A stretch of DNA of 64,000 nt from Eutreptiella sp. 'Long Island Sound 2002'. Its lineage: Eukaryota > Protista > Euglenida. Below the pieces are notes generated by a model. The model did not search any database and was not told where the DNA came from. It worked only from the letters and a program-made list of their open reading frames with translations. The position numbers were made by a program, and so were the translations under genes. Positions 1-64,000 of this stretch are shown in pieces; within the stretch, counting starts at the first letter, position 1, and the number at the start of each line of letters is the position of its first letter. The stretch covers positions 170,314,001 to 170,378,000 of the forward strand of contig OZ038378.1 of assembly GCA_964036045.1 (NCBI GenBank), given 5' to 3'.

Positions 1-507
1 CGTGCCAAGATGATCGAGAAAATGATTTGCAGTCGTTTTTGATTCTGTAGGAATCGGGCCCGTGTGTTTACAGCGCGCATTTCTTTGCGTGGCACACCAG
101 GTGTACCTTGGCAACATGGGATGTAACAAGTGTATTGAATGGTGGTTTTGCTACCCAGGATGAATGGTTTTGGTTTGCACCAGGTGGTTGGCATTGGTCT
201 CTCAAAAAGGATTGCAAGGCGTCACTGTACAACATTCCAGAGATGGCTGCGAGAGAACCATCGCATCTGCCCCGCTGATCCAATCTGTGTCAGAATGATT
301 GTTGTCCTCATGCGGTGCGCAGAGGTGTCAATCGATGATGACTGAAGGTGGTGCACAGGATTGCAATGTTTCTGCCCCAATCAATCAGCCATTATCTTTC
401 TACACTTTGCACCAAATGAAGTGTAATGAACCATTGCTCTTGGTGTCAGGCATTGGGTTTTAGTACTTTCCGGATTCAGAGCCATGCATCAAGCTTGAAG
501 GTGTTTT

Positions 508-626
508 CCTGTACAATGTTTGCGTGCGGCTGTGGCACCAAGTGGGGCAGTATTAGATCCAACCCTCCTGTACAATGTTTGCGTGTGGCTGTCACACCAA
601 GTGGGGCAGTATTAGATCCCAAACTC
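508..626. repeat. 59-bp direct tandem duplication (2 copies)
   Basis: cctgtacaatgtttgcgtg...caccaagtggggcagtattagatcc occurs at 508 and again at 567 with few mismatches. Confidence 0.9.
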
Positions 627-699
627 CTCAAGTGCACTGTTGATGAGCCCAGACAGCATTTAAGCAGCATTTAGTTGCTGAGTGCAGGTAGTGGAGTTT

Positions 700-960
700 T
701 TAGGGGGTATGTGTGGCGCAGTTTCCATGCTTGACCACAGTGTGATACAAGTGCCTGTTGGTGGAATACACCCAGGCTGTATTGGGTGAGCATCTTGGTG
801 TCTGTATTGGCACACTTGATGAAGTAAGAACATTCAAAAAGGTAGGCTGGTTGAGTCCGCCCAAGCGCTGAAACTCCAAACACATGCCTTTGGAGCATGG
901 AATCCTGTATTGGGCCTGGTTCCAGGACAGGAGGGTTTTGTTCTTGTCAAACTTCAAGAC
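700..960 (-). mobile_element. Possible decayed non-LTR retrotransposon ORF2 C-terminal fragment
   Basis: Minus-frame peptide MCLEFQRLGGLNQPTFLNVL resembles the post-RT lclp..GGLg.p motif of LINE ORF2. The surrounding frames are broken by stops. Motif recognition only. Confidence 0.25.
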
Positions 961-1562
961 AGTTGGTGTCCAACAAGGGTGCGGGAAAACAACACACCCA
1001 CAGCTCCTGTGCTCATGGAATGTGGCATCTTTTCAAATGTTATGCGAAAATCATGTTATATTATGCGAAAATATGGAACTGGGAAAATGTCATAGAATAA
1101 CATAGTACTTGTTTTGATTCAATAGGACCCAACAAGTAATGGGTACTGGTATTACAAAAAAAAACCACTTCCAAGATTTAAGGTTCTGGGCGGGCATTGA
1201 AAAGTGAATGTGTGTGAGGTTTTGAGAGGAGACAGCTTTGTCTATGGGCCGCCGCCCCTACACCGGCCAATCTATTTTAGGAGGCAACAAGGAAGTGCAG
1301 AGAAAATAAGCTTGTAACACGGAAGTTTGAAACAATCAAACTCAGGTTTCGCAGAGTCTGTTCTTTTGTACGTAGTTTGTTATTTTGTTAAAACATGGCA
1401 GCGGGTTTCACGTGTTCCCGTCGATTTACTTGCATGGACTATTTCTTGGGTGATACACATGCGCGGTGCTCTCTTTCAAGGCTGCTATTCAACGGAATGG
1501 GGACAACTTTCAGCACAGCAGGAAGAGTTTGCAGCCCTAGTGAAGTTTTCAGACACCCTAGA

Positions 1563-2009
1563 GGACCTGTTGGAGGCGACAACATGCCACTGTGCGCTGC
1601 AGAGGATGTGGCCGGTACCGAGCTCCTAGGGGCCGGGTCGACTCCGCAGCTGGGCAGTCTGCTGCAGATTGCCCAGCTTGTGAAACAGGTTTAGGCTTCG
1701 GGGGCTACGCTGGAGATGATCACGAAGAAGTTGGATGAGGTCCGCGTAAAGGAGGGTGCCGAGGATGACAAAGCAGAATGCGAAAAGATATCCGCGTTGC
1801 TGTCTAAGCCATAGTGGGTGATCAAGGCTCCGGAGGTTTTGCATAGCACTCTGATGGGGGTCCCATTTATCACAGTGGAGGTCCAATGCACCAGGAAATG
1901 GACTACGGCGAAGCAGGGCTCAATCGCGGTACCCGAAGGGGTTTTGGGCGATGTTCCATCCTGCAGGGCGCCCCGGCAAATTTGCAGGAAAAGTCTGTCT
2001 CCAGGGTGA
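1563..2009 (+). pseudogene. Decayed ORF of unknown (possibly retroelement) origin
   Basis: One frame reads as protein (STPQLGSLLQIAQLVKQV*ASGATLEMITKKLDEVRVKEGAEDDKAECEKISALLSKP*WVIKAPEVLH...) through two TAG stops at 1692 and 1812. Confidence 0.3.
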
Positions 2010-3392
2010 GATGGTGTGCCGTGTGCAAGCAATGGGCAGCAATTTCGAGCTCCGTAACAACACGTTGTTGTACAAGCAGAAGTCCGGAGAAAAAGTAGAC
2101 ATGACAGAGCCACCAGCACCATTTTGCAAGCCCGGTTGTGAAAACGGTCAGAGTAAAACACCGCCCGCCTGTGGCCTGTGCACGATTCGAGTGATGGAGT
2201 CATGGCATCGATTGGGGGTACGCAAGGCTGTTGGTGGGCACAGAAGGCACGGCAGATGAAGTGCACGCAGAGACGGTTACCCAAGAGTCCGGTGTACAGC
2301 CATGGAATGATGTCGTAAGACGGTGTTGTAGGATCAAACGGGCGAGTCGAGACGAAGACTTCGATGCGCAGTTGAGAGCATCATGGGAGCCATCTTCAAC
2401 GAACATGCTCGCAACACACCTCAAGGCCAGTGCACGCTTACAAAGGGATGAGCATGTCAAAAACTGATCCCACCTCCGAGCTGTGACACTCTAGATCATT
2501 GGGGTTCTCAAGACTTCATCCCAACCATTCAAGAAGACCCGACCTTTCCTATCACCTATACTGACCGTTTACATAGCCCACACAAATCAAACCTCCATTC
2601 CGGATCCGCAGCGGTTATCTCCACACCATACACAACGGCAGCCATCATTGCCACCTGCCCCATCAAAGGCTCGTACCCAGCCGATATACAAGGGGGACAA
2701 CAATTTTAGACCACTTTAATTCTAGACACCAAAATTTCGGACCCGCTTTCGGGCCTAAATTTCGGGTGCAAAACCAGTCTCCCTCTGCCTACATTATAGG
2801 GGGCCATAATAAAGGGGATGTTAAAATCAGCGCGGAAATTGACGTCGAGTGACTTTACAAAAAAAAAAACTAAAGGGTATTGCATTGTAATGCCAAAGGT
2901 GGTGCATTTCAAAACATTTTGGCAAAGAAGAAGGAAACATTGCAAATAGGTTTGGGAAGTAGCGAACATTTTCTAAAAAAGGTGAAAAGTATTGAAAAAA
3001 TTTGGTAATTTCAAAGTATTTGGTAATATTTTTTTGTTCAAAACTGAGCTAAGAGCATTCTGATGTCTTCTCAACAAAGAAGCCTAGTATGAAGTTTTGG
3101 TGACAAAACTAGCAGCTTGAGGGCTACCCGGTATGAAATTTTGGTGCTGAAACGGGAAAAAATGGCAAGGTGCCTGGATTTAAAGCGAATGAAATTGTTG
3201 CCTCCCCTGTATAAAACATTCTAATCTTCACTAAATTCTCCATCCCTTCCCTACCGCAGCCAATCATCATACCTACCAACAAGCTCACCACATGATCAAC
3301 CCTGAACTACATTGCTCCCAAAAACCTTTTCTCCAACCTCATCCAATTTTCTTGTGGTACTTTTTCATTTGGCAAGCACTGAACGATCAAAA

Positions 3393-4691
3393 TCAAAACT
3401 TTGTCTGGTTCAAAGGGCGCGTCAGCATCACCGGGAACGAGATGGCCAACTCTTTCGCCGAATGGGTTTCAATCAAGTGAAGTGGAGAAGACAAGGGACC
3501 AGAGTGCGCCATCAAACACACACCAGGGTTGTGAAACAAATCAGCAGTGGTGTCATGACCAACCGCCGAGAAAACCTCACGCATGCCAGCCCCACCAGAC
3601 TTGTTCTTAGCGGTTGGCACGGCACGTGAAGACCCTTCCTCTTCCGTCGACGCCTCTTGTGCCATCAGGGTCGAAGCTGACGTCGTCTTCTCAGGACAAT
3701 CACGTTGAACATGCCCACGCTTCCCGCACTTCCAGCAGGTAACCCGGGACCCACTCTGCGCGCTAACCTTATTTCCGGTTGGTGTTTTGTTGTTCCCCCG
3801 TCGCTGCGCCTCAGCCCCAAACATGCAATCGATTGGTCTCGACGTCGACGCGCCTGGAAAAAGCTGTCTAATAGCAACCAACACTTGCGAGAAAACCAAC
3901 GACCGACCTGTGCTCGCGACAACCATCGCCCGCCGATCCGCATTCAGGTTGGAGTTCAGCAAAGCCAACGTCCCCGAAAATCGCTCATCCAAGACAATGC
4001 CAAAATTCGCAAGACGATAGACCAGCGTATCCAGTCGATTAATCCAGGTAAGCATGTCACTTTCACCCCGCTTACACTCCAACAGTCCAACAACTGCGTG
4101 AAGTATATTGTCTGCAGTATCTCCACCGTACACCCACTCTAGTATCCCAAGCAGTCCTTGAAAGCCTTGATCAGTACGAAGCGCGTCCAGTGGCATCTTC
4201 GCAGCGACAACGCGCGCCGCACGTCCTCGTAGCTTCGTGAAAACCTGAACATTGCGTGTCGACACTGCAAGCGTACTCTTTGCATGCCACGCGACGACCT
4301 GTACGCGCCACGCGTGAAACTCGTGTAAACCAAGCTTGCTGTCCACTGCCTCGTCTTCAGAACCAAACGTCGGACAGTCGAGTCGCGAAGGAGATCCAGA
4401 AGACATCGGAGTGGGTAATGTATTCAAGCGATGCAGTAAGTGGACGTTGTCTAGTTGAACTCGTTGCTGCTCAGCCTGCAGAGAAAGCACCTGTGCGTCG
4501 AATGCTTGCTTCATGTCATGTAGAACTTGATTTTGCTGAAACAACTGTCTTTGCAAGGTGCCCATAGATGTGTTCAAATCAACCGGCGCAATACCAGTCA
4601 CACCATCAGGAGGATACAACAGAGTGTGGCCAGAAGGCCCTGCCCCAGGAGTATAAGTAGGATCCAGATCATCCAAGGTAAGTCCAGCCAT
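3393..4691 (-). CDS. Ty1/copia-like Gag protein (432 aa) with CCHC zinc knuckle; no pol follows
   Basis: Intact intronless 432-aa ORF. Zinc knuckle CWKCGKRGHVQRDC. Capsid-like helical region (DMLTWINRLDTLVYRLANFGIVLDERFSGTLALLNSNL) typical of copia gag. No D(S/T)G protease motif downstream. Confidence 0.8.
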   Translation of the reverse strand: MAGLTLDDLDPTYTPGAGPSGHTLLYPPDGVTGIAPVDLNTSMGTLQRQLFQQNQVLHDMKQAFDAQVLSLQAEQQRVQLDNVHLLHRLNTLPTPMSSGSPSRLDCPTFGSEDEAVDSKLGLHEFHAWRVQVVAWHAKSTLAVSTRNVQVFTKLRGRAARVVAAKMPLDALRTDQGFQGLLGILEWVYGGDTADNILHAVVGLLECKRGESDMLTWINRLDTLVYRLANFGIVLDERFSGTLALLNSNLNADRRAMVVASTGRSLVFSQVLVAIRQLFPGASTSRPIDCMFGAEAQRRGNNKTPTGNKVSAQSGSRVTCWKCGKRGHVQRDCPEKTTSASTLMAQEASTEEEGSSRAVPTAKNKSGGAGMREVFSAVGHDTTADLFHNPGVCLMAHSGPLSSPLHLIETHSAKELAISFPVMLTRPLNQTKF

Positions 4692-4889
4692 GGAATAGTG
4701 ATGCTACCAGTGTTTAAATTTCCCTTGGCTCTTTTCAATAGCAAACAATGCAGTGAATTCCAGGAATGATCTCTCACTTGAGTAGTGACAATTCAATGTG
4801 TCAACAAAACACCAACCTAAAAGGTTGCAAGAAGAATGGTACAAAAGCCTTGTTGAACCTTACACATTGATATAAAAACATTTGTAAAT

Positions 4890-5800
4890 CATGCAAAAGC
4901 TCATTTTATATCAATGTCATAGATTAGGAACATCCCATCCTGAAATGGATTTATCGCTTTTAGGAAAATTGCATGGATGGCATCCGGGAATCGAACCTAG
5001 GATTTTGCAATGTAAATCCCATGTTCCGCCAATTATGATAACACATCCGGCTGATAAATTTTCATCTCAATTAATTATAGATCAACAGACAAGATCGTCT
5101 GAACTCAGAAAACACCAACATTCGAACTCTTACCCACCACAAGCTCCACATCATTTTAAGTTTCACGATCATTCTATGCAAAATCTTCGACACAAAATTA
5201 TCCATTTTCCTACTCAACATTCACACGACAACATTCACATCTTACTCAGCAACGATGATTTTTGAAACACATCGTGGTTGTCCGTCTTTTTTTCAAACGG
5301 GCTAATAGACTTTTCTCTTGCAAAGGGTACAAGCTTGACTGTAATCTACATGACATCATCTGTCCTACTTGCTCGAAGCCACACCCGCTCGACTCCTTCT
5401 TCCATCTCACATTTTGCTCTACAACTCACTACCTCCGTACCATCTTCATGAACACCTAGCCCTAGCCTTTCAGACACATAATCTGCGATTGGCTTCTTAC
5501 ATCATTCAAAGGAGACACAAGGAATTTCTTCAAAGTACTCAGCTCCAACCTTTTAGAACGCTCTCCGCTCTCATCTACCCGACCACACGTACTGCAATCA
5601 TATCAAAAACCTTCAAAGAGCACTGCAAACTCGACACAAACCTTTATAGAAAACACTCGAAAAAATTAGAGACCGGTTATTTGCAGCCACTGTCCCCGGA
5701 CAGCCACAATTTCACCCCAGCCTCTCACCCCACCATTTCTTCAAACACCCCGGTCAATCTCACCTTCTCAACACAAAACTCTACTCGCGAAGAAAAGCTT
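4890..5800 (+). mobile_element. Decayed non-LTR retrotransposon 3' portion
   Basis: Fragmented AT-rich ORFs. ICPTCSKPHPLDSFFHLTFCS (about 5345-5410) has the Cx2C..H..C pattern of the C-terminal zinc finger of LINE ORF2. Confidence 0.35.
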
Positions 5801-7088
5801 AGTGACAAATGAGAAAGAGTGGGGGCGTGGAAGGGGGCTTATGCAAATTAGGTTCGCGAATAAGAACCGATGCGTTGTTTTATGCGTTTCCTGGCTGATC
5901 TGGCACATAAAATATTTTGAAAGCAACATACAGGGAGTATGTTTCAGCAATGACTGCCAGGCTCAACTCACAAGCTCAAGTCAAAGGCACAGGGAGAGAA
6001 ATTGCTGCCATGAAAACTAATTGAAACCAATTGATTGGAATGGTTGCAAATTTTTGCCGTTCTTTTCGGCAATACATTTTGTACAACTTCTGCACTAAAA
6101 CTAGGCTTTTGTAGAAGTAGACAAAGGACGATGGTGAAAGACAACTTTAAAGGTGTCTTTTACCACTGCTCTGCGATTTGTATGTGCTCTCTTCGGAGGG
6201 ATGGCAACATTGTTGTTAGCGAAGAGCAATTGAAAGGGAAAACCGGCTTTTTTGTAAAAATAATCGTTAAAACCCGGATTTTTTTAAAACTAACGGGTTT
6301 CAAACCTTAGATTGAGCAGCGCTGATACGGATGTTTGTCGGTGGATGCTGAAGTGCAGTTTTCTGTCCACAACGAGTCTTCTGTCCACCGTTCTCACAAT
6401 CGAATCCCCACTCTATATTCATTTTCTTCTGAAGTAGTCCACTCTGCACCTGCAATATACATCGCCCCGCAGTGACTCGGCTCCGGGCATATCTTGACAG
6501 GGTCAACAGCTCTCAGTTTGCATTGTTTTTGCTTTTGCCCACACAGTGGGAGGGATGTCCGCTGTGGGTACTCAATGCGGTGTGCAACCGCCGGTCCTTT
6601 GTGTTCCACAAATCTGTCACCAGATGCATTATCTGTACAATTTTGCTCTGATCCCGGCCACCAAGCCCAATTATAGGAGCTTTTTTACTTTAGTACAGGT
6701 CTACTATTTTTAGGGTGAATTTGTACTTGTATGTTACCTTTCTCTTGGTTGGAATTATCAAACGTAGTAACGGCATCTAGTGCAAGCGCCAGTCCTGTGA
6801 GCTCACCAGAGCTCTCAGCACAATTTTTCACCTGGGCAACTTTGCTCTACTTCCATCCAAAATGCTTTGGATCTTGGTGTGCTGGACTTTATAGTGACTC
6901 GTCACGGTATCAGTGATGCATCATCTTTTTCTTTTCTTCGCAAAATCTCAGGCTGCCATGCTCATCGTTTTTACCAGCACATACATTATATATCCACACC
7001 GCTTCCCTCCGGCCGTTGCTGCCTACTTTCGCAGCACTTTGCACCCACGGGAGCCTCCTCTTTGGTGCCCCGACTAATGCACGATCCC

Positions 7089-7264
7089 TTTTTTGCACTG
7101 TGCATCCCCGCAATCCCCGGGGTGCTGGGGGAATCTTTTGTCAGAAATTGAAATTTCTTACATTTTTGAGAAATAAGTAAAAAGGTTGCAAAACTTGCAC
7201 TCTACAAATGATCTGAAATACCCCAGTGCCCCGGGGGTAACGCGGGGACACACAGTGCAAAAAA
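7089..7264. repeat. Imperfect inverted repeat (about 42-bp arms, 90-bp spacer), MITE/foldback-like
   Basis: tttttgcactgtgcatccccgcaatccccggggtgctgggg (7089-7130) is the imperfect reverse complement of ccccagtgccccgggggtaacgcggggacacacagtgcaaaaa (7221-7264). Confidence 0.75.
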
Positions 7265-7937
7265 AAAAATCTGAAATCCAGCTCTTGGAAACCAAAAAAA
7301 CTATCTTTTCAAAAAACGTGTCCTTCTCACACCTCTTGCATCCAAAACCTGCACCATGCCCTAGTCCTAACACCCAACCAAACACCCACATTGTGCTTGG
7401 AACATCCCTTCCATGGCAACACTAAAATCATTTGAATAACTTTAGTTAAAAAATTGCAAAAATATGCCTTGCCTTACCATCCCCACCCCTGTTCTCAAAC
7501 CCTCCCCAAACTTTGCCTGTGGACTGTCAACAACCACAACACCAACTGTACACCAACTTCCATCTGGTTAAGCCGCTTTGGTGCAATTCTTTGGGCGAAG
7601 ACTGCTATGCCTCAAAAATGTTTGCATCTGGATCTCCCTATCACTATCTCCAACCCTCTCCGCAACTTGGTCCCAGACCCTTTCCTAGTTCCAAATGTGA
7701 CCAGAAGCCTTTCTAAGATATCCCCTAAACTGGAACCCAAAATGGTGTCGCCTTACCTGCACCATCCTCAACCCTTTCCCACACTCTGTCCAAATCTCAT
7801 TCACTGTCACATGGCCTCACTCAACACTTGCCAAAAGTCCCATATTTCCCTGACCCGATTCCGAGATGGCAACAAGGAAAAAATCGGAACATTCGGAATG
7901 CCACAGTGGCTAGGACTCTGCATAATAATGCTTTTCT

Positions 7938-8118
7938 GTAGCACTACTTGTACACAATGGGCAACACTTCTGCCGTCCTGACAAAGAGTATCCGTTCACA
8001 CAAATTGTTTAATGTCTTGCTTGTGCAGTAGCACTACTTGTACACAATGGGCAACACTTCTGCCGTCCTGACAAAGAGCATCCGTTCACACAAATTGTTT
8101 AATGTCTTGTTTGTGCAG
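7938..8118. repeat. 90-bp direct tandem duplication (2 copies)
   Basis: gtagcactacttgtacacaatgggcaacacttctgccgtcctgacaaagag... at 7938 and 8028. Confidence 0.95.
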
Positions 8119-9110
8119 AGTCTTTATTCAGTGTGAAAATGTTTTCTAGAATCACCATCCAATGCTTCCTGAAAAAGAGGCGTTCTAATCTTCAAAAACA
8201 AAGTGAAAGCCATCTGGGAAATCCATCTCCATCAGCTGCCTGGAAGGACAAATACCGGCCATTGTAATTTCCGGCAAACAACATCTGTTTCTCTGCATGA
8301 AACAGGTGGCTCAATGAAATGCCTTGTTAGCGACACAACCTGGTACCAAAAGTGCACAAGGAATGAAACTGAAAGAGGATTTGTGCAAAAGGCAATGAAA
8401 AATGAACCAGACCGGAGAACCTATAGGCAACCTATGGATCTGACTTCAACTGGACTGCGTCCTGCTCACACAATGGCCGAGCCCATCTTTTTTGCAAAAC
8501 AAAGGCAAACCACATCGCATGGGCCATCCAGCGAAATGTTGACTCCGGGTGCGCCTGCTCCAATGCAGGCTGCACCCTCCCTGTAGGTGAAGATGAATAC
8601 AGAAAAGCGGCGGAATGACGCCCTTGAGTACCATGAACGCCTCTTTGGTGTCACTTCCGATCGCTCGTGCTGCTACAAGTGCACGCCACGTGCAACATGA
8701 CATGGGGCTTGGGTCATCCACTGAAGCAAGAATCGCTGGGTGGTGGTAGGAGTATGATAGCACTTGCGTCCAAAACGAAAAAAAAGCAAAGCTACTGTGA
8801 TCTCCAGGAAGTGACTCACCATCAAATCATTGATTGAGTGCAGCAAGCTGATGCACCCTACCGCTTGACACTGAAAATTACCTGAAGCGGAAGGGCGGGC
8901 GTCTCCCAGAGGAGTACCCAACGAGGCATTGAAGAATGGACGTGGTGCGAAAAAGTAGATTTGGGATCTTGATTGTTTGGTCCGCAACGCAGCCCAAACA
9001 CACTCTACGTCAACCTCGGAATGAAAAATTTGACGTTTAGCGAGGGGGCTCAAAGGGTGGGCTGGGCGACGGGGCTTGTCTGTGGATATATTGACCTCTG
9101 CACTCTGCAG

Positions 9111-9376
9111 ACACCAAACATGGAGATAACACGCACCGTTGCTTGGGCAATGCCATTGTTTCGACACGACCCCGCGATTTTCTTGCTCCTGGTACTGCAA
9201 AATCCAGGGCGGAAATTCCGCGTTCACAATACTTTTGAGATTTCTGGACTAAGCATAGAGATATATACACAGATGCACGCCCGAGCACAAGCAATGGGTG
9301 TACATGTTGAAGTTCTGGAGACAGACCAGATATGCGAGACCTGCCGCAAATGACAGGAGTCACACATGCAGGCACG

Positions 9377-9444
<68 letters not shown>

Positions 9445-10499
9445 ACCGCGCACTTGCTAGGACAAAAGAAGAGGTTTAGTGTTACGCAAGAGCATCAAGC
9501 GCGGCAGCAGTGGCACATGCACTGCAGGCAAAGCCTAGGCAGCATGAACTAGGCAGGAAACTACATATGAGAACGGCCCTGCAATAGACTTCCCTCGTTG
9601 ACCTTACCCATACCCCGTTACTGCAGGAATTCTATTCACTCGGACGCTGGATGCAGAGAACTGTGCTTTGAATGCTTGCGCATTCCCAATTTCAGAATGG
9701 TTGAGGACTGCTAGACTCCCCAGAATGCCTCTGGGTGCGCACGCACACACACAGGCACGAACATACGTCCGCAGATGGACACCTTGCCTGACACGCAAGA
9801 AGTTGCCACAATTGTGTTGTTTACAAACGCAATGTATCGTCGACAGCAGCACACGTTACAGCTTCAGATACCCCACAAATGGGATGGGCATCATATAGGG
9901 CAGTGGTTCCAGCAACGCATACTGGCAGAAGGCGTCACTGTAAGCCCGAGTGTTGCAGATCTGAAACCATGACAAGTGGATTAGTCTGAAACTTTCCATG
10001 CCCACAAGAGGGAGCTGGGGTGTTGTGTGGGTGAGGAATGGGTGGGGGGAGGTGAGGGTTCGGGGATTTATACACGTGCTTATGGGACTAGCTCACAGAG
10101 CGAGCGCCCTTTTTTTGCCTACCACTCATCTGGCGTTGTTCCTGCAATCTGAATCCACCAATCAATCAGTGGTCCGAGAGGCTCTGCTGGTTCGCTTCGC
10201 AGATTTTCGCTTCAGAAATGGAAACAAGCGAGAATCGCGGGTTTCGAGGTTTTCCGTGGCTCTGCGCCCACCATTCCTGGTGCTCTTGGCTCCATGGCAT
10301 GGTTGCTTCCCACTTGATCGCCTCGGCAGTGACTTTGGACTTGAAACAGGATCGAACTGAAGAGAACAGTGTCAATGGCACGGCGGTAAACATGGATGAC
10401 CACTCGGAGAAAAGGTTGAAGTTGGTGTCTGTCCCCGTCTTCTCTCTGACTTGCCCTACCACTCGATCCCTTCAGAACACCATTGTGCACACAATCTGA
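9111..10499 (+). CDS. Candidate spliced hypothetical protein (partial; exons 9111-9299, 9775-9939, about 10203-10499)
   Basis: Three phase-0 open exons with plausible sites (ctctgcag| ... |gtacat; ccgcag| ... |gtaagc; ttcgcag|) and protein-like composition. No recognisable family, and the start is not found. Confidence 0.3.
9387..9444. repeat. (CA)n microsatellite
   Basis: Direct reading. Confidence 0.98.
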
Positions 10500-11432
10500 T
10501 CGGCGTCCAGCAGGGCACCCACCTCTTCTTTGAGGCCCACGTCATGAAAATCTGCATCCCCCCCCCCCCCCCAAAGGTGGGTGGCATCTTTGCGACAACG
10601 AGCCCTGAATTGATCTGTTTGCGCGGCCATCGGAGCGTGTTGTGTTGTGTTGAACGCGTCGTGCAACTGCCCTGACATGTCCAACAACACACGCGTCAGG
10701 TGCCGATTTGCCAGTCATAGACTTGTCAAACGATGGGCTAACACTGATTTTGAAGAGAGTAGCCTCCAGAAACCCAGCTCCGGGAGCTGGATACATGTTG
10801 GGGCATTGGATGGAAGGACCGTGTGTGACAAAAAAAGACAGAGCCGGAAAATGCAAACCCATCGCGGATGCCTCGTTTTACCGCGGCACGCTTCGGCGGG
10901 AATCGTGCAGACTGATGGTTCTCAACTGCCTCAAAGTTGTGGGATATTCTCAGCTGTGGGCTGGCAAGGGGGGCAGAATTTTGTTATGTCGTGTTGCAGA
11001 GCTCACCACCCCTCCCCGCCCCGGCCCCTGTGGCACCCCTGAAGAGGTAGTCCTGTGACGAGGGCAATTGGGGGAAGGGGCGGGTAGCACCGATCGATGT
11101 CGTCATCGCAGAAGAAATGCGCCTCAGGGCGTCAGGAAGCTTGTGTTTACTTAGTTCCTCCCAGTTATCCAGGCCGGGGCAGTTTCAGGCATTGTGCCCG
11201 TAGTGTAGCCGGTGGTGTGCATGTGGGGTAAAGGGGTTCGGCCCTGCTTTTTGCCACGCCGCCCTTGGATGCGAGACGTGCTCATATATTCGTGGCGTGT
11301 AATCCTGGGGGTGCCAGTGTAGGTGAGCCCTTACTTCTCCAGGCGGCATACAGCACACAAAGGCGTGAGGATGGCCACTCTGGGTACAGCCTGTGCCAGC
11401 AGTTTTGAGGCAGCTTTTACCAAAATTAACCA

Positions 11433-12455
11433 ATGGAGGCTGAGACAACTGTGAAAGCAGTATCAATACGCGGATCCCACGTTTGTTTGCCACTGTGGGT
11501 GACTGAGGGTGCAGGCTCTCCATGCCCGGCTTAAGTGACGGCTTCGGGCCCTGCACCTGAGCACGCCTGCCGCAGCCCCTGCCTCATACGGGCACGCATG
11601 CGCGTGTCTGTGCACATGCGCCTGTCCGCCCCTCTGCTCTCTGCTGCCGACAGCCCACTGTCACACACTTACAGTGGATCCCTGGGACTGCATACCCCTG
11701 GGCCGTGGCTGTCTGATATCAACAGAAACGGAAGAACCTCGGGATAGTTTTTCCCAACGCCGTTTGCCCCCCTTCCCTCGCCCCGCTTCATCCGCCTTGG
11801 GGATGGGGGTGGGAGTGGGGCGGGGGACACAATTGTGGTCGGTCCCTGATGATGGACCTCCCTGCCTGAACACTTCCACCCGAGGTTCAATGTTTTCAGG
11901 GCAAAACATTGTCACGTACGACTGCTGTACTGCAACATCCAAGAAGAGTATGTACCATTATGTACCAGTGAAAACTCTCCCAGAAATTTGTGTGGATGGG
12001 TATTTGCTACCACTCCTTCTCACTGCACGTGAGTTCCCTGAACACGGACCTCCTCACTCTCCGGCTTTTCTTTTGTTCCTTTCTTTATCATTCTTTTTCC
12101 AAAACAAAAACTCTTCCAGACAAAAGAGGAACAATGGAAGGAAAATGGGATATAATGGAGGAAAATGGGGGGAAATGGGGAATGCACGATGGAATATGTA
12201 TGAAAGTGTTCCAAGATGAAAAATAAAATGGAGACGTAGGGGAGGAAAATGGGAGGACAATGGTAGAAATATGGGACATTTTGAGACACCTTTCCCATTC
12301 TTCCTACTCCCGTTTTCCTCGTTTCCGCAGCGGCCCGGCAGCTTCCCTTACGGTTCCCACTAAAAAGCTGGTCTCCAGAGTCTCTGGACGGAAAACTGGG
12401 GGAAATCAGCGCTCCCCAGAGTCTCCGGGAATCCGGGGACCTCGGAGCACTGTGA
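11433..12455 (+). pseudogene. 5'-truncated copy of the tandem-unit gene
   Basis: Begins mid exon A (MEAETT...), with an in-frame TAA at 11427 in the unrelated left flank. Exons B-D are intact to TGA at 12455. Confidence 0.4.
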
Positions 12456-13480
12456 TCAGCTATCTGGGTGGGGGCTCCAGTGATGAAACATGTGTTGGCC
12501 TATCGGGGTTATGTGCCATGCATTGTGTGGGGGTGTTCCGCAAAGGCATACAGGGGCATCTGCCACGCCCCCTCCCTCCCCCCCCCCTCTCCCCTTGGTC
12601 ACAAGAAAATGATCCATTCAGCCCTAAACATCAGGGCCCCGTTGAAGATTCAAGCACATCCCCATTGCGTACAGAAATCCAGAACCACATTGCCTCCAGG
12701 CTGTAGTGGCCAATGCTTGGCGGTGCAGTGCCCTGTCCATTGAGTCTGTAGCGTGCAGTTTTCTCTCTAGCTCTAACCCTCCACCCCCCCTCCTCAAGCC
12801 CTGACTTCCCCAAACGCCGCCTCTACCACCAGCACCTCTCCAACAACAGGCATTGACCTTCCCAGTCCTCCAGCTGCCTGGACAGGCCGCATTTACAGGG
12901 TAGGGGGGTTGTTTTGCTGAGACCTACCCACCTGACACTTATTTTTGATATTGCGACCCATGCGCTGCCTCGCCTCCAGCCCCAAGAGGATGCCCAGCAG
13001 GAGGCCAGCTCTCAAGCATATGGGTGTCACAGAATCAATTAGAAGGCACCTTTGCTGAAGGGGAGAATCATATAGGGGGGGGGGGGTCAAAAACCAGCTG
13101 AAAAGGGCCAAAACCCAAAGCCACGTGCATGAACCCCACATGAGGATCTTAATGCTCCTGAAGTGACGTTTACACTGATATGACGTTGTTTTGACCAACC
13201 TCTGATCATGTTTTGTCGATGTTGAGCCCCATCCAAGCACCATGCAGAGCCCGACGCTATTTTCGCTTCGCAGGGCCACATGTTGAGCGGTTTTGGCCAA
13301 ACATGTGCGCCCCTCTGCAGTCCTCTGCATGTTGTGCGACACAAAAAAATCAACTTCAACGAAAAATCCATCCATCTCTATTTCGGAAAGAGGTGATCGC
13401 AGTGTGCAGGAAGCCATCCTGCAACCACTTCCAACCGCCTTACTCTCCCCCTTTCGGCCTCACAGTGTTTGCACCATCCT

Positions 13481-14728
13481 ATGCCATATGCTATCATCCT
13501 GCACAGCTCACGTCTACCCAAGTGGTCCAGTGGAAAGGTGATCGTCACTGCGCAGCTTCCCCAATGGGGGAACGCGACAGTGGGGCCCGCTATCTTAAGT
13601 TTTCGCAACACCAGCCACACCATACCGTTGGTTTCTTGGCAGCGCTTGACCATTGAGCTTGAGCTTGCAGCTGCACTTGGGCATGGGACTCTCCCGGCGC
13701 TTGACATGGAGGCTGAGACAACTGTGAAAGCAGTATCAATACGCGGATCCCACGTTTGTTTGCCACTGTGGGTGACTGAGGGTGCAGGCTCTCCATGCCC
13801 GGCTTAAGTGACGGCTTCGGGCCCTGCACCTGAGCACGCCTGCCGCAGCCCCTGCCTCATACGGGCGCGCATGCGCGCGTCTGTGCACATGCGCCTGTCC
13901 GCCCCTCTGCTCTCTGCTGCCGACAGCCCACTGTCACACACTTACAGTGGATCCCTGGGACTGCATACCCCTGGGCCGTGGCTGTCTGATATCAACAGAA
14001 ACGGAAGAACCTCGGGATAGTTTTTCCCAACGCCGTTTGCCCCCCTTCCCTCGCCCCGCTTCATCCGCCTTGGGGATGGGGGTGGGAGTGGGGCGGGGGA
14101 CACAATTGTGGTCGGTCCCTGATGATGGACCTCCCTGCCTGAACACTTCCACCCGAGGTTCAATGTTTTCAGGGCAAAACATTGTCACGTACGACTGCTG
14201 TACTGCAACATCCAAGAAGAGTATGTACCATTATGTACCAGTGAAAACTCTCCCAGAAATTTGTGTGGATGGGTATTTGCTACCACTCCTTCTCACTGCA
14301 CGTGAGTTCCCTGAACACGGACCTCCTCACTCTCCGGCTTTTCTTTTGTTCCTTTCTTTATCATTCTTTTTCCAAAACAAAAACTCTTCCAGACAAAAGA
14401 GGAACAATGGAAGGAAAATGGGATACAATGGAGGAAAATGGGGGGAAATGGGGAATGCACGATGGAATATGTATGAAAGTGTTCCAAGATGAAAAATAAA
14501 ATGGAGACGTAGGGGAGGAAAATGGGAGGACAATGGTAGAAATATGGGACATTTTGAGACACCTTTCCCATTCTTCCTACTCCCGTTTTCCTCGTTTCCG
14601 CAGCGGCCCGGCAGCTTCCCTTACGGTTCCCACTAAAAAGCTGGTCTCCAGAGTCTCTGGACGGAAAACTGGGGGAAATCAGCGCTCCCCAGAGTCTCCG
14701 GGAATCCGGGGACCTCGGAGCACTGTGA
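13481..14728 (+). CDS. Hypothetical 213-aa protein, tandem copy 1 (exons 13481-13781, 13948-14034, 14173-14301, 14604-14728)
   Basis: Three phase-1 GT-AG introns (gtgcag..ttacag; gtttgc..ttttcag; gtgagt..ttccgcag) join 642 nt into one ORF ending at TGA. Two of the three exonic differences seen between copies are synonymous (21367, 23823). The 138-nt second intron is in frame and could be retained. No homolog recognised. Confidence 0.5.
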
Positions 14729-15755
14729 TCAGCTATCTGGGTGGGGGCTCCAGTGATGAAACATGTGTTGGCCTATCGGGGTTATGTGCCATGCATTGTG
14801 TGGGGGTGTTCCGCAAAGGCATACAGGGGCATCTGCCACGCCCCCTCCCTCCCCCCCCCCTCTCCCCTTGGTCACAAGAAAATGATCCATTCAGCCCTAA
14901 ACATCAGGGCCCCGTTGAAGATTCAAGCACATCCCCATTGCGTACAGAAATCCAGAACCACATTGCCTCCAGGCTGTAGTGGCCAATGCTTGGCGGTGCA
15001 GTGCCCTGTCCATTGAGTCTGTAGCGTGCAGTTTTCTCTCTAGCTCTAACCCTCCACCCCCCCTCCTCAAGCCCTGACTTCCCCAAACGCCGCCTCTACC
15101 ACCAGCACCTCTCCAACAACAGGCATTGACCTTCCCAGTCCTCCAGCTGCCTGGACAGGCCGCATTTACAGGGTAGGGGGGTTGTTTTGCTGAGACCTAC
15201 CCACCTGACACTTATTTTTGATATTGCGACCCATGCGCTGCCTCGCCTCCAGCCCCAAGAGGATGCCCAGCAGGAGGCCAGCTCTCAAGCATATGGGTGT
15301 CACAGAATCAATTAGAAGGCACCTTTGCTGAAGGGGAGAATCATATAGGGGGGGGGGGGGGTCAAAAACCAGCTGAAAAGGGCCAAAACCCAAAGCCACG
15401 TGCATGAACCCCACATGAGGATCTTAATGCTCCTGAAGTGACGTTTACACTGATATGACGTTGTTTTGACCAACCTCTGATCATGTTTTGTCGATGTTGA
15501 GCCCCATCCAAGCACCATGCAGAGCCCGACGCTATTTTCGCTTCGCAGGGCCACATGTTGAGCGGTTTTGGCCAAACATGTGCGCCCCTCTGCAGTCCTC
15601 TGCATGTTGTGCGACACAAAAAAATCAACTTCAACGAAAAATCCATCCATCTCTATTTCGGAAAGAGGTGATCGCAGTGTGCAGGAAGCCATCCTGCAAC
15701 CACTTCCAACCGCCTTACTCTCCCCCTTTCGGCCTCAAAGTGTTTGCACCATCCT

Positions 15756-17003
15756 ATGCCATATGCTATCATCCTGCACAGCTCACGTCTACCCAAGTGG
15801 TCCAGTGGAAAGGTGATCGTCACTGCGCAGCTTCCCCAATGGGGGAACGCGACAGTGGGGCCCGCTATCTTAAGTTTTCGCAACACCAGCCACACCATAC
15901 CGTTGGTTTCTTGGCAGCGCTTGACCATTGAGCTTGAGCTTGCAGCTGCACTTGGGCATGGGACTCTCCCGGCGCTTGACATGGAGGCTGAGACAACTGT
16001 GAAAGCAGTATCAATACGCGGATCCCACGTTTGTTTGCCACTGTGGGTGACTGAGGGTGCAGGCTCTCCATGCCCGGCTTAAGTGACGGCTTCGGGCCCT
16101 GCACCTGAGCACGCCTGCCGCAGCCCCTGCCTCATACGGGCGCGCATGCGCGCGTCTGTGCACATGCGCCTGTCCGCCCCTCTGCTCTCTGCTGCCGACA
16201 GCCCACTGTCACACACTTACAGTGGATCCCTGGGACTGCATACCCCTGGGCCGTGGCTGTCTGATATCAACAGAAACGGAAGAACCTCGGGATAGTTTTT
16301 CCCAACGCCGTTTGCCCCCCTTCCCTCGCCCCGCTTCATCCGCCTTGGGGATGGGGGTGGGAGTGGGGCGGGGGACACAATTGTGGTCGGTCCCTGATGA
16401 TGGACGTCCCTGCCTGAACACTTCCACCCGAGGTTCAATGTTTTCAGGGCAAAACATTGTCACGTACGACTGCTGTACTGCAACATCCAAGAAGAGTATG
16501 TACCATTATGTACCAGTGAAAACTCTCCCAGAAATTTGTGTGGATGGGTATTTGCTACCACTCCTTCTCACTGCACGTGAGTTCCCTGAACACGGACCTC
16601 CTCACTCTCCGGCTTTTCTTTTGTTCCTTTCTTTATCATTCTTTTTCCAAAACAAAAACTCTTCCAGACAAAAGAGGAACAATGGAAGGAAAATGGGATA
16701 CAATGGAGGAAAATGGGGGGAAATGGGGAATGCACGATGGAATATGTATGAAAGTGTTCCAAGATGAAAAATAAAATGGAGACGTAGGGGAGGAAAATGG
16801 GAGGACAATGGTAGAAATATGGGACATTTTGAGACACCTTTCCCATTCTTCCTACTCCCGTTTTCCTCGTTTCCGCAGCGGCCCGGCAGCTTCCCTTACG
16901 GTTCCCACTAAAAAGCTGGTCTCCAGAGTCTCTGAACGGAAAACTGGGGGAAATCAGCGCTCCCCAGAGTCTCCGGGAATCCGGGGACCTCGGAGCACTG
17001 TGA
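15756..17003 (+). CDS. Hypothetical protein, tandem copy 2
   Basis: Same exon structure shifted by 2275 bp. One GAC>AAC change in the last exon. Confidence 0.5.
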
Positions 17004-18030
17004 TCAGCTATCTGGGTGGGGGCTCCAGTGATGAAACATGTGTTGGCCTATCGGGGTTATGTGCCATGCATTGTGTGGGGGTGTTCCGCAAAGGCATACA
17101 GGGGCATCTGCCATGCCCCCTCCCTCCCCCCCCCCTCTCCCCTTGGTCACAAGAAAATGATCCATTCAGCCCTAAACATCAGGGCCCCGTTGAAGATTCA
17201 AGCACATCCCCATTGCGTACAGAAATCCAGAACCACATTGCCTCCAGGCTGTAGTGGCCAATGCTTGGCGGTGCAGTGCCCTGTCCATTGAGTCTGTAGC
17301 GTGCAGTTTTCTCTCTAGCTCTAACCCTCCACCCCCCCTCCTCAAGCCCTGACTTCCCCAAACGCCGCCTCTACCACCAGCACCTCTCCAACAACAGGCA
17401 TTGACCTTCCCAGTCCTCCAGCTGCCTGGACAGGCCGCATTTACAGGGTAGGGGGGTTGTTTTGCTGAGACCTACCCACCTGACACTTATTTTTGATATT
17501 GCGACCCATGCGCTGCCTCGCCTCCAGCCCCAAGAGGATGCCCAGCAGGAGGCCAGCTCTCAAGCATATGGGTGTCACAGAATCAATTAGAAAGCACCTT
17601 TGCTGAAGGGGAGAATCATATAGGGGGGGGGGGGGGTCAAAAACCAGCTGAAAAGGGCCAAAACCCAAAGCCACGTGCATGAACCCCACATGAGGATCTT
17701 AATGCTTCGGAAGTGACGTTTACACTGATATGACGTTGTTTTGACCAACCTCTGATCATGTTTTGTCGATGTTGAGCCCCATCCAAGCACCATGCAGAGC
17801 CCGACGCTATTTTCGCTTCGCAGGGCCACATGTTGAGCGGTTTTGGCCAAACATGTGCGCCCCTCTGCAGTCCTCTGCATGTTGTGCGACACAAAAAAAT
17901 CAACTTCAACGAAAAATCCATCCATCTCTATTTCGGAAAGAGGTGATCGCAGTGTGCAGGAAGCCATCCTGCAACCACTTCCAACCGCCTTACTCTCCCC
18001 CTTTCGGCCTCACAGTGTTTGCACCATCCT

Positions 18031-19278
18031 ATGCCATATGCTATCATCCTGCACAGCTCACGTCTACCCAAGTGGTCCAGTGGAAAGGTGATCGTCACTG
18101 CGCAGCTTCCCCAATGGGGGAACGCGACAGTGGGGCCCGCTATCTTAAGTTTTCGCAACACCAGCCACACCATACCGTTGGTTTCTTGGCAGCGCTTGAC
18201 CATTGAGCTTGAGCTTGCAGCTGCACTTGGGCATGGGACTCTCCCGGCGCTTGACATGGAGGCTGAGACAACTGTGAAAGCAGTATCAATACGCGGATCC
18301 CACGTTTGTTTGCCACTGTGGGTGACTGAGGGTGCAGGCTCTCCATGCCCGGCTTAAGTGACGGCTTCGGGCCCTGCACCTGAGCACGCCTGCCGCAGCC
18401 CCTGCCTCATACGGGCGCGCATGCGCGCGTCTGTGCACATGCGCCTGTCCGCCCCTCTGCTCTCTGCTGCCGACAGCCCACTGTCACACACTTACAGTGG
18501 ATCCCTGGGACTGCATACCCCTGGGCCGTGGCTGTCTGATATCAACAGAAACGGAAGAACCTCGGGATAGTTTTTCCCAACGCCGTTTGCCCCCCTTCCC
18601 TCGCCCCGCTTCATCCGCCTTGGGGATGGGGGTGGGAGTGGGGCGGGGGACACAATTGTGGTCGGTCCCTGATGATGGACCTCCCTGCCTGAACACTTCC
18701 ACCCGAGGTTCAATGTTTTCAGGGCAAAACATTGTCACGTACGACTGCTGTACTGCAACATCCAAGAAGAGTATGTACCATTATGTACCAGTGAAAACTC
18801 TCCCAGAAATTTGTGTGGATGGGTATTTGCTACCACTCCTTCTCACTGCACGTGAGTTCCCTGAACACGGACCTCCTCACTCTCCGGCTTTTCTTTTGTT
18901 CCTTTCTTTATCATTCTTTTTCCAAAACAAAAACTCTTCCAGACAAAAGAGGAACAATGGAAGGAAAATGGGATACAATGGAGGAAAATGGGGGGAAATG
19001 GGGAATGCACGATGGAATATGTATGAAAGTGTTCCAAGATGAAAAATAAAATGGAGACGTATGGGAGGAAAATGGGAGGAAAATGGTAGAAATATGGGAC
19101 ATTTTGAGACACCTTTCCCATTCTTCCTACTCCCGTTTTCCTCGTTTCCGCAGCGGCCCGGCAGCTTCCCTTACGGTTCCCACTAAAAAGCTGGTCTCCA
19201 GAGTCTCTGGACGGAAAACTGGGGGAAATCAGCGCTCCCCAGAGTCTCCGGGAATCCGGGGACCTCGGAGCACTGTGA
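18031..19278 (+). CDS. Hypothetical protein, tandem copy 3
   Basis: Same exon structure shifted by a further 2275 bp. Confidence 0.5.
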
Positions 19279-19900
19279 TCAGCTATCTGGGTGGGGGCTC
19301 CAGTGATGAAACATGTGTTGGCCTATCGGGGTTATGTGCCATGCATTGTGTGGGGGTGTTCCGCAAAGGCATACAGGGGCATCTGCCATGCCCCCTCCCT
19401 CCCCCCCCCCTCTCCCCTTGGTCACAAGAAAATGATCCATTCAGCCCTAAACATCAGGGCCCCGTTGAAGATTCAAGCACATCCCCATTGCGTACAGAAA
19501 TCCAGAACCACATTGCCTCCAGGCTGTAGTGGCCAATGCTTGGCGGTGCAGTGCCCTGTCCATTGAGTCTGTAGCGTGCAGTTTTCTCTCTAGCTCTAAC
19601 CCTCCACCCCCCCTCCTCAAGCCCTGACTTCCCCAAACGCCGCCTCTACCACCAGCACCTCTCCAACGACAGGCATTGACCTTCCCAGTCCTCCAGCTGC
19701 CTGGACAGGCCGCATTTACAGGGTAGGGGGGTTGTTTTGCTGAGACCTACCCACCTGACACTTATTTTTGATATTGCGACCCATGCGCTGCCTCGCCTCC
19801 AGCCCCAAGAGGATGCCCAGCAGGAGGCCAGCTCTCAAGCATATGGGTGTCACAGAATCAATTAGAAGGCACCTTTGCTGAAGGGGAGAATCATATAGGG

Positions 19901-20761
19901 TGGGTTTGGTTTGGTTTGGGTCAAGGCCTGTGCCGGACGCCCTGGCCCATGGTCAGCACTCGCCTTTGGGCCGACACGACTGGGCTAGGCGAATCGCGGT
20001 TGTCCGGTCCCAAGGCCTGCCGGACTGTTGACCGCCCCCGTACCCCGTGGTGGCACACACGGGAGGGAGATGCCGCCGTGCCTGTGTGTGTGGCGCGCGC
20101 GGGGCAGGAGGGCGGGGCGTGCATGCTGGTGGCGCTCGCAGGGCATGACGGGTCACACGGCTGCGCCACGCCTGGCCCTGCCCGCTGGCGCCGGTGCCGC
20201 TCCAGTGTTTCTGGTTTCTCCCGCTGCGGCTTGGTCCGTCCGTGTCGCCGCTTGTAGTGGCGTCCCGGCTGTTCGTGTGGTCGTCGGGTGTGAACCAGGG
20301 TCCGCCACCACCGGGCCCTGGCTGCTTGTGGTGGAGGCGTGTGGGGGGGGGGGGGGGGGGGCGTGTGGGGGGTTGTGTGATGCCTGGTGCTCCAGGCCCC
20401 GGCAGGGAGGCCATGGGAGCCTGACGCTGAGCCCGCCGGGGGAGTGTTCGGACTGGACACGCCGCCTCCCGGTCATTGACATGCTGCCAGCGGCCCCACG
20501 ACTGCATGAGGCACGGGGGCGCGCTCCCTGGGCGCTCGACTGGGGGGGTCCACCCCTCCTGACTGCTCTAGGCACTGGTGGTGTTGTCGTGGACTGGACC
20601 ATCCGCCCACGGCGCTGAGGGACGGCAGGAGGAGGGGCTCCAGGGCGCGCTGAGCGCTGCCCTGCCCTGGAGCCTGCCCGGGCTCGGGGCCTGGGTGGCG
20701 GTGCTACTGCCCGCGTAAACGGGGGGGCCCAGAGGGCACACCACCCGAGTGACCGCTCCGT
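19901..20761 (-). mobile_element. 861-bp GC-rich SINE-like or 5'-truncated non-LTR retroposon with (CCAAA)n tail
   Basis: Present in one unit only. Flanked by the 10-bp direct repeat tcatataggg (19891-19900 and 20762-20771). The minus-strand 3' end is cccaaaccaaaccaaaccca. Confidence 0.8.
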
Positions 20762-21955
20762 TCATATAGGGGGGGGGGGGTCAAAAACCAGCTGAAAAGG
20801 GCCAAAACCCCAAAGCCACGTGCATGAACCCCACATGAGGATCTTAATGCTCCTGAAGTGACGTTTACACTGATATGACGTTGTTTTGACCAACCTCTGA
20901 TCATGTTTTGTCGATGTTGAGCCCCATTCAAACACCATGCAGAGCCCGACGCTATTTTCGCTTCGCAGGGCCACATGTTGAGCGGTTTTGGCCAAACATG
21001 TGCGCCCCTCTGCAGTCCTCTGCATGTTGTGCGACACAAAAAAATCAACTTCAACGAAAAATCCATCCATCTCTATTTCGGAAAGAGGTGATCGCAGTGT
21101 GCAGCAAGCCATCCTGCAACCACTTCCAACCGCCTTACTCTCCCCCTTTCGGCCTCAAAGTGTTTGCACCACCCTATGCCATATGCTATCATCCTGCACA
21201 GCTCACGTCTACCCAAGTGGTCCAGTGGAAAGGTGATCGTCACTGCGCAGCTTCCCCAATGGGGGAACGCGACAGTGGGGCCCGCTATCTTAAGTTTTCG
21301 CAACACCAGCCACACCATACCGTTGGTTTCTTGGCAGCGCTTGACCATTGAGCTTGAGCTTGCAGCCGCACTTGGGCATGGGACTCTCCCGGCGCTTGAC
21401 ATGGAGGCTGAGACAACTGTGAAAGCAGTATCAATACGCGGATCCCACGTTTGTTTGCCACTGTGGGTGACTGAGGGTGCAGGCTCTCCATGCCCGGCTT
21501 AAGTGACGGCTTCGGGCCCTGCACCTGAGCACGCCTGCCGCAGCCCCTGCCTCATACGGGCGCGCATGCGCGCGTCTGTGCACATGCGCCTGTCCGCCCC
21601 TCTGCTCTCTGCTGCCGACAGCCCACTGTCACACACTTACAGTGGATCCCTGGGACTGCATACCCCTGGGCCGTGGCTGTCTGATATCAACAGAAACGGA
21701 AGAACCTCGGGATAGTTTTTCCCAACGCCGTTTGCCCCCCTTCCCTCGCCCCGCTTCATCCGCCTTGGGGGTGGGGGTGGGAGTGGGGCGGGGGACACAA
21801 TTGTGGTCGGTCCCTGATGATGGACGTCCCTGCCTGAACACTTCCACCCGAGGTTCAATGTTTTCAGGGCAAAACATTGTCACGTACGACTGCTGTACTG
21901 CAACATCCAAGAAGAGTATGTACCATTATGTACCAGTGAAAACTCTCCCAGAAAT

Positions 21956-23804
21956 CACCTCGCAGAGGTTGTTAGATCAAAGCCAGGCAGGCGTATATAT
22001 GGGGAAAATGCCACATACCCCCCCATTTTGGCCTTTTTGGGCCTATTCGCGTACCCTATCCCAAGGGGTTGAATTGTTAGTTTAACCCCTTGTAAAATCA
22101 TTATTTTGTTCAATAAACGCATCCCCCAATGAGTTTTTGGTCCGGACCCCCCCAGACCCCCCCCCACTTCAAACCCACTTTTTTGAGGTTTTGAGGGAGG
22201 GGGGGGGGGGTGGGGGGGTGGGGGGTGGGGGGTCAAAAATGTTGAAAAAATGAACCCCCCTTTTTTTGGGTCGAAAATCATGAATCTTTTGGTTTTTTTC
22301 GATTTTGAGCCGAAAAAGTGTTTCCGGGTCCCGACTCCATGGGGTTTGTATGGGGCGGAGTGAGACGAGCGCTTATGCAGTTTGTGCACTTTTCAGCCAT
22401 TTATGCTATGTTGGCGGTTTTGGCAACCTCGGTGAACCCGTGGTACCCACCCTGAGGTGTGCGAGTGGGGATGTTGTGACAGTATATGCCTACTAGGATA
22501 CGAAAGGACGTTTTTTGCAGTCTCTAGCCTTGCCTAGGGCCGTTCACAACCCGTGCCAAAGACGCGAAATGACTGTTTCCACCAATAATGGCCTAGTGAA
22601 TGGGGAGGTACACAACCTGCTTGTGCAGTTTTTCACCCCGGGCGGCTCAAAAATCGAAGTTTTCGAAACTTGTTTTTTTGATATTGTGACCACCCAAAAT
22701 GACCATCCAAGCTATGCAACGCATGCTTTAGGCCGTATTTACGTGTTTTTCACCCTATTTGGGTATCAGGTCGGGGGGGGGGGGGGTCTCCCAAGGGACG
22801 GGTGCACAACCTGCTTATGCAGTTTTTCAACCCGGACAACTCAAAAATCGAAGTTTTCGAAACTTGTTTTTTTGATATCGTGACCACCCAAAATGACCAT
22901 CCAAGCTATGCAAAGCATGTTTTAGGCCGTATTTACGTGTTTTTCACCCTATTTGGGTATCAGGTCGGGGGGGGGGGGGGGGGGCTCCCAAGGGACGGGT
23001 GCACAACCTGCTAATGCAGTTTTTCAACCCGGACAGCTCAAAAATGGAAGTTTTTGAAACTTGTTTTTTTGATATTGTGACCACCCAAAATGACCACCCA
23101 AGGTATGTAAAGCATGTTTTAGGCCGCATTTACGTGTTTTTCACCCTATTTGGGAATCAGGTCCGGGGGGGGGGGGGGGGGGTTCTCCTAGGGAATTGGT
23201 ACACAACCTGCTTATGCAGTTTTTCACCCCGGACAGCTCAAAAATCGAAGTCTTTGAAACTTGTTTTTGTGACATTGTGATCACCTAAAATGACCATCCA
23301 AGGTATGTAAAGCATGTTTTAGGCCGTATTTACGTGTTTTTCACCCGATTTGGGTATTAGGTCCAGGGGGGGGGGGGTCTCCCAAGGGATTGGTACACAA
23401 CCTGCTTATGCAGTTTGTCACAGTGGGCAGCTCAAAAATAGAAGTTTTTGAAACTTGTTTTTCTGATATTGTGACCACCTAAAATGATCATCCAAGGTAT
23501 GTAAAGCATGTTTTAGGCCGTATGTACATCTTTTTCACCCTATTTGGGTATTAGGTCCCGGGGGTGGGGGGGGGAGTCTCCCAAGGGATTGGTACACAAC
23601 TTGCTAGTCCAGTTTTTCACCCTGGGCAGCTCAAAAATCGAAGTTTTCGAAACTTGTTTTTTTGATACCGTGATCACCTAAAATGATCATCCAAGGTATG
23701 TAAAGCATGTTTTAGCCGGTATTTATGTAGTTTCCACCCTATTTTGGGTGTGTGTTGCTCGCGGTAGATTCTTTGCGAGGTGGACTTGCCAAAGGCAATA
23801 GAAT
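21956..23804 (+). mobile_element. Non-autonomous Helentron/HINE (DINE-1)-like element, about 1.85 kb
   Basis: 12-bp subterminal inverted repeats cacctcgcagag (21956) and ctttgcgaggtg (23771-23782). 3' stem-loop ttgcc-aaa-ggcaa just outside the 3' subTIR. Central tandem repeats. Inserted in a T-run with no TSD. Confidence 0.65.
22585..23750. repeat. About 197-bp minisatellite, 6 copies, inside the Helentron-like element
   Basis: The cacaac anchor occurs at 22611, 22805, 23002, 23202, 23396 and 23595. Length differences come from a variable G-run. Confidence 0.95.
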
Positions 23805-24371
23805 TTGTGTGGATGGGTATTTACTACCACTCCTTCTCACTGCACGTGAGTTCCCTGAACACGGACCTCCTCACTCTCCGGCTTTTCTTTTGTTCCTTTC
23901 TTTATCATTCTTTTTCCAAAACAAAAACTCTTCCAGACAAAAGAGGAACAATGGAAGGAAAATGGGATATAATGGAGGAAAATGGGGGGAAATGGGGAAT
24001 GCACGATGGAATATGTATGAAAGTGTTCCAAGATGAAAAATAAAATGGAGACGTATGGGAGGAAAATGGGAGGAAAATGGTAGAAATATGGGACATTTTG
24101 AGACACCTTTCCCATTCTTCCTACTCCCGTTTTCCTCGTTTCTGCAGCGGCCCGGCAGCTTCCCTTACGGTTCCCACTAAAAAGCTGGTCTCCAGAGTCT
24201 CTGGACGGAAAACTGGGGGAAATCAGCGCTCCGTGAATAGCATGACACGCATTATGAATGGTTTCATCTCCGTTTTGGAATCTGCGGCGGGGGGCTTCTG
24301 GCCTGCCTCTTCCTTAAACCACCCTCGGATACGCAACATGCTCCGAAGTGAAAGCAGCAGTTGCTTCGTAA

Positions 24372-25169
24372 CTAATGTGAAACATTGTTTGCTTTTAACT
24401 CCGCCCCGCAAATAGAGGACTGCTGGTGGTGGGTTCCTAAAGCGCAGAGACGCATAGCGCTTGGGCGATCCCCAAATTTATACATCTGTATCATCAACCA
24501 CGACACATTGCTTGCCTCCAGGGAGCGCGTGCAAACACCACAGTAACTTGGAAGTCCAGAGCAAGTTATCGAAGCGCAAACCATGCAAGGGGCCAAAGAG
24601 CACACGTGGGACAAGGAGAATATCACACAGTGGGCGCAGTGTATGGAAAGCATCACCTGCCAAACGTTCACGTGGTCAGGAGGGAAGATCATCGGGAATC
24701 GTGTCACTGCGAGAATGTAGGCCGGCATGAAGAGCGACTGGGAATAACACCAATCCAGGATTGGCCGTTCCACACCCAGATCCAGTTGTTGAACTTCCCA
24801 TTCAAGATCGTCTTTGTCTTGAAGTCCGAGACCATAAAAGGTATACGCCATCACCAAAGACCGGACGGCGTAGGCGAAATTCGACCAGGCGACATCACAA
24901 AAATTGCAGGGGTTCGTGATCTTAAAAAGTAGTAGGCAATCGTGTCTCAAAATGGCCTTCTGGACAGGCAACTGTTGGTAATGGGTTCTGAAGATGGCCC
25001 GCAATTGTTGATCCCAAGCCTGGAACTGTTTTCTGTACTCAGGAGAACAAGGCCTCAAAAATTTCTGGATGGCTGAATCCAATGGCACAATGGCATCAAG
25101 CATTCTGCTGAAAAGATGCGAAACCTGTGCGCCGAATAAGATAGTCTGTGCAACTGATGACAAATGCAT
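24372..25169 (-). mobile_element. Non-LTR retrotransposon ORF2 C-terminal (post-RT) fragment, 265 aa
   Basis: TILFGAQVSHLFSRMLDAIVPLDSAIQKFLR and LPVQKAILRHDCLLLFKITN resemble the LlYGaevW..Le..q.kflr and rR..dl..lyKi.n motifs after LINE RT. Cys-rich tail (CAHC, CMVC, CGVC). No RT core seen. Confidence 0.5.
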
Positions 25170-26579
25170 GCCACATCACATGAAACACATACATGCATAT
25201 GAGCCCTGGGGTTTCACCTGAGCCATGGGTGGGGGATGGGGTTGGGGGAGGTCCATAGCATAAAATTCCAAATCTTCGGGTGCAATCCAATGCTCAGTGA
25301 TTGGCTTAGGGTTGGGGGGGCGTATCTGCACCGCGTGCTACTTTTGCGGCGGGTTTACCCGGAATAGGTTGGCTTTTACCCCCTTACAAAATGCCCCCTA
25401 AGGAGAGCAAACCCTTGGGTACAAGAGCATCCCTCCATCTTGTCCTATCCGGCGCCTCCCAAAATGAGAATACAGAAGATGGCCCCTTGGTGGATTGTCG
25501 ACTTTTCCTACCCTTGTCCAAATAGCGGAGGGAAATTATAGCTCTTGCAGCCTAGCCACCACTTAATCTACACTTAATCTACAGCTGCTTGGTCGGGCCA
25601 GACGGCGAAATCCCCGTGCCGCACACGCGCCGCGTCAGGCACTCCCCTGGGACCCATGCTACATCACCACTGAACCCCACCCCACTTCTACTCATTTCAC
25701 TCCACTGTACTTTACACCACTCACCAAACCCTACTCCACACTACCCAGTCCTGAGTGGATCCACCCACCCACACCAGAAAAAGGTTTGGCAGCGCAAACC
25801 TGGAATCCACGACAAAGACCGTCTTTAGGTGCAAACAGTGTCTCGGGGTCTCGGGACTATAAGGGAACAGCGATGGAAAATACACCTCATCAGTCCATCA
25901 ATCAAGCCACGGTCTTTCATACTGTATGGGCCGTATTGTCAAATGAGGTCACATAAAGCCTCTTTTTCCCTCTCTTTGTTGTGCACCACACTGTCATGTG
26001 AATGTCTCTAGTGCCGTTAGGGCAGTGTCAGGGAAGCTGAGGATCCGAGTACCTTCTAACGTGTGGGCCCAGGGCTCAAACATGACTCTAGGAGCAGTGC
26101 AAAAGGCTCCGTTGCAGAGTTGGAAAGGCGCACTTGTGGATGCTTTCCTCCGACATCGAATTACTTCCCTACACTGCGCTGCCAGCCCTTGCACTACAGT
26201 GCCGTGCTTTGCAGAGGTCCTGCACCATCATGCAACTTGGTACCGATGCCCTGTCATTGAGCAGCGACCGTATGTATTCTAAGCAATTCCATGTGGACTG
26301 GTCAACGGTTAGTGACCAGTCAGAATGGCACTTGGTGGTGGAAATTTGCCACTGCACTTCAGCTGCCCGACTCCACTACGGGCTCGTCAGTTTCGCGTCC
26401 ATGTGCTGGGACGATGCTGTCCCCTATGTGTTGCGCTGGCGTTGCTGCGGAGGCTGCGCGTGTTGAGCGCCAGTCAGATCCTCAGCCTTCTTGCTCTTCT
26501 TGTTGGCACCAGGGGCAGAGTGAGCCACACACTCAAACACACAGCACTACCGCCCTCCCACCCACCCACTGACACAACA

Positions 26580-27170
26580 CGGAGGTGGGATTGGTTGCAA
26601 ACTCAAGGTGGGACCAGAGGTGGACTGGAGGTGGTATTGGTGGTGAATTTGAGGTGCATTTGGAGGTAGACTGGAGGTGGGATCGGAGGTCGACTGTTGG
26701 ATTTGTTTTGTGTGGTTGGGGGTGGGGGTGGGGGGGGGGGGGCTGGTCTGGAAGTGAGACAGCAGACTGGTGGTCCTGCGTGAGGTGGACTGTTGGTGGG
26801 ATTGGAGGTGGACTGGTGGCAGGTTTAGAGGTTGAATTGGCGGTCCAGAGGAGGTGAGATTCGCAGCAAACTGGTGGTACTACGTGAGGTGGACTGGTGG
26901 TGGGATTGGAGGTGGACTGGTGTGGTGGTGGGATTGAAATGGGACAAGAGGTGAGTATGGTGGCAAACTGGAGGAGGGGTTGGACGTCTACTGCAGGTGG
27001 GATCAGAGGTGGACGGAGGTGAAATTGGAGGTGGACTGGAGGTGGGTTTGCAGGTGGACTGGAAGTAGGACTGTAGAAGGACTTGAAGGAGGTGAAATTC
27101 GGGGACGACTGGTGCTGTAATTGGGATTGGAGTGATAAACTGGAGGTGGTATTGGAGGTAGATATGGTAG
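26580..27170. repeat. Degenerate purine-rich minisatellite (ggtggactggag-like)
   Basis: Repeated ggtggactgg/gaggtgg motifs, giving low-complexity ORFs on both strands. Confidence 0.8.
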
Positions 27171-27381
27171 ACTGGGTTGCGCACCTGGTGCTGGACTTGT
27201 GCTTGTACTCGGAGTGCTGTACGATGTTGTGTCCCACAAAAATGACAAGCGAAGGAAATTCTTTGCAGTTTGGCTCAGGTTAGTCTGCACATGTTGAGCT
27301 TTGGCTTTGGCTTCGTGTAAGACTGGGAGTCTTTGGGGCGATGTTCGCCGGACGTGTTTTATTTGTATAAAGTCGACTAGC

Positions 27382-27658
27382 TCTGGCCCCAAATTTATCC
27401 CTATCTAGGGAAATCCCCCAAGTAGACCGCATTGGACCGCAAACCTTCCTTGCAAAGCACATTGCATAAGCCGAAATATGAGAATTCAACAACACAAAAT
27501 GTCACTCAGAATGTGCTTAACAAATAATATTATTCCCACAAGTATGGGTGTCAATGCATTTGGAACAATAGTGCTCCTTACACTCACCACAAACTGTGAT
27601 GGTGAAGCGCTTGTGCTCTCTCGTCATGTGTGGCGGCCGAGTTGCTCTTGTCCGTCCA
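27382..27658. repeat. Dispersed duplication, copy 1 (copy 2 at 29711-30126)
   Basis: About 275 bp of near identity, from tctggccccaaatt to gagttgctcttgtccgtcca. Confidence 0.9.
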
Positions 27659-29710
27659 AACATGAGGGGAAACATGGTCCATGGTCACCCAGGAGGGTGG
27701 CGGACCTGCCTCCGAATGCAAAACTGAGGCGGGGGGACTTCTTGATGGGGATGGTGGGGGGGGAGGGTCCAAATTGGGAATACCGAATGAGATGGAGCCT
27801 ATGGGCAAAGATGGTTGACTACCCATCTTGGTAATACTCCAACTCCACATGCCCATCGTCTAAACGGGCAACCACTTTCGCGGGTACGCGAAGCCCAGTT
27901 GACCTAGTGTAGAACACCTTGTCCCCAGGCTCAAACCCATGATGAATAAGAGAAGAGGTCTGAGGACACAGTGGGCAAAAATTGATCTCCCGCAGCGGAC
28001 ACCCTGAAATGTATCACCACATACCTGGACCGGGGAGTCCGTTTCACAAATGTGAGACCAAGCATAGTTCAAAAGTAGTTCCAAAGCACACATCATTGCC
28101 TACCACACCCACATTATATGACAAAGCTGCCACAACAGGTTGACCACAATTGGCCCGGTTTCCTGTCGGTACTGAAACCACCGAAGCATAGGTCGGGACG
28201 GTCTTGGGTTCCCTGAAGGTACTTCCTTAACACTTGTCCATAGAAGCGCACGGCATACGTACTTCGGCTTCCTTTGTCACTCAAGAGTGGCTGCTTAACC
28301 CCTGCCGTCTCGGGGGCCAACGTGTGGGCGGAATGGCTACATAACCCTTGCCTTCTTGGGGCTCCCCAATAGAAGGGGACAAAATCACAAGGCATGACCG
28401 CACGTCGGGCGCACTAACACCCCTCCTTTGATCTCCACTAAACCAAAGGTCTGCACTTTGGTTGGAGGGCTCCACTGCCAAAATCACGTTTGCCCCCTTG
28501 AGAAAATAAGTGCAAGGTTTCACCATCAGCATAGTGAGGGCACATTACGTCACTTGATAACGTTGTTAGCAAGACCATGAATCTAGGAAAGCACCTTGAA
28601 GCAAACGTGCTGCCCTACGCATTTTGTGGTTGATCCAAGATTTCTCTTAGCTCAGAACCACTCGCCTTGGCATGCACCTTGTGAAACAATTTGTTTTGCT
28701 TTGTACAAGGGGGAGTATCTGCGCCGCGCACGCACCGCGCGCTACTTTTCCAACGTGTTTACCCGTAAGGGGCTGGCTTTGACACACCTCCCAAAATGGC
28801 CCCTAAGGAGAGATAACCCTTGGGCACCACACGCCGGGGCTAAGCTTTGAGGGCGGGATCTTCAAAGAGCAACAAACAACATTTGTATAGCGCCCCGTCT
28901 CGCACGATCTGGCGCTCAAAGCATGGACAGTTTGATGGAACAACCTAGTGCAGTAGTTCAACTCAAGAGTATCGCGGACTAGGCTCAAAACCCCTAGACA
29001 AGGGGCCCTTGGGCCAGAAGCTGCAACTGCTTGGTCAAGCCAACCGCGAAATCTCCGCGCCGCGTTACGTGCTCCTCCCAAGTGACCCCCGTTCCGTGAC
29101 TTCCCTGCACACATGAAAACTCCTTCAGTACAATGCAGCTATCTCTTGCCACCCTCATACAGCTCTTTCCGCAACACGCACTTGTCACAACCACTAGCCT
29201 ACACCTTGTGAAACAATTTGTTCAAATTTTAGCATTGCGATTTGCCCTTTGGCATCATTGTGCCTCCAACGAAGAGATAAACCAAACTGCCTTCATTTCC
29301 AAACATCATGTGGAAAACACAAGCAAAGGTCAACAGCAACAAGGCTTTCACAACACAGTTTGTGAACCACTCGGTGCACATCTGCGCAAATTGGTGCAAT
29401 TGGCACATACCGCCGCATATCAACCACCCTAAGCACCATTGACCGCCAACCACCATCGCTTAAGTGACAACCATCAGTGGTTAAACGCCGGTTGCCAAGC
29501 CAGGTATTTGGTCTTTCCTCAAATTAAAAAACCTTGACACTTCTGCAATTCCCTGCCTCACACACACGTAGAATACGGCCGGCGGTACCGTAAATCCAAT
29601 GCAGCACGGCTTGGGCTGTGTTATAGCCGGGGACGGGGTACAACGACATAGCGAATGGGGGGATGTTTGCCCAGCGCGCACCCGGTGCGCTTTGTATTAA
29701 ATATCCCGAG

Positions 29711-30126
29711 TCTGGCCCCAAATTCATCCCTATCTAGGGAAATCCCCCAAGTAGACCGCATTGGACCGCAAACCTTCCTTGCAAAGCACATTGCATAAGC
29801 CGAAATATGGAAGGAAATCATATTAAGGAGCAATAGTCCATGGGGCTTCCACCCATTCCAGCCCCCAAACTCACCCAAGGGGCAAGTCGCGCGGGTTTTT
29901 GCATAAGCCGAAATATGAGAATTCAACAACACAAAATGTCACTCAGAATGTGCTTAACAAATAATATTATTCCCACAAGTATGGGTGTCAATGCATTTGG
30001 AACAATAGTGCTCCTTACACTCACCACAAACTGTGATGGTGGAGCGCTTGTGACAACACAACACACACACTTCTACCTCATCCTCTCCCTCGTCGTGTGT
30101 GGCGGCCGAGTTGCTCTTGTCCGTCC
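29711..30126. repeat. Dispersed duplication, copy 2, with two extra inserts
   Basis: Matches 27382-27658, plus an 89-bp insert between 19-bp direct repeats and a insert of about 30 bp rich in CA. Confidence 0.9.
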
Positions 30127-31066
30127 ATAGGTGGGCGGATTGGCTACATAACCCCCGCCTTCTCGGAGGGTGCCCAATAGAAGGGGACCAAATCAGAAGT
30201 GGCTACATCACCCCTACCTTCTTGGGGGCACGTTGTTTCGTGAGGGGGGGCAACAACAGGCACGGGTGGGGAATGGTAAAAAAAAAAAATGTCCGGCGCA
30301 CACCCGGCCCACTAACACTCCCCCAATAACCACTTGGGTGGTAACCGGGAGGATGGGTTTCTGACCCCCTGGTTGTCCTGAGTTGTTGAAGAGGGAATTT
30401 TCTGGGGGGAAATGCCATACAATGGCAGCTTCGAAAGGGATGTGAATGTGCCGCCTAACAAAGTTTGCAGTCAAGGCTAGGACCCGAGCCTATGGGGAAC
30501 CCCTTCTCTTACAATTAGGCCTCTAGGGAATCCCTTTCTTGCAGTTGGGCCTCCTAGCTAGCCTAGTCTGGTGGCTCAGGCTTTGCTACCTCCAGGTTAC
30601 AGGGACACGCTACCTAGCTGGCCCACCCACAACTGCTAACACACAGTGGTAGCCACAGTGCCCAGCACGACTGAGCAGGGCCTACACTCCTTGACTGCCG
30701 GAAGGCACAAGTGGTGGTATAGCTCTGTGGGCAAAGCCTGAATACTCACAGCTTAAGGCACACTTGGGGCAGATAGAGGGATCCCAAGGCACTCTGAGTG
30801 CAACCCTAACGTGGGGACAAACCGGGGAGAGATCCAAGGTTACGGCGTTGCTGCCCTGGTGGTCTTGGGAGCTGCAAGGGCACTACCGGGGGGGGGGGAT
30901 TTCTTTTTTTTTTGTACCATTCCCCACCCCTGCCTGTTTTTGCCCCGCTCACCAAACAATGTGCCCCCAAGAAGGCAAGGGTGATGCACCCACTTCTGAT
31001 TTTATCCTCTTATATTCGGGACCCCCGAGAAGGCAGGGGTTATGTAGCCAATCCGCCCACCTATGG
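30125..31066. mobile_element. Foldback/MITE-like element with about 170-bp imperfect inverted arms
   Basis: 30125-30295 (ccataggtgggcggattggctacataacccc...ggggaatggtaaaaaaa) is the reverse complement of about 30898-31066. Related subrepeats lie at about 28320-28390 and 31067-31110. Confidence 0.65.
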
Positions 31067-33664
31067 GCCCCCGAGAAGGCAAGGGTGATGCACCCACTTC
31101 TGATTTTGTACCCGTGTGGGGGAAAATATGAATCTATTAATTCAATTCTGGCACGACAAAATCTGTGCCACTTCTTAAAAATGAGCAAACAAATTATGTA
31201 TGGTTCCCAACAATTGCTCATGAGAAACAGTGGGCGCTTGCAATGCCTAGAGTATACCTGCACAAATCCTTAAATGTGAGGGCCAAGCATATCACTGCCG
31301 TACCAAATGCACACTCCCTCCCCCAACCACGCCCCCTGCGCCCCATACAGCCCCACCTGCCACATGCACACCATTCGCTGCACAAGTAACAGACAGGGCC
31401 GGAAGTGCCGAAGTAGCACGACTTTGGTGATACGGAGGTAGAGCAGGTCATGACCCCCGTCCCTGCCTTGCCTCTAACCTACCAACTGCCGCCACCTCCC
31501 CCCCCCCCCCCCCTCCAGAGAAACCAGTGTGGTACCGGGGGGCAGGGGATTATGCGAGCTAGAATTTCTGCAATTCAAATTCTGTGCGAAATGTTTGTAC
31601 GCAATTTGTTCCTTTGGACGTCACAACAAAGCACAGCACAAAGCACAGCATCCCCCTCCTGAAACCCTGCCTCCACAAGCCATAACATGGAACAACAATG
31701 GACGGATGTCCACAACATTGTGAATCCTTGTCCAGAACCGGAAGAAATATGAGGCAAGGAAAATTTGGAATGATGCGATAAAATGCATCAAAGGACCTGT
31801 GCCTGCGAGGTCCAGACTCGGACCCAGGAGGGACAGACGAGATGAATGCCAATCAATCCTGCGCCTCACACAAAGCGTGACTGGCGGGGCCGGTTGCTCA
31901 TTAGATTTAGGCAAGGGTGATACTGCTTGTGCACCAAAGCGGGAAGAAAGGAGAGACACATTGCATCAAAAGACCGCAATAATAAGAAGACTAGGGACAA
32001 GAAACCCTTGGACTCTTGGCCCTGCTTGAGTGTGAATCGGCCACCACTTGCTAACCCAAAGACAAATGCAAAGAATCCTAATTCTTACGTCTACAGGATG
32101 CGATTTCTGCCTGGAGTTACACAAACAGGGCACACGGTTCTGCTTTCCTCAATCACTCTAGGGGGTCAAAAGGGCCACCTGCACCCCTGGTGGTGCTGAT
32201 TTGTGAACGGAAACCTTGCTCTCCCCCCAAAACGCACTTCATGGTACTGAGTACACGGAACAGCGCACTTCAGGGTACAGAACGGATGTAACAAAGCACT
32301 TCTTGGGAGCATACTTGTACAAGACATATGCAAGTCTGTGTACCACTGTACCCTAAGGGTTTTCAACATCAGGCTTCTTTTTGTCCATTTACCACCCCAA
32401 AATAGGGGTTTGTGAGGGGACTTTAGCCTCCTCAGAACCACAGGGAGTAATGCGTCAGTACACATCACAGATGTGCAGTGCACATGCATACACATGTGTT
32501 GCGCAGTAATCACATCGTACACATGTGTCAGTGCACAGGTAGTATGATATACGCACGACACTATGTACAGTGAACAATATACACATGGCATCGGATCAAG
32601 GGTGGGCACGTGGGGCTAGCCATAGGCCTATTTGGACCGTCCAATGGCCGTGGAAAATTCAAGATGTGGCAGTGGCAATTCATGCTGAGCTGTTGCAGCT
32701 GTCCAGTTCTACCGTGCGTTGCGGTTGCCCGTTGCACAGGACGGCTACATTGCTTTTTGCCCCAATCTATTTTTGAAGAAGAAAAAAGTCCCATGGCCCC
32801 ATGGCCCAATCTCAAACTGTGGCGCAACTGTCCTCTCTTGTTCGACGCATGGTACTTTCACAGCTGCAACCCGCTGTTTCACCTCAGCACAGTGGGCACC
32901 GGCGGTGGAGGGCCGGTAGCCGCCGGCGCCCACTGTCGCGGGGTACTGGCCAACCGCCGACCCCGGGGGCAATATTTTTGGTATAAAAGCCAAAAAGCAA
33001 CCCTGTTAAAAGAAAACAACGTCATAGCTCAGGCAAAATCATTGGAGTTGGGGAACTGGACAGGGGATGTGAGTTGTCGCCACTGATACCACATGCTGTC
33101 GTATATATGGTGCACAGGAATTTAGTGGAGCCGGCATACCTCTGAAGTCTGCATTGGGTGCAAACAAGTACAAGGGACTGGGAAAGGGGCAGGGGAAATG
33201 CGGCACACAACAAGAGGGGGGGGGGTTCATAGGGATTCACAGGGCTTCTGTCTGCAACAGGACAACCCAAAAATTCATGTTCAAACTCACGGACTGTGAA
33301 ACAAACAATCCATGACTCCAGGGCCGATACACCCCTCATTCAGAGGGGGCAACAACACGGAACGCCCTTTGTGGCGAAACACATCCTCCCCGTGCCAAAG
33401 GGGGAAGGATTTGCCTCGCTGTTTGACACAAAAATCCCCGCGGAAAAGAGGGTTTTGCCCCGAAAGCGCCAAATGAGAAGAGCCAAAACATTTTGTGTGA
33501 AGACACATTGTGTGGCCGGTCAACCGATGGGAGTGAAGGGTAAACTAATGGTGGGTGGCCGGTACCGGGCCAGAACTGCAACATGACTGCATGGCCGCCC
33601 AGCACCCTGATCAATCCCAGCGACAGCCGTGCTCAGTGCTCAGGCTAAAAGATGTTGTTAAGAC

Positions 33665-33677
33665 CAACAACAACAAT

Positions 33678-33708
<31 letters not shown>

Positions 33709-33730
33709 CAACAACAACAACAACAACAAC

Positions 33731-33792
<62 letters not shown>
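33665..33792. repeat. (CAA)n microsatellite
   Basis: Direct reading. Confidence 0.98.
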
Positions 33793-33798
<6 letters not shown>

Positions 33799-34290
33799 AC
33801 TCCGTTGCACCCCCACCCGGCCAGTAAGTGCTGGTGGTCTGGCACCGAGGGACCCTTAAGGCACAGTGTACAGCACGCTGGACAGTTGTTGACCGATGGC
33901 GGATGGCGAGTAAGCCACGGCGGTTAACGGTTAACCGATGGCTGGTGGCGCTTAACCGTCGTCGGTGGGCGGTTGACCAACGGTTATTGCGTGAATGACG
34001 AGGATTGACCGAGCTGGGCGGCAGAAGAAGGGGAGGGGGTATGGGAAGAAGAGAATGAGGCACAGGCGGATTACTGCTGCACTTGCGGTTGTGCTCTCAG
34101 GCCTGCGCTTGGGTCGTCGAAATAGATGTGATGGAGCACAACACAAGAGAAATGTCACAATGAACGAGGTGCTTCATCTTTATTTTGGCGCAGACATACA
34201 TATGCTGCTTCAGTTCTGGGCGACAGGGAGCGAGAGAAATCAGACCCGCCCCTGTTCCTTGTGGAGGATGGAAACGGCGCGCGTTGAAGG

Positions 34291-34362
34291 TGGACGAGCT
34301 GGGCATCGATCCCAAGACCTCCTGCAAGCTGAACGTGCGCTCTACTACTGAGCGACACGCCC
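34291..34362 (-). pseudogene. tRNA-Ala(AGC)-derived pseudogene or SINE head
   Basis: Minus strand reads GGGCGTGTCGCTCAGTAGTAGAGCGCACGTTCAGCTTGCAGGAGGTCTTGGGATCGATGCCCAGCTCGTCCA. It has the G3:U70 Ala identity pair, an AGC anticodon and an ATCGA T-loop. The anticodon stem is mispaired and the D-loop GG is mutated. Confidence 0.75.
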
Positions 34363-34559
34363 ATCTCGATACAGTGCGGCGGTATCAAAGGCATATCACC
34401 CGCTCTTGCACAAGTCCAGGTCTTCCTATGATCCCAGTCCACATGCAAGCACCGGTACCACTTCAGCTGCCCCCTCCCCGTGGCGGTTACTGCCCTGGTC
34501 CGTCTCACAATACCATCCGTACTTCAGGGTCCCTCATTGCAACGTCCAGCAGCGAATTG

Positions 34560-34988
34560 TTAACAAAATAAAAGGCACTGCCCCAGGGCCATGCGGCAGG
34601 GCCCTCTCCAAGCCCACGCCCAGTTCGGCCAGCCCATCCTTGAACAGCCGCCGTGGCATTCTGCTGCGCTACCGTCACTGCCAGGGCAGTCCCTGACAGC
34701 AAGAGAAGAACAAAACTTGTGGTGTCCAGTTCTCGAAGCCAGGCAGCTGCAGCGGAAACCACGGCGGTTGGAGAACCCGCGGACTTGCGGGTAACCGACG
34801 GCGGCTGCAAAATAGCCGAGGCGCAAAGGAATCGACGGCGGTTGGAGGGCAACCTACGGCGGCTGCAGGGTAACCGAGGGCGGTTGCAATGTAGCCGACG
34901 GTGGTTGTAGGGTAACCGACAGCCCCCAGTTGAGGGTCGCCGACAGTCCCCAGTTGAGGGTCGCCGACAGCGGTTGGATGGGAACTAG
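34560..34988. repeat. Repeat-family copy (cggcggttgg subrepeats) immediately downstream of the Hog gene
   Basis: Contains gtcactgccagggcagtccc (34674-34693), an exact inverted match to 38289-38308. Confidence 0.75.
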
Positions 34989-34996
34989 GCCGGTCC

Positions 34997-37931
34997 TTAA
35001 TGCAATGAACAAAAAAACCTGTCAGCGTCCTTAGGGACTGCCCCGGTCACGTCCGCCTCCCCCGCAGTCTTTGTGGCCTCGTGGCATGAGTGGAGCCATC
35101 GCAGCCGCTGCGCCACCGACATCAGCAGCCGCTCCACCCTCGTCACGCTGACGGCCTTGTCACGCGGGGCGCCCCGCACCACGTGCGGCCCGGTGAGGCC
35201 GCGCCACGCCCACACGAACCAGTGCGCGCTGGTGTGGGGCATTCCGGCGTAGCAGGACGTGAGCAGCCCCTCGGACGTGGCGGTGCTCATGCCGGCCAAC
35301 AGAAGGCCCGCGGCCGTAACAGGGGAGTGGATGGCGTCCTCGTAGACCAACCGGGCCCAGCGGACCGGCACGGGCCGCCCGTGGCCCTGCACCAAATGCA
35401 CTGGCGCCCCAGTGGCAATGGAGTCCAGGAGCTGGGCGGCGCTGATGTCGGTCGCGCGCGCTGTGGCCGGGTCCTGCACGAAGATGCGGTGGTCAGGGGT
35501 GATGGTGACCGTGGCGTTGGCCGTGTGGATCTCCACGAACAGGAAGGCCGGACCAGGGGAGAACTCCCGGTGGGAGAGGTCCACGACGGGGGAGAAGACG
35601 GGGGCGTGTGAGGCAGGATCGTAGCCAACTACAAGCTCATCCTCCACCTCGACCACCGCGATGGGGACGCTCTCGATGGCCTCGCCGTGGTCTGGGCCGT
35701 CCGTCCGCCTGAGGGCAAGGGTAGAGGCGAAGAGGCACAGAGAGGGGCACGGGCAGGATCAGGAGCAGAGGCAAGGATGGAGACAGTGGCACGGGAAGGG
35801 GCAGGGGCAGCAGAGGTAAACACTACACCTGGCGGTGGTATCACCACTCGTCTCCACTGCCACCACCACCCTTGATGCGCAAGGGTGGTATGACGCAGCT
35901 CCGCAAAACGCATATATGCGATCAACCCGCCCCCCGACTCGGCAAACCTGGCGGCCAACGAGTCGGCAAGCGAGTCGGCGACGTATTTTACCCGGCTTGG
36001 AGGGCGGGATCAAAATTATGGAGGTTGGCACAAAATAAGGCCTATTATGGGGTGTTAGCTGTGCAGGTATCATTCCATTTTGCATGGCACTTCTCAATCA
36101 GTGCTGCACCCAAATTTTTGGTTTTTGGCAACTTCGCCGAATTTCACCGACTCGTTGGGCCCCACGCCGACTTGGGGGGGGGGGGGGGGGGGGTTATGCA
36201 CCAGCAGGGGATGGCCTTACCCAGGCAGCACCCAGGCGATGCTCAGGACCCACACAGCCGGCTCTTCAGCGGTGGCATTACCCTGCACGCTCCAAGCCAC
36301 CAACAGCCTCTTCGTGCATGAGGGCGGGATTACGCCGAGCACTGGCGATTGCAAAGGCCCACTGTGCCACCCTTTGGCGGTGGTGTTTCCTTGCACTCCA
36401 ATAGCAACCGGCAACCTTGTGCCAGACGAGGGTGGAATATGCCATTCATGCATGAGAACAATGACCCATTCTGCCACACATTAGGCAACAGTCTTACAGC
36501 TGGTCTCTGCTTCCACCATCAACCTTGCGCAAGGGTGGTATTACACAGCTCCACACACACATCGACCTCCACACTGTCTGCTCCCAGCTCCTTTTGGTAC
36601 CGTCGCCCCTCGTCGTGCTCGCTAGTGCTACCATCATCCTGCTCCGTCAGGTACTGCTGCCCCGCACCACGCATACTCGTCACTCCACTGCTCCATAGCT
36701 CCTTCCCGCACTGCTGCTCGCAGCACGGGCAGAGGCACAGGAACAGGCAGAGGCAGAGTCCAAGGTGGAGGCAGTGGCAGGGGTAGAGGCGGAAGCCAAG
36801 GCCGAGGCAGAGGCAGAGGCACAAGCAGAGGCACAGGCAGAGGCACAGGCAGAGGTGCAGAGGCAAAGGCAGAGGCAGAGGCGGAGAGAGGGGGGGGGGG
36901 GCGCGGAGGAAAAGAGGCATGGGCAGGAGCAGGGGTAGTACCAGCAGCAGGGGCAGAAGCGAACGCAGGGGCAGAGGCCAACACATAGAGAGCGGGAGGG
37001 GTGGTCCGCGAGCGACCAATGAATTGCTGCCGGTTACTGGCCACGCGTCGTCGGTTGACCAACTGCAGTTGGTTGACCGCCAACGGCTGTCACATTCGAC
37101 ATCGGGGAGGTCTGAGAACGAGGTTCTTTGGCCTTTGATCATGGAGGATGAGGAGGAGGAGCTGCTACTCTCCGTCGCTGATCCTGAGAGCTGAACCGGG
37201 TGCAGGCAGCACGGCACTCCCCGTGTCTCGACTTCGACAATACCGGGGTGACTGACACTCATGGCATCGGAGGGCGTAGGTGCAGTACGAACCCTCCCAA
37301 CGCCATCCTGATGCTATTCCACGCAGGTGGAGGTGGAGACAGAGGGGTAGGGGCTAGCGCAGGCCTGTAGACAAGTCTCTTCCGGCTCCCGCGGTCACTC
37401 TGGACACTCTCGTCTGGGAAAGCCTACCGTTTCCTGCCCACGGGCTCAAAGGGGGTGGCGTTGATCAGCAGCCCAGCTGCATAACCACTGACCCATGCAC
37501 CTCCATGGCCCAGCGCACGGGCAGGGGCAAGGGGCCAGGCGCAAGGACACAGACCTCCGAGCCACACGTGTGTGCCCCGAAAAGCATGGCACTTGCGTAT
37601 TGCAGAGCCATTCGGTGCAGCCGGTCCAGACCGTCTGCGAAGTGAAGGCGCAGCTGATGGCGGCGGTGGCGTCGGTGGTACTGGAGCACGAGGTGTTCGT
37701 GAGCTGCAGCATATCTGTGAAGATTTTGTTGGACTCGGGGCACGTGCAGTAGCGGGTCGAGTCGGTCCTGGCGCTGGCGCTGGCGCTGGCAGAGGCTGCG
37801 GATCTGGAATGGGTGCGGCGGGGTTTCAGGGCGGGGGAACGCTCTTCTGGTTCTTCAGCTTGCGTCAGCTTGTCAGCTTGTGCCGCAGCACAGAGCAGCA
37901 CCACCAACATGGTGAGATGCACAGCAAACAT
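34997..37931 (-). CDS. Secreted Hedgehog-related Hog-domain (Hint + sterol-recognition region) autoprocessing protein, 362 aa; exons 37931-37555 and 35708-34997
   Basis: A phase-2 GT-AG intron (AG|gtctgt ... ccctcag|G) joins VP-CFSGHTRVARR to RTDGPDHGEAIESVPIAVVEVEDELVVGYD...VFSPV. Hint motifs: CF start, TITPDH (TxxH), HSPVTAAG, SCYA, and the Hh-like AHWFVWAWR region. N-terminal hydrophobic signal peptide and a six-Cys domain. Confidence 0.88.
35980..37262 (-). mobile_element. Decayed gag-like retroelement remnant within the Hog gene intron
   Basis: Low-complexity 247-aa ORF, followed in another frame by CLMCGRMGHCSHA* (about 36446-36487), a CCHC knuckle whose last Cys codon is TGA. A weak TSIILIPPSKPGK RT-like motif lies at about 35990-36030. 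Confidence 0.4.
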
Positions 37932-38056
37932 GGCTCTGCAGAGGACAGGATCATTGGAGGGATAGCACCTGTATGCCCAGTGCTGCCGAGTGCCTGCCTG
38001 TTGGTCTACGCACACAAAGATAGCAGTGATGTGGCATTAACGGACGCCCTTGGGGA

Positions 38057-38400
38057 CTAGATACTGTCCAACCACCGTCGGTGACCCTCCGACCACCGTG
38101 ACCCTTCAACCGCCGTTGGTTCCCCTTCAACCGCCGTCAGTGATCCTGCGCCCACCGTCGGTTACCCTCCAACCGCCGTCAGTTACTCCGGAACCGGCGT
38201 GGACAACCCTCTAGCTGCCGTCGGTTACCCTCCTAACTGCCTGGCTGTGTGGAGTGCATACAGAAGCATTTTTCTTTTTCTGCTGTTTGGGACTGCCCTG
38301 GCAGTGACTGTGGTGTGCATGGGTGTGGCACACAGCCCTCAGGCTGCACTTCTGCAGGCAATTCTCGAAAAGTCAACGGGCCATTGGACCAATGCAATCA
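38057..38400. repeat. Inverted copy of the 34560-34988 repeat family, upstream of the Hog gene
   Basis: aaccgccgtc subrepeats. gggactgccctggcagtgac at 38289-38308. Inner end ctagatactgtccaacc mirrors ggttggatgggaactag. Confidence 0.75.
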
Positions 38401-41400
38401 CTGCACAAACTGCGAGGTTCATCTGATATCCCAACTATTCTTCCGCTGGGGGGGGGGGGGGGGTCCTGGTCCTCGGTTTTGGTTGGCACCAGAGCCAACC
38501 GAAACTGAAAGCCAACTGAAAGGTGGACACCAAAGAAAGCTTTTGGCTCAACTGACCTGTGTCAAAGGCACCGGAGAAAAGGCAGCGAAGAAAACTCCAT
38601 TGCCTTCAGGCAAAGCACCTTGAAGAGAGACGAGCAATATTGTGGGAAAGTCGTAAACTAAAAGCTGAAGAAGTTCAACCCATCGCAGTGCAAACATGCC
38701 CCAAAAAGTGCTTTTGGGGGCCAATAAACACCATTGGGAGGGCCTAGTCTCTGAAGCTTCTAAATAGCTTCTAAATAGCTTCTAATACAGTAGAATGCTC
38801 TCAGATGCCATAAAACATTATTATATCACATTCTAAGCATATGAAATGCGATTATTCATGTATGGCAGCTAGTGTAATCTAGATCTCTGCTCTCTATAGT
38901 AGAACTAAGAGTCGCTAACTCTAAATACAACTACATCTAAGCAATCTTCTAAGCCTAACCTAAGATACGAGAATAGCTTATAAAGTATCATGGCTTTGCT
39001 AGGCTTGGAAAGGCTTGTAAAAGGCTCTAAAGAGCTTCTGAATGGCCAATTATTCACCATTTCATTGCACCCTCTTCCTAAGCTTCATGTACTTGTAATT
39101 CACTAATGTGTGTGACAGCGGATAATCATCAACATGGAAGGCTGATGGTTGGCCGGCTCAGGCTTTACCTAGTATGGACTTAAAAAATAAGCATGTATCA
39201 AGAAAAAGGGTTACACCCCTTTCCTAGAGATGAAATTGCCTCTCCACCTCCAAGACAAGACAAGATATATCTAGAGCTAGGCAATCAATAGAACCAACGC
39301 TGAAGGGGTAAGGGTATGAACTCTCTGAATGCTGATCCGGGGGGTTGATGGGGCTTTATAGATTCAAAGAGAGTACGCCTCGATACCTCAATACCTAGAG
39401 CTGTAATGTGCAATTGAATGTTAGATCAAATCCTTGTTTTCAAAGTTGTTGAGCCTTTGGGCCTCCCTCCAAAGGCTGATTCGCGAACAATCTTCTCTGT
39501 AGCCTTAAGAGCCGTAGCTATAGGGCCTACTGAAAGCAGATTGTCTTCTCAATAAAGCGGCATGTCAAAGCAAACTAACACAGTAACGGAACCATGTCAA
39601 ATTTTAGAATGCCTTAGAGAACTCCATGTATCAAAATGCTTGCAGTACTGCTGAGAGGGTAGGGGTGTACTAAACTTGCGACATGCATGACATTGGAGAC
39701 GGAGCCGCAATCCACTAAGGAAGGGCTGAATACCATACGTGCGTTGCACGCATGTGGCATTGGGGCATCATAAGGAACACACATGTGGCATTGGGGCATC
39801 GTAAGGAACATATGGATGGGATTGGGTACTGATTTGCATGAGCACATGTGTGCACTCTTGCACTTGCAGCAAATTTTTATTCGAAGACAAGTGTGGTACC
39901 CTCCATATGGTCCTTGGGAACACGTGCCTACATATGTGTGGGTTGCACATGCAGAGGAGGACAGTGATGAGGAGGATGTTGTGGGTGATGATGGATGTGT
40001 GCGCGCTTTGTTGCACCAAGTTTAACCCTGAGAAGTTGTCAATGTGTGACAGGCGTTAGATGCAATATTTTACGGACTGCATTGACACGCACACATGTGA
40101 CCAAGTAATGGTTCTTTAATTCTACAAGTGTGTCACGTTGGCCTTTTCCATTTCGCATGATGTCTCAAGGGAAGGCAGCTTGCAACTGTCTTGAGGAAGG
40201 GTGGCTGGGGTGGCCTAATTTTGAGGGTGTTTGGAAAGGGTTAGTCTGGGGGCTCTTCAACAGCCTAAAATTAGTGCGCAGTGCAAAGCCCCCCCCCCCC
40301 CCCGCAAAAACAGATAACGCAAATGTGAACATTGTATTATGCGGATCCAGATCTGGATTGGCTTGAAGGACTGCCAACATTACTGCGTATGCATACCTGG
40401 ACGTGCATGTGTGGAGTGCTTTATGACTTGTCTGCAGCCCCCCACCCCATGCACAGTCCCCCAGGATACCTGCAGGGATGGATAACTTGGTGGGGGTGGG
40501 GGATGGGGGGCTCCAGAGGGGGCAAAATAAACTGTTTCCAGTTTACAAAACGGGCTGTCAGCCACTTTGAAGTCCAGCGCCACAGGCACGGAAATTGTTT
40601 TTTTGGGGCCCAAAGGTGTTGTCAAAAAACCTTTTTTGGGGATCAAAAATGGTTGGAAAAAATTTTCGCTGAATCCCAGGGCACATGATGATCTTTCTGT
40701 ACCCCCTTGTTGTGCTGATTTCTGCAGCGATGCATGGCGTTCAAAGCAGTCAATAATAGTCCAACATGGAAAAACCGACCATTGTAGGCCATTTTCAGAG
40801 CTATGTTTTGAGCACTTTTGGGCCAGGAACACGGTGCATAGTTTTGATTGCTTTGGATGCCTATGGCACCACCAAATTCATCCTGCGTACCCAAAACAGT
40901 AAAGCCAAAAAAGCCGTCTTTTTGGCCATTTTTGCCAGTTTCTGGAACTTCGTGGTATTCAACTTCATGCGTCAAGATATCATCCATCCAAATTTGGGAG
41001 GAAACCAAATCAGTAGGGCTGAGTTTGGAGTTTCCCATTTCGCGTGTGCTGCTGCTTGTTGCTGTTCAAAAGAGTAGCTCCGACCTGCGCCCTCACCAGG
41101 ACTGGGTATTGGGACGGAGTTGGTGGGAAAGGGAACATTGCACATTGTACACCATGCATGCTGACACAGCACACTGCACACCTTGTACACTGCACACACT
41201 GCACTTTGACCATCGCATACGGCACACTACACGCTCAGCATAGTGGGCATCGGGTACTGCGCACTCCACGCCCCACGTATCCTGCAGATTCCGCACTCTG
41301 CACACCAATTGTCTGGATTTGGAGATGCAAAGCCAGAACTGACCATTGTAATGCATCCGATCTGCCTGTCTGTGTGTTCAGCACAAAAGCAGGGAACAGC

Positions 41401-42585
41401 AAAACATCGAAAGTTACGCAGTGCCGATCGTGTACTGACCAGTGCAGTTGGTGGCTGGGCAGACGTTGTGGTGGAATGCAGAAAGTTTTACGAAAAATCT
41501 GTGAATACTGTGCACGAGGGGGTGCGTGACCAAACCCCAGGGACACAAAATTCTGCTGGCCAGTGCACAAAAATGCGCATTTGGGCGGTGCCTTACCGAA
41601 TCTCCTCCACAAAACCCACTGGGTCTCAGCACATGGACCACTGCAGACAGGATGGATGGGCCTAAATTGCAGTGTAAAGAGGATGATTTGCCTCCAGATG
41701 TCCAATGCTCTCGGGGCACTGTTGGTTGCGCAGATATTCCCCAGGCATGATTGGGTGCGAAAGACGCTGTGTGGGAGCCTTTCGGGCACAACTGGGCACA
41801 TAAAGAGCAGCCAACTATCGCGTAGGGGGCAGTATAATCACAAGGCGTTGGGGTTCTCGTTATAATTTTGTGGCGTGCCAAGCATGACGGCGGCGGGTCC
41901 AAATTGTCAGGCATTCGGCTAGGGCATGATTGGAAGGAACGCAGCACATCCATCAGCTTGCCGGCCACAACCCGATCCACCAATGAATGCTGAGCATATG
42001 TACCATCCCAACAGGCTGAAACGCCAGTCTGACGTACAAAAGCTGATCAAGTCCAAAGGCGCTAGGCTAAGGACGTATAGGGGGTGAAAGTTAGTGGTCA
42101 GGGGTTAGACTGAAATCAGGCTGGTCTCATTGTGTGACAATGTGCGTGAAAGGGCGACTAACGGAGGCGAACGTTGCAAAGGCTTTCAATACGGATACAC
42201 AGATAACCTGTGGTGCATGTCCTGAGTGAAAGACCAGCCAGGAAAAGAAACGTGCCTTGAACCGCCCATTTGTTTAGGACCAGGAGACAGCATTTGGTGT
42301 TGCTTTATTGGTGCAGCCCGAGACTGCAAAAAGAAATAGATTGCAGTGCCAAAGGCAGTGCGTGCTGACAAATGGAAGGGCCGCCTCCAACTGCATGTGG
42401 GTCAGGAGAAGAGGGTGAAATGGAAAGCAGGTTGTAGATGTGGTTGAATGCAATCATCGGTCCCACGCATGCACACAAGGCGCACATGCATGACACCCAA
42501 GCGCACTCACCCGTGTCCACTGCTCCTTAGCATGCAAGCGTACCCACACAAGCATTCGTGTGTTGCTCGCTTCTCGCAAACTGCC

Positions 42586-45287
42586 TCAGTCCTTCTTCTT
42601 GGCTTTGGTCGTCTTGCCAGCGGTTTGCGCAGCTGCGGACCTCCAAAAGTCGGGGTGGTCTTTAAACCATGCGATCATATCCTGCCAACCATCTTCGAAC
42701 TTAATCAAAGGCTTGTACCCCAAGTCCCTGTGACATAGTACCCGATGGGTGGTGTTTGTGAGATGATGCCCTGCATGCAGCACATTCGAAAACGTTCGTG
42801 CTGCGGTTGGACGTTGAGGCCAAAGATGATGATTTTGGGCGCACAAATTGCGTCCAAAACCCGTCCAGGACCACTGTTCAAAGCACGCCCTGGATAGGTC
42901 TAGCGAGCATCCAGCAGCAGCGCTTCTGGCCGCGACCCATCTCCCCGCTGCCCACTCCCCAATCCCCGCACACAAACGAGCTCAATGAACAACGCAGGTC
43001 ACACTGAGACAAAACACGGGACACCAGTTGGCCATACTGGGCACACATTTCACGTCAGGGCTCCTCCACTCTCAATGCTTTGTCTGACCACTACCCGCCC
43101 AGACATGGCATCAGGGCCTCCGCCTTGGGATGGGCAACAATAAGAAAAATATGTCCATCGCTTAGAGAAACCGTTAATGATTACTTACCCCCATGATCAA
43201 CCCCAACTTGGCCCATGAAGACATAATTTGAAGGGTCTCAAAATTGTGTCTATTGATCAACGCATCAGGGTGGGCCAAATTGTGTGTGTCGGCGTACACT
43301 GCAAAGTGGGAGGGTCCAGCACGTCCCTTGGTGTTTGACAAGTGGTGCTCTCCTGGAGTTTGGAAGAACAACGCATCCCCCCCCCCCCCACAAAAAAACA
43401 CGAGCACTGGACACAGCTTGTACTACACGGGATCCAACCGGCCTTTATGGAGCCCCCCCTCCCTGCCCCCCCGAGCGCTGGACACTGGTTGTACTGCACG
43501 GCACCCAACAGTATGGGTTGGCCCCCCCTCCCCGCCTTTCCCCATGGCAGCAACCGGCCCTGTTCATGATATGTAGTGCTGCATCACATGGCCAATGGAA
43601 TGCAGTAGAAAACCAGGGGACAGGAGTAGGAGGAGGAGATGCGGCTGATCATCGCTACTGCTCGACATCCCCATGGTGCCGACAGCCCCCACCAGCGGAT
43701 TCGCCTGTACTGGTGAGGTGACCCCGAGAGCCTGCCCTGTCTAAGCATCATGGCGGCGTCTCTCTCCTCTTTGTCTCCTCCGTTCAGAGCCCGGCCCAAC
43801 GACCTCCATTTGCGATGGGCTTCACCCGGCCTCCAGGAACAGGGGTGGTACCCTGGCCCCGGCTCCTCTTCCGGTCCCTAGTTCCCCCCTGTGTGACATT
43901 CCGTCGGGTTGCTGTTTCTTTACGGGGCCCTGGACAGTCACCCGTTCTTCCCTTTGCATGCTGCGTCTGGTCGCTGTGTTTTGTCAGCTGCTGCGGCCTG
44001 TGCTGGTTGCGGCGGGTGCCGTTTGTACGTTAGCAGTGCCCAGTAGTTGGCGTACTGAGGTTGTGCTGTTGTTGCCGGGGTCGTTTGACGGTTTTCGCTG
44101 CCCACGCACCTCCGCTCTGCGGTCGTCCACCACCTGCTTCGCCGCGTTTCCATGTGGGTGAGGCCCAGGTGCCCCACTCCTCCGCGCGTTGTCCTGGCCG
44201 TCCACCACGTACGCTCCCCCACATGGTGGGTCGCGCATGCGCATGGCGCGCTCCTTGATTGATGGTCGCGGGTGGCGTGCGCTTCGCGGGTGGCGTGAAC
44301 TCCGTTATGGTTGACGCGGGTGGCGTGTGCGCCCGCGCGGTGTCCCGGGTGATTTACAATGCACGGTGGCCGCGCCGTCGTCCTTGGTTCTGCCCACTCC
44401 GGTTTTGTCGGAGATTCCTTCCCTTCCCTGGCCCACCACTCCTTTCCCCAGTGGTGGCCCACTAGGCGCTGGATCCCCTAGGCGCAGGCGAACAATGACG
44501 TTGCGCTGCAGGGGCCCCAGGGTTGGCCCTCTGGGTGCCCCATCCCCTGCGTGCACTGACAGCTCCACAGATCGCCTCAGGGGCCCCAGTGGAGACCCAC
44601 TGGGTGCTGGATCCCCTGGGCACAGGCAAACAAGGATGTTGCGCTGCAGGGCCCCCAGGGTAGGCCCTCTGGGTGCCCGATTCCCTGCGCGCACTGACAG
44701 TTCCACAGGACGCCTCAGGGGCCCCAGTGGTGGCCCACTGGGTGCCGGATCCCCTGTTATGGGCGTTGCTAACCCCCCTGTTGGGTCACTCAGTCTCGTT
44801 GACGTCGGCAGTTCCTGGTGTGCGGCACCCCTTACACCGTCCCGTACCCCTTACACCTCCCCCAAATCCGGCATGGCCTGGACAACACGGTACCACGACA
44901 CAGTTCACCGATCGACAAACCTCTCAGCATTGGAGATATCAAACCAGCGATGGATGTACAGCATTTTGACCGTGAATGGAGTCAACTTGAACTTCCTCCT
45001 TAGGATGAATCCGAGGACGTTGCAGATGTAAGCCACGGTCATCATCAACCAAATAGGTAGCTTTGTTTTCGTGAACAGGCTGAGGGAACAACGAATGCAG
45101 ATGAAAAGATTCACACGCCAACACCGTGTAGTGTCCAGACCACACATGTGGCCCCACTTAACAAGGTCACGCAACCAAAACTAATCTAGCGCGATCGTGG
45201 AAACACAGCTGGGCGCAGGCTCATCAATCCTGGAGCTCAGCTGGATACAGCCAACACACAGTCAGCCGACCTAGCGCTCGTCACACT

Positions 45288-45372
<85 letters not shown>

Positions 45373-48300
45373 CTCGCTCGCTCTCGGTCGCCATCCTTTC
45401 GCCCATCGCTCAGCCCCAACCCCCGTCACGACGATCCCCGGCTGCGATGGGACTGTAATATGGGCTCAGCGCGCATGCCTTGTGCATCCCAACTGCACCA
45501 TCGCATCGTCCAAGATGTGCCAAAATTTCTTCTTTCCTCCATCTGTCACAATGTAAAACTTGCCCAAGGCTGGCGAGCCCTTGTAGAGTGCCAGATACCC
45601 TGCGGAAGGCGAACAAACGGCATCCACGGAACCAAAAAACACCGCAAATGAGAGGAGGCACTTTGCGGCAGAGGGTCGGACGGGCTCGGTGTGAATGAAA
45701 AGTGTCCAGTCGAGAGTCGAGGGGTCACAGCCGCCTCCTGGAGGGAACATTCAATCGGAGAACCGACAATTGAGGGCCAGCACCAATTCGCTGCTGGAAA
45801 GGTAACGGAGCCTTCCCATGCCATGGCAACCCCACTCGTTCACTTGTGCGACTCTGAACAGCAACCGCTTTCATCATTATTCTGGTCTCGTCTGTTCCTC
45901 TCGCATTCTCTGTGTTCGTTCTGGCCAGTCGTTTCCTCCAGGCTGGATTCGAGCGACCCGTGTACCGCTCCCAGGTGTACCGCCCGTTAAGACTGGCAGG
46001 TGTTCTCCTAAGGGAAGTGCCTGCGCCGTACCTGGTATTCAGGTGTCCCGAGGATAGCGGGTGAATATTCCACTATGACTTCCCAGGAACACATTTCCAC
46101 TGCACTTTCATGTCCTATGGCCTGGGATGGGGTCCCCCTTTAACCCCCTCCCAAAAAATTGACAGCAAGTCTGGGCCATCACCAAAATTCATCCACCTAA
46201 ACTTTGTTCTCGCTTTTTTTTTTAAGGGAGACAATGTGGTGGATGTGCTGGTAATGGCGGGTGTCCGGGAGGAACAGGAAACTTCCCACCAATGCATCAT
46301 TTGCTCCCACAAATCGGACCGGAGTGCATACCCTGTCAAAGGCCCTCACGTCCATGCCCGCATGATATTCAAGAATTGCAAGTTCACGGTCATTCGCACC
46401 ATGGTAATGAACGCTCAGTCAAACATTCAGGCGCATGCCCAGCCCGGGGAAGTTGGAAAAAGACGGGGGGGGGTTTGGACAAAGTGGAAACAAAGTCAGC
46501 ACCTAGGATCAGCCCATGGCAGTAATTGTCAACGTGGCACACGGAGATTTCGTTCTCCCCGTCCCCGAAGATGCGGAGCTTCCCGTTGTAGCTGGCGCTG
46601 AGCAGATTTGGCAAAAACAGGGCATCCCTGGGGCCATAGACTTGATGGGGTGCCACGGCCACGGTCAGAAAGTCCTCTTCCTCATTGCAAGCCTCGCGCA
46701 GCGCCACCTCTCCAGCAGCTTTGCTCTCGGCGTAGTCCTGGAAAAGACGGGGAGACTGTCGGGGGTGAGTTTAGGTCAATGACCTGGAACTTGCACACAT
46801 GCAGCTCCTCACCACCCAGTTCTCCTGCAAATTCAGACAGAACAATAAAAGAGTGCCGGCCATTGACTTCACGGGAATGACAACTCAGCAACACAATCTG
46901 GAAATGCAATCAAATGCCACAACTTTGCTGGACCTGAATGTTTACTGGTTTCTGTGCATCCTGCCTGCTGGGAGTTCCGGAAATGGCATCTCGGCACTAT
47001 TAACCATGAAAGAATCAATGGAGGCGAGGCGTATTGGGGAAAAGACTGCCTGAAGTGGCAGGAAAATGAAATGAAAATGGCGAGGCTGAAGACTCAACTG
47101 CTGAACTGTCACACTTTGTGCCAACAGCAATACAACCACACGAGCGATGGGCGCACTTGTTGAAATTCTGGGGCACACCCACACCCACACACACAATGCG
47201 ACAATGCAAAAAGAAAATGACTGGCACAAACAAAGAGTATGTTATTATTTAGTCTTCATTCCAAAAAATTGCATTGATTCAAGCATTCACATCAGCGAGT
47301 GAAATATGTATCACTGATAAGTGCAAAGTGAAGTCACTATGGGAAGCGACTTCGGGGCGGAAAATGGTTGGGGGTGTGGTGTACATGGATATTCGATAAT
47401 GTTACCAAAGACGAATGGTGATCTGGACTTGCTGCAACCTAGGTTCATCCAAGTTTTCCCTCTCCATCAGCGAGCACCTTGGTGTGACGTCTCACTGACT
47501 TTGTTGACTTCTGTGAGGTGCAAGTTGCTGCACAAAGGGTCCATTCGTCGTATACCATCTCGGGATACCAATCACAAAAACAGCATAAAATGGTCCCACA
47601 TATGTACCCCGGATGGTAACATAGTCGACAAAATCAGAAATGAATGAGTGTACAACCGAGCAAGGAGGAAAGACCATGCTCCATTTGTGAGGGAACGAAG
47701 ATACGGTAGGGCACGTGGTGAGCTAGGAACAAAAACCAGCAAAGAGCAAATAGTGTGCTATGGCGGTGAGCAAACAATGCCAATATCGTGGATGCGAATG
47801 CTTGAATCAATGCAATTTTTTGGAATTACGACAAAATTGCAACATATTCTTTGTTGGAGCCAATCGTTTTCTTTTTTTTGCATTGTCGCACTGTGTCCTG
47901 CCTCACGCAGCGGTCACTATACTCCGCCTACAACACGAGGCCAATCTTAAACCCCCTTTCTTTTCCCTCAGTTTTGTCATCCTCCACTCTGCACTCCGTT
48001 GCTCGTGAGCAATTGAGGGGGCTAAAAGCACGGTGTCCTGTCTAGCAAAGTTTCCTCCGCATCATCATTTTTGGCAGTGTGAGTTCTGTGTCCGCTCACG
48101 GGCACCTAAACCCCCACACACCTGTAATTTCCCCCGCCAATCACACCTAGGGACCTACGGGCCCCACCAAAGCAATGATCTACCGATGAGCGTGAACCGG
48201 TTGTTTCTTCCACGGTTGCATCAACTAGTTATGTCTTCCAAAGCTGCATCAAGGAAGCCTACGCTAGTTTAAAAAAGCAAAAAAGTGGTTTTCGAGTGGG

Positions 48301-50762
48301 GGGGGGGTCCTGGATCCTTGTATATTGACCCCCTAACCCATGTCAGGGGTCCCCAACCATTTTCTGCCCTGAAGTTGCTTCCCATGTTGACTTCACTTTG
48401 CACGTGTATTAGTGATACATATTTTCACTCATTGTATGTTTTGCCAGCGGGTCCACAATTTCACGCCTTTTCCTAGTGTCGTCCGCGTCCATCCTTCAAT
48501 ACCGCAACCAGGCGTTGTGACCTCGGGGTTCAAACACGGGGCGCGGTCTGTATAGAGCGTGTCCGTAGTTGCATGCGTGCCAGTACAACCACTTTTGTAC
48601 TTCGGTGACATGTTATTGTTTTTTCTGCACCCATTTCTAACGAGTGCGTTTCGTGGCGTGGATAAGTGCATGTACTTCCTTACATGAGGGTGGTATCTTG
48701 GCACGAGGGTGATCGTTGGCACTCTGTCCGATTCAACAACATGTTTGGCCATGAACCAAGCCAATGCAAAGGTGGCGTCAAACTGATAACCTGGAACCTC
48801 CCTCAATCAATGGCTAACATGTGAAATGGGCCACATGCATCCCTGCTATTGAAGGATTGGGAAATATTGACAATTGAGGCAGCATGTTTGCGGGTAGGCT
48901 GGAGTGAAATGTGCCCAAAATGCGTTGCTAGGCAGCCTTGAAGCCTTGAGCTTGAAGTCTTGGTTCTCACAAGCCCACTCATCAACGACGTGCTGATAAT
49001 GATGCCGAAAGAACAAAATAAAATCACAAATCCCCGGACTACAAAATTGGAGTCAATCCACTTGGGATCATAGCAATGGAGGTATTGGAGTTGGCAAAAG
49101 AAATTTTGACAGTTTTTGTCACGTGCAGTGGCACTATCATATACTACGAACCGTTGCTTGTCTTGTCTAGGTCCGGGTTGCTGACGTACTTGTCCCTCAT
49201 GGGTTAGATAGATAGTTGTGTCCTGCAGTGCCACATTGGATAGGGGGACAGCACACACATTGTGGCAAAGTGTGAATTTTCACTCACTCACATCCAGAGC
49301 CACAAGCTCTTAGGCCCACAGACCCAGACACAACGCGTGGACCCGGATCCACACGCGCTCGCATTGGTCATGGGCAAGGTCCACCCGCTCAAACACGCGC
49401 ATGCGCGCACAAAAGACCCTTTCCTGGTCCTCCTCGTGCAGGCACGCGACCTGCAGGAACTTCTTGGGGATCTTCATTTGGTCCTCCCTCAAGCCTTCGA
49501 TATGACCACCATCCATGCGTGTGGATGGCGAGGAGGACATCACAATCCGCTTGCAGCCAAGTGCCTTGCATGCTTTGATGATGTTCAGGGTGCCTCGGTA
49601 ATTGACCGCCATGTACCTTTCAAGCGACCGCAAAAGGTTTGCAACAGTGGGTCGGGGCTTAGTGCGTTCAAGCGAGGGTCACGAAGGTCAAGGGTAGGAT
49701 GGGAATGACATGGCAGCCTGCAACAGCCTCAGCGGTCCGTTGTGGCCCGTTGCAGTGCAGGCAGGCAAGATGGGCAACCCGTCGTGGCCAAAATTTAGGT
49801 TGTGTTGCTATTGACACCCGAAATGAAATGAGCGCCCACGCGCCTTGATCCCGCTGTAAGTGGCGGGGGGTGGTCATGTGCACACAGCATTTTCACTACT
49901 AAAGGCGAGCATGGAAGCACATTTCGTCACTCGCACCTTACGTTGCTTGGGCTCTTGGGGGGATTTTAGGAAAGGGTGCAAACCTCTCCTTTGGATGGAA
50001 AGGCCCTACTAGGGCAGCAATGTGCCACACACAATCCACCCCAGGTCCCATTGCCTTCGCCACTTGCTCGTAATCCACCAAGTCTCCTTGCACGTAGTCC
50101 AGGCGAGGATCGTGACGGGCAAACTGCGGTTCACCACTAATGTCAAAGGATATCACCTTCTTGGCCCCTTGGTCAAGCAGCATTTCGCATAGCCGTTGCC
50201 CCACGAAACCGGAGCCCCCAGTGACAAAACATGTCAAACCCTGAAATGTAAGCGGGGTTAGACGAATTGCATCAAACCCATGCTCGTTCGACAATGAGCG
50301 CTGACAACATGGCCCGAGAGACCTTGTACCTTATACGGAATTCGAAGCACCATCGAACGTTGTGCTTGCCATAGTCAACATAGTTGTCCAAAACGTATCC
50401 CAAAACGCAAAATGGTTGATGGAACAAAGGGTGTCCCTAGCCACGGCTCAACGTGGCTGGATGCTTCTTGACCTTCGCCCCCCCTCCAACCCCCAAAGCT
50501 AGCCGGCTGGACATTGGGCCGGCTCGCCGGGTCGGCAACCGCCTCGAACCGTTGGAATCGGCCAGAGCTAGCTACCACTAGTGGGTTTGCTGGCTGAGTG
50601 GCCCCATTAGCCGGGCGTGGTAGTGTGTGATTGCACGTGCAACACATTCTCAACATGCATGAGCCACCCATCTCAAGACTAGCCCATGACAGTAGTCATG
50701 CGGTGTGGGTTGGGGTGCTATGAACAACGACATACTTCAACACTGGTCGGCTTGGTCGACAT
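42586..50762 (-). CDS. NSDHL: 3beta-hydroxysteroid dehydrogenase / sterol-4alpha-carboxylate 3-dehydrogenase (decarboxylating), NSDHL/ERG26-like, 368 aa; exons 50762-50736, 50240-49984, 49616-49451, 46737-46503, 45599-45479, 45079-44921, 42727-42586
   Basis: Seven phase-consistent exons total 1107 nt. Extended-SDR motifs: TGGSGFVG, VWHIAALVG, VNYRGT, SSSPS, catalytic YAESK, PHQVYGPRD, HVDN, FYIVTD, DLGYKP. C-terminal KKKD fits a dilysine ER-retrieval signal. Orthology within the 3beta-HSD family is inferred. Confidence 0.88.
44447..44757. repeat. 138-bp GC-rich tandem repeat (about 2.3 copies) in NSDHL intron 6
   Basis: cccagtgg anchors at about 44447, 44585 and 44723. Confidence 0.9.
45292..45370. 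repeat. (CT)n microsatellite
   Basis: Direct reading. It lies in the GC-AG intron. Confidence 0.98.
47197..47890. mobile_element. MITE/foldback-like element with about 100-bp imperfect inverted arms in NSDHL intron 3
   Basis: 47197-47293 (tgcgacaatgcaaaaa...ccaaaaaattgcattgattcaagcattc) is the reverse complement of 47791-47890. Confidence 0.65.
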
Positions 50763-53700
50763 TATTGTTCGAAGGAAGAAACAAGTAGGCCTGTGCACAA
50801 AAGGGTAGGAGGTGATATCTTTTGTGTCACTTTGCAATGTCATGGAAACTAGTGAGCCTTTTGTTGTTGTGTGGGTTGCTGTGTATCCTGTTCTCCACGT
50901 GTTGGGCCTGCAAGATGCCTTACTGTTGAGTTCCTTCACAAGGTTAAGCGGAGTCATCCGACCAACGGACGAAACGGAGTCTAACTATTGGACAGCATCC
51001 GAGGCCGCTATGAATGGCCGAAGGGGCGCACAAAATTGAAATGAGGATCAAACTGCGTGCCAATAGGACAGAAAGAAAGTGCCCAGCGGGCACACACACT
51101 TGCGATCCAAAATGTGCAGGAGGTGTTGGTATGTCCACCGTTACACATGGAACCAGATCACGCTGCAAGACAGACCAAAAGGCAAAAGAGCCTTTCCCGC
51201 GGTGTCAAGGAGTTCCATGCTTGGGTGGAACACCACAGCGAGTTCACAACAAAACAAGAACTGTGCCCAAGTGGACCAAACAACACATTCAGTTTTGGGG
51301 GCAACTGAAAATGGCCCAGAATCGGGAAATCGGAGTCCATTTTCGATGGCAATGCCCGGTCCGCATCGTGTAGAAGAACAGTGCTAAGCCACGAGTTCCC
51401 CAAGTTAAATATCCCCGCCGAGCTTCACAAAAAAAGCCTAAACGGGGCCTCCGATCGGTTGTTGCCAAGGGTGGCCTCGGAAGGCGTTGGAGACACGCGG
51501 AATGCCGCTCCCCAATTTCCAACAAAGGATCTGCGAGCATGGAGCAACCCCGGCTGGTCGGATGGTTTTTTTGCCACCCCTTGCACCCATTGCACAGTGG
51601 GTTGATTGTGGGTGGTGAGTGGCCAGCGAAACCGCCGAGTGCACCAAAAACTGAAAAACTATCGACGGCCAGGCTACACCCCCCACCCCTTACCCGGGCG
51701 TACTGTCGTCACAATTCGTGGACATCGCCAGCCATTGAAAATTTCTGCGTGAATTTACAGCGAAGAAGTCGAACCTCGCGTTAGAGAACGTACCGTGTCT
51801 CCTTAGATTTCCTCAGAGTCTCCTAGAGCATACATTGCTGTTCAAAGGGAATGTGTGGATTTTTCCGTTGCTGTTGGCTCGACATCGCGAAGGAGGTGTC
51901 GCGCGCTGCTCGTCGTTAGCTCCAGTTGTGCGAAATTTGACCTGTCTGTCCTTATTTCCGTATCCAACGCAAGGGTATTGTCCTTGATAAAATTCGTGTG
52001 TGTACTGATGCTGTGAATCCATTGGTGCTACATAGCCGCTCCATATGCTCGGAATATGAGAGGTAGTGGGCTCGGTGGGTAGGATGGGAGAGGAAATGGC
52101 ATCATTCGAGCAAATCCAATGAGTACGGAACTGGTTGGTATGCCAGACTACGGCGGTGAAAAATCATGCACACCCGTGCTCTACACCCCGCCCTTGTTTG
52201 CGCCCGGTGTTTATATCTCGACACGCCCTCATGCAAGACATGGGCGCGTATCCGTAGACCTATGTATCTATGCACACCTCATTGACATCTAGAGTGCATG
52301 TGCAGGGAGGGAATGGTATGCAACACCGTGATGGCTTGCAAGTGAAATTGCACACGGAAGAGGTCATACTCACACTTTCACGATGAACTTCTTCGACACG
52401 CCCTCTGGCCGAGCTCACTCCACATTACGGATTCACCCAAGTGCTCTGCGCATGTAAGCTTGTCTTGAGGTTGAGGTGTTGTGCATGACCGCACGCTTAG
52501 ATTCCTCTTAATGCGTTGCATTGTGACGCGTTCGGCATAGATCGACTTGAGGAAACCTTGTGGGTCAATGTAATCCATGCAGTCAATACGACTCTTGCTG
52601 TTGTGCCTTTTGCGTTTGCAACCAACCGAAGAGCTCCGCAAGTGCATAGGAAAATGGTGATAAGGACAAAAAAGTCCCCGTGAGACTCCTTGCCCAACTC
52701 ACTCGCAATCCCACACCGTTTCATCGTAATCAGTTTCAACTTTGTTTGCAACTTGCCGTGGCTTGATGTTAATGTTTGTGAAATAGCCTCAAGTGGAGAG
52801 GTTACCACCCCTTGTGTTTCTTCATGCGGGCATAGACCATACCATTTACCACGAAAGCACACATGCTTCTTTAGTTGAGAATCTATGGGTCAACTTACAT
52901 CACACGGTTAATGAATTCATGCAATACAAGTACCCGTCTTCCTCGTAGGTAAAACGATGAGTTGGGAGGAAGAGCACAATTGGGGTCCCATTCACGGCAT
53001 GCCCAAGGTCACAAGAACTAAGCGTGCTTAGAACGATCAAACGCACTCAAGAACATTCAAGCGGTGTCCCCCCGTGAAACTTACCTGAATGAGCCATTGG
53101 GGGGGGCACCACTTTTCTTTGTGTTGTCACGCGCTGACTTGCACCCCGTTGCCCTTCAGCTCACCGCACAGCAACCCCAAGGGGCACCACCGTCCGCTCC
53201 CGTGATCCTCGACGAACGAAGTCCTTGTGTCACTCCGTGGGGCTTCAATTGAGTGTATCGTGTCGGCGGTTGCACTCAAAGATACGCGGATTCGCGCTAC
53301 GACTTGTTGTTAAACGGTGACGGGGGGGGGTAGCAACCAACGAGCACACCAATCACACTTATGAAACGGCCATTAGCTATGCGCGGTAAAGAAGTAGGGC
53401 ACCCCTATCCATGAGCATGACACATAAACTCCAATGTGCAAGACACACGCCCCCAAAGGGTATGGTTCTTTCTCGCGAGATTGAGGATTCTCGGAAGGGG
53501 GACCCGTGCGAGAAGCGAAGAAAAGAAGTGCACGACAAAGGAGAGGTAGACGTGTTCACGAACGCGGAAAATTCGTCGAGGTGAATGAAATTTGATCGCG
53601 CGATAGCACAATTTCACAACGTTGCATCGGTGTATTGATGTATTGACGTGCACGCGAGAACTCACAAAGGCAAAACCACATTCCTCTGTGGCAAGCCAAC

Positions 53701-54014
53701 TACTTGTCATCGAAGCACACGCCTTGGGCCGTGTTACCTCCTAGTGGGCTTCGATGGGCGCCCTCCGCCGCCCGTCGTGGCATGCCGAGCACACCACGGA
53801 GTCGCCCACGTTGGGGGGGCGGTGCAAGCACCTGTGGAGCCGGAGACCTTCCGCTACGCAAAAAGTAGCACACGTCGGGCTTTGGGATTTGCCTTTTCCG
53901 ACAAGGGATGAACGGAATCGGGGGGGGACGCGCGTAAAAATGCATGGCAACGCTTCGCGATTTGCATAGATGTGTTGAAGATGTCATAATCTGCCGCGAG
54001 CAAGCGAGCACACC

Positions 54015-57000
54015 ATGGAGCTCATCGGAGGTTTGCTTCCGGGGAAGGGTTCAATCGGAGCCCCTCGGATGGCTACCGCTCGAGGGAGTCGTTCTCGTAC
54101 ATTGCAACTCATGGTTGACAACCTCAAGCCCAAATCGGAAGATTTGAGGTTTGCCCCACGTGATTGTTGAGTTCGTTGCCGATTTCGATACCGAAATCAT
54201 TGGCCACACTTGTTGAGTTGCTGCGGATTTCGGGAACAAGTGGCTCGAGCAATCCTTTCACAACCAAAACTTGCAAGAAGTGATTGAAAGGATTTAACTA
54301 TTCGGAGGCATCGCACACATTGCTTTTCCGTAGATTGAAAGCCGAACGCGACTTGCTTTCTTTCGTTTTGGAGGAGCTTCGTGGATCTCCACAGAACTTC
54401 ACAACCACTTTGGACGAGTTGAACGGTATCATTCATCAACAAGTGAACTCCCAAGTATGTTGTTGTGTGGGGCAACCAATTTAGATACACGACGTAACTT
54501 AACTTGTCCAAATCCTTCAATCCAATTTTTGGCACATGTGGTTCGCTACTAGTTGTACTTGATGGCCTCTAGTATCCATTGCTTTCGCCGCTGCATCATT
54601 TCTGGGGTGTTCTCGCGATATGTTTTTTGTTGTGGTAGGAGCAAGCGGAGTTGATGGCGGGAATTTTGGCTATTGACGTGCTTTTGCAAGTGGAGAACGA
54701 TGCCACACAACTCGCCATTTTCGGCTCTTATTTACGTTTGGCCCTTATCAATAGCGACCAAAGCACCGTTCCCGCCGTGGCATCGGTTTTGGGAAGACTC
54801 GTGAAGTGCGGTGGGATCCTGACCGCGGACGTTGTCGATCGAGAGGCGCGGAAGGCATTGGATTGGTGCGTCATGTTTCCTCTCTCTAGCTTCGCGGACG
54901 GGGGTCAATGCGTCAATCGTGTCCTTTTCCCCCGCATAGGCTACGATCGTCGGATACCAAGGACGCAAAGAAATATGCGGCGGTCGTGGTTTTAAAGGAG
55001 TTGGCCAATAACGCACCAACGATTTTCTATAATTTGGTGGAACACTTCACTTCGTGGATTTGGTACGTTCGTAGTCCGTTTGAGGGTGGTTTGAGGGAAA
55101 CGGTGTAGGAGATGGTGAGAATGAATGGTCTTGTGCCCGCCATAGTAGCCAATGCTCTGCCGATTCCTTGGCCCCGCAAACAAGTTTTGGGGCGTCGCGA
55201 CTTGGAGATAAGCTTGCCACCGTCGGTCGGCCTTCTCAATGGTATCATCATGATTGGTCCCATGTGTAGGTCTGCCGTGCGTGATACAAGCCTTCAAATT
55301 CGCGAAGGGGCTGCTGAAGCTGTTCGGTCCGTCCTAGAGATCATGGCCGAACGGGATTCCCGACACAACACGATTTGGTATTTTTTTGTTTTGACGACTG
55401 CGACTTGCACCTCTGCTACACGGTTGCCGTCAAAGATAGCGAGAATTGAATATGATGGCGTTCCCTCCCATGCACAATTTCTTGTTCGTCCATATTTGGG
55501 ATAGCTTGAAAAATATGCGTTGGCAACTACATGTCCGTTTGGTTTTTGGTCCGTTAATGGTGTTGTGATGAACGTGAAAGCGAAGGTTGTTAAGCGGGGC
55601 ACGAGACATCGTGATGTGCGTTGCCACGGTTAGTACCTCAATGCATTTGTGAACAATTGGTTTTGTCTACGCTTTTTCCCTCTTCCTTGTCTCGTTTGTT
55701 TCTTATACTCAAGGTACGATCATTTTTACGACAAGAGCCTAGAAGGCCTAGAGATGCGCTCCAACGAGTGTGTGCACGGGTCCCTCCTCGTCATTGCGGA
55801 GATCTTCAGAGCTCATCCCCCTCTCATCAATACAAAATATGAGATGATTTGTCAAAAAATCTTCAAAATACGGGATCACCCCAATAGATACGTGAAACAA
55901 GGGGTCATCGAGATCATCCCGTTCATGGCGAAGTACCGCGTGGAGACTTTCTGCCAAAAATTTGGGAATACTGCGATTCAGTACATCCTGGGTGTGGTCA
56001 AGAAGGATGCTGACAAGGTTTGCAACCCGGCGTATGCGGCGTTGGCGAAAATCGTCCGCATTGTGGGGAGCACGTTCCTACAGCCGTACGTGGAGCAGAT
56101 GCTGCAGCTAATCCAACAGACGTTGTCGTACGCGAAGGGTAAGCCGCACGTCCCAGAGGCATTGACTTGCCTCGCGAGCATCTGCACCGTCGTGAATGAG
56201 TACGCGGTGGAACAGCAGGTGGTGGCTCTCATGGACGACATCTTCAAGTGGCCCCTGACCATCACCCTGGCAGAAGCGTTGGCGGAGATCTCCCCGGCGT
56301 TCCCGACATTGGTGCGGCAGTTTCAAAAGAAGTTGCTGAACACCATCAGCTTGGCGCTGTGCACAGCCCCGTTCGGCTGCGGGCCTGCCACGTATGCCTC
56401 GGGCTATGACCGGACCCGGGCTATTACTGCGATGGGCCCCCTGGTGCCGGCATTCTCCCCCGTACATCAGACTCGGCCGGACGCGCAGGTGCCGCTTTTG
56501 CCTTTGCACAATGGCGTGTCCTTGCGTCCTCTGCTGCAACCGCTTGTGCCTCTGCGTCGGACACTTTGACTCGCTGTCACAGCTGCTTGCGCCTGCGTGT
56601 ACCACTTGTCCCTGCGGTTTTTTGCTCTGTGCCCTGACACTGCTTGCCCTGTGACGACAGGCGGACACCTCTCGAACACAGCACGAGAAGGTCCTCCTCG
56701 CGCTGCGCATGCTGCGGATGTACAATTTCGACCAGAATTCGCTCATTGAATTCGTGCGGGACGCCATCACGAACTTCATTGATGATGAGAGCCCCGCCAT
56801 CCGCAAGGAAGCCGCCTTGACGTGCTGCAAATTGGCCATTGACGAGCCGCCTGAAACCAACCAGAACGTTTTCGTGGATTCTCGGTACCGTAACCCGGAG
56901 CTGGCACAGTTCCCCCTCGTCCACTTTAACAGTAACGGCGGGGACCTCAAGTATCAGGTCCCCTTTTCTTGCTTCTGCTGTTGGGGCCGTTGTGGGTGCA

Positions 57001-60000
57001 GGGACGGTGCCAATCAGCGGCTCGCCGTTATTACCTCGTGAGCGATGTCAGCCGTTTGCAAGAGGGACGGAATCGTCACATTAAGAATCGTTTCGCCTCC
57101 TGGATGTGTGGGTGTGGTATCGGTGGCGTACGTACACGCGCAAACTAGCCCGCACGCGCCAAAAACCACAATGCGTTTCCGCTAAAACCAGTGTTGCAAT
57201 TTGGTGTACATGGACGGATACGGGGACGGAGTTTCGATGACCTTCCTGGTATGGAATTCCTGAAGTTTAAATCTACCCGGAGCCATCCGTAATCTGCATC
57301 GAGTGCATCCCTCACCCCTCGGTCCTGCTCAGAATCCAACGTGGCCTTGCTTTGTCATTCCCTCTATCTCCCTCTGTTTCATCCTCCTTTTTCAACGATT
57401 CAATTCATGTCCTACAGGAGCATTCCGTGCAGCCTCAGGATTTCGTGTTGTCCGAGATCCTGCAACGTCTCTTGGGTGCAGGGCTGAGTGACCCGGAGCC
57501 TGATATCCGGCTCGCAATTTTCGCGTCCTTGGACAACCGATTCGACCACAGCCTCTGCGTTGGGGACAAGCTCAAGTACTTGATGATCGCTGTCAACGAC
57601 GAAGATCGCAGGGTTCGCGAGGTCGTCATCTCCATCCTGGGAAGGCTAAGCCCAATCAACAGCTCCGGCATCTTGCCCGTGCTGCGGCAGACCATGTTGC
57701 AGGTGTGTGTTTCATGAGAAGGGTCGCGTGTTGTGATGGTCCTGCTTCCATGCCTGCATTGCCGATGTTTCAGACCATGGCACGTCGCCCCACGCTGACC
57801 CATACCCCACGAAAGGATCCATAACCAATACATTACGCACCACTCCGTACACTGTTGTACACTACAATTAATTCGAGGTATCACCAGTCCTGCTACAGGC
57901 CCAATGGATTGTTCCGAGGTATCTGTATCGCCATGAGACCCTATTGATTCATCATACCATCCTTAGTGGTCGCGATTGACCACCACGCCCCACGCAACAC
58001 ACTCCACGCCACACATCACACGCGACACCCGGTACACGTGCAGTCAAAAGTTACAGGAAAGGAAACCAAGGCGTAAGCGTCCGGACATTGCCCTTGGCTG
58101 AGCAGCCCCTGGTCCCATTTTTTGGGGGGCACTCATTAGCCCTTTCCTTTGCACTTGACGATGGGAAAAAGCAGTTCTTCTGGCAGCCGTTAATACGCCC
58201 GCGTGCCTTGAACCATGTCCACGCAATGAATCACCCTCTCGCGGCTCGGTGAAGCCGTCTGAGGGATGTGTAGCGTTTGCGCGTCCATTTGAGAACCATT
58301 GGACAGCTCTGCGGGGCCTTGAAAGCTGAGTGCCGAACAGGGCTGTATTAAATTGCAGATGGACACAAACAAACAGAACTCCCCACTGCAGACCACCCAT
58401 GGTCGCAGGTGCAGGTGCCAACCGCAAGTTTCGGAGTCGCTGCTCGACCAGCGTCAGAGTAAAACCGGGCCTCCGAACACTCCTCAAGACCCTAAGGTCG
58501 ACACCAATATTAGGAAACACACGGAGTCGTGCGCTGGTGTGTGTCGGCGAGTGATCCTGAGAAATAGGACTCATGCTTCGAAATACCATGCAGCCGAGTG
58601 TGGGCCCCAACCATTTCGTGTCCTGAAGCCTCGATGTGTCAACACTGTAGTGCCAAGGCGACAATATGTGGACTTTCCCTTACACCATATCCCATGCTCC
58701 TCTGCAGCTTCTGGCGGAGCTGGAGAATTCTATCGACAGCCGACAGATCGAGTCCGCGGCAGGAATGCTCGCAGCTCTCATTCAGTCCGCGCCGAGCACA
58801 GCACAAATCTACGTTACCAATATCGTGAAAGTGCTGAAGCGCCGTATCACGGATCCGTCGCCGCAGGTTGTCGTGGCCATATTGCAGGTGCTGGGGAACT
58901 TGGCGACCGCAGTGGGCCCCCCGATGATGGAGTTCATCGATTTCTTCTGCCCCATCGTCATTGATATCTTGAATGACAGGTATTGGGCGCACGGTTGGAT
59001 TCAGAGTCGCCTCTTTGGCCCGCAAACAGGGAGGCGGAAGGTGGTTGTTGGAACCGGGTGTTGCCATCCTTCGGGGACACAAGACGAGGCAGCACAACCC
59101 AACGCACAGCACCATCCAGCACACCACACCACACCACACAACACAACACAACACAACACAACACAACACAACACAACACAACACAACACAACACAACACA
59201 ACACAACACAACACAACACAACACAACACAACACAACACAACACAACACAACACAACACAACACAACACAACACAACACAACACAACACAACACAACACA
59301 ACACAACACAACACAACACAACACAACACAACACAACACAACACAACACAACACAACACAACACAACACAACACAACACAACACAACACAACACAACACA
59401 ACACAACACAACACAACACAACACAACACAACACAACACACCACAACACACCACACCACACCACACCGGTGCCCAGCGTGTGGGACCCCGTGCACTCCAG
59501 GTGGGCCCGCAGCATAGAGGGGGTCCGCAGGGCCGCTGCCCACTGCTCTAGCACTGCTAGCTCCCATAGCTGGTGGCGCACCGGGGCCGCCCGCCCGCCC
59601 ATCTTCCGGTCGAGCCACGCCGCGAGCCGGTGTGGTGTGGTGTGAGTTCATCCGCCATGTCGTAGAGGAGTCCATCAGGGTCTGGTACGCTCACGCAAAG
59701 GCGCGCGCCACATTGCTGAAGGCCTGCCTGGGCCTGGGCAGCACGATGGCGTGGGCGTTGCAGGAGCTACATCTGCACCAACAAGCGGAAAGAGAGGGGG
59801 TGCAGCGGGAGCTCCTGGAATAACGACGGTCGCCACGGGGGTGCCAACCAGGTTTTTCCAGACTCCCCCTCTCTCCGCCAAAGATATACATACACACACA
59901 CTGCGCGCACACAACACACACAGCCCCGCTTTACCTTTGCCCTTGGGTAGACATCCCGGCCTTTTGCCATTTGGTAACAGCGCCTTCGGCACACCACACC

Positions 60001-63000
60001 ACACCACACCACAACACAACACACCACACCACACCACACCACACCACACCACACCACAGCACAGCACAGCACAGCACAGCACAGCACAGCACAGCACAGC
60101 ACAGCACAACAACCCTAGAAAGTCATTTTGCATACGCACAACTTGCCTGAACTGTTCAGCCGTAGTTCAACGGCTCGGTTGGACAGCCATTGAACAGCTG
60201 CAGGAACTGTGATACTTCAAGAAGCCACTAGTTGTCATGGGTAGCTTGTGTTTTGATTGCATAACAGGGCAGCAAATGTCTTGAGCAATATCGCCAGTTT
60301 TTGAATAGTCAAAAACGGCGACGGTACGGTAAGATATGAGCGGGACAAGTTGTTTGCCACCCAAAGCATGCGGGTAGTCCTTAAACGGCTGCCGGAGCTC
60401 CAATATGTTTATGATCCGATTGTGGCCATTCGCCGCTGGAAATCTGATTGCCCGATAGTACAGCACATCTCTTGAACTGCATCGCCAGCTTTTGAATCAT
60501 CAGAATCGGACACAGTACGCCTAAGATATGAGTCCGACAAGTTGCTTGCCACAGAAGCAGTTGAGCACCGGTTGATCAGGTAAACCGCGCGGTTTCGCGC
60601 AAAACTGCTGTTCAACGGCTTTTTTTGTACATGTGCAAAATGACTTTCTAGGGAACACAGCACAGCACAGCCAGCACAGCACAGCACAGCACAGCACAGC
60701 ACAGCACAGCACAGCACAGCACAGCACAGCACAGCACAGCACAGCACAGCACAGCACAGCACAGCACAGCACAGCACAACACAGCACAACAAAGCACAAC
60801 ACAACGCAGCACAACGCAACACAACGCAACACAACGCAACACAACTCACATCGCACACGACACAACACAGCACAACACGACTCTACGCAATTTTGTGGGC
60901 TGTTGTGCAGGTCTTCGAGCGCGAAACGGGAGGCGTCGCTGCGGTGCCTCGGCCAGCTCTGTCAGAGCACGGGATACGTCATGCGGCCATACCAGCAGTA
61001 CCCAAAACTGTTCAACAATTTGAAGGCCATGTTTCAGCAGGGCAACAACGAGTCAACTACGTCCCGGCAGGAGCTGGTGCGGGTGCTGGGCATCCTTGGG
61101 GCGTACGACCCCTTCAAATTGCTGTTCTTGCAGTCGGAGGATGGAGAGAAGCAGAAGGTGCTTGCTCTTTGACGTTGATATGTCGTAGATTGTGTTTCGT
61201 TCTGTATTGGTGGGTGTATCACAAAAACATGTTCACCTTCAAAGAGCATGCTCCAGAACCTCATTGTCAGCTTCACTGTTATGATTGCTTTTTGCGGCAA
61301 CCCACCCAATCAGCGCGGTGGACGAAGCAGAAGCCGACAACGTCTTCGGTTGGGTTCTAAAGGCGTCAAAGAGATGGCGAGACAGGGTTATGGGGTTGCG
61401 CCCCTGGAAAGTCCTCAGCAACGAACGCTTCACTGCAATCCACGGCTTTTCGATCTTCCACAACCCTCAGTAGCCTGTGGCAGCTGCCCTCAGATACCAC
61501 AACAATCTTCCATAAACTCACCACACCCTTTTGACCTCTCTCTACGTCCCCCCACCAGTCCTCCACAACGTTTCGCAACTTCGCACAACCTACTGCAATT
61601 TCTTACAAGGCTCCAAACCCTTCCTGCATAACATCCAACCATCTTCAATGAGCAATCATTTGGAAGCTTGCAAGTTGGCAAGTTGCATTAATAAGAGCAC
61701 TGTTCCCGTGCCCAAGTTTCTGCCTATGACCTAGTATACATTGACACCGTCTCAAGCAATCGGGTGACGTCTTGCCGAAAGGCGTGGCTCATGACACCCC
61801 TCTGCAACCCTGGATCCTTGACAAGCCACTCCTCGGCAATATTGCATCACCCTCAACAACTCGTCAACCATCTTTCCCCTTTCTCATACTGGTAAACACC
61901 CTAGGAAATCCTCAAAACCCGTCAACCAGTCACCTTCCACAACCTCCACAACTACGTGAAATCCTCCATAACTCTCAACCCTGAGCCAATCCTCCAGAAG
62001 GACGCATCAAGTCACAACCCTCTACAACCTTCAATGACTGTCAATAAAGCTCAAAAAACCCTGTAAAATACATTGGGCCCTAACACTGCCCTGGACAACC
62101 GTCAATGACACTGCACAACCGTCATCAACCATCCACAGCTCTCAACAAGTCTCAATCAGCCTCAACGTTTTCTCAAAATACCCCACCCCTATTCTATTCT
62201 GTCTTCTGCACCCTTAACAAGCTTCTGTGGCCATAATGCTCCTTAATCCTCCGCAGCTTTGCCACTCTTCAACAATCTTCAACAATCTCCCACAACCTAA
62301 TAAACAGTCTCCAGCCATCACCCTCTGAAATTCTCAAAAATCCTCAATCATCAAGCGCCAACTCCCTTGAACAGGCAACCACCTTTGAACTGTCAACCCA
62401 CTGCTCCGTTACGGAAAATGTTTCAGGCTGCTGTTGTAGGAGCTCGGAAGCGGGGTGGTCTCCAAAAGGGCCGTGTTCGCAGATCCGCCCCCTCGTATGG
62501 AGCGGCTTGTGCTTGAAAATGCCGCTCAACGGCATCGGAACAAACACCCTCCGAAAGGAAGGGATCATCCTGGAACGCCTCACGCAGTGGTACAAGCATA
62601 TACCCCTGTGTTTACGATGGACACCCTGTGAATGCCATCCGCCGGGGGGGCACCATAGTGCAGACCATCCGCCCCCCCCCGCCCCGGGGCACGGCGCCGC
62701 ACTCCCACGAAAGAAATGGCCTGATTTGAGTTACAGACCAACACTCACGAACATAACAATGGGGGGAATGGGACAGAAAGCACGTCTTGGCAGTTCTTGC
62801 CGCAGTTGCCGCTGCACTGCTTGCCACGTCGCCTGTGACTTGCATTATGGAGGCTTTGGACGTTTTCCTGTCATATCGTCGTTCTCTCAGGTACGCTTCA
62901 CTCACATTTATACAGTTTTGTTCGATTTTCCGTCCCTTTCCCCCCCCGCCCCCGCCACTGCCCTGTAAGCAAACCTTTTTTCCACCACTATTTTGAGAAG

Positions 63001-63497
63001 GGGCAGGGGGCTATTACTGCATTGCTTTTTTTCTTTGCAACCTCAAAAATCCCAGCCCCGTACTGCTCTTGCCGCATGCCTCTCGCACGTGCACGAAACA
63101 GCTCCCTGTGCTGCAGGTGCAGAACATGCCGCTGACAATCGGCAGCATCAAGGACAAGAAGCTGCGGTCCCCGGATTACTACACCAAGACGGTTCTGGGG
63201 GCGCTCATCGGCATCCTCATGGACCAGACCCTGTCGCCGTTCCATAAGGCGGCCATGCAGGCGGTCATGAGCATCTGCGCGAATTTGGGTGCGAAGTGCG
63301 CCCCGTTCCTGGACATCATCATCCCCAACTTCTTGGCACTGTTCACGTCGGTGGACTCCCTCAACCACAAGAAGTACATCTTCACGCAGATCGGGAAGAT
63401 CGTGCAGATCACACGACGCGCCATGGCTCCGTATCTGACGCCGTTGATCGAACTGGTCATGGCGGTGTGGGACGACAAGGAGTTGCTGCCGTATCTG
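54015..63497 (+). CDS. TOR: Target of rapamycin kinase, 5' part (HEAT repeats), continues beyond the window; exons 54015-54148, 54334-54454, 54639-54865, 54940-55062, 55270-55377, 55714-56488, 56661-56957, 57418-57702, 58708-58979, 60911-61157, 62440-62589 (tentative), 63117-63497
   Basis: Phase-consistent GT-AG exons give TOR N-terminal motifs: AGILAID, YAAVVVLKELA, IREGAAEA, HGSLLVIAE, LLALRML..FD...EFVRD, IRKEAALTC, DPEPDIR..LD.RFD, LGRLS.IN...LP.LR, LGQL..STGYVM.PY..YP, RVLGILGAYDP, DYY...L..IL.D.TLS..H. The kinase, FRB and FAT domains are outside the window. Confidence 0.93.
59120..59466. repeat. (CACAA)n pentanucleotide microsatellite in TOR intron 9
   Basis: Direct reading, with (CACCA) variants at the edges. 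Confidence 0.98.
59990..60110. repeat. (CACCA)n/(CACAG)n microsatellite
   Basis: Direct reading. Confidence 0.97.
60113..60653. mobile_element. 541-bp non-autonomous DNA transposon (MITE) with 20-bp perfect TIRs beginning CCCTAGAAAG (piggyBac-like)
   Basis: ccctagaaagtcattttgca (60113-60132) and tgcaaaatgactttctaggg (60634-60653). The first 10 nt match the Trichoplusia ni piggyBac terminus. The flanks are not TTAA. Confidence 0.8.
60656..60880. repeat. (CACAG)n/(CACAA)n microsatellite
   Basis: Direct reading. It continues the array interrupted by the MITE. Confidence 0.97.
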
Positions 63498-64000
63498 GTG
63501 TGTGTCCGTGTACACATCACGCAGTCCCCCTCAGCCTCACCCAATGCTCCCTACCCTGCTCTCAGCCACAGCTCCCTCGCAGCCAGGCCTGCTCTCCCCA
63601 CCCGTTTAGCCCCGAGGGAAGGAGTGCGTTGTCAGAGCTGAAGTCCCGGAACGAGTGGGGTACTGTGACAGGAGTCAACAGGGGAGGGGGGGTTGTCGTG
63701 GCTGAGGATGTGGGAGAAGGTGTGCTCCCGGTGGAGTGTGGGGTCAGGTCAAGTGGGGTGTCATGACAGGGGCTGCATGGTCGATGCTGTTGATGAATGT
63801 GGCACAGCGGCCAGTGTTCTTTCGGGATTTTGCTTTGCTCTGGATTCCTGGAAGATTGGTGTGCTGCAGCCCAAGACCCCTCCCCCCGTTCTTTGTAGCC
63901 CAAAATGGGAGCGGCTCCTTTGTGGGGTGTAGCTCAAAGGGAATGTTGTTGCACTGCGCGCCACTGCCGGGCACTGACTTACAGCTCCAGGTCTTTGCCT

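Follow-up and report, generated by a model that had tools for sequence, protein, structure and literature searches.

The locus described here raises the question of whether two reading frames on the minus strand, lying about 1.8 kb apart, belong to one gene for a Hedgehog-type autoprocessing (Hog) protein, and of what such a protein would release. Judged from its sequence, the locus is a real and single-copy two-exon nuclear gene of a euglenid host, and we regard its membership of the Hog family as highly probable. The best explanation as a whole, a secretory Hog-family precursor of 362 residues that is predicted to cleave itself, is one that we favour with appreciable room for doubt. The features of the locus within the 64-kb stretch of DNA that was analysed (the window) are as follows.

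34671 to 34985, no strand: left inverted-repeat arm, made of a locus-specific segment of about 70 nt and a 21/24-bp minisatellite
34997 to 35245, minus strand: C-terminal tail of 82 residues, resembling an adduct/sterol-recognition region, and the stop codon (helix alignment, AF2)
35246 to 35708, minus strand: Hint core of exon 2 (Pfam Hint, 41.1 bits; phmmer against the PDB; alignment; Foldseek)
35709 to 37554, minus strand: conventional GT-AG intron of 1,846 nt (sequence reading)
37555 to 37931, minus strand: exon 1, with signal peptide, spacer, Cys-rich head and the first 10 Hint residues (translation, GC3 0.74)
37557 to 37586, minus strand: start of the Hint module, CFSGHTRVAR (pattern match to CFPGSATV of Hh, P0003, and CFHGEELV of L001)
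37587 to 37751, minus strand: Cys-rich head, residues 61-115, the presumed released product (translation)
37752 to 37874, minus strand: low-complexity spacer, residues 20-60, acidic and then rich in Ser, Ala and Arg (translation)
37875 to 37931, minus strand: signal-peptide-like N-terminus, residues 1-19, MFAVHLTMLVVLLCAAAQA, with a cleavage-like site between AQA and D (hydropathy, AF2)
37936 to 37950, minus strand: putative acceptor for spliced-leader trans-splicing, consisting of a run of pyrimidines and then CAG, 4 nt 5' of the ATG
38062 to 38311, no strand: right inverted-repeat arm, mirroring the left one and lying about 130 nt 5' of the ATG

In the predicted splice, exon 1 (37931-37555, 125 codons plus 2 nt) is joined in frame to exon 2 (35708-34997) by removal of the intron, whose donor GT lies at 37554-37553 and whose acceptor AG at 35710-35709 is preceded by 15 bases of which 13 are pyrimidines. 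The exon phases are compatible, with AG and G forming Arg126, and the predicted product of 362 codons runs from the first in-frame ATG at 37931, upstream of which there is no other, to the stop codon at 34999-34997. Only 35708 offers a strong polypyrimidine acceptor, and of the GT donors in phase 37555 comes first. GC3 is 0.74 in exon 1 and 0.86 in exon 2 whereas it stays flat at about 0.6 in the intron, which argues for a maintained coding constraint in the exons. The splice signals, phases and GC3 agree with the preliminary description of this DNA, which had proposed a split gene with the catalytic Cys-Phe about 1.8 kb from the rest of the Hint domain. The length of the intron falls within the range of E. 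gracilis introns, which have a mean of 1,027 nt and are conventional in 80% of cases (PMC6366073). Euglenozoan mRNAs are trans-spliced (PMC6242988), and the exact E. gracilis spliced leader is present in 3,309 copies in the genome, which marks the host as a euglenid of the E. gracilis type. The intron also holds a (GGCAGA)n array, a 49-nt direct repeat pair and a homopolymer run that is C on the gene strand and G on the plus strand.

Exon 1 ends with exactly the 10 residues that are missing from exon 2, in the pattern CF.G...V, and motif A is thus present, conditional on the predicted splice. Cys116 (37586-37584) is the predicted nucleophile, with Pro115 at position -1, and the Hint module is interrupted by the intron 10 codons after it. 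The 37555/35708 join produces a 9-residue insertion exactly at the exon junction relative to Hh and L001; the alternative pair 37551/35680 would restore Hh-like spacing, splice alternatives having been compared through phase arithmetic alone. When all six-frame pieces of the window were scored with a 32-position HMM of the Hint N-terminus, the profile did not discriminate between them and did not single out exon 1.

Exon 2 by itself belongs to the Pfam Hint family according to its profile match, scoring 41.1 bits against PF01079 (cut-off 29.7 bits, E = 2e-10) over positions 39-179 of the 213 in the profile. In a six-frame scan of the whole genome the same match has E = 2.1e-7, and it is one of just two Hint matches in the 2.28-Gb assembly. 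The TPDH sequence at 35500-35489 (TxxH, Thr196/His199) aligns with TPAH of Drosophila Hh, and SCYA at 35257-35246 retains the motif J Cys (Cys278). In an alignment with nine Hog relatives, the His of TxxH, the Ser of SCYA and four other columns are invariant, and the Tyr of SCYA is nearly so. The general-base position, occupied in Hh by Asp303 (D46), is taken by His172 (35572-35570); a His is also found in this column in most of the non-metazoan relatives aligned. Phmmer against the PDB with exon 2 returned 6TYY, 6TD6 and 1AT0, all of the Drosophila Hedgehog autoprocessing domain, and His172 aligns with the His of the D46H mutant in 6TYY. The engineered D303H swap keeps Drosophila Hh-C active (PMC9163320). 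Foldseek likewise gave 6TYY and 1AT0 as the best matches for the exon 2 model, with inteins behind. The Hog module with TxxH and SCYA that had been proposed from the letters is supported by profile, sequence and fold comparison.

The assignment of a Hh-like sterol-recognition tail holds in part. The first tail helix, SAHWFVWAWR, aligns with LAHWGLAPMR of Hh and is motif-K-like, but the Hh HWY motif (motif L) of the second helix is absent from the 82-residue tail, which makes the tail an 'adduct recognition region' of unknown specificity in the terms of Bürglin (PMC2362128). AF2 gives helices in the tail with low confidence.

The signal peptide, the KPRR-bearing spacer, the six-Cys domain with its NTS sequon and Cys116 can all be read in the exon 1 translation as first described. 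Residues 1-18 have a mean hydropathy of 2.1-2.4, and AF2 predicts a helix at residues 2-17. The dibasic KPRR lies at residues 36-39 inside the spacer, and pLDDT is below 50 across residues 22-62; the AF2 models of the two exons are of low confidence (pLDDT 52 and 54). The head contains six cysteines, at positions 62, 64, 82, 94, 105 and 110, and the NTS sequon at residues 79-81. No Pfam family, including the Hedge (HH-signal) domain, matched exon 1 at E <= 1, and a word-index search with exon 1 found no relatives of the head at E <= 10 among candidates of 69-219 aa. Searches of the ESM Atlas and of the genome itself found none either, nor did direct BLAST against the N-termini of the nearest Hog proteins. 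The N-terminal partner has no detectable relatives within the scope of these narrower searches, the search of 1.84 billion proteins having used exon 2. Paralogs sharing the Cys domain, which the preliminary description had suggested looking for, were not found in the genome.

The gene is single-copy in the genome, which has no second copy of either exon, and its closest Hint relatives reach only 27-34% identity. Phmmer of exon 2 against the 1.84 billion proteins gave 10 matches and no ortholog, with amphioxus and vertebrate Hh among the nearest relatives. The top non-self match, P0002, was rejected as spurious, being a discoidin/ephrin-receptor-like repeat protein matched in seven weak stretches. 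A word-index search with exon 2 returned the window's own ORF alone. A control search with an mTOR exon likewise returned only the window's own ORF, so that the absence of a spliced product in the word search says little about expression; full-length mTOR lies outside the length window, which makes this an imperfect control. The control suggests that the database has no Euglena proteins derived from transcripts within this size range. The supplementary files of the 2019 E. gracilis transcriptome, which may be truncated, contain no 'hedgehog', 'Hint' or 'PF01079' entry, and Rfam gave no match within the 64-kb window.

The gene is bracketed by the two inverted-repeat arms, which share 75% identity over about 300 columns. 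The 21/24-bp minisatellite within them is a genome-wide family whereas the outer arm segment is not. The idea that the gene is the cargo of a multi-copy transposon was discarded, as neither the exons nor the outer arm segment has further copies.

Two other accounts of the locus question the gene itself. It is improbable, in our judgement, that the locus is an unexpressed or decaying relic, a Hog gene trapped between the repeat arms and possibly brought there by an old foldback-type element. The tight bracketing by mirror-image arms, the left beginning 12 nt past the stop codon, would suit such a history, as would the single copy, the distance of all relatives (at most 34% identity) and the Pro at position -1. 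However, both exons are open, the catalytic motifs are all intact, the splice signals are preserved, and the GC3 difference between exons and intron speaks for coding constraint rather than decay. The two exons might also be unrelated, with the ORF that ends in the Cys-Phe motif lying there by chance and the real first exon of the Hint gene missing or situated elsewhere. Although the 10-residue overlap is too short for a statistical HMM score and the junction creates the insertion noted above, we consider this very unlikely, given that CF.G...[VIL] occurs just twice in the approximately 128,000 codons of all six frames of the window and that this occurrence precedes exon 2 on the same strand and in a compatible phase, its ORF being high in GC3 and opening with a signal peptide. 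There is no other candidate between the Cys-Phe motif and exon 2, and the exon 2 frame is closed by a stop codon that lies some 20 codons before the acceptor.

On the preferred reading of a two-exon secretory Hog precursor, the signal peptide would carry the protein into the ER, where the six-Cys head would form its disulfides and be N-glycosylated at Asn79. The Hint module would then perform an N-to-S acyl shift at the Pro115-Cys116 bond, and the thioester would be resolved by a nucleophile held by the tail, which may be a sterol, another lipid alcohol or simply water. The released head would have about 96 residues (20-115), or about 76 if KPRR is also cut, and an adduct, if one is used, would sit on the C-terminus of the head and keep it at the cell or flagellar membrane. 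We think that the protein probably cleaves itself. Cleavage at Cys116, as first proposed, agrees with the Cys-Phe motif, but a Pro before the Cys slows N-terminal cleavage in inteins, with a 1000-fold attenuation in one and a 'slow' class in another (PMC8891592, PMC11842431). A lipid or sterol adduct on the product is a tentative suggestion that may well prove wrong, and a sterol in particular is a guess because the HWY tail motif of Hh is absent. More speculative still, and unlikely as a complete picture, is that disulfides staple the head into a helical hairpin peculiar to euglenids, which would carry a sterol or another membrane lipid on Pro115 through an ester bond and be exposed on the flagellar or pellicle membrane, rich in sterols. 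The Hog enzyme that makes it would be a natural 'His-base' form with a sterol range of its own. If this were true, Discoba would have its first demonstrated example of a Hedgehog-style lipidated ligand or surface tag.

With gene and self-cleavage unchanged, the thioester could also be resolved by water, in which case the Hog module would act as a one-shot maturation protease and the product would be a soluble, unlipidated Cys-rich peptide. Such an outcome has some weight, though we lean clearly against it. It fits the loss of the Hh-specific HWY motif and the observation that non-Hh tails differ and have been named adduct recognition regions of unknown specificity (Bürglin, PMC2362128); on the other hand, plain hydrolysis needs neither an 82-residue tail kept after SCYA nor its Hh-like first amphipathic helix, and the His retained where Hh activates the sterol hydroxyl (PMC9163320) would be superfluous. 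The destination of the protein could be questioned as well. Proteins of the secondary plastid of Euglena carry a bipartite presequence, a signal peptide followed by a hydroxylated stretch rich in Ala and Arg, and RTHSRSAASASASASARTDSTR after the signal peptide resembles a transit peptide. We nevertheless give plastid targeting hardly any credence, since the stretch opens with the acidic run EEPEE, which is atypical of transit peptides, and hydropathy reveals no second hydrophobic stop-transfer segment. Classical marks of the secretory pathway are present instead in the six-Cys head, the sequon for N-glycosylation and the Hog architecture.

In the literature consulted, we found no report of a protist Hog protein with an experimentally determined adduct or biological role, which bears on whether lipid tagging by Hog modules predates animals. 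E. gracilis makes sterols; it is also cultivable and has a chromosome-level genome. Cas9 RNP editing is feasible in E. gracilis (PMC13142649). The chromosomes appear to carry just this one Hog gene, which makes a clean knock-out combined with a mass-spectrometry test for the adduct feasible. The natural combination of a His general base with Pro at -1 is in addition a variant to set against engineered Hh-C mutants.

Compared with known systems, the preliminary description of a candidate undescribed system was overstated. A secreted, lineage-specific and often Cys-containing N-terminus followed by a Hog module is the described rule in protists, with Jakoba libera Hog1, Cryptosporidium Hog and the Hogs of red algae and moss as examples, in a survey whose text does not mention euglenids (Bürglin 2008, PMC2362128). 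The architecture has thus already been described for protist Hogs, and the discovery of the gene is modest. The euglenid protein shares with them the signal peptide, a short Cys-bearing N-terminus without similarity to known domains and, of the Hog motifs, A (CF), B (TxxH) and J (SCYA) together with a K-like helix, and the jakobid J. libera belongs to the same supergroup, Discoba. It differs in keeping the motif J Cys, which many non-metazoan Hogs have lost, in the intron that splits the Hint module, and in a head that matches none of the N-termini compared. Inteins and bacterial intein-like (BIL) domains have the Hint fold and the N-S acyl shift chemistry predicted here in common with it. However, Pfam intein models did not match the euglenid protein, which stops 82 residues past SCYA and has neither a C-extein nor a junction of Asn plus nucleophile at its C-terminus, and SCYA and the tail are Hog-specific. 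The warthog, groundhog and quahog proteins of nematodes resemble it in joining a novel Cys-containing secreted head to a Hog module, but their heads are dissimilar (no Pfam family matched exon 1) and the nematode Hh-related families are large whereas the euglenid gene is single-copy. Against animal Hh-C, identity is about 25-34%, and the euglenid protein lacks both the Hedge domain and HWY, has His for Asp303 (a natural counterpart of the engineered D303H) and Pro for Gly at -1, and carries the 9-residue insertion after the first strand. Among solved structures, Drosophila Hh-C (1AT0, 6TYY, 6TD6) is nonetheless the best match by both sequence and fold; the two have Cys-Phe, TxxH and SCYA in common, and their first tail helices align in AHW...R.

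The split minus-strand gene proposed in the preliminary description can be joined in frame from two exons of compatible phase into a predicted spliced product of 362 codons. The signal-peptide-like start, KPRR spacer, six cysteines, NTS sequon and Cys116 that it named are all read in the translation of exon 1.

37931-37555, minus strand: exon 1, starting at the first in-frame ATG of the ORF as read in the window
Start of exon 1: hydrophobic N-terminus, MFAVHLTMLVVLLCAAAQA
After the N-terminus: spacer, acidic and then Ser/Ala/Arg-rich, with KPRR inside
After the spacer: 55-residue stretch with Cys 62, 64, 82, 94, 105 and 110 and the NTS sequon
Directly after this stretch: Pro115-Cys116-Phe-Ser-Gly-His-Thr-Arg-Val
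35708-34997, minus strand: exon 2 ORF, about 1.85 kb downstream of exon 1, with the remainder of the Hint module and an 82-residue tail

Without splicing, the exon 1 frame reaches a stop 40 codons on. At the predicted junction, the AG at 37556-37555 closes exon 1 before the donor GT (37554-37553), and the acceptor AG (35710-35709) is followed by the G that opens exon 2 and gives Arg126. This donor is the earliest in-phase GT after the CF motif. The acceptor lies some 20 codons past the stop closing the exon 2 frame, and no other AG in the region follows a strong pyrimidine tract (13/15 here). Compared with Hedgehog and the second Hog gene of the assembly, a nine-residue insertion, RRRTDGPDH, falls exactly at the predicted exon join; an alternative pair, 37551/35680, gives Hedgehog-like spacing yet has a poor acceptor context. 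The same architecture is predicted under all junction alternatives, the exact junction itself being a prediction. Given that 80% of E. gracilis introns are conventional, with a mean length of 1,027 nt (PMC6366073), one GT-AG intron of 1,846 nt is ordinary. Four nucleotides upstream of the ATG, a pyrimidine run with CAG looks like a spliced-leader acceptor, and the exact 24-nt E. gracilis spliced leader (query from PMC6242988) occurs in 3,309 copies in the 2.28-Gb assembly (reversed control, 0), which confirms a euglenid host.

Each gene-model search used one exon as query. Exon 2 alone scored 41.1 bits against Pfam Hint (curated threshold 29.7; E = 2e-10; profile positions 39-179 of 213), which bears out the proposed Hint membership. 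In an alignment with nine Hog relatives, exon 2 picks up the Hint module at about residue 11. The ten residues that it lacks follow the pattern CF.G...V in Hedgehog and other Hogs, and this pattern stands exactly at the end of exon 1, one of just two occurrences in the six frames of the 64-kb window (~128,000 codons). GC at third codon positions reaches 0.74 in exon 1 and 0.86 in exon 2, against a flat 0.58-0.65 across the three phases of the intron. Because the 10-residue piece of exon 1 gave no significant score with a short Hint N-terminus HMM, what ties the exons together is the convergence of these features rather than one statistic.

The top solved-structure sequence matches of exon 2 are the Drosophila Hedgehog C-terminal domains 6TYY (E = 0.006), 6TD6 and 1AT0. 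A fold search with its poor AF2 model (pLDDT 52) returned 6TYY and 1AT0 first and inteins next. An exhaustive phmmer search with exon 2 against 1.84 billion representatives (E <= 1e-3) gave just nine non-self matches. Seven of them are PF01079 Hint proteins with 26-34% identity, comprising several metagenomic Hogs as well as a vertebrate-type Hh-C, a Dhh-like protein from amphioxus and a fusion of trypsin with Hint. Two repeat proteins, P0002 and P0008, make up the rest and were treated as spurious. P0002 (1747 aa; seven discoidin (F5/8 type C) and eight ephrin-receptor-like repeats) was the top non-self match, and its score was dismissed as noise summed over seven weak stretches against exon 2 residues 92-155. 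Six alignment columns are invariant: the Asp of VEDELVV, a Phe, the TxxH His, two Gly and the Ser of SCYA. Both motifs named in the preliminary description, TxxH and SCYA, are present in exon 2. Hedgehog proper was rejected for lack of a Hedge domain (Pfam), and an intein for lack of a C-extein.

The head of the protein has no detectable relatives in the searches that follow. Exon 1 had no Pfam match at E <= 1, no word-search match (E <= 10, proteins of 69-219 aa) and, whole or as residues 56-117, no ESM Atlas neighbour; the head resembles neither the N-termini of the nearest Hog relatives nor that of the second Hog. Paralogs sharing the Cys-rich domain did not turn up in the genome, and neither exon has a second copy there. 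A single-sequence AF2 model, weak at pLDDT 54, hints that a signal helix and a disordered spacer precede two helices (69-83 and 88-111), which the cysteines could staple together. A control search suggests that the databases hold no euglenid transcript proteins; since, in addition, the exhaustive query was exon 2, conservation of the head in other euglenids could escape detection, and the head may be conserved there.

The assembly has a single other Hint match, a Hog gene of lower GC and without introns on the unplaced 22.8-kb contig C1294 (6872-7867). It encodes 331 aa with a signal peptide, a Cys-rich head that differs from this one, CFHGEELV and TPEH. Within its first 10 kb, C1294 carries a 330-bp repeat that recurs only on other small contigs (from C142 upward) and never on the chromosomes, so this contig may derive from another organism present in the assembly. 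Separately, a 5.5-kb Logan contig (SRR22500536) carries, at 1086-3021, two tandem Hedgehog-type Hint protein genes 14 nt apart. Their proteins (321 and 318 aa) have a signal peptide, a Cys-rich head and C[FM]PG, and with PIN/VapB toxin-antitoxin genes adjoining, the locus has the look of a bacterial setting for secreted proteins of Hog-like type. The protein P0006 matches PF01079 at E = 3e-29.

The gene lies in a GC-rich island (0.61-0.63 against ~0.5), with these repeats in and around it.

34671-34985 and 38062-38311: mirror-image arms tight around the gene, ~250-300 bp each, 75% identity
34671-34721 and 38261-38311: 51-nt core of the locus-specific outer arm segment
35857-35905 and 36507-36555: intronic 49-nt direct repeat pair with a hairpin-like core
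36171-36188: intronic homopolymer run of ~15 nt, C on the gene's strand (G on the plus strand)
36728-36886: intronic (GGCAGA)n array, ~26 units

The inner part of the arms is a 21/24-bp minisatellite, common genome-wide and forming kb-long arrays elsewhere (e.g. C23:31.63 Mb and C1111). The arms could have arisen by an old inverted duplication, or they could be what is left of a foldback-type element; a multi-copy cargo transposon was rejected on the single-copy exons and the locus-specific outer segment. The intron repeats may be traces of small inserted elements. Elsewhere in the window we observed three further loci.

3393-4691, minus strand: 432-aa ORF with a CCHC zinc knuckle (PF00098, E = 1.4e-6), probably a gag-like retroelement part
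11433-20700: tandem array, period ~2,275 bp, whose repeated 181-aa ORFs (11674, 13947, 16222, 18497) have no Pfam match
55649-63641, plus strand: mTOR-type kinase gene exons, with weak HEAT/importin-like repeats (55649-56569) and PF11865 mTOR_dom (63069-63641, E = 3e-20), broken up by long (ACACA)n and (CACAG)n microsatellites at 59.1-60.9 kb

We infer the following processing as a whole. The precursor would enter the ER via its signal peptide, where the head would form disulfides and be glycosylated. An N-S acyl shift at Pro115-Cys116, aided by Thr196 and His199, would then give a thioester, to be resolved by a nucleophile that the tail and His172 position, releasing a head of 96 residues, or of 76 if the KPRR site is cut as well. 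The main chemical worry for cleavage is Pro at position -1, with which one intein cleaved 1000-fold more weakly (PMC8891592) and another was 'slow but complete' (PMC11842431).

The first interpretation was largely right but over-sold. The gene adds a euglenid member to the protist Hog family, which was already known and in which an orphan Cys-rich head is typical. Being single-copy and experimentally tractable, it lends itself to the question of what is attached by non-animal Hog domains, and why. By the terms of Bürglin (PMC2362128), the protein has, as judged from its sequence, a bona fide Hog domain with a putative adduct-recognition tail. With Hedgehog it has in common the CF.G...V pattern. 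After SCYA, SAHWFVWAWR aligns with LAHWGLAPMR of Hedgehog and is a motif-K-like stretch; motif L (HWY) of Hedgehog was not found in the tail, so the proposed Hedgehog-like sterol-recognition tail holds in part. Hedgehog also differs in its general base, Asp303, a column occupied by His in the euglenid protein and most non-metazoan relatives. This His aligns with that of the engineered D46H/D303H enzyme, which keeps its activity and tolerates a wider range of sterols (PMC9163320).
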